Origin: Geosiphon pyriformis uo1
Taxonomy: Eukaryota; Fungi; Glomeromycota
Assembly: GCA_016748015.1 (NCBI GenBank)
Contig: JAAOMT010000586.1
Span: 248,001 to 312,000, forward strand
Direction of reading: 5' to 3'
DNA: 64,000 bases
The notes beneath the pieces are model-generated. The model had not been told where the DNA came from, searched no databases, and saw only the letters and a list, made by a program, of their open reading frames with translations. A program made the translations under genes and the position numbers. Each line of letters starts with the position of its first letter. The first letter of the stretch is position 1. Of the stretch, positions 1 to 64,000 are shown piece after piece.

Positions 1-767
1 GTTTCCTGAAACCATAGTTTCATCAATTGCTTGCTCAGCTTAATGGTTGATGATTCTCCTGGTATGATATCCTCTATAAGTGTATACCAGTGCTGTTTTC
101 TGACATCAGTTCCTCCATAAGTCTTCCAAGAATAAGTATTGTTTAAGCAAGTTTATTTCTCCATAAGTTCTCCAAGAGTAAGTATTGTTTGAGTAAGTTT
201 TATTTCTCTGTAAGTCCTCCAGGAGTAAATCCTTTAATCAAGTTAGTAAACAACAAAGAAAATAAATAAAAAATAAAATAAAAAATAAAAAATAAGCCAA
301 AACAATTTACAAGTTAGTATTCTGTCAATAGCCATGATCAAGAGCTATTGTTTCAATATGGTTAAGTATCAGTTACTATCAACATGAAGTGTTGATAGTA
401 AAAAATAAATTTGATATAATGAATAATTATTTATTTGAAGATTGTGGTAACTAAGCTAAAGATTCTTGGTGTCGATTCTCTTTTTTTCTGCTTCTAATAT
501 TACTGCTATATATACATATTTAAGATTCCTCAATTCTTTAATTCCTTGCAACAGGAATCCTGGAATTTCTGGAATCCTGCGATTCCTGATGAGAGGAATC
601 CTGGAATTCTAGAATTCTACAATTCCTCACCAGAGAATTCTGAAATTCTTGGAATCCTGCAATTCCTCTGAGAAAAATCCTGGAATTCTATATTTACTAC
701 ATCTACTTCTGATTGGCTAATATCTACTTGCTAATAATAATATACTTCTTATATTCTATGAGTAACA
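1..767 (-). repeat. 3' LTR (partial; about 162 bp lie upstream of the window)
   Basis: Gap-free match to 9386-10152. Ends in GTAACA at 762-767, adjacent to the PPT. Confidence 0.95.
529..690. repeat. U3 minisatellite: ~40-bp units built of 9-bp GGAATCCTG/GGAATTCYT subunits
   Basis: aggaatcctggaatttctggaatcctgcgattcct-like unit repeated about 4 times. The same array is in the other LTR (~9914-10075). Confidence 0.8.
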
Positions 768-782
768 TTATTCCCTCCTTTT
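768..782 (-). promoter_or_regulatory. Polypurine tract
   Basis: Minus strand AAAAGGAGGGAATAA lies immediately before TGTTAC of the 3' LTR. Confidence 0.9.
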
Positions 783-1464
783 AATATTGAGCTCTGTCAA
801 AATCTAACTCTTTTAATTTCCTCTCTTGAATTATTTCTTGAACTTCTTTTTTGAGTATTACTTGTGTTATTTGAGTTTGTAGTTTTTCAAATTGGGTGTT
901 GGTCATTTTTCCCAATTGATTACTCATAACTGTATCTATTGCTGTATTGAATAAGATTTCTGGTCAGTCTTGAAATCCTATATATAGCCGGTAAATGGCT
1001 TGAGCTTGTGTGATTAGATTGTTTTTTCCCACAAATTATTCCAGTTGTCTCAGTATTGTTGTGTCGAATAACCATTTTGTTTTGTCAGTGTACAAATTCT
1101 GGATATTTAGTTGTTGTCCCAAGTGAAAATAACAATAGTTTTTCAGAAATTGTTGCATCCACCAAGTTCAAGTTTCTTCAGTAAGTTTTTGGTATAATCT
1201 GACTATTCGTTGTTCTTTCATGGCCAATTTTACCTTGGTCATGATCTTGTCAACAACATTTTCAAGTTTTCTCTGTACTTTGTGTTGTGGTATCCTTGCA
1301 GTACTTTTGTATCAAATGGTTTGTTAATTGATTGTAATTTCTATCTTCTGGTGTTGGATTAATTGAAAGATTTATTGTGCTAATAAATAGATGTTGTCAG
1401 TAATTTCCATTTTTCTGCATTTTTCTATTGTGTTGACCATGCCTTTATATATTCTTTCTGTCAA
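781..1464 (-). pseudogene. Hidden reading frame of unknown function downstream of, and in frame with, integrase
   Basis: Manual translation gives LTERIYKGMVNTIEKCRKMEITDNIYLLAQ...ELDFDRAQY* with no frameshift. The 6 internal stops are all TAA/TGA, revertible to CAA/CGA. Confidence 0.75.
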
Positions 1465-2831
1465 TCAATTGAATGTGTTGTTATCAATGATGATGATTGG
1501 TTCCAGATCTTGTGGAATCTCATCTGGTTGGACTAGTATTTTTTGTACTCCTAGTTGTGGAATATTACTGGTGGATGATGATGCTATATGATGGTATGGT
1601 TTCAGTTGATCTCCATGTATTGCTTTGGTCAAAATTTTGTTATTCAATCTTAATTTGTAAGCTTTATTTCCTAGAATTTCTTCTATGTGAAATGGTCCGT
1701 CCCATTTGGGATCAAATTTTCCACTTTGGTACAATATAGTAATACTTTGTTTCCAATCTTGAATTCAACTGGTTTATCTGGTAATTGGTTATCATGTCTT
1801 TCTTTTTGTTTCTCTTGTGACCTTTGTATGTTATCAGCTGCTCTCCATCATTTGTTTTCTAATGTTTTCATTAAGTTATATGTTCTTCTTAACAATGTGT
1901 TTTTGAAATTCTCTTTTGTTATTGGTTTGGTTGGATATGTGCTAACTTCTATTTCCACTGGTAGTGTTGCTGTTTTACTATATACTAATTCAAATGGTGT
2001 TGCTTGTGTAGTATCTTGCTTCATTGTCCAATAAGCAAATAGTACTGATGGTATCAACAAATCCCAATCATTCTGGTTTTTTTGGCTGAGCTTAGCTATT
2101 CCTTTATACAATGTTCTATTGAATCTTTTGACTAATCCATTGGTTTGTGGATGGTATGGTGATAATAATGGTCTCTTAATTCCGAATCTTTGGCTTAATT
2201 TTGTTAATGTTCTGTTCACAAAATGCGTTCTTTGGTCTGATAATAATTTTTTTGGACATCCATATTAACAAATCAAATCCTGATAAATGAATTTAACAAT
2301 GAATTCTGCATCCACTCTTTGAATTGCTTTTGTCTCTGACCATTTAGTAAGATAGTCCATGGCTACTGCTATGTATCTGTTTCTTCTGCTGGTAATTGTT
2401 AATGATCCAACTAAATCAATTCTAATACAGTCAAATGGTTGTCCCACTTTGATTGGTCTTAATGGTTCACTGGATTTTGTTCTTCCTCTTTGCTGACAAG
2501 TGTCACAATTTTGAACATATTGGATGATATCTGAATACATTGATAACCAATAGTATCTTTTTCTGGTTCTTTCTATGGTTGCTTCTTTGTGAAAGTGTCC
2601 TGCTGTTGGATTTGAGTACATGTTGAATAATACTGTCTCTTTTTCTGGCTCTGTAATTACTCTGGTTGGTTGATTTAGATCTCTTCTATTTTTCTGATAA
2701 AGTATATTTTGGTGAGTGATAAAATATTTTGACTGTTGTTTGATACTCTTTCATTCTGTTTGAGATAAATTCTCCTTGAACTGTTGAGTGTTTATATAAT
2801 ATTGAAGTTGTTGATATTTTTGTATGTTCAT
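1465..2831 (-). pseudogene. Gypsy integrase
   Basis: Zn-finger region (AGHFHKE..YYW..CDTCQ), core IRIDLVG...SPYHPQTNGLVKRFNRTL, and GPY/F motif KFDPKWDGPF. Contains stops and one deletion frameshift near 1735. Confidence 0.93.
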
Positions 2832-2893
2832 CTTTTGTTATATTTTTTGTTGGTATTGTTCTGGTTTTGTTATATTTTTGGGTTAAAATGTTC

Positions 2894-4230
2894 TTAGATT
2901 TGTCTTATTCATGACAAACTGTCAGCATTTTCATTGTCTTTTCTTTTCTTATAGTGTATAATATAAGTATATTATGAGAGTGCTATTTTTCATCTGAATT
3001 GGCGGCCGTTATCAAATTCTTGCTTTTGAAGTGATGTTAACTCTTTATGATCTGTGTATATATCAAACTTTTGGCTCAAGTATTTGTTTTACTTCATGAC
3101 TGCCCAATAGATTGCTAAATGTTCTAGTTCTGGTGTTCTATAATTCTTTTTGGCTGGTATTAGACCTCGGCTGGCATATGCTACTGGATGTTCTTTGCCA
3201 TCTGGTTCCTTCTGAGATAGTACTGCTCCCAATGCTTGGCCTAATGCATCAGTGGTAATGATGAATGGTTTGTTGTAATCTGAGTAGATTAGTACTGGAG
3301 CTTAAATAAGCTTTCTTTTCAGAATATCAAAAGCTTCTTGTTGACTTTCTGTCCATTTATATTTTGTATTCTTGGTTTGCAGATTATTAAGCAGTTGAGC
3401 TATCTTTGAAAAGTTCTTTATAAAGCATCCATAATAGCTTGCAAATCCCAAGAATGATTTCAATTCAGTCATATTAGTTGGTACTGGAAAGTTCTTTACT
3501 ATCTCTATTTTCTCTGGATCCATTTTGATGCTATCTTTGCTGATTATGTGTCCCAAGAATTTTAGTTTTGTCTTGCCAAAGAAGCACTTTGTTGCATTTA
3601 ACTTTAGTCTTGCTCTTCTTAGCCTTTTGAACACTTGTTGAAGATGATGAAGATAATTATCAAATGTTTTTGAAAATACATTGGTGTTGTCCAAATATAC
3701 AACTACTGATTTCCACAATAAGCCAGTATAAACAATTTCCATTAGCCATTGGAAAGTGGCTGGAATGTTGGTTAAGCCAAAGGGCATTACTTCAAATTCG
3801 AAACTTCCTTCTCTAGTGGTAAATGCCATCTTTTCCTTGTTGGCTGGATCCATAACTACTTGCCAGTAACCACTATCTAAGTTTAATATTGAGAACTATT
3901 TGTTTCTGCCAAAAGTGTCAAACAATTTTTGTATTCTTGGGGTTGGATAGCTGTCTCCACAAGTTACACCATTGAGTTTTCTGTAGTCTACACAAAATCA
4001 GATTTTTCCATTCTTCTTCTGGACGAGTACTACTGGTGATGACCATGGGCTCATTGATGGTTAAATTAGTTCATTGTTAAGCATTCAGTTTATCTCTTGA
4101 TGAATGATCTTATGGCTAGTTGGTGGTACTCTGTATGCTCTTTGTTTAATTGGTATTGCATCTCCAGTCTTGATTTGATGCTGGATGATGTCAGTTTGAC
4201 CAAACTTGTTTTTGCTGGCAAAAATGTCAT
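2894..4230 (-). pseudogene. Gypsy reverse transcriptase and RNase H
   Basis: PWSSPVVLVQKKNGK..FCVDYRKLN, MPFGLTN, YLDN (decayed YLDD), FLGHII, TDALGQALGAVLSQ..PVAYASR, YTDHK, NADSLS. Confidence 0.95.
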
Positions 4231-4724
4231 TAAAATTGTTGAGCAATATCTTGAACTGCATATGTTGGAGTGGATCTAAGTTTCCCATGTTTATTTGTTC
4301 CAATTGCTTTGGTTGGAGCAAATAACATTCGCTTCGTCTGTATATTGTTTGTAATATGATATCAACATATCCACAAAGCTGTAGAAAGTCCAGAATGGTG
4401 CTTGGTAGTTGATCCTCTATTTCAGTGCTTAAGTATCCAATAGTAGTTTCAGCTGGTATTACTATGACATTTCCTGTGTTATTATAGATGGGAATTTTGA
4501 TGTGGCTGTAATCTTTGGCTGGTATATGGAGATTGATAAGTCCAATCTCTCCTAATTTACAAAGGGTTAGTTCTGCTTTAAAAATCTGATTCTGTTCTTT
4601 TATTTCCCACTTTATTCTTATTATGTACTGGTCATATGGTGGAATAGAAATTGCTTGACCCGTTGAGATAATTTCTCCTTGGTCAACAATTTCTTTTTCT
4701 GCCATATTGACTAGTACATCTATT

Positions 4725-5100
4725 CTATCCGTTGATTTAAATCCCTGTATTCCTCTTGCTATTATCCCTAATTCCTCCCTATTTCCCACTGATACTAACT
4801 GCACTATTTTCACCAGAGACAGGAATATTGCTTGTGCTATTTTTTTGTTTGGCTCTATAATATAGGCCTTTTCAGAATTGTTTTGTAGCATAGCAATGAT
4901 ATTTTTTATATATTTTGCATCAATTATTCCTCCTCTTATATTAATCTCTCTTTTTGCTAAACTACTCCTAGATACTAGTTGAACCATTGTTGTTGCTGGG
5001 ATTTCTAATGCTATTTTCAGATCAATGCAAGTATGCAAATGTGGTTCCAATTTGATGGCATCTTTTTCTGAATACCTTAGATCAAACCCGGCATCATGCG
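4725..5100 (-). pseudogene. dUTPase domain inside the retrotransposon polyprotein
   Basis: All five trimeric dUTPase motifs in order: AGFDL, SRSS, GIIDAKY (cf. GxIDxGYxG), IAQ, RGIQGFKST (cf. RGxxGFGST). Confidence 0.9.
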
Positions 5101-6399
5101 TTCTGGCATAATATCTTTATTATTGTCACTATACCATTTTAACTTCTGTTCTTTGGAGAGGTCTGGCAGTGCAATGTATTGTTCATATTTTAGATTGGAG
5201 TTTGAATCTGAGTTGGAATTGTCGTCATTGTTATTGCCAATTTGAATGGAGCTGAAACTGGTGTTTTTGTCGTCATTATTGTCGGAGTTTGAATCAGAGT
5301 TGAACAGTGATTTTGATTTGAATGCACAGCTGCTGATTGGTTCGATTTCTTCTGGGATCATGTAGATTATGTGTGGTAGTGGATTGTAAATGAGATCACA
5401 CTCATTACAATATTAGAAGTCACAGGGAATCAAACAGTGGTCACATAATTGGATGTTTAGTTGTTCTAAACACTGCTCCTGCTTTTCTCTTGTAGGTGCC
5501 AAATTTTGGTAGTATTTGTGGAAGTCTTCTGGACCTGTTTTTTTGTTCATGAAAACATCTGGGTTAGGAATACAAATGATATTAACCAGTTCTGGAAGAT
5601 TGTTCTTAATTTCTAGTATTTCACTAAGTGTAATACCTTCTACTTTGGCATTGGCCATTTGCCAGATCTCCTCTTCGTCATGGAGGTAACCATCTAAACA
5701 ATCAAGTGCTTGGTGTCATGCTACTGTAATTAGAGTATCATGACTCACCCAGTCACTAATGAGGATCATGTATTGGCATGAAGTGTCACATGTTCCTCCT
5801 CAACTAGGAATGTTATTCCACATTCCTTTGTCGAGCAGTTGTTCGCTGCAAGTGAGACATGGTTCATTATCCCACTTGCCCTGTTTCTTTGGGTAGCCAT
5901 AGCATTCTCTATGGCATGGCTTACAATAGTAATAAGTTCGCATTCAGTAGTCTTTGTTTGGCATAATCTATGCTCTTATGGAAGAAAGTTTCTTTTCACA
6001 ATCTTTGTATTTGAATAGAATATATGGTAGTTGTGGTAGTGGCTCATGGACTGAGTATGAACTGGTCCAGCCATTAGTTCTTTTGCTGGTGCTGGTGGTC
6101 TCTTCCAGTGTGGTTTTTTTCCCTTTTCCTTTTCTGTTATCTTCCTTTTCTCATTCCTAATCGGCCAGTTCATTGTAGTTATTTTTTGTTTTCCAAGCTT
6201 GGTCAGAGGTCTAAGTAAGTTCTGTTTCTTTTTGCTTTCCTTTGACATTGCTGTTTTAAGAAGGTACTGGTGGTAATTTGTTATGGTCTTGGTTGGCCCA
6301 CGAGATTTGATAGGCTTCCCAGGTAGGTTTTCTTGTTTCTTCCTCAAACTCGATGAGTGGTTGGGCATTACTTGGCTTAAAGTGGCCACAAGTGGCTGG

Positions 6400-6760
6400 T
6401 GTTTAAGTATGCTGACCACCAAAAGTTAATTGTAGTTCTTGGGTGGTCCAATCAAGAGTAGTGTGGGTTTTCGACAACCAATTGTTGTCCACAAAAGCCT
6501 GGTATTGTGTGGCTTCTATTACCAAGACTTTGATAATTATAATGCCATTGATTTCGAATGGAAAATCATCGATTTTGCTGATTGGAGTTTTGGTCACTCC
6601 ATCAGCAGTGATTATACAAGCACTAACAGCATGATCAACTCGGTAACCTAATTGGTCCATAAGTTGTCACATGATAATGCTGTCTGCTGAACCACTGTTT
6701 AGGATCAATTTGATGAAGTGGCCATCTACTTTAGCATCAGTATACATTGCTGTAATGGGT
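6400..6760 (-). pseudogene. Retropepsin (aspartic protease)
   Basis: AKVDGHFIKLILNSGSADSII (DSG decayed to NSG) followed by ...AFVDNNWL (cf. LxGxDWL). Confidence 0.85.
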
Positions 6761-9200
6761 TTCTCTTCAAGGGCAGCTCCACTGAATAATGGGACTGGGG
6801 TGGTTTCCTCGAACTCAAACGGGAAGATAGCTGCTAATGTTTTATTTTCGGTGACCATTGTTGGTGGTATATTGCTGATAAGTTTTTGGATTGGGTTGGT
6901 TTCCGGATTGCTGGGTGTGACATCTTCTGGGGTAACCAGGAGACTTAAATAGTTCTGGGAATTTGGGTTTTGGGTGGCACCAGTACCCGAATTCTGAGAA
7001 TGCAATCCTAATGGTAAGTTGGAGGAATTGGGGATCAGTTGGTAGACAACCATTACCAATCTTCAGTTTTGTTGTGTCATTTTCAGTCTTTGGGTTCTGT
7101 GTTGAGATAAGTTTTGGGGTGGTGTTTAAATGGTTGAAGGTTAATAGATTACTTGTGGCTGCAGTTAATATATTACAGATGGCTGCGGTTGATATATTGC
7201 TGATGGCTGTGGTTGATAAACTAGGGTCTGATATACTGGTGCTTGATAAATTGGCTGCTGCATTATTGGCAGATAAGTGTTTTGATTTTGCTCTTGATTT
7301 TGATATTAATTCAGGGTTTGGAATCAGTAATCAGGGTTTTGATGTTGATTTCCTGATCATCAGTTATAAGCATTGCAGTTGGCTCTTATGTGGCCTTGTT
7401 TACCACAGTTGTGGCAGACACACATTTCTGGCTGCCACTGCCAATTGGATGACAATGTTAGATGTAACTGATTTTGGAAATGATTTGTGTTTCCCTGATT
7501 GTTACACCATTGAGAAGATTGATAAATTGTGCTATTGTCAGCTAAGTATTCCTCTATTTTTTGATTGATGGTATCACTGATTTGCTTCAATTTGGAATCC
7601 AAATCAGATAATCTATTTATTACTAAATTTACAGCTTAAGTGTGGTTGGCTTCTAGCTTAGCTGATTCAAAATCTCTGGTGTATATGACTGCGGCTTGAA
7701 GATTGGCTGGGTGTAATGGGCATACATGTTGCAAAATGCTATTGTGCAGGCCACAAATAAACTGGTTGAGGATCTGGAGTTCTGTGAAATACATGGCGTC
7801 AATGGCTTGAATTTGGCATAGGATTCTATAAAAGCATCTTAGGTATGTTGTGACTGCTTTAGTATTATTCTGTTTGATTGTAGTGAAAGTATTGGCTAGA
7901 CAATTAATACTGTTATTGTTGCTAAAATATTTCAGAAAGGCAGTTTTGAATTGTTGGAATGTTTGTGGTCTGGCAGCTAAACTCTGGTACCAAGAATTGG
8001 TAGTTTCTTTGAGAAAGTATGGGATTGTCTATAGGGCTCTGGTGTTGTCCCAATTGTTCACTATAATGGCCTTGAAGACATTATTGATTCATGCTTAAGC
8101 ATCATCTTTTTCACTGGTAAAGTTTTCTAATTTGGCAATGGATGCATAGGCCATTTGGTTTACATTTAGTTGTTGTTGTGGCTGCTGTAGTGGTTGTTGT
8201 TGCAGTGGTGGTTGTTGAGGTGGTCCTTGTGGCTGTTGGATTTGCAGATTTGGTTGTTGAAGTGGCTGCTGAATGAGTTTGACTATTGGATCAATTGGTG
8301 GGTGATTGATGACAATATTTGGAGATATGTTTGGCTGATTAGTTAAATCGGGGTTCTGATTGTTTTGATTTTGCTGAGTTCTAATATTTGGAATTTCAAT
8401 TTCTGGATTTTCTATGTTTGGATTTCGCAGAGTTTGAATGTTCAGAATTCAGAATTCCAAGTTTTCTGAGATCGGGTTTTGGTAAGTAAATCCTTAATCT
8501 TTACTTCCTTCTTTTGATAATTCCCATGGAATAGCAGCTCCGAAATCTGGTTGGGGTATTGGTGATCAAATTTCTAATGGCATTGGGGATCATGATTTAA
8601 ATTCTTCAAAATACACGCTATATGGTCTTAGTAAGTTTTTTTTTTATTGTTTGCTTTGGAACTGAAATTTTCCAAATGTTGATGTTACGTTTGATGTGGA
8701 TGTGTCTGCTGATAAAATGTTAATGGTGCTTTCAGGTGTGTAGTGATATAATGGAGTGGTTGGTAATTCTACTCTGTGTTTCTTCCAACTAGGTAACTGT
8801 ATTCCTTTTGGTATTGTTGCTGGTGTTTGTATTCTTCCTTTACCTTTGTTTGCATAGATAATGGGAAATTGTTGTTGCATGTATCTTTCAATGGTTTGAT
8901 TAATTTCCCTGATAATTGGGGTGAAACTGTGATTTCTTGGTAAGCTAATGTGTTAAAATAATTTTGTATAGAAATTTTTTCTTGCTGACTTAATATTAAC
9001 AGTTCCTCCTAAACAGTCTGTGATTTTATTGTTGATGTAATAGTTGAAGGCTGATTCGGCTAAATAGTGATTACTGTTTAATCTTAATTATTGGCTGTAT
9101 TGTTGAAACAAGGATTTTGCAAATCCTAAGTGGTTGGCTCCTATAATTTCTGATTCTGCCACATTTGGATGGTGTTGTTGGCACTGGTTCTCTGTAGGAT
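6761..9200 (-). pseudogene. gag (capsid-like region plus CX2CX4HX4C knuckle) with a long N-terminal extension
   Basis: MAYASIAKLENFTSEKDD..., YFLKETTNSWYQ, and CHNCGKQGHIRANC. In frame with the protease. Confidence 0.85.
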
Positions 9201-9204
9201 TATA

Positions 9205-9221
9205 CCTCACAGGAAGCACCA
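9205..9221 (-). promoter_or_regulatory. Primer binding site TGGTGCTTCCTGTGAGG
   Basis: Starts with TGG 2 nt inside the 5' LTR and is complementary to a tRNA 3' end ...CCUCACAGGAAGCACCA. The tRNA identity is uncertain (elongator Met- or Ile-like). Confidence 0.85.
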
Positions 9222-9223
9222 AA

Positions 9224-10152
9224 TGTTACAGGTGATTCTTTAGAGTGTCAAGTGAATAACAAACCCGTAACTTGGTGCTCAAAGCAATGGGTAATGATAA
9301 TAATCTGAAGGTATTTTATCTAAAGGTTTTCCAATTGAGTTTTTTGTATAATGGACAGAGATTCAATAGTAACTGTTTATTAGTAGTTTTCTGAAACTGT
9401 AGTTTCATCAATTGCTTGCTTAGCTTGATGGTTGATGATTCTCCTGATACAATATCCTCTATAAGTGTATACTAGTGCTGTTTCTTGACATCAGTTCCTC
9501 TGTAAGTCCTCTAAGAATAAGTATTGTTTAAGCAAGTTTATTCTTCTGTAAGTCCTCCAAAAGTAAGTATTGTTTGAGTAAGTTTTATTTCTCCATAAGT
9601 CCTCCAGGAGTAAATCCTTTAATCAAGTTAGTAGACAACAAAGAAAATAAAAAAAAGATAAAAGAGAAAATAAGAAATAAGCCAAGGCAATTTGCAAGTT
9701 AGTATTCCATCAATAGCTGTGATCAAGAGCTATTGTTTCAGTATGGTTAAGTATCAGTTACTATCAACATGAAGTGTTGATAGTGAAGAATGAATTTAAT
9801 ATAATGAATAATTATTTATTTGAAGATTGTGGTAACTAAGCTAAGGATTTTTGGTGTCAATTCTCTTTCTTTCTGCTTCTAATATTACTGTTATATATAC
9901 ATATTTGAGATTTCTCAATTCTTCAATTCCTTGCGACAAAAATCCTGGAATTTCTGGAATTCTGCAATTCCTGATGACAGGAATCCTGGAATTCTGGAAT
10001 CCTGCAATTCCTCACCAGAGAATCCTGAAATTCCTAGAATCCTGCAATTCCTCTGAGAGGAATTCTGGAATTCCACATTTACTATGTCTACTTCTGATTG
10101 GCTAATATCTACTTGCTAATAATAATATACTTCCTATATTCTATAAGTAACA
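9224..10152 (-). repeat. 5' LTR, 929 bp
   Basis: TGTTAC at 9224 and GTAACA at 10147-10152 form an inverted terminal pair. Adjacent to the PBS. Confidence 0.96.
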
Positions 10153-13100
10153 GTGGCCTTTTAAATACAAGGTTAAACTCTCTTTACAAACAGGCCAATA
10201 AGGATCAATAGAAGTTCAATTTTAAGGGTGCTGATGAGATTAAATGGAATAATTTTAAAAGTTCTATGCTGGCCAATGCTACATTGTTCTTGGGTGAATT
10301 TGTTGCGTCTATAAAGTTTTCGGATTTGGATGCTATGTGGTGTGTTGTATGCAAAGTTATGACTTTTTCAGCTAACAAAATTTTCAAAAAAAAGTAGTTC
10401 AAAGGGTTTGATGAAGTTTTCACCAAAGATTCTTCAAAATTTCATAAATTGGAGCTTTTGGTTTCTAGGATTGTTAAGACTTTACATGGGAAAGATGCTA
10501 GAAACTTTGTTTATCTTATGAAATGCTGGAGTTCTGTGGACAATGTTAAGTCTTCTGTTGTTCAAAATCTGGTGAATTCTGGTGCTGGTTCTAATTATAT
10601 TTGTTCTGTTCTTTTTGGTGCTAAGAAGTCTTATCATGCTTCCAAACTCACTGAGTCTCTAAGAGCTAAGAAAGCAAACATTAGGTCTGCCATTGATAAA
10701 AAAATGGAGAGCTTTAAGGTCAACAAGGGTCATACAATCAAGAGTGTGCTGGAGCATCCGTTTCGTAAAATGGTGCTAAACTATCTGATAGTTAATGATG
10801 ATCTGATTTTGAAACCTGATTTGGTTAAGTCTAAGGTAAATGTGATCATGGAGAGATAGACCAGAAAGCATCATGTGGCTAATAATATATCAATTAATTG
10901 GCACCATCAATATTAATCTTTGGAATATGTTTTTGATGAAGCCTTTTCTAGTGTAATATGTCCAATTAGTTTTAATGAATTCTTTGGGGTGATTTCTGAC
11001 TTGTCTGATGGCAAAGCTGCTGGCTTGTCTGGTATTTTGAATGAACTTTGGAAACATTGTGATAAGTCTGTTCTGAATATGCTTTTGGTGATTTTGAACC
11101 TTTGTTTGTCTGATAAATTGGTGCCTGGCCCTTGGAAAGAGACCTGGGTCTTGATGATTTTCAAACCATATAAATGAAAGGGTGTTTTGACCAATACTTG
11201 TCCTATTGCTTTGATCAAAACGACTTATAAGATTCTTTCTAAGATTCTTCTGACAGGATCTCCTCGGCATGTAGTGCTTTTGATGTCTTTTGTGGAGACA
11301 ATTTCTCAGTTTTAAAGGGTACGACAACTCAGTCTCCTATTTTCGCAATTGGTTCAGTAGTTGAAAATGCTTTGGAAAAGAATCAAGAGCTCTGGCTGGT
11401 TTTGCAGGACATGCAAAAAGCGTATGATTTGGTTGACTGGAAACATCTCAAAAATAGTTTGATCAAGATTAAGATGTGTAGCAAATTCATTCATTTTTTT
11501 GGCAACATTTACAATGATCATACCAACTGAGTTATAACAGATTTTGGTTTAACAGATGGTTATTGTGTACATAATGGTCTGAATTAAGGAGAAGTTTTCT
11601 CCCTCCTTTTATGGTAAATATTTTATGATCCTTTGTTGTATAAAGTCAAGTGTCAGGAGAGTGTATGTGAATATAGACTGAATTCTTATTTTATTTCTAA
11701 GAATGGTCATGCCAAATCTTGGGCTGGGCATTCTTCCTTTTTTGCTGCTGGTGCTTTCATTGATAATACAATTTGGATTGGTAGCAGTCAAAGCACTACT
11801 CAACATATTTTCAATGTTGCCAGTGAATTTTTTCGGATTAATGATATCTCAATTAACAATGACAAAACAGTGACAATTTCTATTAACAGTAGAGTCAATG
11901 ATCCTTCTTTTTCTATCAGTGGTCTGCCTATTTCAATCACCAAAAAGGGGGAGTTTCATTAATACTTGGGTATTTTTCTTTCAACTGAGGGTCTTTTTAA
12001 ATCTAGTTTGATAAGAGTGCATTCAAATATTTGTTTTTTTACTAATTTGGTTTTGAAGAAAGCTGTCTCAGATAAACAGTTTTTGTATTTGGTTTCAGCA
12101 GTTTTTTACCCTATTGTTAGCTATAGAACACAGTTTAGCTTTGTTTCTGTTGGTGTGTGCAACAAATGGAATGCTTTGATTTGCAAAGGCTTAAAGCTAA
12201 AATCTGGTCTTTTACTGAACTTTCCTAGTAATACAATTCACCACCCCTCTTTTTATGATTTGAAGTCTTTTTCACAGTTCAATCTAAGGGTAAGGTTGCT
12301 TTGCTTATTAGTTTTGTGAACTCTGACAGAATTTTGGGACACTTGTTCAGTCACAGGTCTCATGACTTACAGATTCTGTGTTGGTAGTCTGTCCATCCAT
12401 TGGTTTCCTCTGCTCATATTTGTGTCAATGTTTCTAATAATTTCTTAGCTGGTATAGTTTACATTCTTTTTGACTGCAAGTTATCTTTGGCCAGCTTTTT
12501 GGCCAGCTCTTTCTGGTTTTATGGTGGGGTACCTATGTCTGTTGTTCTTGGTGAGTCTTTGTTTTGCAAGTTTCTACCTTTTCTCTAGCATTATGGTGTT
12601 GTCTTTATGGACCAGCTTCATGATTATTATAGTTGTGTCTTTAGCTGGCACACTTTTAAGTAGTGGAAAAGACTGGACCCTCATAGTCTGGTTCCCAAAT
12701 GGTTTGAACTTTCTGTTGTATTTTTTGTGGCTTCTCGTTTTTCTCCCTTGGCATTGGCTGATGTTGGCTTTCTGGACATTTGTGGTTCTAATGATTTTGT
12801 GTCTGTTTGTGATTGTCTTTCTTGGATTGGTGCTGATAGTTTGTCTGTGTACACAAATGGTTCATTGAAGAATTTGGGCATGATTAATTGTAGGGCCGAA
12901 GCTGCTGCCTTTTTTGAGGACATTAATTTGGGTTTGGGTGTCGGTGTTCAGGACTTAGTGTTATCTATTTTAATGGAGCTGCAGGCTATAGTATTGGCTC
13001 TGAAGTGCATGCCTGCAGCTCATTTTGTTCATCTGTTTTTGGATAATCAGGTGGCTTTGGATGCTTACAGGTCGGAGTCTGACCTAGTGTGTCCTGATTT

Positions 13101-14264
13101 TTGCAATCAGTATTGGGTCAAGCATCAGCATATTAGGAATGTTATCCATAGTAAGAATTTAAGAGTTAAATGGCACAAGATTAAGGGCCACTCTGGTATT
13201 TTAGGGAATAATTGTGCTAATAGCATTGCTAATGCTGCATCTCTTTCTGGTTGGTATCTTCTTCCTTATGTTAGTGAATATTTTTTGTTGGCAGATGGTG
13301 GTGTTGTTTTTAGTAATTCTAGGCACTTTGTTTGTGATGTTTTTCATGCTGTTTGTTGTGCACATTGGGAGGTTGGTTTTGGTTCTGGATTTCTAGATGG
13401 TGATTTGTGTTCAGATGTTAATTGGCTTTGTTCTTCCAGAGTTTGGCATCCTGATTTGTATATGGCCACTGGTTTTACCAGCAGACTGACTGCTGATACT
13501 TGAACTTACCTCATGAAGACTTTACACTGTTGGCTTCCTATGGCTGTTCGAAAGCGCATTTATGATAAATATTACCCTAGTGTTCTGTGTCTGTATTGTG
13601 GTGAGATGAAGGTGTCTAATCATGTGTTTTTTTGTGTAGTTGATGATTCAGCTTGTTATCAAGTCTTGGAATCTTGTATGTTTTCTTGGAGGGTGTTTTT
13701 TGGTCTCTCTTTTTCTTCTTTGGGTGTATTACAGCTGCTGTTAACCTGTGCTTTGGACTTTCTGGTTCCTCAACTCTTTACAAGGGTTTTGTTTTTAATG
13801 AATGGCTTCGGGAGGCTATTTCTGTCTTCCATGATCCCAAAGTTGCTGGTGTTAAAATTGCTGATTTTGTGCGATCTATTTGTCTTGCTTTTAGGAATGA
13901 CATTTGGTTGGTCTGTGCTAAGCATCATGCATTTATGAAAAAGAATGGCCTGATTCCAGTAGATGGCTTGATCTCCATCTCAGTTTCTGGTTTGGTTTTG
14001 GGTTTTCAACTGGTGTGATTAAATTGCTTGGTATTGCTAAAGCTTTTGGGATCCATTTTGGCTTTTGCAAGTCTTGTGCATTTTTTTCAGGTATTGATGA
14101 CCTGGTTTCTGTCAATATAAATGCATAGTGTTGTCCTGACTGGCTCAAATGGCTAGTCACATGTAGAAAATGCATGATTCATGTTTAGTTTAGATCATTT
14201 CCTTGATGTATAGTTCTAAGTGGTGTTTGGATCTCACTCATTAAATAAATAAATAAAATAAAAA
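10153..14264 (+). mobile_element. LINE copy 1 (3' part of ORF2: end of APE, RT, RNase H, Zn finger, 3' UTR, A-rich tail), interrupted at its 5' side by the Gypsy
   Basis: GKAAGLSGI, PIALIKT, QDMQKAYD, GEVFSPLL, AFIDNTIW, RNase H VYTNGS..ELQAI..KGHSGILGN, CLYC..HVFFC. Stop at 14126-14128. Confidence 0.93.
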
Positions 14265-17109
14265 TTTTTAAAATTAAAAAAACATATTGGTCAATTTATT
14301 TATAAAATTTTTTACTTATTAAAATATTAATTTAATTATATTTTTCTAATAATAATTATTTATAAATAAAACATAATTTATTGTTTTATTTTTTATTTTG
14401 TTTTAAGTAGTTAAATCATTTTGAATAACAAGTTTTATAATAATAATAAATATAGTTTTTGAATATATATAAACTTTTATAGATAAAAGTTTTTTGTTAC
14501 AATTTTTGTATTTAAATAAGATATAAACTGATTTTTTTGGTTTTTATTTTAAGTAAAAAACATACTAATCATTAGTTTGTTTAGTTGTTAATATTGATTT
14601 AACATAGTAATTTAATATTTTGATTAAAAAATTGTTAATTATAATTTAAAATTATTGAAAATTTGTTGTTTGGTTTTTTTAATGTAATTAGATTATAAAT
14701 TAAATATTATATAGATTATAATAATTGGTTTTTTTTTCTTTTTTTTAAATTTAATATAAATATTTTTTTAAAATATTTATTAAAAATACTATAAATAATA
14801 AGGAAAAAAAACTTTTTCTCTCTTTTGTTTCAAATTACAAAAAAAAAGTCTAAAAGTTTTTTGAAAGAAATTTTTTTTTTACAATTCAGTATGATAAATT
14901 TAAATTATTTTTGCTTAATTATGAGACCACTGTTGGTGCTAGTATTACTGTTATAAAGAAGATGATTAAAAATTCTGATTTAGCTGAAGGTTTTATGCCT
15001 GTGTTGTTAAGAAAGAAAAAGAGAGATGGTACTTTAAAAGATAATGTTAAAGCTAAAAAAATTTTTGTCAAAGTGGTTGGTAATCATTCTTGAGGTTTAG
15101 AAGCTAATAATACTACTGAGTTTAATGGTGTTCACATAAAAGAGGAGTGTCTGGTTGAGGAAATTAGTTTCAACTATAATAATAGGACTACTTTTAATGG
15201 CAAAAATACTGACCAAATGCCAAAGAGTTCATGTGTTAAGACCAAAAAAGCTCTGAAGAAGCCATTGAGTAAAATCAATTTTCTGAGTGATAGCAATGAT
15301 GATGATGTTTTATTGGATGTTCTTCTGGTTTTTTCTCCTTCTTTGAAAGTTTTGGTTGATATTCCAGTTAAAAAATTATTTACTTTAAATATTGACTTAG
15401 ATAAAGTAATTGGAAAATTTTCTTAAAAGAAGCTAGTGGCAATTAGAAAATTATTTTCAAAAATCAATGGTTTTGGAAAGGCTTTTACTCCCTCAAAATT
15501 TTTTGGGATTATTTGGACAATATTTACTTCCAAATTGAGCTTGGTACAAGCTTCTAAAATAGCAATAATAGCAAAGATCTTGGTAAACACCAATCTTAAA
15601 AAATTTTTTAGTTATTCAGATTGGACTGTGGTAGTAAAAAAAATTCCTATTAGAACATCAGCTGAGGCTGTGTGTACTGTGTTTTTTGAGTTTAGTACTA
15701 TTATGTCAATTAAAATGCAGTTGGTAGAGCTATGGCAAAAAGCTGTGGTAGAGTTTATCCAATCTGATCAGGCTGATTTGGTCATAGTTAGATGGTTCAT
15801 CTTAATCAGAAAAGATGCTGTAAGAGTGGCTAAGGCTAATTTAGACAAGAAATAGTGAAATACAAAAAATCAATATAGAGCACTGCTCTATACACTACTA
15901 ATAAGCACTAATGCTTATAACATTTGAGATTTTATTGGTTCTGTGGGTGGAAAAACATGCATTATTGATTGACATCCAATTATATATAGTGAACTTTTTC
16001 TATAGTCTCTCTGGTTATAATTACTATCTTCTTATAATCACATTTTTTTAAAAACCAAAACCATTTATATATAATATTATCTTCTTATAGTCACTTTTAC
16101 TATATATATCTTCTTATAGTCTCTATTTCCACAAATATGATAGCAGAATATAAGTAATTTCCACTCTCTATAGTCACATTATAATTATATAATATTTAAT
16201 CAAACATGTACAATCAGGGAGATTTCCCAATTTGTTAATAAAAATCATTCTTTTTATAATAGTAAAAAAAATTAGAAAAGTTTCTGAAAATGATTATAGA
16301 ACACTAAACAAAATTTTTGAAATATTACAACATTCAATTACTCTTCTTCTTTATAAGCTATCACTGCCATCAGAAGACAATGACAGAACTATTATATCTG
16401 GCTTGTTGTTTGTGAGTATTATGAGAGTTTTAATAATAGTTGACATATGGTACAGTACTGCTGCTCTTGATGCTTTGGAAACTGGTGGTGTTTCAGAGGC
16501 TAATAGTGCTTTGGAAACTGTTGCTGCAAGTATCAATGAAGTTACTCTGGATCAAACTTTGGCTAACAAGATTACTTTTTTTCCATATTGGGAGAAGAAA
16601 TTAACAGACCTACAAACAAGAATAATGGCTCAATGAGATCCTCCGAGAACAAGTTTGTTAATAGAACATTATTTGAGCAAATCAATTGGAAATGGAGTTT
16701 GAATTTACCTTTCCTTAGAAAAAGAAATGTAACTAGTAATAAAACTCAGAGCATAAAAATTCTGATATATACCCAATAAATACATTTTTACACCAATTTT
16801 GGCATTTGCGATTAAAAAAAGGCTCTATACTAGCAATAATATTCATCATTCAACCAATATTTAATATTAGTGAGCAAAAGTTTGACTAATAGTTTTAAAG
16901 ATGTATTAAAAATCAACTTTTTTGGGGCAAATAAATCCATGTTAAATGCTTTTCATAATCCAAACATAATCATGCAGAATGAAGATTTGGACCTAAATTC
17001 AACATATCATGTTTTAAAAATGCCAATTATAAATAGTAATATATTCAATCCAAGATAAACAAAACTGTACACAATACAATATATTTTTAACTTCTTGAAG
17101 AATATTTAT

Positions 17110-18140
17110 TAGGCTGTTACATGATTAATTTGATAAGCTTCAAAAACATGATTACTTAAAAGAGGTATTAGAGAGTTAATAATAGGTAATAGTTGTGATT
17201 TTATTAACAAATTTACATTTTTTGATGATTTGCTTCTTTAATTGTTACTGGAATTGGTTTCCAAGTACTTAACAATGTTTTTTTAATTCGCCTTGCTTTA
17301 AAAAAGTCTATTTTTTTCATCTGTGCAATTTCATTGAATTTTTTTATTTCTTCACTTAATATTCATTTATGGCCAATATCATGAAAAACACGATTAGAGA
17401 CATTTGGATTTACAAACTGTGTCTTTTTTATCTGAACTCAAAATCAATTTGATTCAGCAATAAAACTAGAATGTGTATGAAATCTGTATATTTCACTTTT
17501 AGAATATTTGATGACATTAAAAAGGTTAGTATGCAATCTCTTAAATTTGATACAGTTATATACTGCAATTTTCCAATATTGTTGTGAAGGTATAGAAAGA
17601 ATTAATGATTTGAGTGTTTTGTTAATTTCTTCAAATATTGTATTATGGCCTTGATGTTGATTTGAAAGTTTAGATCAAGAAATTACAATTCTTTCTTGAA
17701 TTAGCTTGCAAACTTCAGACTTTAATTATAGCCATTGTTCTTCATCAGCAATTTCAATTAATTGGTAAATAGAATGACACTGAGCAGACCAAATTGGTGC
17801 AAACATTCATCTAGCCACAAGTCTTAATAAAGACCTATTGAAACAAACTCCAATGTAAAAGTTAATAATTGCTTGTAAATAAAAAAAGACTTGTTCATAC
17901 TTTAACCTGAATGTAGAATTTGTTTCATTTTAGGCCCATTCTAAGTAACTTTTAACAGATGAATTTTCCTTAGAAACAATATATGGCCACATTAATTCGG
18001 AAACTATTGCATGTTTATATATATTACATATCAAATCCCATGACTTATGATGATCAGAACATTTTTTAAAAAACTGCAGTTGACTTTCACTCTGATATCC
18101 CTAACATTGTGCAAAGTATTTTATATCAATATTTCAATTA
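17110..18140 (-). pseudogene. Cargo gene fragment (~340 codons), possibly a transposase-like protein of another family
   Basis: One continuous frame: GYQSESQLQFFKKCSDHHKSWDLICNIY...FAPIWSA...NQHQGHNTIFEEINKTLK...WKPIPVT. Stops are explicable by C>T/G>A. Confidence 0.7.
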
Positions 18141-18523
18141 ATATAGGTGTTGCTGTGTTTGGAGAGCTTGACAACATGACATTGTACTATCTTCTATGCA
18201 ATTATGCAAGTATGTGGAGGATCAAATTAACAGCCTTCATTATTGATCATTAGTTGGAGGTAAGAGGCAAAAAGTGTTGCAGATGCATTATCAAAATTAG
18301 GTTTTTTTTTACCAAGAATCTGTCATTTGCACTTAGAATTTTACAGTTAAATTAAAACCTTCATTTTTATAATTTGGCCACTTTTTATAATCTAAGACAC
18401 CTTATATAATATAAGACACCTCACATGTCTGATTAGATATAAGGCAAAATGACATTTGAGACATAACAGATACATCAATGCATTATAAAAGCAAAATGAA
18501 ATAAAAAGTGTGTTCTTATTAAC

Positions 18524-20029
18524 ATGCCAAAAAATGCGAACCAAAAGTGAGCAGCAATCTTCTTGAAGACTAAAAAGGCTCTCTGCCAGTACAAACTAGA
18601 GCATCCTAACTACTCAGCAAATAGACTTATTGAAATATTTAATCTAAAGATTAACTGCTCCACTGTAATAAAGATACTCACAAAATCAGACCAATGGATT
18701 GAAAAAAATGTATTTGGCAACTCTGGTCAATTGACAAAGAACAGGAAAGAGATGTTTCTAAAAATAAATGATGTACTGAGAGAATGGATGCTTGGAGCAC
18801 TAGCTACCAACTGCATTCTTACTGGAAAAATTTTACAAACAAAAGCCCTCAAGTTTGCTGAAAAGTTTCCAAAAGAAAATAACTTTAAAGCATCAGATGG
18901 TTGGTTAGAAAAGTTCAAGAAACGTCACAATTTGCACCACATTAAGATGTATGGTGAAGCAAACAGTGCCCCCTTAGAAATTTTACCAGAGAAACAAGAG
19001 AAACTGCATGAAATTATCAGTGAATATGATCTAAATAATATTTACAATGCTGATAAGACAGCATTATTCTTTATAATGCCACTAAATGCAACTTTGGCAA
19101 CAAGATCTACCTCTGGCACCAAGTGTAATAAGAGTTGAATTACCATACTTCTTGCTTGTTGCAGTCTTTAATTATCAGTAAAGCCATAAAGCCACAATGT
19201 TTTTGCAATATTAATATAAATGCACTTTCAATCACTTATCGTTACAATACAAAAGCATGGATGCAAACTGATATTTTTAGTGAATGGCTTAATTTATTAA
19301 ATAAAAAAATGTGTTGTAAGAAAAAAAAAGATTTTACTATTGCTTGATAATGCTGGTCCCCATGGTAGAGAACCTTCCGTATTATCTAATATTATGATTA
19401 AATACCTACCATCCAATACAACATCTCATTTGTAACCATTAGATATAGGAATTATTGTATTTTTTAAGGCACAATACTGAAAGTTGTTTCTTTTTCATCT
19501 TATTAATCAGTATGATAACAAGATTTTAATATCAATAGTAATATTAAAGGATACAGTTGACTTTTTAATTAATGCGTAGTCAGCAGTAACAACAATTACA
19601 ATCCAAAACTGTTGGTATCATATGAGAATTCTGAATAATAGTCAAATGCCAGCCTATCTATTAGATATTGAACAAGAACTTCTACAAAAAGTACAAGTTC
19701 TTATTGAGCATGTTGATATTGACAAGTTTGAACCATTATTTACTTATGCCTTAGAGGATGAAATTGTGGATTTTATTAACAATAAGTATAGTAAAAATTC
19801 TAATGCAAATGAAGATTTAGAAAGTGAAAATGAAAATGAACCTTTGCTTTTGCTATTTATATATTAAGGTAAAACTGTACTTGAAAATACATTGCACTAT
19901 TGTGAAGAGCAGTATAGTGAAAAAGTTGATTCAGACTTTTTTAAAACTTTGAGAATATTAATTTGTAATACTGTTCTCAAAGTTTAAGAAGAGAAAAAAC
20001 AGTTGTAAATAGATAGCTTTTTTAAATAA
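18524..20029 (+). pseudogene. pogo-family transposase (CENP-B-type HTH plus DDE_1)
   Basis: FKASDGWLEKFKKRH, IYNADKTALF, AWMQTDIF, LLLDNAGPH-(31 aa D-to-D spacing)-*PLDIGII, and C-terminal KQL*IDSFFK*. Confidence 0.92.
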
Positions 20030-23000
20030 AATATATATAATTGGTTATTATATTATGTATGTAATATATAGATTATGTAATAAGATATTAATTATTTTTT
20101 ATAGTCCCATCTCTCTATAGTCACCACAAATGTGCTGACCAAAAGATGTGATTATAAAGAGAGTTCATTGTATGCTTAGACCAGATGTACTATTGTTTGT
20201 TTTAACTCAGCTGAGTTACTGAATGCTGTTATAGAAACTATGTCTGTATTAAGAGATATTAATTTATGTTGGTTTCATCTAAGTTCTGTTAAGTATGCTA
20301 AGTATAAAAAATTGGGTTATATTTCTTTAAGCTGTTTTGTGAGTAGAAAAATGTCTTCTGGTGGCCCATTTTGTAGAATATTATTAAATGATAATAAAAA
20401 CAGATTGGTGTCTATTTATGCTAAGTGCTCAACATCAGTTTTTTATTCTGTTTCTTTTGGTAATGTCTCTTGGACTAAGATTGTTGGTGGGTCTTTTTTT
20501 CCTTTTCTTTCTATATGAAATAGCTTAGATGATTCTGGTTTCTTTTCAAAGATAAAACCTACTCTTATGATATCTATAGAAGTAAATAATAGGTTTGTTG
20601 CTTTTGAGCATAGTTTTGCCAGTCTTGTGGAACATATTAATAAGTTGGCTAAGAGATTGGACACACTTAAGCCAATGGTTTTCCAGCCTAATCCTGAACA
20701 TTAGTTGTTGGTGACCTCTTTATTACAGAATTAAAAAATATATATAATGATAAGTAAAAGTTCAAGTATGATCACTAATAGTAAGACTATTGCAGAAGTG
20801 ATAGTTTTTGATTCTTTAATTATCTCAAAATTAGAAGACACTTTGAACAATCTATCAGTCACAGTTATGGGTCTATTGGCTAAAGTTAACAATGCTAGTT
20901 TGGTTTCTGTTGTTTATTCTTTTCAATAACAGATCTGGTGTAAAAATTTGCTACATATAATGTTTAGGGTCTTAATATCTCTGCCAAGCAGAAAGATGTT
21001 GTTTATTGGCATGTGGAATCAAGTAATGTGGTTTCTATTATTATGGAAACAAAGTTAAAGTCTGATATCAAACTATAGATTATGAACAGATTTGCTGGAG
21101 TAAAAATATTCTCTTCTGGCTTGAACAAAGAATTTTTTGGTGCTGGAATAGTGATTATTATAAACAATTTTTTTGCATATTATGTTTCTAAGATTGAAGA
21201 AATCCCTGGTTATTTTGTTTCTGTTTAGCTTCTTTTCAAAAACAAGCTTTTGGTTGTGGTTTTGGGTTTATATGTCAATGTTTCTACTAAGGCCAGATTT
21301 AATTAAGCTTCGGAAATCAACTTTTTTGTCACTAAGACTTTTAATTTTTCTATGTTTACAGTTCTGAGTAAAGATTTTAATGAAAATGGATTTAAAAAAA
21401 GTGTGAGTTTTAAATTTTGCTCAGATTTGGGCTTGGTCAATTCTTTTAATAGATATTTACTACTACTTAAAGCAATTTGAGAAATGCTGAAAAGATTATT
21501 AATTACATTTTCATAAGTAAAAGTTTGTCATCTATAATAATTGTTCATAAAGTTGTTCCTGTTTCTGAATTTTTTAATATAGATTACAATGCTGTTTTGG
21601 TCTCGGTTGGTTTGGATGGTCTCTTGAATACTCATTTCAACAGTAATTGTAGACAGACTAACAGGAATAAATGGAAGTTCAGAATTAAAAATACAGATAT
21701 TAATAGGTGGTCACACTTTAGAGAGTGTTTATTGAGCAAATTTTTGAGAAAATTGGGTGAATTCAATATTGTAAAAAAAGATGGAGATTTAAATACTATG
21801 TGAAAAATTTTTAAGGTGGTAGTAGTAAGTGCTGCTGATAAAGTATTTTCTAGGTTCTGGTTTAGCAAGTTTGAATGTTCAAGAAATAAGCAGTTATCAA
21901 AGTTTTTTGGGTTGAAATTACTGATTGCCAAATTAGTTAAGTATTTAAGTTTGAGCCAATTATCTTTTTAATACATGGTCTACTATTAATAATAAAGAGA
22001 CTTCTAAAGTACATGTCATGTTTGATAATAGTAAGAGCAGAGAAAAAATTCTGCATCACTTGTTGAGAGTCAAAAAAATATACTATAGATCAAAGTATTA
22101 CGAGTTTAAGATTACTAAGAACATTTTTATTAAGAAGACAATAGACAAATATATGGAAAACTTTTGTTTTAATAAAGAATATATAATCAAAAATATTTTA
22201 AAACAACCATTTTGGAAAGTAATGTTCAATTATTTAGTTGTGGATGAAGACTTGATTTTGGTACCTAATGAGGTTAAATTTACTGTTAATGTTGTTATAA
22301 AAGAGTAGATGAGAAAACATGTTGTTTCTAATTTTTTATCTGTTCATTGGTCTAATCAATATTTTCTTTTAATCTATGTTAATAATAATGTATTTTTAAA
22401 TGTTATATGTAATATCAAGTCTAATGAGTTTTTTTTGGTGGTTAAAGAATTGTCTGATAAGAAAGCTGTTGGCATTTCTGGTATTCTTAATGAACTTTAA
22501 AAGCATAGAGATGCTTAGGTTTTAGATAGTTTGTTAGACATTTTCAATGCATGTTTAATAGTAAGTACTGTGTTTACACAATAGAGACAGACCTGGGTTT
22601 CTATGATATCAAAGCCATATGACTGAGAAAAGACATTCACTAATACCAGATTTATAATATTAATTAAGACAGTTCAGAAAATACTGTCCAAAATCTTTTC
22701 TAACAGGATATTTTTAACTTGCAGTAAATTTGATGTTCTACATGGTAACAATTTCTTGGTTCTGAAGAGTACATTTACTCAAACTCCAATTTTTGCTATT
22801 GGTTTTATTGTCAAGAATGCACTGGAAAAAAACAGGGAGCTGTAGTTAGTTCTCCAAAACATGTAAAAAGCTTATAACTTAATTGAATAGTTTTATTTGC
22901 AAAGCAGCTTATTTAGAATCAAAATGTGTTCCTGTTTTGTAAAGTTTTTTGAAAGTATACACAACAATCAGACAAACTGGATGATAACAAACTTTGGTCT

Positions 23001-26000
23001 GACTAATGAATATACTGTTTATAATAGATTGGATCAAAGAGAAGTCTTCTCACTATTGCTGTAAAGAATTTTTTATGATTCTTTGCTTTGTAAGGTCAAA
23101 AAACATGAACAATTGTGTGATTACAGATTAAGTTCAAAATTTTTTCCAAGAACTAGTAAGATTGATTTTAAGAGTAACAGAGATTTTTTCTTTGTGACTG
23201 GTGCTTTTGTAGATAATACTATTTGGATTGGAAATTGCATGACAGCTACACAATGCATTTTGGACATTACAAGTAAGTTCTTTTTAATCAACAACATTTT
23301 AATTAATACAGACAAAATAATTACTATTCCTATCAATCAAGAAGCCAAAAAAGCTTTGCTGTCTATTAGTGGTTCTAGTATCTTCATAGCTAAAAGATAT
23401 GAGTCTTATTAATACTTGAGAATTTTTCTTTCAACAGATGGTTTGTCCAAACCAAGCTTGGCCAAAGCTTATTCAGATATCAGATTCTTTTTAAATGTGG
23501 TTTTAAGGAAGGCCATTACTAAGAAGCAGTTTTTGTATTTGGTTTCTGCTGTTTTGCAGCCCATAATTGGCTATAGACTGTAGTTCAATTGTGCTTCAAA
23601 GAATGTGTGTAAGAAATGGGATAAAATGTTAAGAAAAGAATTAAAGCTTAAGACCAACTTACCCAAGAATTTTCCAAATAAAGTCTTGTATTATCCTAAA
23701 TTATATGATTTAAGGACTTTTGAGCAAGTGTTGACTAAAAACCTATTAGCTGGTTTGGTTAATTTTGCTAATGCTAATGGAATCTTTAGCAAGTTATTTG
23801 AACACAAAGCCATAAAGCTGCAGACTGCTAACTAGATGTCTTAGCACTCTTTTTGGGTTCTAGTCAAGTTGTTAATTGACTTAATAAATTGTTTTCTGGC
23901 TGGTGCAACATGTGCTCTTGATTTGTGCAACCTGTCTTTGAGTGGTAATTTGTCTAATGTTTTTTGGGCTAAGAATAATATTGTGATTTTGAATATTCTT
24001 GGCTCAGAGTCTTATTTGGGTGTAATAAAATCTCTTAGAAGATATGGCATTGTGTTTGTAAACCAGCTTCTAAACTGTTGTGGCACATGTTTTATGTAGA
24101 ACATTTTTTGTAGATAAAAGAAACTGGACCTTAGAGGCCTAGTTTCTGTTTGGTTTGTTTTTTTAGTCCAATTTATCAGTGAGAGTAGTTTGTTAAATAA
24201 TGAGTTGTTGTCTTCTTATTCCATTTCTGCTGATTTTTTTTGTAACTTTGGTTATGTCAATAGGTGTCTACTGGATTTTGGGTTGGGTTTTATGACTATC
24301 TATATAAATGACTCTATCAAAAATTTGGGTTTGTTAGGTGCTTGTGGTGGTGCTGTTGCCTATTTTATGGATGTGAATACTAGTATTGAGATTAAGATAA
24401 ATGGATTGTTATTTTCTATTCTAGTAGAACTGCAGACCATCACTTTTGTTTGAAGTATATGCCTGTCTATTAATCAATTATCTTGTTTATAAACAGCCAA
24501 GCTTTGCTGAACATGTGTAACTTCATTAGTTATATATCTGGTTTTGACTTTCATGACAAATACTGGATCAAAAGAGAACATATTTATCAGGTTATTTCAA
24601 AAAAAAGTTTGTTAGTTACTTGAAAAAAGATCAAAAATTATTCTGGTGTTATTGGAAATAAATATGCCAATTTCTATGTCAATACCATAATTGCCTCTAG
24701 GTCTTTTCTGTCTTTTGTGGTGTCATATTGTTTTCTTAATATTAAAGACAGATTTGTTTCTGAAAATGCTTATTATTTTGCTAAAAAATTATTCAATACA
24801 GTTCACTTTGTTGGTTGGAAAGCCAAATGTGTTGGCAGTATTATGGATGTAAATCTCTGTAGCAGTTTTGATATGATTAGGATCTTTAATATTTGGTATT
24901 CTGATAACAAAATCTGATTTGGCTATACCAGTTCTGTATTAGCAACACTTCAGTTATACTTTATAAAAGCACTACACTATTGTTTGCCAGTGGCTAAAAG
25001 AAAAAAGATGTATAATCTAAGATATCTAAGTATTGCTTGCATTTAGTGTGGTATGATAGAAGACTTTGATTACATATTCTCTTGTGCTTATAATGACAAG
25101 ATTAGAAAAACTTTATTGTTTGATGCTGTTTTGAAATAGGATGTGTTGTTGGGCACTTCTGCTAATAGAAGTGTGTTTATTTGTTCTTTGAATGAAGCTG
25201 TTTCTTCTATTGATCTGTTCATAGTGCTGGCTAAGAATTTTGTTTTGAAGAGTTGGGTGGGTAACACAGTAAGCTGTTTGGATGCTAATTTTAGAGGTAA
25301 TATATTGGTTGTCAATTTTGTTTGTTGTTTTACTGAAAGTTACAGATTTGTTATTTGGTTGTCTGCAGCTATGTTAAAATCCTATTATAAAAAACACAAT
25401 TTTTTGCCATATAATGGTTTTTTTTTTTCTTCAGTATCTGGTTTGTCTTCTTTGTGGTCTTTTGAAATGGTATGAGATTTTAGCTTTAAATTGGGTATTT
25501 ATGTATGCTTTGAATTACATTTTTGTTTATTCAAGTTAGATTTTGGTTTCTCAAGTAATATTCCTGTGATAAATAGTTTAGATATATAGTGCTGTCTTGA
25601 TTGATTCAAGTGGCTGATTATGTATAAAAAGAGCATGAGCCATACTTAATTTAAATTCTGTTTTGATTCTATGTATTTAGGTAGTAGTTGGATTATACTC
25701 ATTAAACTTTAATAAAAAAAAATAATAAGTACTTTGGTATATTGTTTTTAATATAAGATTTTTAATTCTTTAGTATCTTAATTTAAGTTTGTATTGGTCT
25801 TAAAAAGCTAATTATTTCTAATAAAAACTTAATATTAAGATGTATTTATAATTAAAACTTTGATTAAAATAGTATTTTTATTAATTATAAAAAAAAATTA
25901 TTGATTTTTTTTACTAAAATTTTTTTATTTTATTATTATTAATAACAATTATTATTTAGATTAATCTGTTAATATTTTAATTAAGCTTTTGTATTAATTA

Positions 26001-26059
26001 ATAAATAATATATTTAATAAATTTAAAAAAAAACTTATTGTTTTTTTAATTTTATAATT

Positions 26060-29039
26060 ATAACCAAAACAAAAAATAAAAAGACTGTAGTTAATATTTT
26101 TTCAAAGATATATAATAAAATTTTAACCAAAAAAGTTTTTTCTATTGTTAAAGCAGCTAAACAAAATGTTTTAAAAGCTTTTTTTTTAATTAATAATAAC
26201 AAAAAGCTGTTTTTAGAGATTATTGTATCATTTTTTTCTTTTTTGGCTGATTTTTTGCTGGTTAAAATTTTCTTAAAAAGATATATTTAAGTCAATTTTA
26301 GTGTTGTCTTTATTTTTTTCAAAAGCCCAAAAGTATTTAATAATAGGCCAGTCAACAAGTTGGTTTTTTTACTATAGTTTCTATATTTGGTGCTATTAAT
26401 ATTATTTTTTTAAAAAATAGTCAAAAAAACCAAAAATTCAAAAAAGTAGAAGCAGTTACTCATCTCTGCTATTATTATATTAAACTTTTTTATAATTAAA
26501 TCTCTATTATATTATCCAATTTATTATTTAAAATAGACTAAAATTAACCACTGACTGTATTGCTAAATGTAATGTTTTTTAATAAATTATTGTCAATTTT
26601 AGAAACAAAACAACAGTTTTCTGTTAAATTATCTGTTTTTAAGACTAAATTAATCAGATAAAAACTAAAACATTCTTTTTGCTGGTTTTTGGTACTGTTG
26701 TTAATAGTACTTAAGAAATTATTTCTAATTGTTAAAAGTTTTCTAAATAAGTGGCCTTTACTCTAGTGCTTAGTACTACTTTTAAAATTAAATTGGCTTA
26801 TATTAAAACTGTTTTTTAGTCTGTACATGATTTTTTAAATGTAAAATTAGTATTAAAAAACAATATAAAGCTTTTTTATATAAAATTTGCTTCTTAAAAG
26901 TTTTTGAAAACTGTATTTTTGATTGAATTTACAAGTTTTATTTACTTGGCTATTTTTAAAATTGCCAAATCTTTAGTAGTTTTTAAATTTGGTTTTTTTT
27001 TGCTGCTGTTGCTGTATAATATGTCTTTAGATATGTCTGCTGTTAATATTAAGACAGTACTTAGTGTTTTTAATAAATTTGTTTGTATTATATTAGAGTT
27101 TGCTGGTGTTTAATAATACATAATTGTATATTTTAAGAAATTAGATGCTGCTGTGTTTGTTCTTAATTATTGGTTTGTTTTTGTGAATAAAAATAGTGAT
27201 AAAATTTTTTTTTGGTAAATTAAAATAAGTCTATTTTATTTAGAAACAGATTTAAAACCAAGTTAATCAACTTTTTTTTTAGCTATACTGTTTTTAAAAT
27301 TAGCAATATAATTTCTTGAGTTAGTAATTAGTCTTGTTTTATTTCTCATTTATTTAAATCTGATTATTGTTTTCAGTTTATGTTGGTTACATTTGGTTCT
27401 CAAATAGACTTGAATACTATAGTAGTTAAAACTAATATACTAAGAAAGTATTATATTTGATAGAAAACTTCTAATTATTAATATTGTTTTAAATATTAAG
27501 AAATAGACAATTTAATTGTAAATTGTAAGATTCTTTCATCTTTTTCTTTCAAAATTTTCAAGATATTTGTATTTTGTTTTATATATGTTAAGTTTTATGT
27601 TAAAGTTTTTGTTCTTGTGAATATTCTTAAATTTTTTTTCTTAATAGCTTTTATTTTTCTCTCTATAATATTATTTATATAAAAAAATACCAAAAAAAAT
27701 TAAAAAAACAGATTACAAAATAGATTAATAAGAAAATAGTACTCAATAAGTAAACACATTTTCAAATATAAGCACATTTTTAGAAAATAGTGTAAAAAAA
27801 GAGTAAAAATAGATAAAATCTTATATAACATAAATTATGTATATATAACAAAAATATTAGAAGCCAAAAAAACAGAACAGTAGCTAAAGATAAGTAATTA
27901 TTCAATATTTTTTCTTTTAAAAGATAGTTTTCTATAACTTAAAGTAAAATCATACTTATATCAATAAAAATATCCATTACTATCCAATTTATATTGTTAT
28001 TGTTTGATTAAGAAATATTAATTATTTTTATACTATTAACAATTTATGTTAATAAAATTCAATATTTAACTATATTAGACCAATAGTTTTTGATTATAAC
28101 TATTAACAAAATACTAATTTTTTATTTATTTTTTTATTTTTTTATTTTATTTTTGAATAATTAACATTAAGAATAATCTGGTAAAAGACTCATAAAACAA
28201 GGATAAAAAACTTAAAAATAGCTTATTAGAAGAGCATAACTGTTAACATAAACTGGTTATCATGCTAAAAAAAAATTTATGGAAAAAAACATCAATTAAA
28301 TCTCTATCTATTATACAAAAAACTCAACCAAAACCTTTAAAAATTACTATTATTAATAGTTATTAAGTACCAAGTTATAAGTTTATTATTTTTTTTAACA
28401 TTCCAAATAATTATTTGTAACAATAATTATTAATAATTTTCTGGTTTTTTTTTAGTTGGCTTTTTTAAAGTTTTAATTTGACCAAATTAATCATTTTGGT
28501 TGGATCTATTGCTGAACTTGTTAGTTTTTTAATAAATATGTTTAAAGAATTTATTAAAAATAATTTTATTTTAAGCAGTGTCTTTAATTTTAAAGTTAAT
28601 AAGCTTATAATGTATTTAAATGCTTTTAATAAGATTGTTAATAAGTTAAAAAGAAAAATAGTATTATTAAAAAAAATATTGCATAAATAATGTTAACATA
28701 TCTGGTGGTTTTATGGGTTAAGTTGTTGTTAATAATAAAACATTTTCTAATTTAATATTATTTTGGATTTATAAATTTGTTGAAATTAAAACTAATCTCT
28801 TAAAAACAGTTGAATAATTGGTTGGATTGGTTTTTTGTAGTATTATTTTGTTTAAAATAATTCAAAAAATGTTTTTTAAATAATTTTTTTTATTATATTA
28901 GCATAGTATAGTTTGAATTAGTTTGAATAGTTAGTTATATATAAAAAGTACATAAATTATATTTAGTACTGAGATATTTAATTTGTTTTTAACTTTTAGA
29001 TAATGATTAAGTTATATTTATTAAACAATTAAAAAAAAA
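26060..29039 (+). mobile_element. ORF1-only non-autonomous retroelement with the LINE 3' tail, extremely decayed
   Basis: Decayed ORF1-like frame with RRM-like segments and a knuckle remnant (CFKY*EIDNLIVNC, ~27484-27530). It ends at gcatag (~28906), followed directly by a gap-free homolog of the LINE 3' UTR and an A tail. No ORF2 sequence is recognisable. Confidence 0.75.
27669..28422 (+). repeat. Ghost solo LTR related to the Gypsy LTR, inserted in the ORF1-only element
   Basis: tctattatacaaaaaactcaa and taccaagttataagtttattatt...tgtaaca match the reverse complement of 9224-9360. TATTAT...GTAACA ends with ATAA on both flanks. Confidence 0.75.
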
Positions 29040-29388
29040 TTTATTATTTAAAATTAATTAAATTGATTCTTTTTTAATTTTTGTTTTAGTATATATAATT
29101 GTAATTGTTTTTTATTTAAAAATATTTATATTATTAAATAAAAAAAATGAGTTATTTGCTTTAAATTTAAATAAAAAAATATTTAAAAAATTAATATTTT
29201 TGGCTATTTTAACTAATAAAATAATAGTATTATTAAAAAAATTTTGTTGTTATATTGTAGTTTTATTTTTAAAAGTGCAGTTTAATAAAAATTTTGGTTT
29301 TTAAACATTATTAAATAATTAAATTAAATATAAAAATGTTTTAGTTGCTGTTAATTATTATTTTAAAAAATCAATTAACTATTAAAAC

Positions 29389-29505
29389 TTTTTTTTTTAA
29401 ATTTATTTACGAATATGGCCCAACCATTATCTAGCATATAAAAACATAACAAAAAAATCTTACTAAATATGGCTTATATACTTGCTATATGTAATCAGCT
29501 ACTTA
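29389..29505 (-). mobile_element. 5'-truncated LINE-family 3' tail
   Basis: The reverse complement (aagtagctgattacatatagcaagtatataagccatatttagt...A-tail) aligns to the LINE 3' UTR. Confidence 0.65.
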
Positions 29506-30989
29506 GTTAAAATTATTTTAATTATTAATTGTTTAAAAACAATTTAGTAATATTATCAAAGATTTTTTTTTTTAATATTATTACAGTTAAAAACCATAGT
29601 TTTTATTAATTATTATATGTATTAATTATTGATATTATATAGTTAGCCACTCTATTTTTAGAAAATAATCAATAATTTAATTATTAATTTGATTAATAAT
29701 TTAATTATTAACTTGATTATCAACTACTTTAAATAACTCTATAAGTAATATATTTTTTAGCTTTAAAAAAACATGTTCTAATATATAAAACATATATAAA
29801 TCAAAATAATAAAAATTATTTTTAAAATATCTTATTTTTTTTTAATTTGCTTATTTTTTTCCCAAAATTTTTTCAAGTATCTAAACATTTTTGTGATAAA
29901 AAATTACTTGTTAATATTTATTTATAATTGTTAATTTTAAAGATTATTGAATAAATATTTATTAAAAAAATAATTAATACTTAATATTAAATTTTAAAAG
30001 TGCCAATATAAAACATAAAATTATATTAATATATTATTTTTTGTTGACAATATAAACTATTTTTTTATCTTCAAATTTCTTTGTTACTTTTTGGAAAAAA
30101 TAGCAAATAAAATATTTATAAAACTAATCTTATATATTGAATTTATACCAATTTAATTTGCTTTTTAAAGTTGAATTCTTTTTTGATTATTTTTATTACT
30201 ATATAATTTTGTTTTATTTTATTATCTGTTAACTTGTTATTTTAATCTGTAATAATATTATTAATACTATTTGCTATTAATTTTATTGTTAATAAAAGTT
30301 AATAAATTTTTAATAAACTAATTTACATAATAAACATAAATTTAGAAATCTAATAACAATCTTAAAACAAATTTAATATAATGCTTTTATAGTTTTAACT
30401 TAAAAAATTTTTGTTTTTGTATTTTTTATTAATTTTAATTTTAAAAATACTCTTATTAAACAAAAATTAAGTTATTAATTAACATAGATAATATTTATTA
30501 TCAATTAATATATAATATTAATTTTAATTTATTACATATTATTTAATCAAATTATTAAAATATTAATATTTAATTAATAATTTAATTTGTAAAATACATA
30601 AATATAATTAAATATAATATTTAAATTATATAATATTTAAAAATTTGCCAAAATATTTAACAGTTTATCAAAATATTTAATGTTTAATAAAATAATTTAT
30701 AGTTCACTAAAATATATATTTAATTTGTAAAAATATTAATAAAAAAATTAATTAAAAATTAAAGTAATATTGTAATAAAATATATAAAAACAGAGCTTTT
30801 TTTTTGAAAAAATATATTAATTTATTAAGTTCTTAATTAATTAATTAACTATTATAAATTAATAAAATAAAAACCTATTTTAAAAACTTAATTTTTTTTA
30901 TAATTATAAATCTTAATTAATATTTTAAAATTAATTAATTATTAATTTTAATAACAGTTTTAATTAATTTTAAACTTAAACAAAAAAAC

Positions 30990-30991
<2 letters not shown>

Positions 30992-31020
<29 letters not shown>
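30992..31020. repeat. (TA)n microsatellite
   Basis: Direct read, about 14 units. Confidence 0.9.
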
Positions 31021-31024
<4 letters not shown>

Positions 31025-32765
31025 TCTTATTATTAAATAGCTTATAATCAAAATATTTTATAAAAAAATTGATTTTTATAGCAAAATAGCTATATATTAT
31101 TAAAAAATTTACAATTAAAAATTTTTGTAAAACAATTAATTTTTACTGTAAAATATTTACATAAAATAATTGGCATAAAATTGGCTATTTTTATTATAAA
31201 TCTAATAATATATATGGTTCAAAATATAAAAAATATTTTAAAAATAAATTAACTTATTAAAAATTTAATAATTTTTTTAATAATAAAATTAATAACAATT
31301 TAATATTATTAATATTAAAAAAAAATAACTAAAATTTTTAATAATACTATTATAAAAACTGTTTATTTTGTTTTTTTAAAACACCAATTTTTTAAAAAAT
31401 ACCAAATTTATCTTAAATTACCAATAAAAAAATAAAAAATATTAAACAGTAATTAAATTACAGTTTTTATATAATTTAATCCGATTTTTTAAAAAATACC
31501 AAACATTATAAAAAGAATTATTTACTTAAAAATTTTTAAAATTAATAATATTAAAAAATGTAATAATATTAAAATTATTTCAATATTTATGACTTTAACA
31601 ATAATTAAAATTGTTTTAAAATTGTATTTAATATGAAAAACATTTTACAACATTATTTTTAGTTATTTTGATTATTAATAATTTTTTTTGTTTTAAATAT
31701 AAAAATAATATATGTAAAATCAATTATATTTAAATAAAAATATATTATATTTTAACAAAAAAAATATTTTCAATTGGTTTTTAAAATAAAAATTTGAATA
31801 TTTATTTATATATTTATTATTATTATTATTTATAATTATGTATTGTTTATCATATTCAAAAGATATAATAATTATAATTTATTTTCTGTAAGTTTTTTAT
31901 TAAAAATAAATAAATATTTATTTATTTTTTGAATTTAAGTTGAAATCTTTATTTAAAAAATCAAAATGAATAAATTATCTAATAACGAATCAATAAAAAA
32001 AGTAAAAACAAAAACAAAGATTATGTTTTAAATTAAAATATGTTTAATTAATAATTTACTTTATTAAATACATTCTTAATATTTTGTTTTTTATTAATAA
32101 AGTTAATAAAGTTAATAAACTTGATAATTAACTAATATTGTGTTTTTAACTAAAATTTATGCAAAAAAAGTATTAATTTGTAAAGTAAATAAAATTAAAA
32201 AAAAACATGATATTTCCAACATAATTAAACAAATTTGTAAAATTAATCAGAAAAAAGATAATTAGTAAAAAACAGTGTTTTTAATTTCTAAAATCAAAAA
32301 AAACCAAATTTAACACTAAAAAATAAATATTTGTTTCATGATAATAATATAGAAATACTAGATACAAATTTAATTTGTTCTATTATGATTTTGTAAAATT
32401 TGCACAACAATGAAAAATCTTTGTCGATAATATAAAAAACAAAATTATCGTTCAGCTTCTTTTTCTATAATAAAGAGATTTTTTTGCTTGGAATTTCAAT
32501 TTGGGCAAAAAGACATAATTTCCCCTTTGATAGAGAATATGTTTTATTGATTCGCTTGAACACATTAATTTTGTCCATTCAATATTTGTTGGGACTTCAA
32601 AGCTATATTCAATGAATTAGCGAATCTTTGATTCTAAGCTTGTATGAAAATGGGTCAAGAATATAGTTAATATTTAATAACATATGATTCGATGTTCTAT
32701 CTATGTCACTTTTTGAGATTGTGTTAAAAAGATAGCATAATAGGATTAGGTTGTTCAATACAACA

Positions 32766-34076
32766 ATGGCGTCTACCGACTCGCGAATTATTACAGAACT
32801 TACCGAAGAAGATCCGCTGAATTCGGAGTTAACCTTACCAGAAGAAGTCACAGAGAAGCCAGAGCTTACCTTAGAAGTTCCAGAGAAACCAGAGTTCACC
32901 GTAGAAGTTACCAAGGAGACAATAGAAGAGACAAAAACAAACAACGAAACGTTCAGCTTGAATGAAGAGGCCAGACAAAGAGCAGCTAATGCAGAACGTT
33001 TAGAGGCTGGAAAGAAAAAGAAAGATTTGGGGAATGAGTTTTTCAAGAATGGCAATATACAAGAAGGTAGTAGATATCCAACTACAGAGCGTTAATTGAT
33101 ATTAATTCGATCTTTCCTGGGAACCTCAAATGTACATATTATTTTCCCTTGCTATATTACGAAGCCCTTCGAAACTATCACAAAGTAAGTTGCGACTAAC
33201 ATAGCCGCAGATTTCAGTTACTATTTCAACTACACCCAAATTTATCTCAATCAAGTTCAATCGCTTTATTTCTAGGCGTTATTGGACCTAAATGGTCTTC
33301 AGAACAACAAAAGTTTTGCTATCTTTCGCAAGGACCAAAACAAACAACCTGATAAAGACCCTTTACAAGAAGATATAATCAAAACTGTAGCACTTGTGTA
33401 CAGCAATATGGCAGGTACTTATCATTATTCGTCAGCCCCCCCCCCATTTTGAAAAACTTGAGCTTCGCCATTTTCACACTGTATTTTGCTCTGTCTAATT
33501 CATAGCTTGTCAGATAAAACTCAACAAATCAACACGAGCGATTGAGTGTGCAAATCAGGTGAACCAAAATTATTGCCTAGTTTGAAATTTTGTTCTTTTT
33601 TAAGAAGCCCAAAGTTCTTTCTGGCAGTTCGTTAAAGACCTTCAATTTATATCGAAATCTCAATACCAACAAAGGCCTTAAAGAATGATCCAACGAACGA
33701 AAAAGCTCTGTTTAGACGTGCTCAAGCTTATATTAATGAAGGAAACGTAGACGGTGCTGAGGCAGATTTAAAGAAATTGTCCGAGAAAAATCCGGATGGT
33801 AATATATAATCATCGAATTTCGTATCAGGTGTCGCATTCAAATCCGCTGATATTATTTTTTTATGTTCAGATCCTGGAATTAAAAGAGAATGGCAAAGGC
33901 TTAAGCTTAAGGATAAACAACAAGAAAAAAAACAACGCCAAGATTTGAAAGGGATTTTTGAGCGATTGCGAAAACAGGAAGAAAAAGAGGAGGCCGAGAA
34001 AACAAAATTGTCATCTTCTAATTCCAATAATGCAAATGAGCCAAAAATTCAAGAGCTAGATCCAGATGAAGAGTAA
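32766..34076 (+). CDS. TPR-domain protein (TTC9/FKBP-type TPR co-chaperone-like), 6 exons, ~280 aa
   Basis: Exons 32766-33066, 33165-33184, 33276-33414, 33506-33558, 33675-33798 and 33871-34076 with GT-AG introns; the total of 843 nt stays in frame. Motifs KDLGNEFFK, ALRNYHKALLDL, YSNMAAC, KALFRRAQA. Confidence 0.88.
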
Positions 34077-35013
34077 ATTTTAAGCTGTAGATGAACATGA
34101 TATTGTAGAAATTCGGTTCTTTCTGTAAGTTAACTATCTGCCTATGAAATTGATCATCAATTTAAAATTACTTTACTCTCCATCAATAGCAAATCTTTTC
34201 AAAAGTACGTGCCATCAGCCGATCTTCTCATTATTTTCACGCCCAAAAGATTAAAATAGATTTTTGATTTTTTTTAATAGTATCTAAAGATAGTAGATGA
34301 GATCGCATTTTCAAGGTTTTTTTAGGCTTAGCATCTTCATAACCCGATTCTTAAGCTTGATGATTGACAGAGTACACAGCAGCTACTAAAAAAAAATCAG
34401 ACAGCTTGATTCTGTAGATCCTGATCTTCGCTTTTTATGTTATTGCACGAGGCATATGACCAACCGCTGAACTATGAGTAGTATGCAGGAGGCAAGAACA
34501 CGGAGATTCGAGAATAAATGTGAAATAATTTATACAAGAATTTAAAAGATGAAAGCTTGTCCTCAACTGGAAAATCCGACAATCGAGAAGGTATCATAAA
34601 ACCTTTTATCGAAAAATAAAGGATCTAAATTACAGTGGTGATTATCTAAAAGCTGGACTTGGATTACAAACAGAGAAAAAGAGAAACATTTAAAAACCCC
34701 TATTTCTCTAATAAATTCATGATTGAAACAAAGATCTTCAGGTGCTGTCGTTCCGTCAACGTTTCCCCGAAAATAAAAAGGGGTAGATCACGGGTGCAAC
34801 AACAGTTACTTTTCTAGTCATTTCTAGACTAGATTGTGTGTTCCTTTAAATAATCTGATCGATAATGTCCACCAAAATGTTTGAATATCCTCGCATCAAG
34901 AATATTATGGGGTTTTCTCCTCAAGTTGTAAAAATTTCCTGTATCTTTAAACCAGATTTTTAAGCCCCACTCCTGGATTTTTTTCTTTAATTGAAAAGAA
35001 GCCTATTTCAATC

Positions 35014-37107
35014 TCAATCCTGAGCCTGTAATGTTTGAATTTGTTTGAGCAAAAATTTCTTTTCGTCATTGAATTGCTCGTCATCTTTTCATTAAGATTT
35101 ATCCGAGTAGAATGGGAATTAGTTAATAAAATCAGAGCCTGGTATAAGTTAAACCAAGCTATGACATACCGTGCCGATCATTATGAAAGTTACTCAAAAA
35201 AGTGATCAGTCTATCGCGATTCTTATACAAAATGTCGAGGATCGGTCTATTTTTGTTTGGATTCGCAACAAAGATCTGCGAATACAACAGAAAGATTCAA
35301 ATAGAGATTTTTGTAATCTAAAAAAATATCGAGTAAAAAAATTTGTTTAACCTTGAACACGTGAAAAGCCTCGAATTGAATATTTCGGCTTTTATCTTTC
35401 AATAAATTCATCATTAATTTCAGATTTTCAGGGCTCGCAATGTAACGAGTCATGACATTAAAATTACAACGATCAACCAGAATTTCACCGAGTAACTATT
35501 TTTTGATGTTTTTAAAGTAAGCGAAAGTAGTATATGAACCATTAATTAGCCAATAGTGAAGGAACGCCACTTACTTTGAGTGATTGCCGTTTTGTTACGT
35601 AATTGTTTGATTTCAAAAGTTTTGAATAATACTCGAAAAACTATTGAATTCAAGTGAATAATTAGGTAATGAAGTTTTCCACCATTAAAACACATTGTCT
35701 GTTCAATTATTATTAAAGAAAGTCTTTACCTTTTCATAGTTAGTATCTAAAAATTCTGATACTAACATTTTATGTCGCGTTAAAATTTCCTATGTAGGTT
35801 GAGTTAGTCAGTCAGTTAGTTATTTAGTTATTTAGTTAGTTAATTGGTTAGCTTGATTGAAAAAAAGTCGATCATGTCAAAATTCAAATTAAAATATATT
35901 TACCTTGAAAGTAGCAAAAGCATCACTTGCCATATCAAATGTGCTAACTTCCACATAATCAAAGAAATTATAAAACTCTGGGGAATACAAAATGATTTTG
36001 GTCAGTGATTCATGTCGTAGACATTCTCGAAGGATCATGCCGCAATTGAGAGCTATTTCAGGATTTTCATATCTGGAAAAGAATGATTGAAAAAATTGAT
36101 CAAGAAAAGTTTTTGGTTTTCAGAAAGAAAAAATTTAAAGAGAAAAGCCAACCCTTTGAGTAATGTAAAAAGAATCTCTCCCCGATTTCTTAGATAATCT
36201 ACGGTCGGTGTGAGTGCTCCAATTTGTCGTCTTAGCAGATTATTAAATATTTGTGATACATCTTTTTTGGCCTAAAAAGAATTTGGAAAAGAGGACAAAT
36301 TAGAAGAAATATTAAGGGATGGATGAAATTATTATCATCAGGTAGAATTATAAGATAAGATTTCTATTATTTAACAATTTACCTCAAATTCAAAACGCCA
36401 TATGTTGAGTACTAGCAATTGAAGTAAATCATTATTATAAACTTCTTGAGCTAGTTGTGCAACGGTTTCAGGGATGGGTTCACTCTCTAGGATCGATGAG
36501 TTTGATTTGATTAGTAAAAAATCGACTGCTATGATTGATCACTATTATCACCTTAATTCCAAATATCAGAGATAAATAATTCTAAATTACCATTATCTCC
36601 ATAGAGAATGAGTTTCATAGTCGCCAAATTTTTGGATATCTCTTCACTTGCCTACGAAATAACATTGGGTGAGGACCGCTCTTCTTATCTTTTTCGCTAA
36701 GCAAGGATTTTGTTTGTAAAAATGTTTCTAGAGGTCAGGAAAACACTGGACTAATAGTTGTGAACTAAAGATTGGGGATTTCAAAGAATTGGAAACAAAA
36801 AGCCCAAAAAATCGAATAATAAAAAGGTGCATTATGAAAATTACGGGTTTTTGTGGTGATATCGGTTTATTTTGACAGTGAGCCCATAAAACTAGGGTGA
36901 TTAAGTTTAAGAATTTTCCATGTTTTGTTCTGTTGGTTGAACTGATAAAAAAAAAGGAAGTACCAACCTAACAAAATGTATGAAATTATTTAAAAAAGAT
37001 ATACAAACCTTTTTCTTTTCTAGGCCATCCAGTTTGTTAATGGCTTCTTTGACGTTCTTCACTAACTCATGCGGGGTTTTTTGCTTAGGTTTAAAAAGAA
37101 AAGCCAT
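35014..37107 (-). CDS. MO25: Mo25/CAB39 (Hym1) scaffold protein, multi-exon
   Basis: [98 protein letters not shown] introns. Confidence 0.95.
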
Positions 37108-39087
37108 GCTGAAAGAGGTTTATTATATATAAGAATTTGAGAGTTATAAGTTATTGAAGAGCAATTAAAGGTATCCAAGTACTTTCTTTTGTGATAACAG
37201 TTAGGAAAGATTATAGAATGGGTTTGTTTAAGTAATAGAATTCACTTGTAAGTCTGAAAAGATGTCTTATTTATTTGGGATTTTTATGGTCGCATGGAAA
37301 ATTTAATATAATTTTTCACTAACAGAGGGATGATGGTTTCACTGCAGAAGAGTCAGGTAACTGACCGTTAGATAAAAAAGTTTCATTATCTTTTTTTTAT
37401 TTATTTATTTGTTGTTATATTAGATTTTTTATCGTTAGTCTTGAGAAACCATCCCCGAAATTCCAGGAATTCTGGTTAAATGGGAATTTAAAGTTTGAAA
37501 GTGTAGCACTTACAAGATGATATCATACACGAGACGAATGAGAATTTTAAATGTTAGTTTTATTTAGTAAAGCTTTTTAGATTTTATGGAAATCCTGGCT
37601 TTTTCAAATAAAAATGTTAAAAAAATAGTTTCAGGGAAAAAAATTATATATCTCAAATTCAAATCATTCTCTTTGTCATCCCTTTTATGTCACGACAAAA
37701 TTTATCCGTTCAACTAATATCACAATCAAAGATTTATTTCAAGCGTTCCATGAACTGTTTTTTTAAATTATATACAGGAAATTAAAACAAAATAACGTGA
37801 TCTCAACTATATAAAAACTTTTTTAACGGATATTATACATATCATAAGTAGAGTAAGTAGAATTAGAACAAATAAAAAAATATAAATTAGTTACGATTCT
37901 TCTTTATACAACTATTTTGAAAATGTTGGTTTCACTTAACCAGATATTTCACTCCTTAACTATTCTGGTTTTCGTTAATGTGACATTTTTGTCCTCTTTG
38001 AGTCCTTAATTGAAGAGCCTGGCCTTTAATTCATTTTTCTACTAAACTAATTAATAGTTTTTTTGTTTATATTTCAAAATATGATATTATTTTTTTTCAG
38101 CAATATTTGTTGAAATCACTTGTTGAATATAAGATACTTAATCAAAAAATAAAATATACATTTGTATCATGTTTAATATCTTTGCAATGTTGTTTTTACT
38201 TTAAATTTTTTAAGTTTTTACAAATACTGTAAAAAACTGTGTAAGATAATATAAGTAAATGTATATTGTTGTAAATAATTTATAATAAAATACTATAATA
38301 GATCATATATATGTTTTGTTTTTGGCAATTTTTTATAATATATATATATATATATTAATTTTATAATGCAAATTATTAATATTAAAAATAAACCAAAATA
38401 TTAAATCTGGTTTCTTTTTAATAACCAAAAATAAATAAATAAATAAAATTATCAAAAAATAATAAATAAAATTATCAAAAAACCAATAAACTTAAATTAT
38501 AAATCTTATTAAACATAATAATTTATGCAATTAAAGTTAAAAAAAAAACCCAATTTAAAATCAAAAAATATATAATATAAGATAAAAAAAACAACAATTT
38601 TGACATAAAATATTGAATTAATAAACTAATTTATAAAAATTTTAAAATATAATAAATAACTTAAAAAATTTTTCTAATAAACCAAAAAAAAAACAGTTTT
38701 ATAAATAAAACCAAATAATATTATTTATTATATTATTATTATTATTTAAAAGTTTTTTATTAAATATAATTTTTCTTAAAATATTAATTTTAATAATATT
38801 ATTATTAAAAGTTTTTTTGAATTTAAAAATAACAATACTGTATTTTTAATAATAATTAAAGTTAAAAAATAAAAAATAAAACAAATTTAAATATGTATTT
38901 AAATAATTATATTTTTAATTTAGTTTTAAAAGTATTATATAAAAAAATTTTAATCTTCTTTTTTTTATTAAAATTAATTAACAAATAAAAACAATTTTAA
39001 AAGCTTTAAAAGTTTTAAAATATAGATTTTATATAAAAAAACTTAAATAATAATTGAAATTTTTACCAATTTTTTTAATAATAACAG

Positions 39088-39856
39088 TATTATTCATAGA
39101 ATAAACAAGAAATAATTAAATATAATATAATTAACTAATTATATAATAAAAATTACCAAATTATATAATATTAAAAATTTTAACAATAATTTAACAAAAA
39201 TTATATTTTAAAAATCTTATATTATAAAAATTTATATATATATAATAAAATTATTAAAAACAAAAAAAACAAACAATTTCAATTTAATTTTTATTAAAAT
39301 AACTTTTATAATTAACAATCTAATACTTAAAATTAAATTTTTATTTAAAATAAAATTCATCAATTAAATTATTCAAATATTTAACTTTATAAATATATAT
39401 TTATTTTATTAAAATTCAATTATATTTTTATTTAATATTATTAGTATTAATATAATATTATTAATAATATTAAAACAATAGTTTTTAATTATGATTATTA
39501 ATAAAATATTAATTTTTATTTTCTTTGGGTTTTGTTTTATGTTTACTAATTAATTAAGAAAAAAATATTAAGATTATAATATTAAAAATTGTTTGGTAAA
39601 AAATGTCAAAAAAAATATAAAACATAATTAAAAACTAGAATTGTTTATTAAAAGAATAAAAAACACCAAATAATTTAGTAATTATATTAAAAAAATTAAA
39701 TATTGAATATTATTTACTATTATCATTAAATTTTTGTCTATTATAAAAAAAATTCAATTAATCAAATCTTTAGATTATTAAAATTTTTAAATAATATTAC
39801 TAATTAAGAACACTAAATTATATAATTATATACAGAAAAATTTTTTACTTATAACA
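39088..39856 (+). repeat. Ghost solo LTR related to the Gypsy LTR
   Basis: Starts tattattcatagaata (cf. LTR tgttactcatagaata). Internal aaacaatagtttttaattatgattatta and tgtctattataaaaaaaattcaatt. Ends ataaca. Confidence 0.7.
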
Positions 39857-40263
39857 AAAAACAACAAATCTAATTTATCAACCCAAATATTTATTATAAT
39901 ATCTAAAAAAATAGTTATATTTTTATAAAAAACCCAAAATTATTTTATTTTTAAAATTATTATATTATTATATTTTTAATAATATTATTTAAATTTTATT
40001 AAAAATCATATTAAAATTTATAGTTAAACCAAAACTTACTCTTTAAAACTGTTTTAAAAATACTTATTTATTAAATAAATTTAAAAAATATTTTTAAAAA
40101 TTTAAATTATAGTTATTTATATCTGTATTATTGTAATTATTATTTTTTAAATCTGATTTTAATTTTATTATTAATTAAAAAAATATCGAATTAAAAAAAA
40201 ATTTAATAAAAATTTAAACTTAATTATATTAATAAATTTATTATTAATACTATTTATTATTAA

Positions 40264-43200
40264 TACTATTTTTTTTTTTATTAAATTTAACAAGTAAAGT
40301 TCAAATGCCATCTAGTGCAATACATCAAACTAAGTGATCTAAACTAGCTGCAAATTATGTACTTTCTACACATGACCAGCCACTTGGACTGATCAGAGCA
40401 ATACTACAAATCTATTTGAACAGAAATCATACTATCTACACCAGAAAAAAAACAGCAATGTTTACAAAAACCAAAGCAGACACCAAGTGCCTCAGCAATC
40501 CCAAACAACCTAATTACTCCAGCTGAAAACATACATGACAAACCATAAGTCACAGAATACACAGAACCATCAAGTGGAATCAAACTGTTCTTTTCCATTA
40601 AAGCTTTATATTTAGCCTTAACCAACCAAATATCTATGTGGTAGGCAGCACCCAATTCCCAAACAAAATCAACAATAAATTTTCTCACAGTCTTGGCATC
40701 ATCCAGAATAGACATTGCTTCCTGAACCCAATCTTAAACAAAAAGCCTTTGCTCACAGTAGTATACAATACATTATCAGACACACACAAAGAAAGCACCT
40801 GCAAGATGCGAGATAAAGGTGAATTCAAACCAGACACACAATACCATTTGGCCAGATAAGACATAAGAATGTTTTTATGGGCATCAAAGTCAAATGTACA
40901 AACAAAAAAGTGATCAGAACTTTTCACTTCATCACAGTGTAGACACAAAACACTCAGATAAGTCTTATTATACAAATGCTTTCACACAGCAACTGGTAGA
41001 TAGTGGTAAAGAGCTTTCAAAAAATAAGAGCACAAACTAGCTGTAGACTTATTGATAAAGCCGGCCACCATATGGGAATCAGAGTGCCACACCAAAGCAG
41101 TATGAGACCAATCCACATCACCAAGTAAACTGTTATTAATAACATCAAAATCAAGACCAACCTTCCAATAAACACAATTAACAAACCTAAAAATCTCACA
41201 AACAAAATGATGAATATTTCCAAACACTGCCATCCCACCAGCCTTGACAAACCTCTCCTTAACCAACACAGAAAGTGCCAGATCAGAACTCACAGCCAGA
41301 TTGGCTAACTTATTAGCACATTCATTACTTATAACACCTGAATGCCCTTTAATCTTGCATCAAAAAACATCAAGCCACTTTCCTTTAATTATATTAACAA
41401 TGCCACACCACTCTATCCAGCAGCAGTTGTAAAAGTCCAGAGACACCAGAGCAGATTCAGCCACACATGCATCCAGGGCAGTCTGACTGTCTAAATAAAC
41501 CACTACTGAACTGTCAGAAGGAACACACTCCAAAGCCAAAGCAATTGCCTGCAATTCCACCATAGTCGAAGACATTATTCCACTAATTCTAGTACCAATA
41601 CCCAAATTCAGATCAGAGAAGTAAGCAGCAGCACCACACTTTATCTTACATAAACCCAAATTCTTCAATAATCCATTCATGTAAACACTAATAACCTCCA
41701 TATTAGCAGAATAAAGACATTGATCCAATTTGGAGACCTCACCTGAGCTGTAAACATCCAGAGCCTGCAAACCTGCATTGTACAAGTCATCAGATGGAAA
41801 AAAATGCTCCAAAAAGCCACAAACCAGAGTGAACCAACAAGGGACCAGGTCTTTTGGATCAAGTTTCTTCCAACATCAAAAGCTTTTCTAATCAAAAACC
41901 AACTCTTTTTTAGTGTACAACTGCTCAGCAAAGACAACCCCAGATCTTTTAAGAGAGGAAAAAACATTATAGAACAAAAAAGTTCTTAGGACTGTAGACA
42001 TTAGTGTCTCACCAGAAAAGCAGAACACAGTAACAGAGAGATTGCCAAAAGACATATCATAGTCCAAAAAATCCTAACAACACCTACCAAAAAATTATTA
42101 ACTGGACTGACATGTAACTTAACTGGATGACATAGAGGGTGAATAGGTGACCAACCCAGAACTTGAAGATCCAAAGATCTATGATTAAATAAATGACTAA
42201 GAACACCACCAGCATTTAAAAAACACAGCACAGAAGCCATCTTGTATTCAGTCTGCAACTGTTCAAAAAATTTCAAGCCATACAAAGATGGATGATGAAA
42301 AGCCTTATTAGGAAAGTCTTTTGGAAGTCCAGACTTAAGCTTTAAGCCCCTTCTAATCAACATATCCCACTTCATATACACACTCCTAAAAACAAAACTG
42401 AATTGAGTCCTATAACTGACAATGGGTTGCAATACAGCTGACACTAGATAAAAAACTGCTTGTCCAAAATAGCCTTTTTTAGAACCAGATTGACAAAAAA
42501 CCTGATGTCTGCATGTGCTTTAGCCAAACTGGGTTTGGACAAATTCTCGGATAACAAATAAATGCCAAGGTACTAATGAGACTTCTTTTTGTAAGTGACT
42601 GAAATCAGCAGACCACTAATTAATAATGATGCATTACCAATCCTCTGATTAATAGGAATGGTCACAGTTTTCTCATTATTGATTGAAATGTCATTTATCA
42701 TGAAGAATTCACTTGCTATGTCCAAAATATACTAAATGATGGCCTAACTGCTACCCACCCAAATAATGTCATCAACAAATGCACCAGCCACCAGAAACAA
42801 AGTTAAACTGTTTTGGTTTTCTACTCTACCTGTTTTAGTAACAAATTTAGTATCAATTCAGTATTCACACAAACTCTCTTGCCTCTTGACCTTACACAAA
42901 AGAGGATCATAAAAGATTCTCCACAGCAAAGGAGAAAAAATTTCATCCTAGTCAAAACTATCATGTATCCAGTACTCATTAGTCAGACTGAAATCAGTCA
43001 TAATACAATTAATGTGATCATTGTGAATAGAACCAAAAAATCTAATAAAACACTCACATATTTTAATTTGAACCAAACTATTATATAAGTGATGCCAACT
43101 CACAGAATCATAGGCTTTACACATATTCTGCAACACAAGCCAAAGTTCACAATCCTTCTCTAAAGTATCTTCAACAACTGAGCCAATGACAAAAATAGGA

Positions 43201-46200
43201 GACTGAGTAGTAATGCCCTTAAGCACAAAAAAATTGTTCTTACAAAGAACATTGAATAGACAGTACACTGATGAAATATCAGAGAGCAACTTAGAAAGAA
43301 TCTTATGAACAGTCTTAATTAATGCAATCAGCCTAGTATTTATTAAAACACCCTTCCACTCATAGGGCTTAGAAATCATTAACACCCAAGCTTTTTTCCA
43401 ACAATAGGAAACTGACTTATGCACAAAACAAATGTTCAAAAGATCCAGAAGCAAGCTTAATACAGATTCATCACAATGTTTCTAAAGTTTATTTGAAATA
43501 TCAGACAAGCCAGCAGCTTTACCATCTGGTAAATCCTTAACCATACGCATCAAGTCATCCAAACTGATAGCATCCATTACATTAGAAAAAGCATCATTAT
43601 CGACATAATTCAATGACAGGTATTAACACTGTCACAAATTGGGAACATTCTTCAACATGGCCTTCTTTCTTGTCTAGCCTTCTATTATACCATCCACCTT
43701 ACTCTTGACTTCCACTGAATTCAAAATCAAAATGCCATCAGAAACCAAATAATCCAACACCACTTTGCAGAATGAACATTCCAAAACATTATGAATTGTG
43801 TGGTCTTTGTTTACCACAAAATCCTCCATTCTTTTTTTGATAGCTGATTTAATGCCTGACTCTTTAGTTCACAATGACTTGGCAAACTTAAAGGCACAAT
43901 AAGATCTTCTCATACCATAGAGAGCAAAACAGACACAATCCAACCTTACACCAAAGCACACAAGATCCCATACAACTAAAGCTTTGTTATTATCCAGAGA
44001 AATCCAGTGTTTTAAAAGAGATACAAATTGGCCAAAGTTTACCTTGCAAGAAGTCTTGACAATTCTTGAAACCAAAATTTCCAGATTATGCAACTTGGAA
44101 AACTCCTTGGTAAACATCCTATTATAACCCTTAAACCATTTTTTTTTGAAAACATCATTAGCTGAAAAAATCATTACTTTGCAAACAATGTCCCACATAG
44201 CATCCAGATTAGAGAATCTTTTGGCCAACCTAAAATTGTCTAAAAACATGACAGTATTGGCTGCAGTAGCATCCTTAAATTCACACTATTTCACTTCATC
44301 CACATTTTTGACATCATATTTCTAACAATTTTTATTTGTCTGTTTGCATAGTAAACTTAACTGAATATCAAACAAACCACCTAAACTCATGGAAGTGAAA
44401 ACTGCTTTGTGATCAGTATCAAAATAGTCTTCAACACTGGCCACACTACCATTTATTATAGCACTGCCCAAACTTGAAAAAACGAAAATATAATTGAGAG
44501 CTTTAGCAACACCACAAAAATTGGTCCATGTAGGCACCTTAGCAAACAAATTTCCTCCTAAAGAATCAACTAAACCTAAATCAAAGCATTTCCTAAAACT
44601 TGCATACTTCCAGGCACTGTCTTTATTGAAATCATCACTCAAAATTACAAAGGAGGATTCATTTACAGCTTTTGCAATTAGAGAGTTGATATCTTTAATT
44701 TGAGAGAACCAAACACCAGATAATGCACCAGCATAAAGTCCCAAAATTAAAACAGAAAGCTTATTTTTAAAAAGCAACCTGACAGAGAGGAGACATCCTG
44801 CCAATTCAGAAACTTTGCACACATGCCTTGCCAAAAAATTGTTCATAACAATAGCAACCCCAATACTCATGTAACCAGAATCCATATCAGACATAAATAC
44901 CTGAACACCATTGAATTTGTTGACAATTCATGGCCAAATCTTGCTCTTAAGTTTTGTCTTCATGAAAATTGAAACCAGATTGTCCATATCTTTGTGCCAT
45001 CAAATAACATCAGCCTGTTTGGCTGGGTTATTCAAGCCCCTAATATTGCATGTGGCTATTTTTCAGACAAGATTGGTTATTAAAAAGAAGAAAAAAGAAT
45101 GCCAGAGCCCAAACTTGCATTCTCCATCTTGGCTAAAAGACCCATCACTATTCTAGAAAGATTTTTCAAAGTCTCTTCCATCTTTGACATAACTGAAAGA
45201 TCAAAAACCACCACTCCCACAATAGTCTTACCACTAGTGGCCACACTCAAACTTTCACTTATTACTATATTCACCCCTTGATTCTGAGATAAAAGGGTCA
45301 CCAACAGCTAACATCCAGAGCTAAGCTGGAAAACTGTTGGCCTGGGTGTGTCCAATCTCTTAGCCAGCTTGTCAACACACTCTGCAAGGCTGGTAAGACT
45401 GCACTCAAGAGTGACAAACCTATCATTTAATTCCAAAAACACTAATGGAGTAGGCTTTTCCTCTAAAGAGGAGTTAGCATCTAACAAACCATTTAGAATG
45501 GAGAGAGAGGAGAATAAAGACCCACCAACAATCTTGGCCCATGAAACACCATCAAAGAAGACAGGACAAGCAACTGGTGCCGAACATTTGACATAAATAG
45601 CTGCCAGTTGGCTTTTATCTGCATCTGAAAGAAAATGACATGGCAGACTGCCAGAAGAAAATTTCCTATCAGAAACACAGCTTAGAGAGGTATGACCCAA
45701 CTTTCTATACTTTGCATACACTGCAGACCCAAGACAAAACCAATGGAAATGGGCACTTTTCAACACTGGTGTTGTTCTCATGATGGCATCCAGTAAATTG
45801 GCTGACTCAAAACAAATAATGGCACATCTAACCTGGACATATATAACAGGATGACAATTGATAACACATGTTTTTTCACCCACAGAACCAATAAAATCCC
45901 AGATGTCATGAGCAGTTGTTCCTATTGGCAGAGTATAGAGCAACACTCTATAGTAATCCCTCACATTTCACAATTTCTTGTCTTGATCAGTCCTGACTAC
46001 ACACACAGCATTCTTTTTAATCAGGATAGACCAACAAACTGTGACTAAACCAGTCTGTTTACTCTTACCAAATTTGACTATAGCTTTCTGCCACAAACCC
46101 ACCAACTGCATTTTGATTGACACCACTTTACCAAATTCAGATAATGTGCATACACAGCCTCTGTTGATGTTCCAACTGAAATTTTCTTCAATACCACAGC

Positions 46201-47013
46201 CCGATCTGAATGTTCAGATAATTTTTTGAGATCGGCATTTACCAATATCTTCGCCTCTTTAGCTTTTTTAGAAGTCTGTGCCAAACTCAATTTGGAAGTG
46301 AATATTGCTCTGATAATCCCAGCAAATTTTGAGGGAGTAAAGGTCTCCCCAAAACCATTAATTTTTGAAAATAACTTTCTGACCACCATAAGCTTCTCTT
46401 GAGCAGATTTTCTAACAACATTGTTCAAACTGATATCCAGAGTGAAAAATTTTCTAATAGAAACATCGACTAAGTTCTTTAAAGGAAGAGGGAAAACCAC
46501 AGGTCTGTCTAAGAGAATGTTGTCACCACTATTGTCCAAGAAGTCAATTTTCCCCAGTGGTTTACCCAGTGCTCTTTTGGTTTGAACTTTTGAACTCTTA
46601 GGAATTCATTCCAAGTCTCTACCAGCGATAATGCTACCTTCCTCATAATCAAAGCTGGTCTTCTCAACCAGAAATTTTTCTTCCATGTCCACACTATCTG
46701 ACTCAGTAGTATTTCCTGTCTCAAAATCTCAGAAACAATTATCTGATGCCTTAACAGCAGTGAATTTCCTATTACCAACATTATCTTCCAAAGCATTACC
46801 TCTCCTCTTCTTTCTAGACTCAGTAGACTTGATACCAATATTAAAACCAGGCTCCATAACAGACTTGTTCAGAATGACAATACTAGGACCAACAGTGGCC
46901 TTGTAATCAAGCAAAAACAGTTTGGAATTATTGTGCTGAATGATAAAAAACTTTTTTCAAAAAATTTTTTTTTCTTTTTTGGAAATTTTTGGAATGAATG
47001 AGAGAAAAAAGAC
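40264..47013 (-). mobile_element. LINE copy 4, full length
   Basis: ORF1 ~46914-45080; ORF2 ~45080-40404 (KIATCNIRG APE start, AFVDDIIW, RNase H, CLHC..HFFVC). Poly-T at 40269-40279. Flanking direct repeat TTAATACTATTT(ATTATTAA). Confidence 0.94.
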
Positions 47014-47038
47014 TTAATACTATTTATTATTAAAGTTC

Positions 47039-47070
<32 letters not shown>

Positions 47071-48564
47071 GCATATATACTTTTTTTATTAGTAATATTA
47101 ATAATATATACACTTATTATCAAATTAAAAAAATTTATTAACAAAAAAATAATGCTTAAGTTTGATTTAATAATATAAAAAAAACCATAATTATCAATAA
47201 TTAGAATAATATAAAAGTTTTACAAATAATTTCATACTTTTTATAAAACATAACAAATTTATTATATCAAAGTTTTATTATAAAACTTAATATATTTAAT
47301 ATCTTTAAAATAATGTTCTTATAATATTTTAATAATTATAATAGTATTATTTAATTACAAAACCATTTTAATATAATTAAACAGAAAAATAGTAAAGTAA
47401 TTACTATTTATTTAAAATATTTTTATTATTATTTGTGTTAAATTTAAGTAATTAATGCTAATTATTACACTATTTTTTAAATTTTAAATCAATTTATTAA
47501 AAGATTATATAATAGTATTTTTTTAAAAATCTGTTTATTATGTTTAAATAATTTTTAAACAATTATTATATTAACCAAAAATTTTGAATTAACTAAATTA
47601 AAAACCAATTATATTCAAATTATTAATTTAATAATAAATAGATTATTTAAATTAAATACTAAATTAAAACAGTTTAATAATATTATTAACTAAAAATTAG
47701 AAAAATACTTAGCTAATAATTAGATTATATATTAACTTTTATCATATTACAAACAATTAAAGTTACAATTATTTTTAAAATCAGTTATAATTATTATTAT
47801 TAATTAAGTAATAAATTAATAATATTAAAAGTAACTTGTTATTATTATTTAATTTTATAATAAAAAAAAACCAAAAAAAAATCATAAATAAATATCTCTA
47901 TATATATTTTGCTTAACCAAAAAAATTTAATTCTTAGTATATATTAATATATTTCAAGAAATTTATAATATTAATCTTTAAAATTTATTTGTATTAACTA
48001 TAAAAAAAATTTTTATTTATAAAAACATATTATAATAACAATAAAAATATTAAATTACTACTAAAATTTATTGTTTGATTATGCATTTTAAAATAATTTG
48101 GCTGTTCAAAAATAAGTAAGACAATAAATTATATTTGTTTGTAAAAAAACATTATTAAACAAAAAAATATAAAATAATATTTTTAATAGAAAAAAATATG
48201 TAATAAATTATGTTAGTACATAATTTTTATTAATAATTAAGTTTATAAAAAAATACTAATTACTATTGTTTATAATTATATACTTTTTTATTTAAAAAGT
48301 TATTTACATAAAAAAATAAAATTTGGTAAATAATTATTATTATTAAATAAAACAATATTATATTAAAACAAATTTATACAATAAAAAACATATTTTAAAA
48401 TAATTTTAAATTAAATTTATATTTACTCTATTAAATAATTTAATAAAATTTAATAAATATTACTAATTATTAACACCAATAAAAAAACAAAAACAATTAT
48501 TAACTATTTTAAATACTTAACTTTATAATTATTATCTTATTTTATATTTAAATATTATATATAA

Positions 48565-51500
48565 AAATTTTTTCTTTTTGTTGATTCTCCAATCACGATG
48601 AGAGCAAAAAAATATTTTCTTGAAGCCATAGCTTTTCTTTTCTCCTTTCTCTTTGTTCTTATCAGTTATTTCTTTAAACATATCTATATTTATTACAATA
48701 AAGCCAGCAAGTATATTTGTTAGTAAGTCTGATATTGGTTCGACTGGTTTGGGGACTTGTTTGAATACAAAAAAAAACCATATAGATAGTGTTTACTCCT
48801 GTGGTGCATCTTATAAGAAGCCGAAAAAGCCTGTTGCTAGTGATACTGTTGACTTGTCTGCTGGCCCTCTGAGCATAGAAGACTTTGTTAGTGCTAGTGT
48901 CAAGCCTGTGGTGTCTTGAAGTAGTAAGGTTGACAGTGTTGTGAGTAGTGCTAGTGGTTTTTCCAACATTAAAAACATGAAAAACATAGTTGTAAAAAAA
49001 TGAGCTATGCAGACTCAGACATTTTATTTGAGTATAAGAGTATGGATAACACTACTTCTAGGAAAACTCAAACCCATACTTACATGTTGGGACATCTGTC
49101 AAAACAGTCTTCATTTAATGATATGAATGACAATGATAGTATTCTAGAGTTTCCTCCATACATGAAAGCTGGATTCAATTAGATACTACTGTTCGAGTCA
49201 TGTGCTCCAAATACACACAGTTTTAATTCAACCAAATTTTTTGCACTTGATATTGAGCTTTCTGTGGTGTCTAGTAAGTCTATTGGTGACAAGTTGATTT
49301 TAATAAAAAAAATCTTTTATAGAATAGATGTTTTGGGGGGGGTGTCAACTCCTTCAAAATTTTCAGGGATTATTAAAGCTTTATTTATTTCTGAATCTAG
49401 TATAAATAAGACAAAGAAATTGGCAATCTGTAAAAAAATTACTGTTAATGATAATCTAAGAAAAGTAAACAGCCAATCAAATCAGAAAGTGATTGTCAAG
49501 AAGATTCCAGTTGATATTTTCAAATTAGCTATAGAGTCTGTTTTTTCTAAGTTTGGTAAGGTTGTATTAATCAAGATGTAGTTGATTGGTCTGTGGCAAA
49601 AAGCTTTGGTAGAGTTTGAATTATCTGAAATAGCTAGTTTAGTTGCTTCCAAATGGTTTGTTCTTATGAAAAAAAATTCTGTGCATGTGGCTTTGGCTAT
49701 TAATGATAAGCAATCATGGACTTTAAGGAACCAATATTGAGCATTGTTATATACATTACCAGTTGGAACTACTGCTCATGATTTTTTTGATTTGTTAAAT
49801 TCTTATGGTAGAAAAACATGCTTCATTGGTCACAATCTGAGTTCATATGTCTATAACAAATGTGTAGTGGTTTGTTTTGAGAATGAGGCATCCAAATTGG
49901 CTGTTATTGATTCTATTTCAGTTTTCAAGGATGTGAATTTGCATTGGGCCAGTCTATCTTTGGCTTGTTGTGCTTAATGCAAACAATTTAGTCATGTTTT
50001 TATTAATTGTGCTGTGGATGAGAATCATGGTAGTCGCAGTAAGTGGGTGGTTAATTCTCAGAACTGGGTTCACTTGGTCAACATTTATAAGAAAAAACAG
50101 ACACCCATCACTTGTCTGGTTTCTTTTAGTGGCAAAACTTGGGCCCAAGTTGCTGATGGTTCTTCTTTGCTGGTGGTTCTTCTTTGCTGGTGGTTTTTTC
50201 AGTTCTTTCTGGCACTAGTTTTTTTTTTGGTGCTAAGTCTTCTCCTAGTTCTATGTTTTTCTTATACATCTCTGCACCTCTTGGTGTCTTTGGTTTGTAT
50301 GATTGTTTGGCATCTTTAGAATGCTCTTTGGTACTTTTAGTCAATCAAGTTTCCAGTGTTATGAAAAATTAAATCTTGTAGAACTGGTGCCTTTGCCATC
50401 TGTCTCTCAAGTGCTTCTTTTAGCTGTTCCTATACCTTTGGTTTTGTGTTTGACCTTAGATATAGTCTTGGATAATGTGTTAGTGTCTTCTGTTTTTTTT
50501 TTCTCTACTGTTAAAAATAATGTTTCTGGTTTTAGTTTTAGTAGCTTCAAGATTCTAACCACTAAAGTGGGTGGCTTAGAGTTAAAGATGGTGTCTTTAG
50601 AAGCCTTAATAAGTTCAGTACTAATTAGGTTGGATCATTTGTGCTCTAATTTGAGTGTTTTATTACTGCTTTCATCTTAATGAATAGTATGGTGTAGAAA
50701 ATTGCTATGTGTAATGTTAAAAAAATGAACAATCCTGCTAAACAGGATAATATTATTTATTAACACAGAGACAAGGACAATTTAGTTTCTATTTTTACAA
50801 AATCAAAGTTAAAAGAGAAGGTTTGCTTCTGGATTGTCAACAAATTTGGTAATGTGTGAGTGTTTACCTCTGGTTTAGAATCTGGCTATCTAGGTGTTAA
50901 TGTTGTGGTTGTCATAAACTTTTCTTTGGCAAAACATGTGTGCAAGGTTTCAGAGGTGCTTGGTTAGCTTTTGTTTATCAAGTTGCTTTTCAAGAATAAA
51001 CTTTCTGTATCAATTTTAGGGCTTTATGTTGGCACATCTTTGGCAGTTTGGTTTTCTCAGGCTGGTAAAATCAACTCTCTTATTGCAAAGGCTGTCAATA
51101 AATCTTCTTTTGTCATTTTTAGTGGTGATTTTAATAAAAATAATTCTCACAAGTGTGCAAGTTTCAAAAAGTGTCTTGATCTGGGGCTAATTAATTCCTT
51201 GGTTGACAGCCCAGCTGTGAAAAAGTCTACTTGGGCAAATTCTAGAGGTGTTATAAAAATGATTGATTATGTGTTTGTTTCCTCCAATCTGATTAATGCA
51301 ATAGTGTATCATGATGTTTTGGAAGTCAGTGAGTATTTTGACATGGATCATCTTTTCATTTCTGTGTCTATGGGTTTGGGTGAACTCTTGGATACATGGT
51401 TGAACTCTCTTCACAAACAAGTGAATAGAAATTGATGGAAGTTTGATTTCAAAGATGCTGATAAGGCTAAATAGAATGATTTTAAAGATGCCATATTGGC

Positions 51501-54500
51501 CAATGCTATGGTGTTCTTAGATGAGTTTGCTGCCTCCACAAAGTTCTCTGATTTGGATGCAATATGGAATGTCATTCACAAGATAATGGTTTTCTCAGCT
51601 AATAAAGTGTTCAAGAAGAAATGGTTTAAAGGTTTTGATAATGTCTTTACCAAGGAATCTTTGAGATTTCACAAATTAGAGCTTTTAGTTTCTAGGATTT
51701 TTAAGATCTCACATAAGGAGCGTGATGTAAAGTTTGATTTTCTTATGAAATGCTGGATTTCTTTAAACAATGTTAAGGCTTTGGTTGTTTAAAACATGGT
51801 GGACTTTGGTGCTGGCTATGATTGTATCTATTCTGCTCTCTCTGGTGCTAGAAAATCCTATCGTGCTACCAAACTTACTGAATCTCTGAGGGCTAAAGAA
51901 GCAAACATCAAATCTGCTATTGATAAGAGAATGGAAAGTTTTGAGGTAAATAAAAGTCATACAATTAGGAGTGTGCTGGAACATCCATTTCGCAAAGTAG
52001 TACTTAATCATCTGGTGGTTGATGATGAGCTGATCCTAGAACTTGATCTGGTTAAGTTTAAGGTGGATGTGATCATAGAGGGGTGAACTAGAAAGTGTAA
52101 AGTAGTAGATGATATCTTTGGTAATTGGCATTGTCAATATCAATCTTTGGAGTATGTTTTTGATAAGGCTTTTTCTGATGTTATGTATTTGATTGAATTT
52201 GATGAACTGTTTAAGGTAGTTTTTAATCAGTCTAATAGTAAGACTGCTGGTTTCTTGGGTATATTGAATGAGCTTTAGAAACATTGTAATAAGGCAATCT
52301 TGAATATGTTTTTGGTGCTTTTAAATTCTTGTCTGTCTAGTGAATCAGTGCTTGGCTTTTGGAAGGAAGCTTAGATCTTAATAATTTCCAAACCATATGA
52401 ATAGGAGAGTGTTCTGATAAATATTTGTTCTATTGCTTTAATCGAAACAGCTCATAAAATTCTTTCCAAGATTCTCTCTAACAGGATTTCTTCAGCATGC
52501 AGCACTTTCAATGTTCTTTATGAGAACAATTTTTTGGTTTTGAAAAGTACAATGACTCAGTCTCCTATTTTTGCAATTGATTCGGTTATTAAGAATGCTT
52601 TGGAAAAAGATCAAGAACTATGGCTAGTTTTGCAAGATATGTGAAAAGCATATAATTTGGTTGGTTGGAAACATCTTGAGAAAAGTTTGGTCAAGATTAA
52701 AATGTGTGGCAAATTTATTTGATTTTTTGGTAGTATTTATAGGGATTGCATCAACCGAATTATAATAGATTTTGGTTTAACAGGTGGTTATTATGTGCAC
52801 AATGGTCTGGACCAAGAAGAGGTGTTTTCCTCCCTTCTGTGGCACATATTTTATGATTCTCTATTGTGTGAAGTCAAGCATTAAGAAAGTGTGTATGGGT
52901 ACAGGTTGAATTCTTATTTTATTTCCAGAAGTGATTACACTGAATCTTAGGCTGGGCTTTCTTCCTTTTTTGCTGCTGGCATTTTTGTCAATGATACAAT
53001 TTAGGTTGATAGCAGTCAGAGTACTACTTAACATATTCTCAATGTTGCCAGTGAATTTTTTCAGATCAATGACATTTTAATTAATAATGACAAGACAGTG
53101 GCCATTCCCATCAATAGCAGGGTCAACAATCCTTCTCTTTCTATTAGTAGCTCACCAATTTCTATTGCCAAAAAGAGTGAATTTCATTAGTATCTGGGTA
53201 TTTATTTTTTAACTGAGGGCCTTTCAAAGCCCAGTTTGGCTAAGGCATATTTAGATGTTCATTTTTTTACCAATCTAGTCTTGAGAAAAACTGTCTCAGA
53301 TAAACAGTTCTTGTATTTGGTGTCAGTGGTTTTCTATTCTATAGTTAGCTATAGGATGCAGTTTAGCTTTGTTCCTGTTAATATGTGTAACAAATTGGAT
53401 GCTCTAATTCATAAGGGCTTGAAGCTTAAATCTAGTTTACCATTCAATTTCCTCAGCAATACAATTCATCACCCTTTCTTTTATGGTTTGAAATCTTTCT
53501 TATAAGTTCAGTCTGAAAGTAAGATAGCTTCTCTTGTTAGTTTTGTGAACTTTGGTGGAGTTTTGGGCTACTTGTTTACTCACAGGTCTCATGACTTGCA
53601 AGTTTTGTATTGACATCCTGTTCATCTATTGAGTTTTTCTGTTTGCATTTGTGTTAGTGCTTCTAATAACTTTTTAACAGACATGGTTTGTATTTTTCTT
53701 GATTGCAATTTGTCTCTGGGTGGTTTTTTGGCCAGTTTCTTTTGGTTTCATGGTGGGATTCTCATGTTTACTGTTCTGGGCAAGTCAAGTTTTCTTAAGT
53801 GTCTCTCTTTTCTCTATCAGTATGGCATAGCTTTTGTAAATCAACTTTGTAATAGTCATGGTGCTGTCTTTGATTGGTGTATTTTTAGGTGATAGAAGAG
53901 ACTGGACCCCCATGGTCCTGTTTTTAAGTGGTTCAAGATTTTTACAATGTTTCTTGATGGTATGGTTTTTTCTCCTGCTCATCCCTTGGTTTCGAGTAAA
54001 ATTAGTTCTTTGAACATTCTTAACTCTAATAATTTTGCATCTGTTTGTGACTGTCTCTTTCAGGTTGGTTCTAATAGTTTATCTGTATATATGGATGGGT
54101 TTCTGAAGAATTTGGGCTCAGTTGGCTGTAAGGCTGGTGCTGCCACTTTTTTTGAGAACATTAATCTGGGTTTGGACATTGGTGTATCAGGTTTGATGTT
54201 TTCTACTATGATAGAATTGCAGGCTATTGCATTGGTCCTGGAGTGTGTTCCTTTGTCTAGCTCTGTTCACTTGTTTTCAGATAATCAATCTGCTTTGGAT
54301 GCTTGTAAGTCAGAATTGGGTCTGGTATCTTCTGACTTTCAGAATTAATGTTGGGTTGAATATTGACATATAGTTAATATCATTCATAATAAGAATTTGA
54401 GAGTTAGTTGGCACAAGGTAAAAGATCACTTGGGTATTGCAAGAAATAAGCATGCCAATGTGGTTGCTAATGTCACTTTTCTTTCTGATTGGTGTTTTTC

Positions 54501-55499
54501 TTCTTGCTTAAATGAATGCTTTATAGTGGCTGATGGTGGTGTTATTTCTGGCAATTCTAGATATTTTGTACATAATGTTTATTATTCCATTTGTTGTGCA
54601 CACTGGAAGGTTGGCTCTGGTTCCAAGTTTTGACAGGCAGTCTACTTTCTAAGGTTGATTAGCTCTACTTGTCATTGGTATGACATTCTGATTTACATAT
54701 GACTACTGGCTTTACCAGTAGACCCTTAGCTAGTGTGTGCACTTATTTTATGAAAGCCTTGCATTATTGGCTGCCTGTTGCTATTCGGAAACAACTTTAT
54801 GACAAATATTATTCTAGTGTGTTGTGTTTGTATTATGATAATGTAGAAATATCAGATCATGTGTTTTTTTGTGAGGTCAACGATTCTGCTAGACATTAAA
54901 TATTGGACTCCTATGTGGCTTTATAGAAGGCACTTTCCAGTCTCTCTCACTTCTCTTCAAGTATACTGTAGCTGTTGTTGTCTTGTGTTTCTGGTTCTTC
55001 TGTGTTTATGGCTCTTTATAAGAATTTTGTTTTTAATAGTTGGTTTTGTGAAGCTGTTTCCATCTTCTGTAATTCCAAAATTGCCAGTTCAGAGATTGTC
55101 AAATTTGTGCACTCTCTTGGTCTTGCCTTTAGAAATGAGGTTTGGGTAGTTCATGCTAAATATCATGCCTATATGGAGAAAACCAGATTGATTCCATTGA
55201 ATGATTCAGGTTTTGTGTTAATTTCTGGTTTGCCATCAAGGCTCTCTGCTGGTATGGTCAAATTGCTTGGCATTACCAAAGCTTTTGGCATTCATTTTGA
55301 ATTCCACAAATTTTGTTTATTTTTCTCAGATATAAATTATTTGGTCTCTGTTTATATAGCTGCATAGTGTTGTCTTGATCAGCCCAAATGGCTGGTCACA
55401 TGTAGAAAATGCATGATTCATGTCTAGTTTAGATTATTTCTTTAATGTATAGTACTAAGTAGTGTTTAAACTTTACTTATTAAATAAGTAAAAAAAAAA
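48565..55499 (+). mobile_element. LINE copy 5, full length, with a different 5' UTR/ORF1 N-terminus
   Basis: ORF1 ~48698-50680; ORF2 50680-55367 (APE with SGDFN and IDYVFV, RT, RNase H, Zn finger). 3' hairpin and A tail. Confidence 0.93.
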
Positions 55500-55884
55500 T
55501 TATTGTATTAAATATAATTTTATTTATAATTTATTATTATATATTATTTATTTAATTTTTAAAATTAACAAGTCAATTAACAAAACTGAAAAATTAAAAT
55601 TAAATTTTAATTTTAATTTAAATATTACTTTTGAATTTAATAAAAATTTAAATACTATCTTAAACACTAAACAATATATTATATTTTTAAATTTATTAAA
55701 AAAACAAAAATTAAAATAATTGTGTAAAAACAATAAAAGTATTATGTTCAAAAGTATATATAATATAAATATTAGATTTAATTTAAAATATTTTAAACAA
55801 ATTTTAATAATTTTAAAACTTTGTTTTTTTATTAATATAAATTTAAAAATAACATTAAAAATTCCAATAACTACTCTAATACAA

Positions 55885-56687
55885 TATTACTTTTATAAAA
55901 AAAACATAAAAAATAAAATAATAATAATAATAGTATAAATAACCAATAGCAAATTAGAAAATTATCAGAATATGTAATATCAAAAATTCCAAAAATATCA
56001 GTAAAAATTCTAGAAATATTAGCAAAAATTTTAAAAATTTTAATAATAACTTAAAAAAATTGTAAAAATTTTATATTAAAAAATTTAAATATATATAATA
56101 AAAATATTAAAAGTTGAAAAATCAAAAAATCAAACAAGTTTACTTTAAGATTAGTTTAGTTTTTATTAATTTAATATTAATTTAATAAACATAAATTTAT
56201 CAATATATAATTAAAATTATTTATTAATAAATCTTAATTTATTTTATTAAAACCAACAGTTTTTAATATATTAATACTATTTACATTAAATTTGATAACT
56301 TAACAATATTAAAACAATAATTTTTGATTATAGATATTAATAGAATATTAACTTTTACTTTATTTATTTATTTTATCTTATTTTTTGTGTTACTAATTGA
56401 TTAAAAAAAAGTACTAAGTTTATAATATTAAGAATTGTTTAATAAAAAACATTAAAAAAGAGCATAAATATAATTATTAAAGCTATGATTGTTTACTAAA
56501 AAAGTATAAATACCAAAATAAATTAATTATTATATTAAAAAACTTTACTTTATTAAACCAAAATTATTTTAAATTTTTGTCTATTATACAAAAAATTTTA
56601 TTACCAAAACTTTTAAATTATAACAATTATTAATTTGACCAAGTTATAAAATTTATAATTTTATTATACAAAAATCTATTTATAATA
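55885..56687 (+). repeat. Ghost solo LTR related to the Gypsy LTR
   Basis: TATTAC start, decayed U3 repeats (aaaattccaaaaata/aaaattctagaaata), aaaacaataatttttgattatagatattaatagaatattaac, tgtctattatacaaaaaat, accaagtta. Flanks ACAA/ATAA. Confidence 0.68.
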
Positions 56688-58227
56688 ATAATTAATATTA
56701 AGATTTAGTTTAATAAAAAAAGAAATTACAATAAAAAAAAAAATAATTAATACAGAATATATAAAAAAAATCTATAAAATAAAACCAAAAAAAAATAACA
56801 CAAATTATATTTCTGTCTTTAATTAAAATAACTTAATTAATATTAGTAAAATAAAAAAAAATTTAAAAATAATAACAAAAAAAATTAACTAATTTAAATT
56901 AACTAAAAAATTAACATATTTATTAATATAACAAAAAAACTGGTGATTAAAAAAAGATTATCTTTATCAATTATACTGTTTTTATCTTATTATATTATTT
57001 ATATATATTAAAAATAACCAAAAAAATTAAAGATTAATTTTAGATTTTTAAAACATAATTAAAATTTTGTTAAAATAAAATTATTGCTATTATTAATATG
57101 TATATATTAACCAAAAATCACAAACATATTAGAATTTCAATTTATAATAATATTAAAAAATCTTAACTAATATTATTATTAAATATTTGAATTTAAAAAT
57201 CAAAGATTAATTATCAATATATGTTTTAAATTTTATCTAATTATGTAAATATGTAAATTTTATATTATAAATATAGACCAAAAAAAAAGAATACTACTTA
57301 TTTTAATTAAAACAATTGATAAAAAATTAACTTGAAAAATCCAAATCTATTTTAAAAAATACAAATTAAAATATTACTTAACCAACATGTTAATATTTTT
57401 CCAAATAAAAATAAGTTTAAAAAACTAATATTATTTAATATAAGATAAAAACTGAAATATTATGCCAATAAAACAATAAATATATTGAATACAACCAGTT
57501 AGTTATGAAATTATTTAATAAAAAATCAATTAAATATTAAATAGTAAATTAATTTTATTATTACCAAATTTAATAACAGTTATATATTTAAATAAGATAT
57601 AAAAATATTAAGTTGAATATTAAAAGTTGTAACAAAAGCAAAAACTTTTTCTTTAAAAATTAATTCTTTTGAAAAATTGAAAACATAATAAAAGAAGAAA
57701 AAGTTTTTTACTTGGTCTTTTTATTTTTCTAATTTATTTATGTTAATTAAAATTATAAATTTTTTATTGCTAATAAAATTTTAAATAATATATAAACATC
57801 AAAATAACAAAAGAAAAATTAATAATTATAATTATCGAAAGCAAAAAATGGGTATAATTTTATGTAAAAAAATCAAGTTGACATACCAGGTTTTTATTAT
57901 AGATTACAATTAATCTGTTTTTTAAGTAAAATTCTACATTTTAAAAAAAGGCACAAAATAAACTAGCAAAAAAAATTAATATGGATTTGAACATTTTCGG
58001 TGACTTTCAATGGCGTCAATCTTAGTTTAAATTAGTAACGATAATATCTCCTGGGAAATCTGGGTTACAAAGGTAACCCCTATGAAAAAAGCCAGGGTTA
58101 AAAGTTTGAAATGATAAATCAAACCTTTATAACAATAATAAAACCGAGGCCCAATATCCTATTATGGACCTTTATTCAGGTCTAATAATAAATAAAGAGA
58201 TTCTGATGACTTATAGACTGATAAGTT

Positions 58228-60611
58228 TTATACGGGGTAGATTTTGTGGTAAAGTTTTTTTTCGCTAGCATTATCATAAATTTTTCTCATCTCCGTTGCG
58301 ATTTTATGTTTTTCAGCTTCATACTCATGATCCATTCGAATATGCACTGGAACGATAACACTGCCTATGGTTTCTTCCGAGATTGTTCGCTTTTTTGATT
58401 CGGCTAAAGCAGACATGCTCATTGAACTCATATCATCAGGAAAAGATGTCAATAGCTGAGCATTGCGAAGAGCTTGTAATCTTATTAGTGATGGTTGATA
58501 CACTAGCGAATCTTTTAGCTTGCGTCCTGGGGATTCACTCCCAGATGCTTTTCCGCTTTCTTCGGCCACTTCAAAATTTACATTCACAACAAATGACGTT
58601 AATATCAAAAATATTGTGATGCTTGACACATAAAAGTTTATTTTTCAAACAGAACCAACCCTTTTGCCTTTTTTTTGCTTCCTTTGCTCTTGCTTCAGCT
58701 TCTCGGCTATCTTCAAGATTTTTACGTCGATTTTTTTCGTTTAATTGAGCCCATTTATGCAATCTTTCGTCCGAAGTGCGTACTTGTTCATTTAGAATTG
58801 AATCAATATCCGCGATTCTTGCTGCTAGTTCTTCTACCTCGGCCAAGTTGCCCTCTGATTGGGCTTGGAATTTTTTCGTAACAAGCTCTTGTTTCTCAGC
58901 AACTAATGTAATCTGCTGCCCTTTAAGCTCTTTTTTTTGGGAAATTATAGTGGCTACCTCTTGCTATTAATTAAAAATGGTTAGATTTCTAATAAATTAT
59001 CCATGCAAAAAAATTTGCCCATACCTCAGTTAAAACATGTTCGTGAGCATCACTGAGAGCTTTCTTTCTGATTTCCACGTCCGACTTTGAAGGGAAGCGC
59101 TGATTGTCATGTTTCATTGTGCTAACCCATCGATCATATTCGGACTATTACAAAAGATGGATTAGATTTTTCAAGGTTAAAAATCATTAAGCCTATCTTC
59201 ATACCTGCTGGAAAGCCGAATTAGATACAATATCCATAGGCCAGATTTTTTCTGCCTTTCCATGTTTCAGACGTAGGGATTTGTTCGTCAAAGTATTTTC
59301 CACCTTGTAGTTTCGATGATGCTTTTCAACAGCTAAAACAATATGATTAATTTACATCAAAACTAATGGTGCAGAAATAAAACAATTATCAAATACAATG
59401 TATTCTTACAAATAATTTCGCACACACGATAAATAGGCTTGTCCTTTGTTCCAATATAAAGACGAACAAAGCATCCAACTACAGTTTCTTTAAAGAAGGG
59501 CGAAAACATCCATTTCTCTATTAGCCTACGGGTAATCTGGATAGATCTCAGATCTTCGAATTGTAATTCATCACCCGTTATTTTCTGTTGAAAATATCAC
59601 CAATTAAAAATCTGCTTGAAATTAATCACTTTAATTTGGGATTCATAAATATCACCTCTCTGTATTCTCTTGATATAGATGTGGTTTCCAACATAGAAAG
59701 ACGCTCTCCAAGATCGGAAATATCGGTTATTTTAATGGCCTCAAAATGAATTAATCTTTAAGTCTTATTATTCCAAGAGAAAGTTCTGTTAAATTTTGAA
59801 ACAAGCACCTACGGACTGAGCTCTCTTTTGGCCTTTTTCTTCGCGTGCTCTTTTCAATTCATAATATTTTGAGTCTTTTTTGGTGACATCTTTAGTACGG
59901 GTGGATCCTGAAAAACCAACGATTATAAACTTTATTTTTTATTGAAGCAATATTAACTTTAGAAAAAAAAATATTGAAATTACTTCTTGTCAAATCACCA
60001 TCCTTTGGGCCAACATCTACCCTTTTAGTTACCAAATTTAAATCAAATACCTAATGAAAATAAATAGAATATTTCAATATTATACCATCAAAACAATTTG
60101 CAAGTTTAACTGCCTTACAAACCCTTTCAGCTCTTTCGGAGAGGATCCTTTCACGTTCGACTTCAGTCATTAGATGAAGTCTAAAAATATAATTTAGGTT
60201 ATAGTTGTAATTTTATTTTAATTATCGAAATGCTTTGATAATTAAAAATTTACCTTTCTCGATCATCTTCATCGCCCATAAGATCGCTTGCGTATGATGC
60301 ATTGTCGTCAAACTCCTCTCCTTCATCTCCTATAGGTTCAGCGATGTCATAACGCTCTTCTGCGATAATCCGATTTTGGTCTTGCTTAGGTAAATCTTGG
60401 TCAGAAGTTATTTCCTCAGATTCACTAGCCACCAGAAGTGCGTGAAAAAAAACATGAGATTGAATAGGGAGAAAATAAAGGACCTTCACCTTTAGGCAGA
60501 CCTTTCAGTGTGTTTTCGCTTTGCAGTTGACACGGGAGGGAAAGGCTCCGGAGACAAATTCCTTGGTATATCACCTGCGAGAGCAAGGATTTCGTCTTCA
60601 AGGAAACTCAT
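58228..60611 (-). CDS. RTF1: Rtf1, Paf1-complex subunit (Plus3 domain), multi-exon
   Basis: MSFLEDEILALAG, LMGDEDDRER, MTEVERERILSER, Plus3 core GCFVRLYIG..YRVCEI..LKHGKAEKIWPMDIVSNS, and WAQLNEKNRRKN. Confidence 0.92.
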
Positions 60612-60852
60612 TTTTTCAAAAGGAACTGAGAATTACAAGCCTCAGTATCAACGAGAGCAGAGATTGGAATTAGTGTTTAGGAAAAAATGGTGTTTTTGCT
60701 AAATAATTTTAAATTTATAAATATATATATATAATATTATTTAAACAATCAAATTAAAATATACAATTTATTAATAAACAATAAATAATTTTATAATTAT
60801 AATTAAAGCACAAAATAAAAAAACAATTTTTTTTCTTATAAAAACAATTTTA

Positions 60853-60855
<3 letters not shown>

Positions 60856-60927
<72 letters not shown>
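60856..60927. repeat. (TAA)n microsatellite, ~24 units
   Basis: Direct read. Confidence 0.95.
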
Positions 60928-60929
<2 letters not shown>

Positions 60930-62009
60930 TTTTTAATATTAAATTAATTGTTTTTTTGTTAAATTTACAAATAACTTTTTAACAACAAATTTTTTAATGG
61001 TTTTTTTTTAAATTATCAGTTTTATGTTTTTTAAAAATGTTAAACTTATTATTATTTTTTATTTAATATTGGTTTTTTTATATTAAATTTGTAATATTAA
61101 TATTAATTACAATAATTGTTATTATATTTGTTTTTAATATGGTTTTAATAACTGTTTTTTTTTTACTTAATATTTATTTTATTTTATTAAAAAAAACAAA
61201 TATATTAATTAATTATTATATAATTTCAATTTTTTAAACATAAAAATAGTTTTTATATTTAAATAATTTAAAATTTAGCTTTTTTATTATAATTATATTT
61301 TTATATAAAAATTACTTGACTAAAATTTTTAATTTATAAGTTTACTTTTTTTTTAAAAAAAAGAAGTTTTTATTTTTAAGCTGCCAAGTATTTTGGTTTC
61401 CAAAAAATAATATTATATTAATTGATAATACAATAAATAATTATTTTGTATTTTACAAGATTTATAAATTGTTTATTATTAATATAATGTTAACCAAATA
61501 TAATTATTATTATTAATTTAAACTAAGTGCAAATAATTGTGAATAAACTTAAAATAAAGATAAAAATATTAATAAGATATTAAAGTTGGCTAATATTTAA
61601 AAAAAACTGGTAACAACAAAGTTTTTAATAAAGAATTTTTGAACACTTATTGCTCAAATATCCAAGTTCATTGAAGCAAAAAGAATTTAATAAGAATATG
61701 AAATTCTAGTTTTTTAAGAAATTGATATATTGACTAATGTAAATATATATATTGAAAATTTAATTAGCCATGTATTTTCATAAACTTTTTAATTAGTGTT
61801 TAGCAAAGTGGTTTGAACAGAAATTATTTGATTGAATAATTGATTCGATTTTATATCAAAGCAACAAGACTTAATGTTTTTTATAGCTTCACGAAACTCG
61901 TTCTGAATCCTTTAATATTTCTCAGTCTTGTTAACTTTTTTTTCGTAACAACTCCTTTAATCTCTCATTTTAATTTTAATTCTGAGCTTGACTGACAAGG
62001 ATTAAAACC

Positions 62010-63260
62010 TATAATGAAACAATTAGAAACGAACCGTTCTCAGGTTTTAAGAATTTGGATGTTAATAATAAACTTGGTGAAAATTATATTATAAACTTTA
62101 ATATACTCAATTTCTTTCTTTGTGTGGATAAGATATTTTTTAACCAAGTTAGCAACTTTTGAATATTCAATGGTTGGAAAAATGTCCAAATTTTCTCTGA
62201 TGACAATCAATGCTCCTTCAAGTCAGTCGAGCGATGAAGTTGAAAACTTGATTTGAATATTTTTGTATGGGTATAGAATAAAAAACATTTTGGCTCTAAT
62301 AAAAAATTCACAATCAGAAAACACCTGAAAATCTATTCAATTGCTTGAATAATAAAAGTTTAAAGCGTTCGACAGATAATATTTTACTCGGTTTTTCTTT
62401 AGAACATGGGATTGGAACTATTTCTGATTCAACAAAAGAATTTTGAAAATTTCAGAAAGCAGCGAATGCAAAAGATTCTTTTGGACAGATATTTTTAGGT
62501 TATTGTTACAACAATGGAATTGGTGCTTCACAAGATCGAGGAAAAGCATTTGAACTCTATTCAAAAAGCAGCAGAGAGGGGAAATACTCTTGCACAATAC
62601 AATCTTGGATGGTGTCATGAAAATGGATTGGGAACAACGAAAAACTTAGAAAAATCATTTGAAATCTATTCAAATCTTGGAAATTTTTATCGAAATAGAT
62701 GAAGAACAATGAAAAACTTAGAAAAACCATTTGAAATCTATTCGAAAGCAGCAGAGACAAATAACTTAAGTTATCGAATTGATTTTCCTGATTTGAATGC
62801 CCTTAATCTCACTTTACAGGATCAGAATGACTTAGAACGTTTTATTTTACAATTTCGAAATCGAGGATCAAAATGCCCGGATAATTCTAAAGGAGCATTT
62901 TTGGATTTTGAAAGCTTTCTTTGACCAGCTTTCAGATGATTTCAAGTGTCTTAATGTGGTAACTTGGGTGGATCTCCTATATGTCCATTTTGTGATACTT
63001 GTAAAAGGGATAATAATGTATTTGAAGCCGGCTTGCCGAAATGTCCAGAATGCTATCGCACATTAAAGAATTCACTTTAGTCTAACTATTGTGAATCATC
63101 ACGAATAGCAGAAATATTAATATTGATCATTATATAGATAATACATAGAAACTTTCTAAAAGCTCTAGGGAATGCCTAGAATGGGATTTCTGCTGACGAG
63201 AGATCAAATTTTTAAAAAAGGTGGGAACGGAGGATTTGGTGTTGTTATAGAAGGTATATT
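62010..63260 (+). pseudogene. Sel1-repeat / protein-kinase gene remnant
   Basis: Sel1 repeats (AAERGNTLAQYNLGWCHENGLGTTKNLEKSFEIY), Cys pairs (CPFCDTC, CPEC), then a kinase Gly-loop GNGGFGVV. Frameshifts and stops throughout; truncated by AT-rich DNA. Confidence 0.7.
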
Positions 63261-63894
63261 ATAATATTTTATATAACTATAATTAAAATAATATTATATA
63301 ATTTTGAAGTTATAATTAAGCATTACATTATTTACAATTTATTAAAATTTTATATTTATATTTATATATTTTAATTTATAAATATTGTTTTAATCAATAA
63401 TTATTTTATTGATTATATAAACAAAAACCAAATACTTTATTATTATTAATAAATAAATCTTTTTATGAAAATGAAAAATATATTATCAGTTATTAAAACA
63501 AATTTGTATAAATATAAAATTATAAACAATGACTTGATATATTTGATCATAATTAATAATGTATTCACATTGCTATTTAATACAAAATGGTACTTTGATT
63601 CATTAAAACTTGTAAATGTTAAGCAAAATATAACAATTTAATGTACGACTTTATAATGCAAAATGACAACCTGATTATGAAGCATCTTAAATAAAATTTT
63701 TGGGCTCTCAGCTTTGCTGAAATTAACTATGACAGCTAGAACTTCCATACTTGGACAATTGTTTTTTCTTGAAATAGACCAATTATAATCCCAAAGTGTT
63801 TTAACTTTCTATTCAGCGAAATATATATAACGATCACAAAGATAAGGATTGAGAACTCAAATTGAAGTAAGTAAGATAAATAAATAAAAAATAT

Positions 63895-63938
63895 TTATTC
63901 GTCCCATTCTTCATCGTCTTCATCTTCATCGTCCTCGT
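63895..63938 (-). CDS. Terminal exon encoding DEDDEDEDDEEWDE*, an Arp2/3-activator acidic tail (WASP/Las17-like); the rest of the gene lies beyond the window
   Basis: Acceptor tttcccacag precedes an acidic run with a near-terminal Trp and a stop. Confidence 0.55.
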
Positions 63939-64000
63939 CTGTGGGAAAGATTAAACATAATCATTAATCATACAATATGTGCAAAATACCTATTGTCAGA

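Follow-up and report, generated by a model that had tools for sequence, protein, structure and literature searches.

The AT deserts of Geosiphon pyriformis are integrated transposon copies that have been stripped of most of their cytosines, and they record a transposon-restricted C-to-T process in a fungal group for which none has been reported. Transposon DNA is hit by this process and genes are spared; the two strands are affected alike, and conversion is even along each copy. The excess of the pentamer ACCAA/TTGGT among the residual G+C is real yet secondary, being the footprint of a mild context bias and not of a protected motif. The window analysed here is a stretch of 64,000 nt (contig JAAOMT010000586.1, positions 248,001 to 312,000). 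All mutation spectra come from this window, 200 kb of sampled DNA and 10 gene loci; the analysis covered 264 kb of a 128-Mb genome.

Extent and residual cytosines of the AT deserts

With 28-29% GC, the genome as a whole is AT-rich. Deserts were defined in the 64-kb window by a 200-nt GC content below 0.16, which delimited seven of them with a total length of 11.8 kb and a GC content of 9-15%. They are listed below, unstranded, together with one local motif cluster.

14264..14842, AT desert, GC 10.7%, four ACCAA, all on the minus strand
27545..28142, AT desert, GC 15.4%
28475..32302, AT desert with the initially noted region inside, GC 11.4% (29040-32400, 10.7%)
31383..31502, plus strand, local cluster of four ACCAA
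38223..40271, AT desert, GC 8.9%, ten ACCAA (nine on the plus strand)
47009..48542, AT desert, GC 9.8%, six ACCAA
55493..57852, AT desert, GC 10.9%, thirteen ACCAA (twelve on the plus strand)
60741..61563, AT desert, GC 9.0%

Two of these deserts share a related segment (38900-39917 and 55757-56749, 69% identity). The counts given in an earlier sequence-only reading of this DNA were all correct when repeated: three G+C in 30541-30600, 8 of the 15 C of 31381-31510 within the four clustered ACCAA, five ACCAA in 38381-38720 and four in 56500-56645. Runs tests on the order of G and C within the deserts indicated little clustering into strand patches (z -1.8 to 0.4).

The deserts contain 49 ACCAA/TTGGT, where 5.9 are expected from base composition, 13.8 from dinucleotides, 38 from an order-2 and 49 from an order-3 model. 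The pentamer is the most over-represented desert 5-mer under the order-0 and order-1 models, and 3- and 4-mer frequencies fully account for its excess, the core of which is a count of 94 CCA versus 2 CCT. No desert lacks ACCAA, the density of which ranges from 2.9 to 6.9 per kb among them, and the whole window holds 316 ACCAA/TTGGT versus 181 +/- 12 in dinucleotide-preserving shuffles. The enrichment thus persists after control for composition, and it was found again in an independent sample of 30.8 kb of low-GC DNA (20 stretches from six other contigs, taken at positions that were fixed and arbitrary), in which CCAAA and ACCAA were again the top two 5-mers (ACCAA, 97 versus 18.9 and 28.9 expected). 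Enrichment of ACAG/CTGT was weaker, with 35 versus 13.3 and 16.6 expected in the window deserts and 80 versus 42.9 in the independent sample. The sequence-only reading had gone further and held that C and G are kept mainly in these two motifs, which overstates their share: ACCAA and ACAG account for 98 + 70 of the 1255 desert C+G (13.4%), and 29040-32400 has eight ACCAA/TTGGT and 13 ACAG/CTGT among 358 C+G. Most surviving desert cytosines are isolated, in ACA, ACT, TCT and TCA. The desert ACCAA sites showed neither conserved flanks nor a spacing pattern; the possibility that they are copies of one repeat was rejected, their flanks being alike only in A-richness. ACCAA density is similar in GC-normal transposons and in deserts (5.1 versus 4.2 per kb).

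Deserts are decayed copies of dispersed transposons

The proposal that the deserts are decayed transposon copies was borne out by alignment to GC-normal copies of the same elements. The segments and elements compared are as follows.

1..767, minus strand, LTR of the Gypsy-type element of the window (partner LTR 9386-10152)
254..5929, minus strand, Gypsy-type internal region, used as the reference on which 19 copy fragments (GC 0.20-0.39) were piled
9386..10152, minus strand, second LTR of the Gypsy-type element, pairing with 1..767
10165..14325, plus strand, LINE-type copy, GC 0.36, 72.5% identical to 51392-55565
28729..29038, unstranded, desert edge with a 30% GC homologue (70.5% identity to L016 7351-7668)
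29508..30168, unstranded, repeated desert segment, 75% identical to L016 6423-7062, which is likewise AT-rich
30488..31347, unstranded, desert segment of 7% GC, a decayed member of a dispersed transposon family that also has copies in L019, L015, L028, L022 and L011
41000..46800, minus strand, GC-normal LINE-type copy between two deserts, with relatives at 10165-14325 and 50726-55565
51392..55565, plus strand, LINE-type copy, GC 0.34, pairing with 10165..14325

In the segment 30488..31347, 176 sites were ancestrally C or G according to the other copies; 34 of them were kept, 124 had undergone C>T or G>A and 18 transversions, while 442 of the 484 ancestral A/T sites were unchanged. The LINE family that is GC-normal at 41000..46800 has a desert-grade copy elsewhere (L019 8274-9969, GC 0.14), and a genome search with one LINE segment returned at least 41 matches among 3481 candidates. 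In the Gypsy-type copy of the window (254..5929), 185 of the 793 ancestral cytosines had become T and six had changed otherwise. Across the polarised piles, 16-66% of the ancestral C were converted per copy, with other changes at 1-4% in most copies; together with the roughly 70% conversion of the noted desert, these values substantiate the graded decay series of transposon copies proposed earlier.

The change is one-way, almost confined to transitions and equal on both strands

Polarisation was performed column by column between copies, on the assumption that columns mixed for C and T had changed from C to T; the GC-poor versus GC-rich asymmetry holds without it. When the copy in L011 (GC 0.11-0.13) was compared to that in L018 (GC 0.36-0.38), at 71-72% identity, one example segment displayed 173 C>T or G>A changes, 4 reverse transitions and 24 transversions. 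Between desert and GC-normal copies, GC>AT transitions exceed AT>GC transitions about 70-fold per site. Young pairs, with transversions under 1.2%, carried 427 C/T mismatches in 4370 nt, of which 93% were non-CpG, at a transition/transversion ratio of about 21, and young copies generally showed about 21-28 transitions per transversion. The decay is therefore almost purely C>T and occurs in all contexts, and the earlier argument that CpG deamination alone would be insufficient stands: 93-95% of the C/T mismatches lie outside CpG, and CpG makes up only 5-7% of them even though 66-90% of CpG were converted.

The same data bear on whether the deserts could be untargeted, that is, very old neutral DNA at the equilibrium of an AT-biased mutation process. 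We consider this extremely unlikely. The low GC content of the genome as a whole, a single marginal UDG-superfamily match and the age of some deserts (transversions 7-10%) would fit such an equilibrium; copies with 0-0.4% transversions nevertheless already hold 6-11% transitions, transversions in one desert-grade copy amount to only 1.5-3%, and neither the 70-fold asymmetry nor the undecayed interior and sharp boundaries of the sampled gene loci are expected from it.

Both strands of the retroelements were converted to a similar extent (C>T 0.368 versus G>A 0.338), and conversion was even along each copy in 500-nt bins. Between the two LTRs of the window element (1..767 and 9386..10152) there are 67 transitions, which fall into the four strand/copy classes as 16, 12, 15 and 24, and 3 transversions. 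Strand-coordinated runs along the alignments were not found in ten pairs (adjacent-same-class z -0.3 to 2.6), although superimposed rounds could blur such tracts. These observations argue against editing of transposon DNA by an AID/APOBEC-like single-strand deaminase, acting on cDNA during reverse transcription or on exposed strands, since the strands are equal, both LTRs of one integrated element are affected and clustered same-strand runs are absent. We regard such an enzyme as very unlikely: the T or C preferred before the target cytosine does recall APOBEC3, with a preference of merely 1.5-2-fold, and the genome gave no match to APOBEC_N, NAD1 or OTT_1508 (PF08210, PF18778, PF14441) in an exon-by-exon search, a weak negative as the control genomes, too, all lacked a signal for two of the three profiles. 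The Geosiphon process and APOBEC3 editing of retroelements thus have in common the 5' T/C preference and the restriction to C>T; the former differs in being strand-symmetric, post-integration, unclustered and weakly context-dependent, with no family member detected.

Copies that are of similar age by transversions differed fourfold or more in conversion, as exemplified by the copy in L011 (66% converted at 1.5-3% transversions) and the Gypsy copies (about 22% at 3.5%). These rate differences follow the locus and not the family.

Genes are spared

Gene sparing was assessed at about 10 loci and on one gene duplicate. Within the gene loci all but one 100-nt bin had 21% GC or more, and GC fell to 5-15% in the first 100 nt or so beyond the gene. 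The two copies of a methyltransferase gene duplicated over 1.1 kb, 32 kb apart and 90% identical, had accumulated 50 transitions and 22 transversions and were thus not hypermutated. Short tandem units near L009 had a transition/transversion ratio below 1.

Context preference and the origin of the ACCAA residue

Logistic and hazard fits showed that every context mutates, in the order of speed CpG, Y-C-H-Y, R-C-A-R. The CpG rate is roughly 4-10 times the typical non-CpG rate, and R-C-A-R lies about 2.5-fold below Y-C-H-Y, the difference being visible in early-stage data (15.7% versus 35.1% converted, p=3e-14) as well as in late-stage data (45.9% versus 80.0%, p=8e-24). Conversion is influenced by the 5' base, with a 1.5-2-fold preference for T or C, and by the +2 base; the 3' base is of little effect apart from G (A 0.62, T 0.62, C 0.70, G 0.78). 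TCG is among the fastest targets. The pyrimidine flanks suggested UV-type dipyrimidine damage as the main cause, which was rejected as R-C-A-R is still 16-46% converted and genes are spared.

ACCAA cytosines were converted in 21.5% of cases versus 28.4% in other non-CpG contexts (p=0.009), about 25% less, and the first C of CCT was converted more often than that of CCA (34% versus 21%, p=3e-4). In the same aligned columns, GC-normal copies had 43 ACCAA and desert copies 37; 11 of these 37 were retained and 13 had been created by G>A in the flank. The 11 ACCAA that stayed intact represent 26% of the original 43, where an additive context model predicts about 8. The refractory motifs postulated by the sequence-only reading were accordingly not recovered, given a cytosine rate only about 25% slower and the survival of a quarter of the sites. 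Decay of CpG (CCG>CCA) was rejected as the origin of CCA, because only 2 of 85 desert-copy CCA correspond to CCG in the richer copy.

The fitted process was then simulated on sequence with GC>=0.30 down to 10% GC. The simulation reproduced the observed list of top 5-mers, with a 2.7-4.3-fold ACCAA excess and a CCA/CCT ratio of 3.4-5.3, as compared to 5.1-fold and 6.5 in the independent sample and 8.3-fold and 47 in the window, so that the window ACCAA excess is about twofold above simulation. The additive context model yields the right ranking of survivors and about half of the window ACCAA excess, and a 64-context table performs somewhat better. We attribute the prominence of ACCAA/TTGGT, CCAAA and AACAG in the residue to cytosines in slow contexts, CCA-rich source elements and flank G>A combined: GCCAA, ACCAG and the like give rise to new ACCAA by flank G>A, and ACCAA density therefore barely falls while C+G drops about threefold.

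The rank of ACCAA as top desert 5-mer and its twofold excess over simulation are what would be expected if ACCAA/TTGGT were a functional or protected element, held by a protein-binding shield or by selection. This is hardly credible in view of the small gap in conversion, an intact fraction close to the additive prediction, the unconserved flanks and irregular spacing, the sufficiency of 3- and 4-mer frequencies and the equal abundance of the motif in GC-normal transposons.

Methyltransferases, deaminases and the likely mechanism

Three C5-methyltransferase loci were identified in the genome: one with RFD, two BAH and methyltransferase domains (C371:420027-423692), one with BAH (44.7 bits) and a methyltransferase match that contains stops and may not be intact (C702:1326152-1327926), and a compact one devoid of RFD or BAH (C657:788k). 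At the first two loci the methyltransferase is accompanied by chromatin-reader domains, as expected for all-context, DIM-2-like methylation. The compact enzyme could not be assigned to RID: in a sequence comparison against solved structures it was about equally similar to bacterial Dcm-like, plant CMT-type and DNMT1 chains (E 5e-16 to 1e-14). The five dCMP/cytidine-deaminase-fold matches in the genome are all ordinary, and the UDG superfamily is represented by the one marginal match mentioned above.

The deserts and the ACCAA footprint as a whole are best explained by a one-way, transposon-restricted C>T process, probably a methylation-linked deamination. Methylation-linked deamination of silenced transposons is the most likely mechanism: silenced transposons would be densely cytosine-methylated, fully at CpG and partially elsewhere if non-CpG methylation is assumed, by the DNMT1 of the genome plus the BAH-methyltransferase and/or the compact methyltransferase; 5mC would then turn into T by spontaneous or methyltransferase-assisted deamination, which would be poorly repaired and build up until hardly any cytosines are left. 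The rate spread of fourfold or more between copies is not what a simple clock would give and counts against this explanation, as does the roughly twofold surplus of the window values over the simulation.

Comparison with known systems

RIP, as known from Neurospora crassa and other ascomycetes, prefers CpA, needs a RID/Masc1-type C5-methyltransferase, is premeiotic and is triggered by duplication, gene duplicates being affected too. The Geosiphon process resembles it in the near-exclusive C>T/G>A change in repeats, the AT-rich transposon relics, the sparing of genes and the bimodal GC landscape. It differs by the lack of CpA preference, in favour of the order CpG, Y-C-H-Y, R-C-A-R, by the lack of strand-coordinated tracts, by the sparing of a linked gene duplicate and by decay down to 7-10% GC.

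Could the process nonetheless be a true RIP-type defence, with homology recognition at a sexual or parasexual stage and RID/Masc1-like deamination of a context preference other than that of Neurospora? We think this unlikely. Directional, transition-only C>T hypermutation of repeats with genes spared would be expected of it, the compact methyltransferase at C657 could be its enzyme, TCG as a fast target parallels the RIP-like pattern of Pucciniomycotina (PMC3318451), and the classical RIP indices of the deserts shift in the RIP direction (TpA/ApT from 0.76 to 1.06, substrate index from 1.42 to 0.91). Copies might in principle also stay recognisable by homology throughout decay: parallel C>T makes copies converge on T, with a C>T-only identity floor of about 82%, and we therefore dropped the argument that decay to exhaustion excludes homology dependence. 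However, CpA is not preferred and a 3' base other than G has little influence, no strand-coordinated tracts were found in the ten pairs, the linked 1.1-kb gene duplicate is older than the LTR pair by the transversion clock and still not hypermutated, rates vary with locus rather than family, and the compact methyltransferase is no closer to one of its three reference types than to the others.

The view that RIP is not established in Glomeromycotina agrees with the accessible literature, which reports no RIP-like signature there: according to PMC8647823, citing Venice 2020, RIP signatures were not detected in arbuscular mycorrhizal fungi, and recent kingdom-wide screens concluded that RIP-like repeat mutagenesis occurs only in ascomycetes (PMC12543289). 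In Pucciniomycotina, transposons undergo RIP-like TpCpG hypermutation (Horns et al. 2012, PMC3318451); T-C-G is likewise among the fastest targets in Geosiphon and transposon-like repeats are hit in both, whereas 93-95% of the Geosiphon mismatches lie outside CpG and in all contexts. In the related fungus Rhizophagus irregularis transposons are CpG-methylated (PMC8647823). Decay of methylated CpG is matched in Geosiphon by CpG being the most mutable context and essentially gone from deserts and by silenced transposons being the targets; in contrast to such decay, the non-CpG loss needs substantial non-CpG methylation or active deamination.

It is conceivable, if somewhat short of probable, that Geosiphon and perhaps other early-branching Glomeromycotina possess a dedicated, enzyme-driven and transposon-restricted C>T defence, an analogue of RIP outside Dikarya with a signature of its own, acting on both strands of integrated DNA and targeted through chromatin or methylation instead of CpA. 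In a glomeromycete, C>T conversion in every context but restricted to transposons would amount to a third layer of genome defence beside RNAi and methylation. It would account for the AT deserts, extreme as they are, and for how a genome made up of 64% repeats can hold together. The failure of CpA-based RIP indices to pick up such a process would likewise become understandable, the desert substrate index of 0.91 barely passing the classical cut-off. The substrate cut-off of RIPper is stricter, at 0.75, and the deserts would fail it. The k-mer residue (ACCAA, CCAAA and AACAG, with TpC/ApC falling from about 1.2 to 0.5) would offer a simple screen for other early-diverging fungi, and transposon ages derived from Kimura distances would be badly inflated in such genomes.

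Hypermutation of dispersed repeats

The assembly comprises 128.3 Mb in 792 contigs, of which one reaches 2.716 Mb or more; for Geosiphon pyriformis, the published figures are 129 Mb in 795 scaffolds (the largest 2734 kb), 29.25% GC and 64% repeats (PMC9453076 Table 1). Along the window (G000:C659:248001-312000), blocks of 28-41% GC alternate with seven deserts of 9-15% GC that sum to 11.8 kb. All-against-all comparison of 264 kb, the window together with stretches from other contigs, identified the deserts as dispersed repeats, and several desert-grade copies could be aligned to counterparts from the same element with normal GC. Thus L011 (GC 0.11-0.13) and L018 (GC 0.36-0.38), two such stretches, share 71-72% identity, and one aligned segment displays 173 C>T/G>A changes, 4 reverse transitions and 24 transversions, two further segments being alike. 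Per site, GC>AT transitions were about 70 times as frequent as AT>GC transitions when desert and GC-normal copies were aligned. Within the desert at 28475-32302, the segment 30488-31347, at 7% GC, is one member of a family whose other copies have 13-27% GC; of the 176 C/G sites that these other copies indicate as ancestral, 34 are kept, 124 carry a transition and 18 a transversion, while 91% of ancestral A/T sites are unchanged. This desert also contains, at 30990-31020, a (TA)n microsatellite some 30 nt long.

The process that forms deserts is hypermutation rather than old age. Copy pairs nearly devoid of transversions already show transitions at 6-11% of sites: window positions 15984-18146 differ from the stretch L013 by 0.3% transversions and 10.9% transitions, and between the paired LTRs of the window's Gypsy-type element (1-767 and 9386-10152) there are 67 transitions and 3 transversions. 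In young pairs, 93% of C/T mismatches are non-CpG, and copies of similar transversion age have rates at least 4-fold apart; plain neutral decay is unlikely to have produced this picture. The decay series of transposons proposed in the sequence-only reading is real, since copies of one family grade in cytosine conversion and GC: in the Gypsy-type family 16-56% of ancestral cytosines are converted as GC goes from 0.39 down to 0.20, and in LINE copies up to 63-66%. L011 (G000:C657:100001-110000) has 13.9% GC over its entire 10 kb and is composed of several hypermutated transposon fragments; that one desert-grade fragment and its partner, a 37% GC copy, differ by only 1.5-3% in transversions suggests that mutation rate is controlled at the level of domains and not by age only.

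Two side cases were noted. A direct repeat in L027 (3159-3765 and 4945-5543, 1.8 kb apart) is a second clean transition-only case, with 37 transitions and 0 transversions in 599 nt. Two 203-nt stretches of L018 (4915-5117 and 7047-7249, 2.1 kb apart, 38% GC) show zero differences; they may have been duplicated very recently or be LTR ends still untouched by the process.

The genes sampled are spared. All 100-nt bins but one of the sampled gene loci have at least 21% GC, and GC falls to 5-15% within about 100 nt past gene ends. A methyltransferase gene on contig C657 has a duplicate 32 kb away, 90% identical over 1.1 kb of alignment; the two differ by 50 transitions and 22 transversions (2% transversion divergence), a pattern unlike that of transposon pairs. 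Tandem units upstream of a DNMT2-type locus (L009 70-851), of which the window contains one copy (62473-62674), are about 20-25% diverged, with a transition/transversion ratio below 1 and 35-37% GC, and are repeated DNA without hypermutation.

Sequence context and anatomy of the C>T process

All contexts proved mutable, conversion between GC-normal and desert copies ranging from 46% (ACA) to 90% (CCG). In a logit regression against A at the same position, conversion was raised by 5' T (+0.94), 5' C (+0.66), 3' G (+0.93) and a pyrimidine at +2 (+0.67), every context term bringing a large gain in fit. The same picture emerged from polarised piles, in which the ancestral state was assigned by column-by-column comparison of copies: CpG was 66-88% converted and non-CpG 15-35%, the slowest contexts being GCAG, GCCA, ACAA, CCAG and CCAA and the fastest GCCT, ACTC, ACCC, TCTT and ACTT. 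Purine-C-A-purine was converted less than pyrimidine-C-H-pyrimidine in both early-stage (15.7% versus 35.1%, p=3e-14) and late-stage data (45.9% versus 80.0%, p=8e-24).

Conversion is strand-symmetric in every copy (0.368 for C>T and 0.338 for G>A, as read on the reference strand). It is also even along each 5-kb copy, varying from 0.2 to 0.6 between copies, and the mutation classes are thoroughly intermixed along the alignments. Together these features argue against editing of minus-strand cDNA and favour a process that works on duplex DNA after integration, over whole copies or domains. The data show a C>T process that is transposon-restricted, duplex-level, strand-symmetric, copy-wide and one-way, peaks at CpG and is mildly selective for flanking bases.

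Candidate mechanisms

Neither the alignments nor the polarised piles revealed any CpA preference in per-context conversion, so the canonical RIP context does not apply. In deserts the classical indices move from 0.76 to 1.06 (TpA/ApT) and from 1.42 to 0.91 (substrate index); the informative ratio is TpC/ApC, which drops from 1.17-1.37 to 0.52-0.57. The main rival explanation is homology-triggered RIP with a novel context, the closest published one being the TpCpG pattern of Pucciniomycotina (PMC3318451). A 2025 screen across the fungal kingdom reported RIP-like signatures in ascomycetes only (PMC12543289), and a 2025 transposon survey of these fungi, Geosiphon included, leaves RIP unmentioned (PMC11952901). 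Dallaire et al. (PMC8647823) describe CpG-methylated transposons in Rhizophagus and note that no RIP signatures had been detected in Gigaspora margarita.

Profile searches of the contigs, run exon by exon, located matches to the C5-methyltransferase domain at seven places in the genome.

Methyltransferase and glycosylase matches
C371: RFD, two BAH and methyltransferase domains (DNMT1 architecture)
C702: methyltransferase match with stops; about 1 kb upstream of it, a BAH domain (44.7 bits)
C657: compact methyltransferase and nearby duplicate
C666: methyltransferase match, broken-looking
G000:C646:684535-685894 (L007) and G000:C692:422414-422635 (L009): two separate DNMT2-type loci (tRNA C38 methyltransferase), best solved-structure matches DNMT2 (E 4e-20 and 4e-16)
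G000:C621:250264-250581: UDG superfamily (UNG/TDG/SMUG, PF03167), sole match genome-wide, marginal (E 9e-4, 25 bits, one internal TGA)

We infer that silenced transposons would be densely methylated and their 5-methylcytosines then lost as T. Such a model fits the CpG maximum, strand symmetry, whole-copy evenness and locus-to-locus rate differences; it also agrees with the abrupt change in GC at gene ends, with the gene duplicate having been spared and with the methyltransferases available in the genome. An APOBEC-like enzyme is unlikely: the genome yielded five deaminase matches, of the ordinary dCMP/cytidine-deaminase fold, and none to APOBEC_N, NAD1 or OTT_1508, albeit a weak negative because the search proceeded exon by exon. 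Exon splitting may likewise conceal further UDG-superfamily genes; if uracil/thymine glycosylases were truly missing, this would matter for how deaminated cytosines go unrepaired.

Origin of the ACCAA residue

The counts of the sequence-only reading were all correct on recount. The deserts contain 49 ACCAA/TTGGT, where base composition predicts 5.9 and a dinucleotide model 13.8; the word is the top 5-mer by both, which bears out its enrichment beyond composition; tri- and tetranucleotide frequencies account for this excess in full, its core being CCA (94, versus 2 CCT) and ACC (67, versus 15 TCC). The sites occur in all deserts with no common flanking sequence, which rules out copies of a single repeat. 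Over the whole window, ACCAA/TTGGT numbers 316 versus 181 +/- 12 in dinucleotide-preserving shuffles. In a wider 200-kb sample (arbitrary fixed positions on six other contigs) all GC classes show a 2.3-fold excess, which climbs to 3.7-fold at 12-20% GC and 7-fold below 12% GC, and CCAAA and ACCAA take the first two places among 5-mers of independent low-GC DNA (30.8 kb). In the deserts and this low-GC sample, ACAG/CTGT is enriched about 2-fold and AACAG 3-4-fold. The idea that C and G are retained mainly in these motifs does not hold, as one or other covers just 13.4% of desert C+G; surviving cytosines are mostly isolated, in ACA, ACT, TCT and TCA, with ApC:TpC about 2:1 and CpG nearly gone.

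What is new here is an explanation of this k-mer residue. ACCAA had been taken for a refractory motif; per-context rates do place both its cytosines in slow contexts (ACCA 0.21-0.24, CCAA 0.17-0.19), but the gap is modest, 21.5% being converted versus 28.4% of other non-CpG cytosines (p=0.009). The first C is mutated in 34% of CCT versus 21% of CCA (p=3e-4), and desert copies keep 50/312 CCA but 1/129 CCT. Even in GC-normal transposon and gene sequence, ACCAA exceeds expectation 2.4-fold, and CCA:CCT there is 2.1:1. The density of the motif is nearly maintained (4.2 sites per kb inside the window's deserts versus 5.1 elsewhere, with C+G about 3-fold lower) because some sites survive and flanking G>A changes create others: 11 of 43 ACCAA of GC-normal copies persist in the desert copy, and 13 of the 37 ACCAA in the same columns of desert copies arose from GCCAA, ACCAG, GCCAG or GCCGA.

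When the fitted context-dependent C>T process was run on sequence of GC>=0.30 until 10% GC, the top survivors matched the observed list (CAAAA, AACAA, CCAAA, GCCAA, ACCAA, ATTGG). ACCAA, CCA/CCT and ApC/TpC reached 2.7-4.3-fold, 3.4-5.3 and 1.2-1.8 in simulation, 5.1-fold, 6.5 and 1.75 in the independent low-GC sample, and 8.3-fold, 47 and 1.93 in the window's deserts. Since simulated values fall below those of the window, context-biased C>T explains the footprint largely, but not wholly, leaving a residual of about 2-fold in these very decayed deserts.

Within transposons ACCAA shows a strong strand bias (window 1-14000 versus 40300-47000). The Gypsy-type element carries nearly all of its sites on the minus strand, whereas the LINE at 40-47 kb has them on plus, although the ORFs of both elements are on minus. 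A bias of this kind persists in deserts (in 55493-57852, for example, 12/13 are plus) and may be a trace of how the erased element was oriented.
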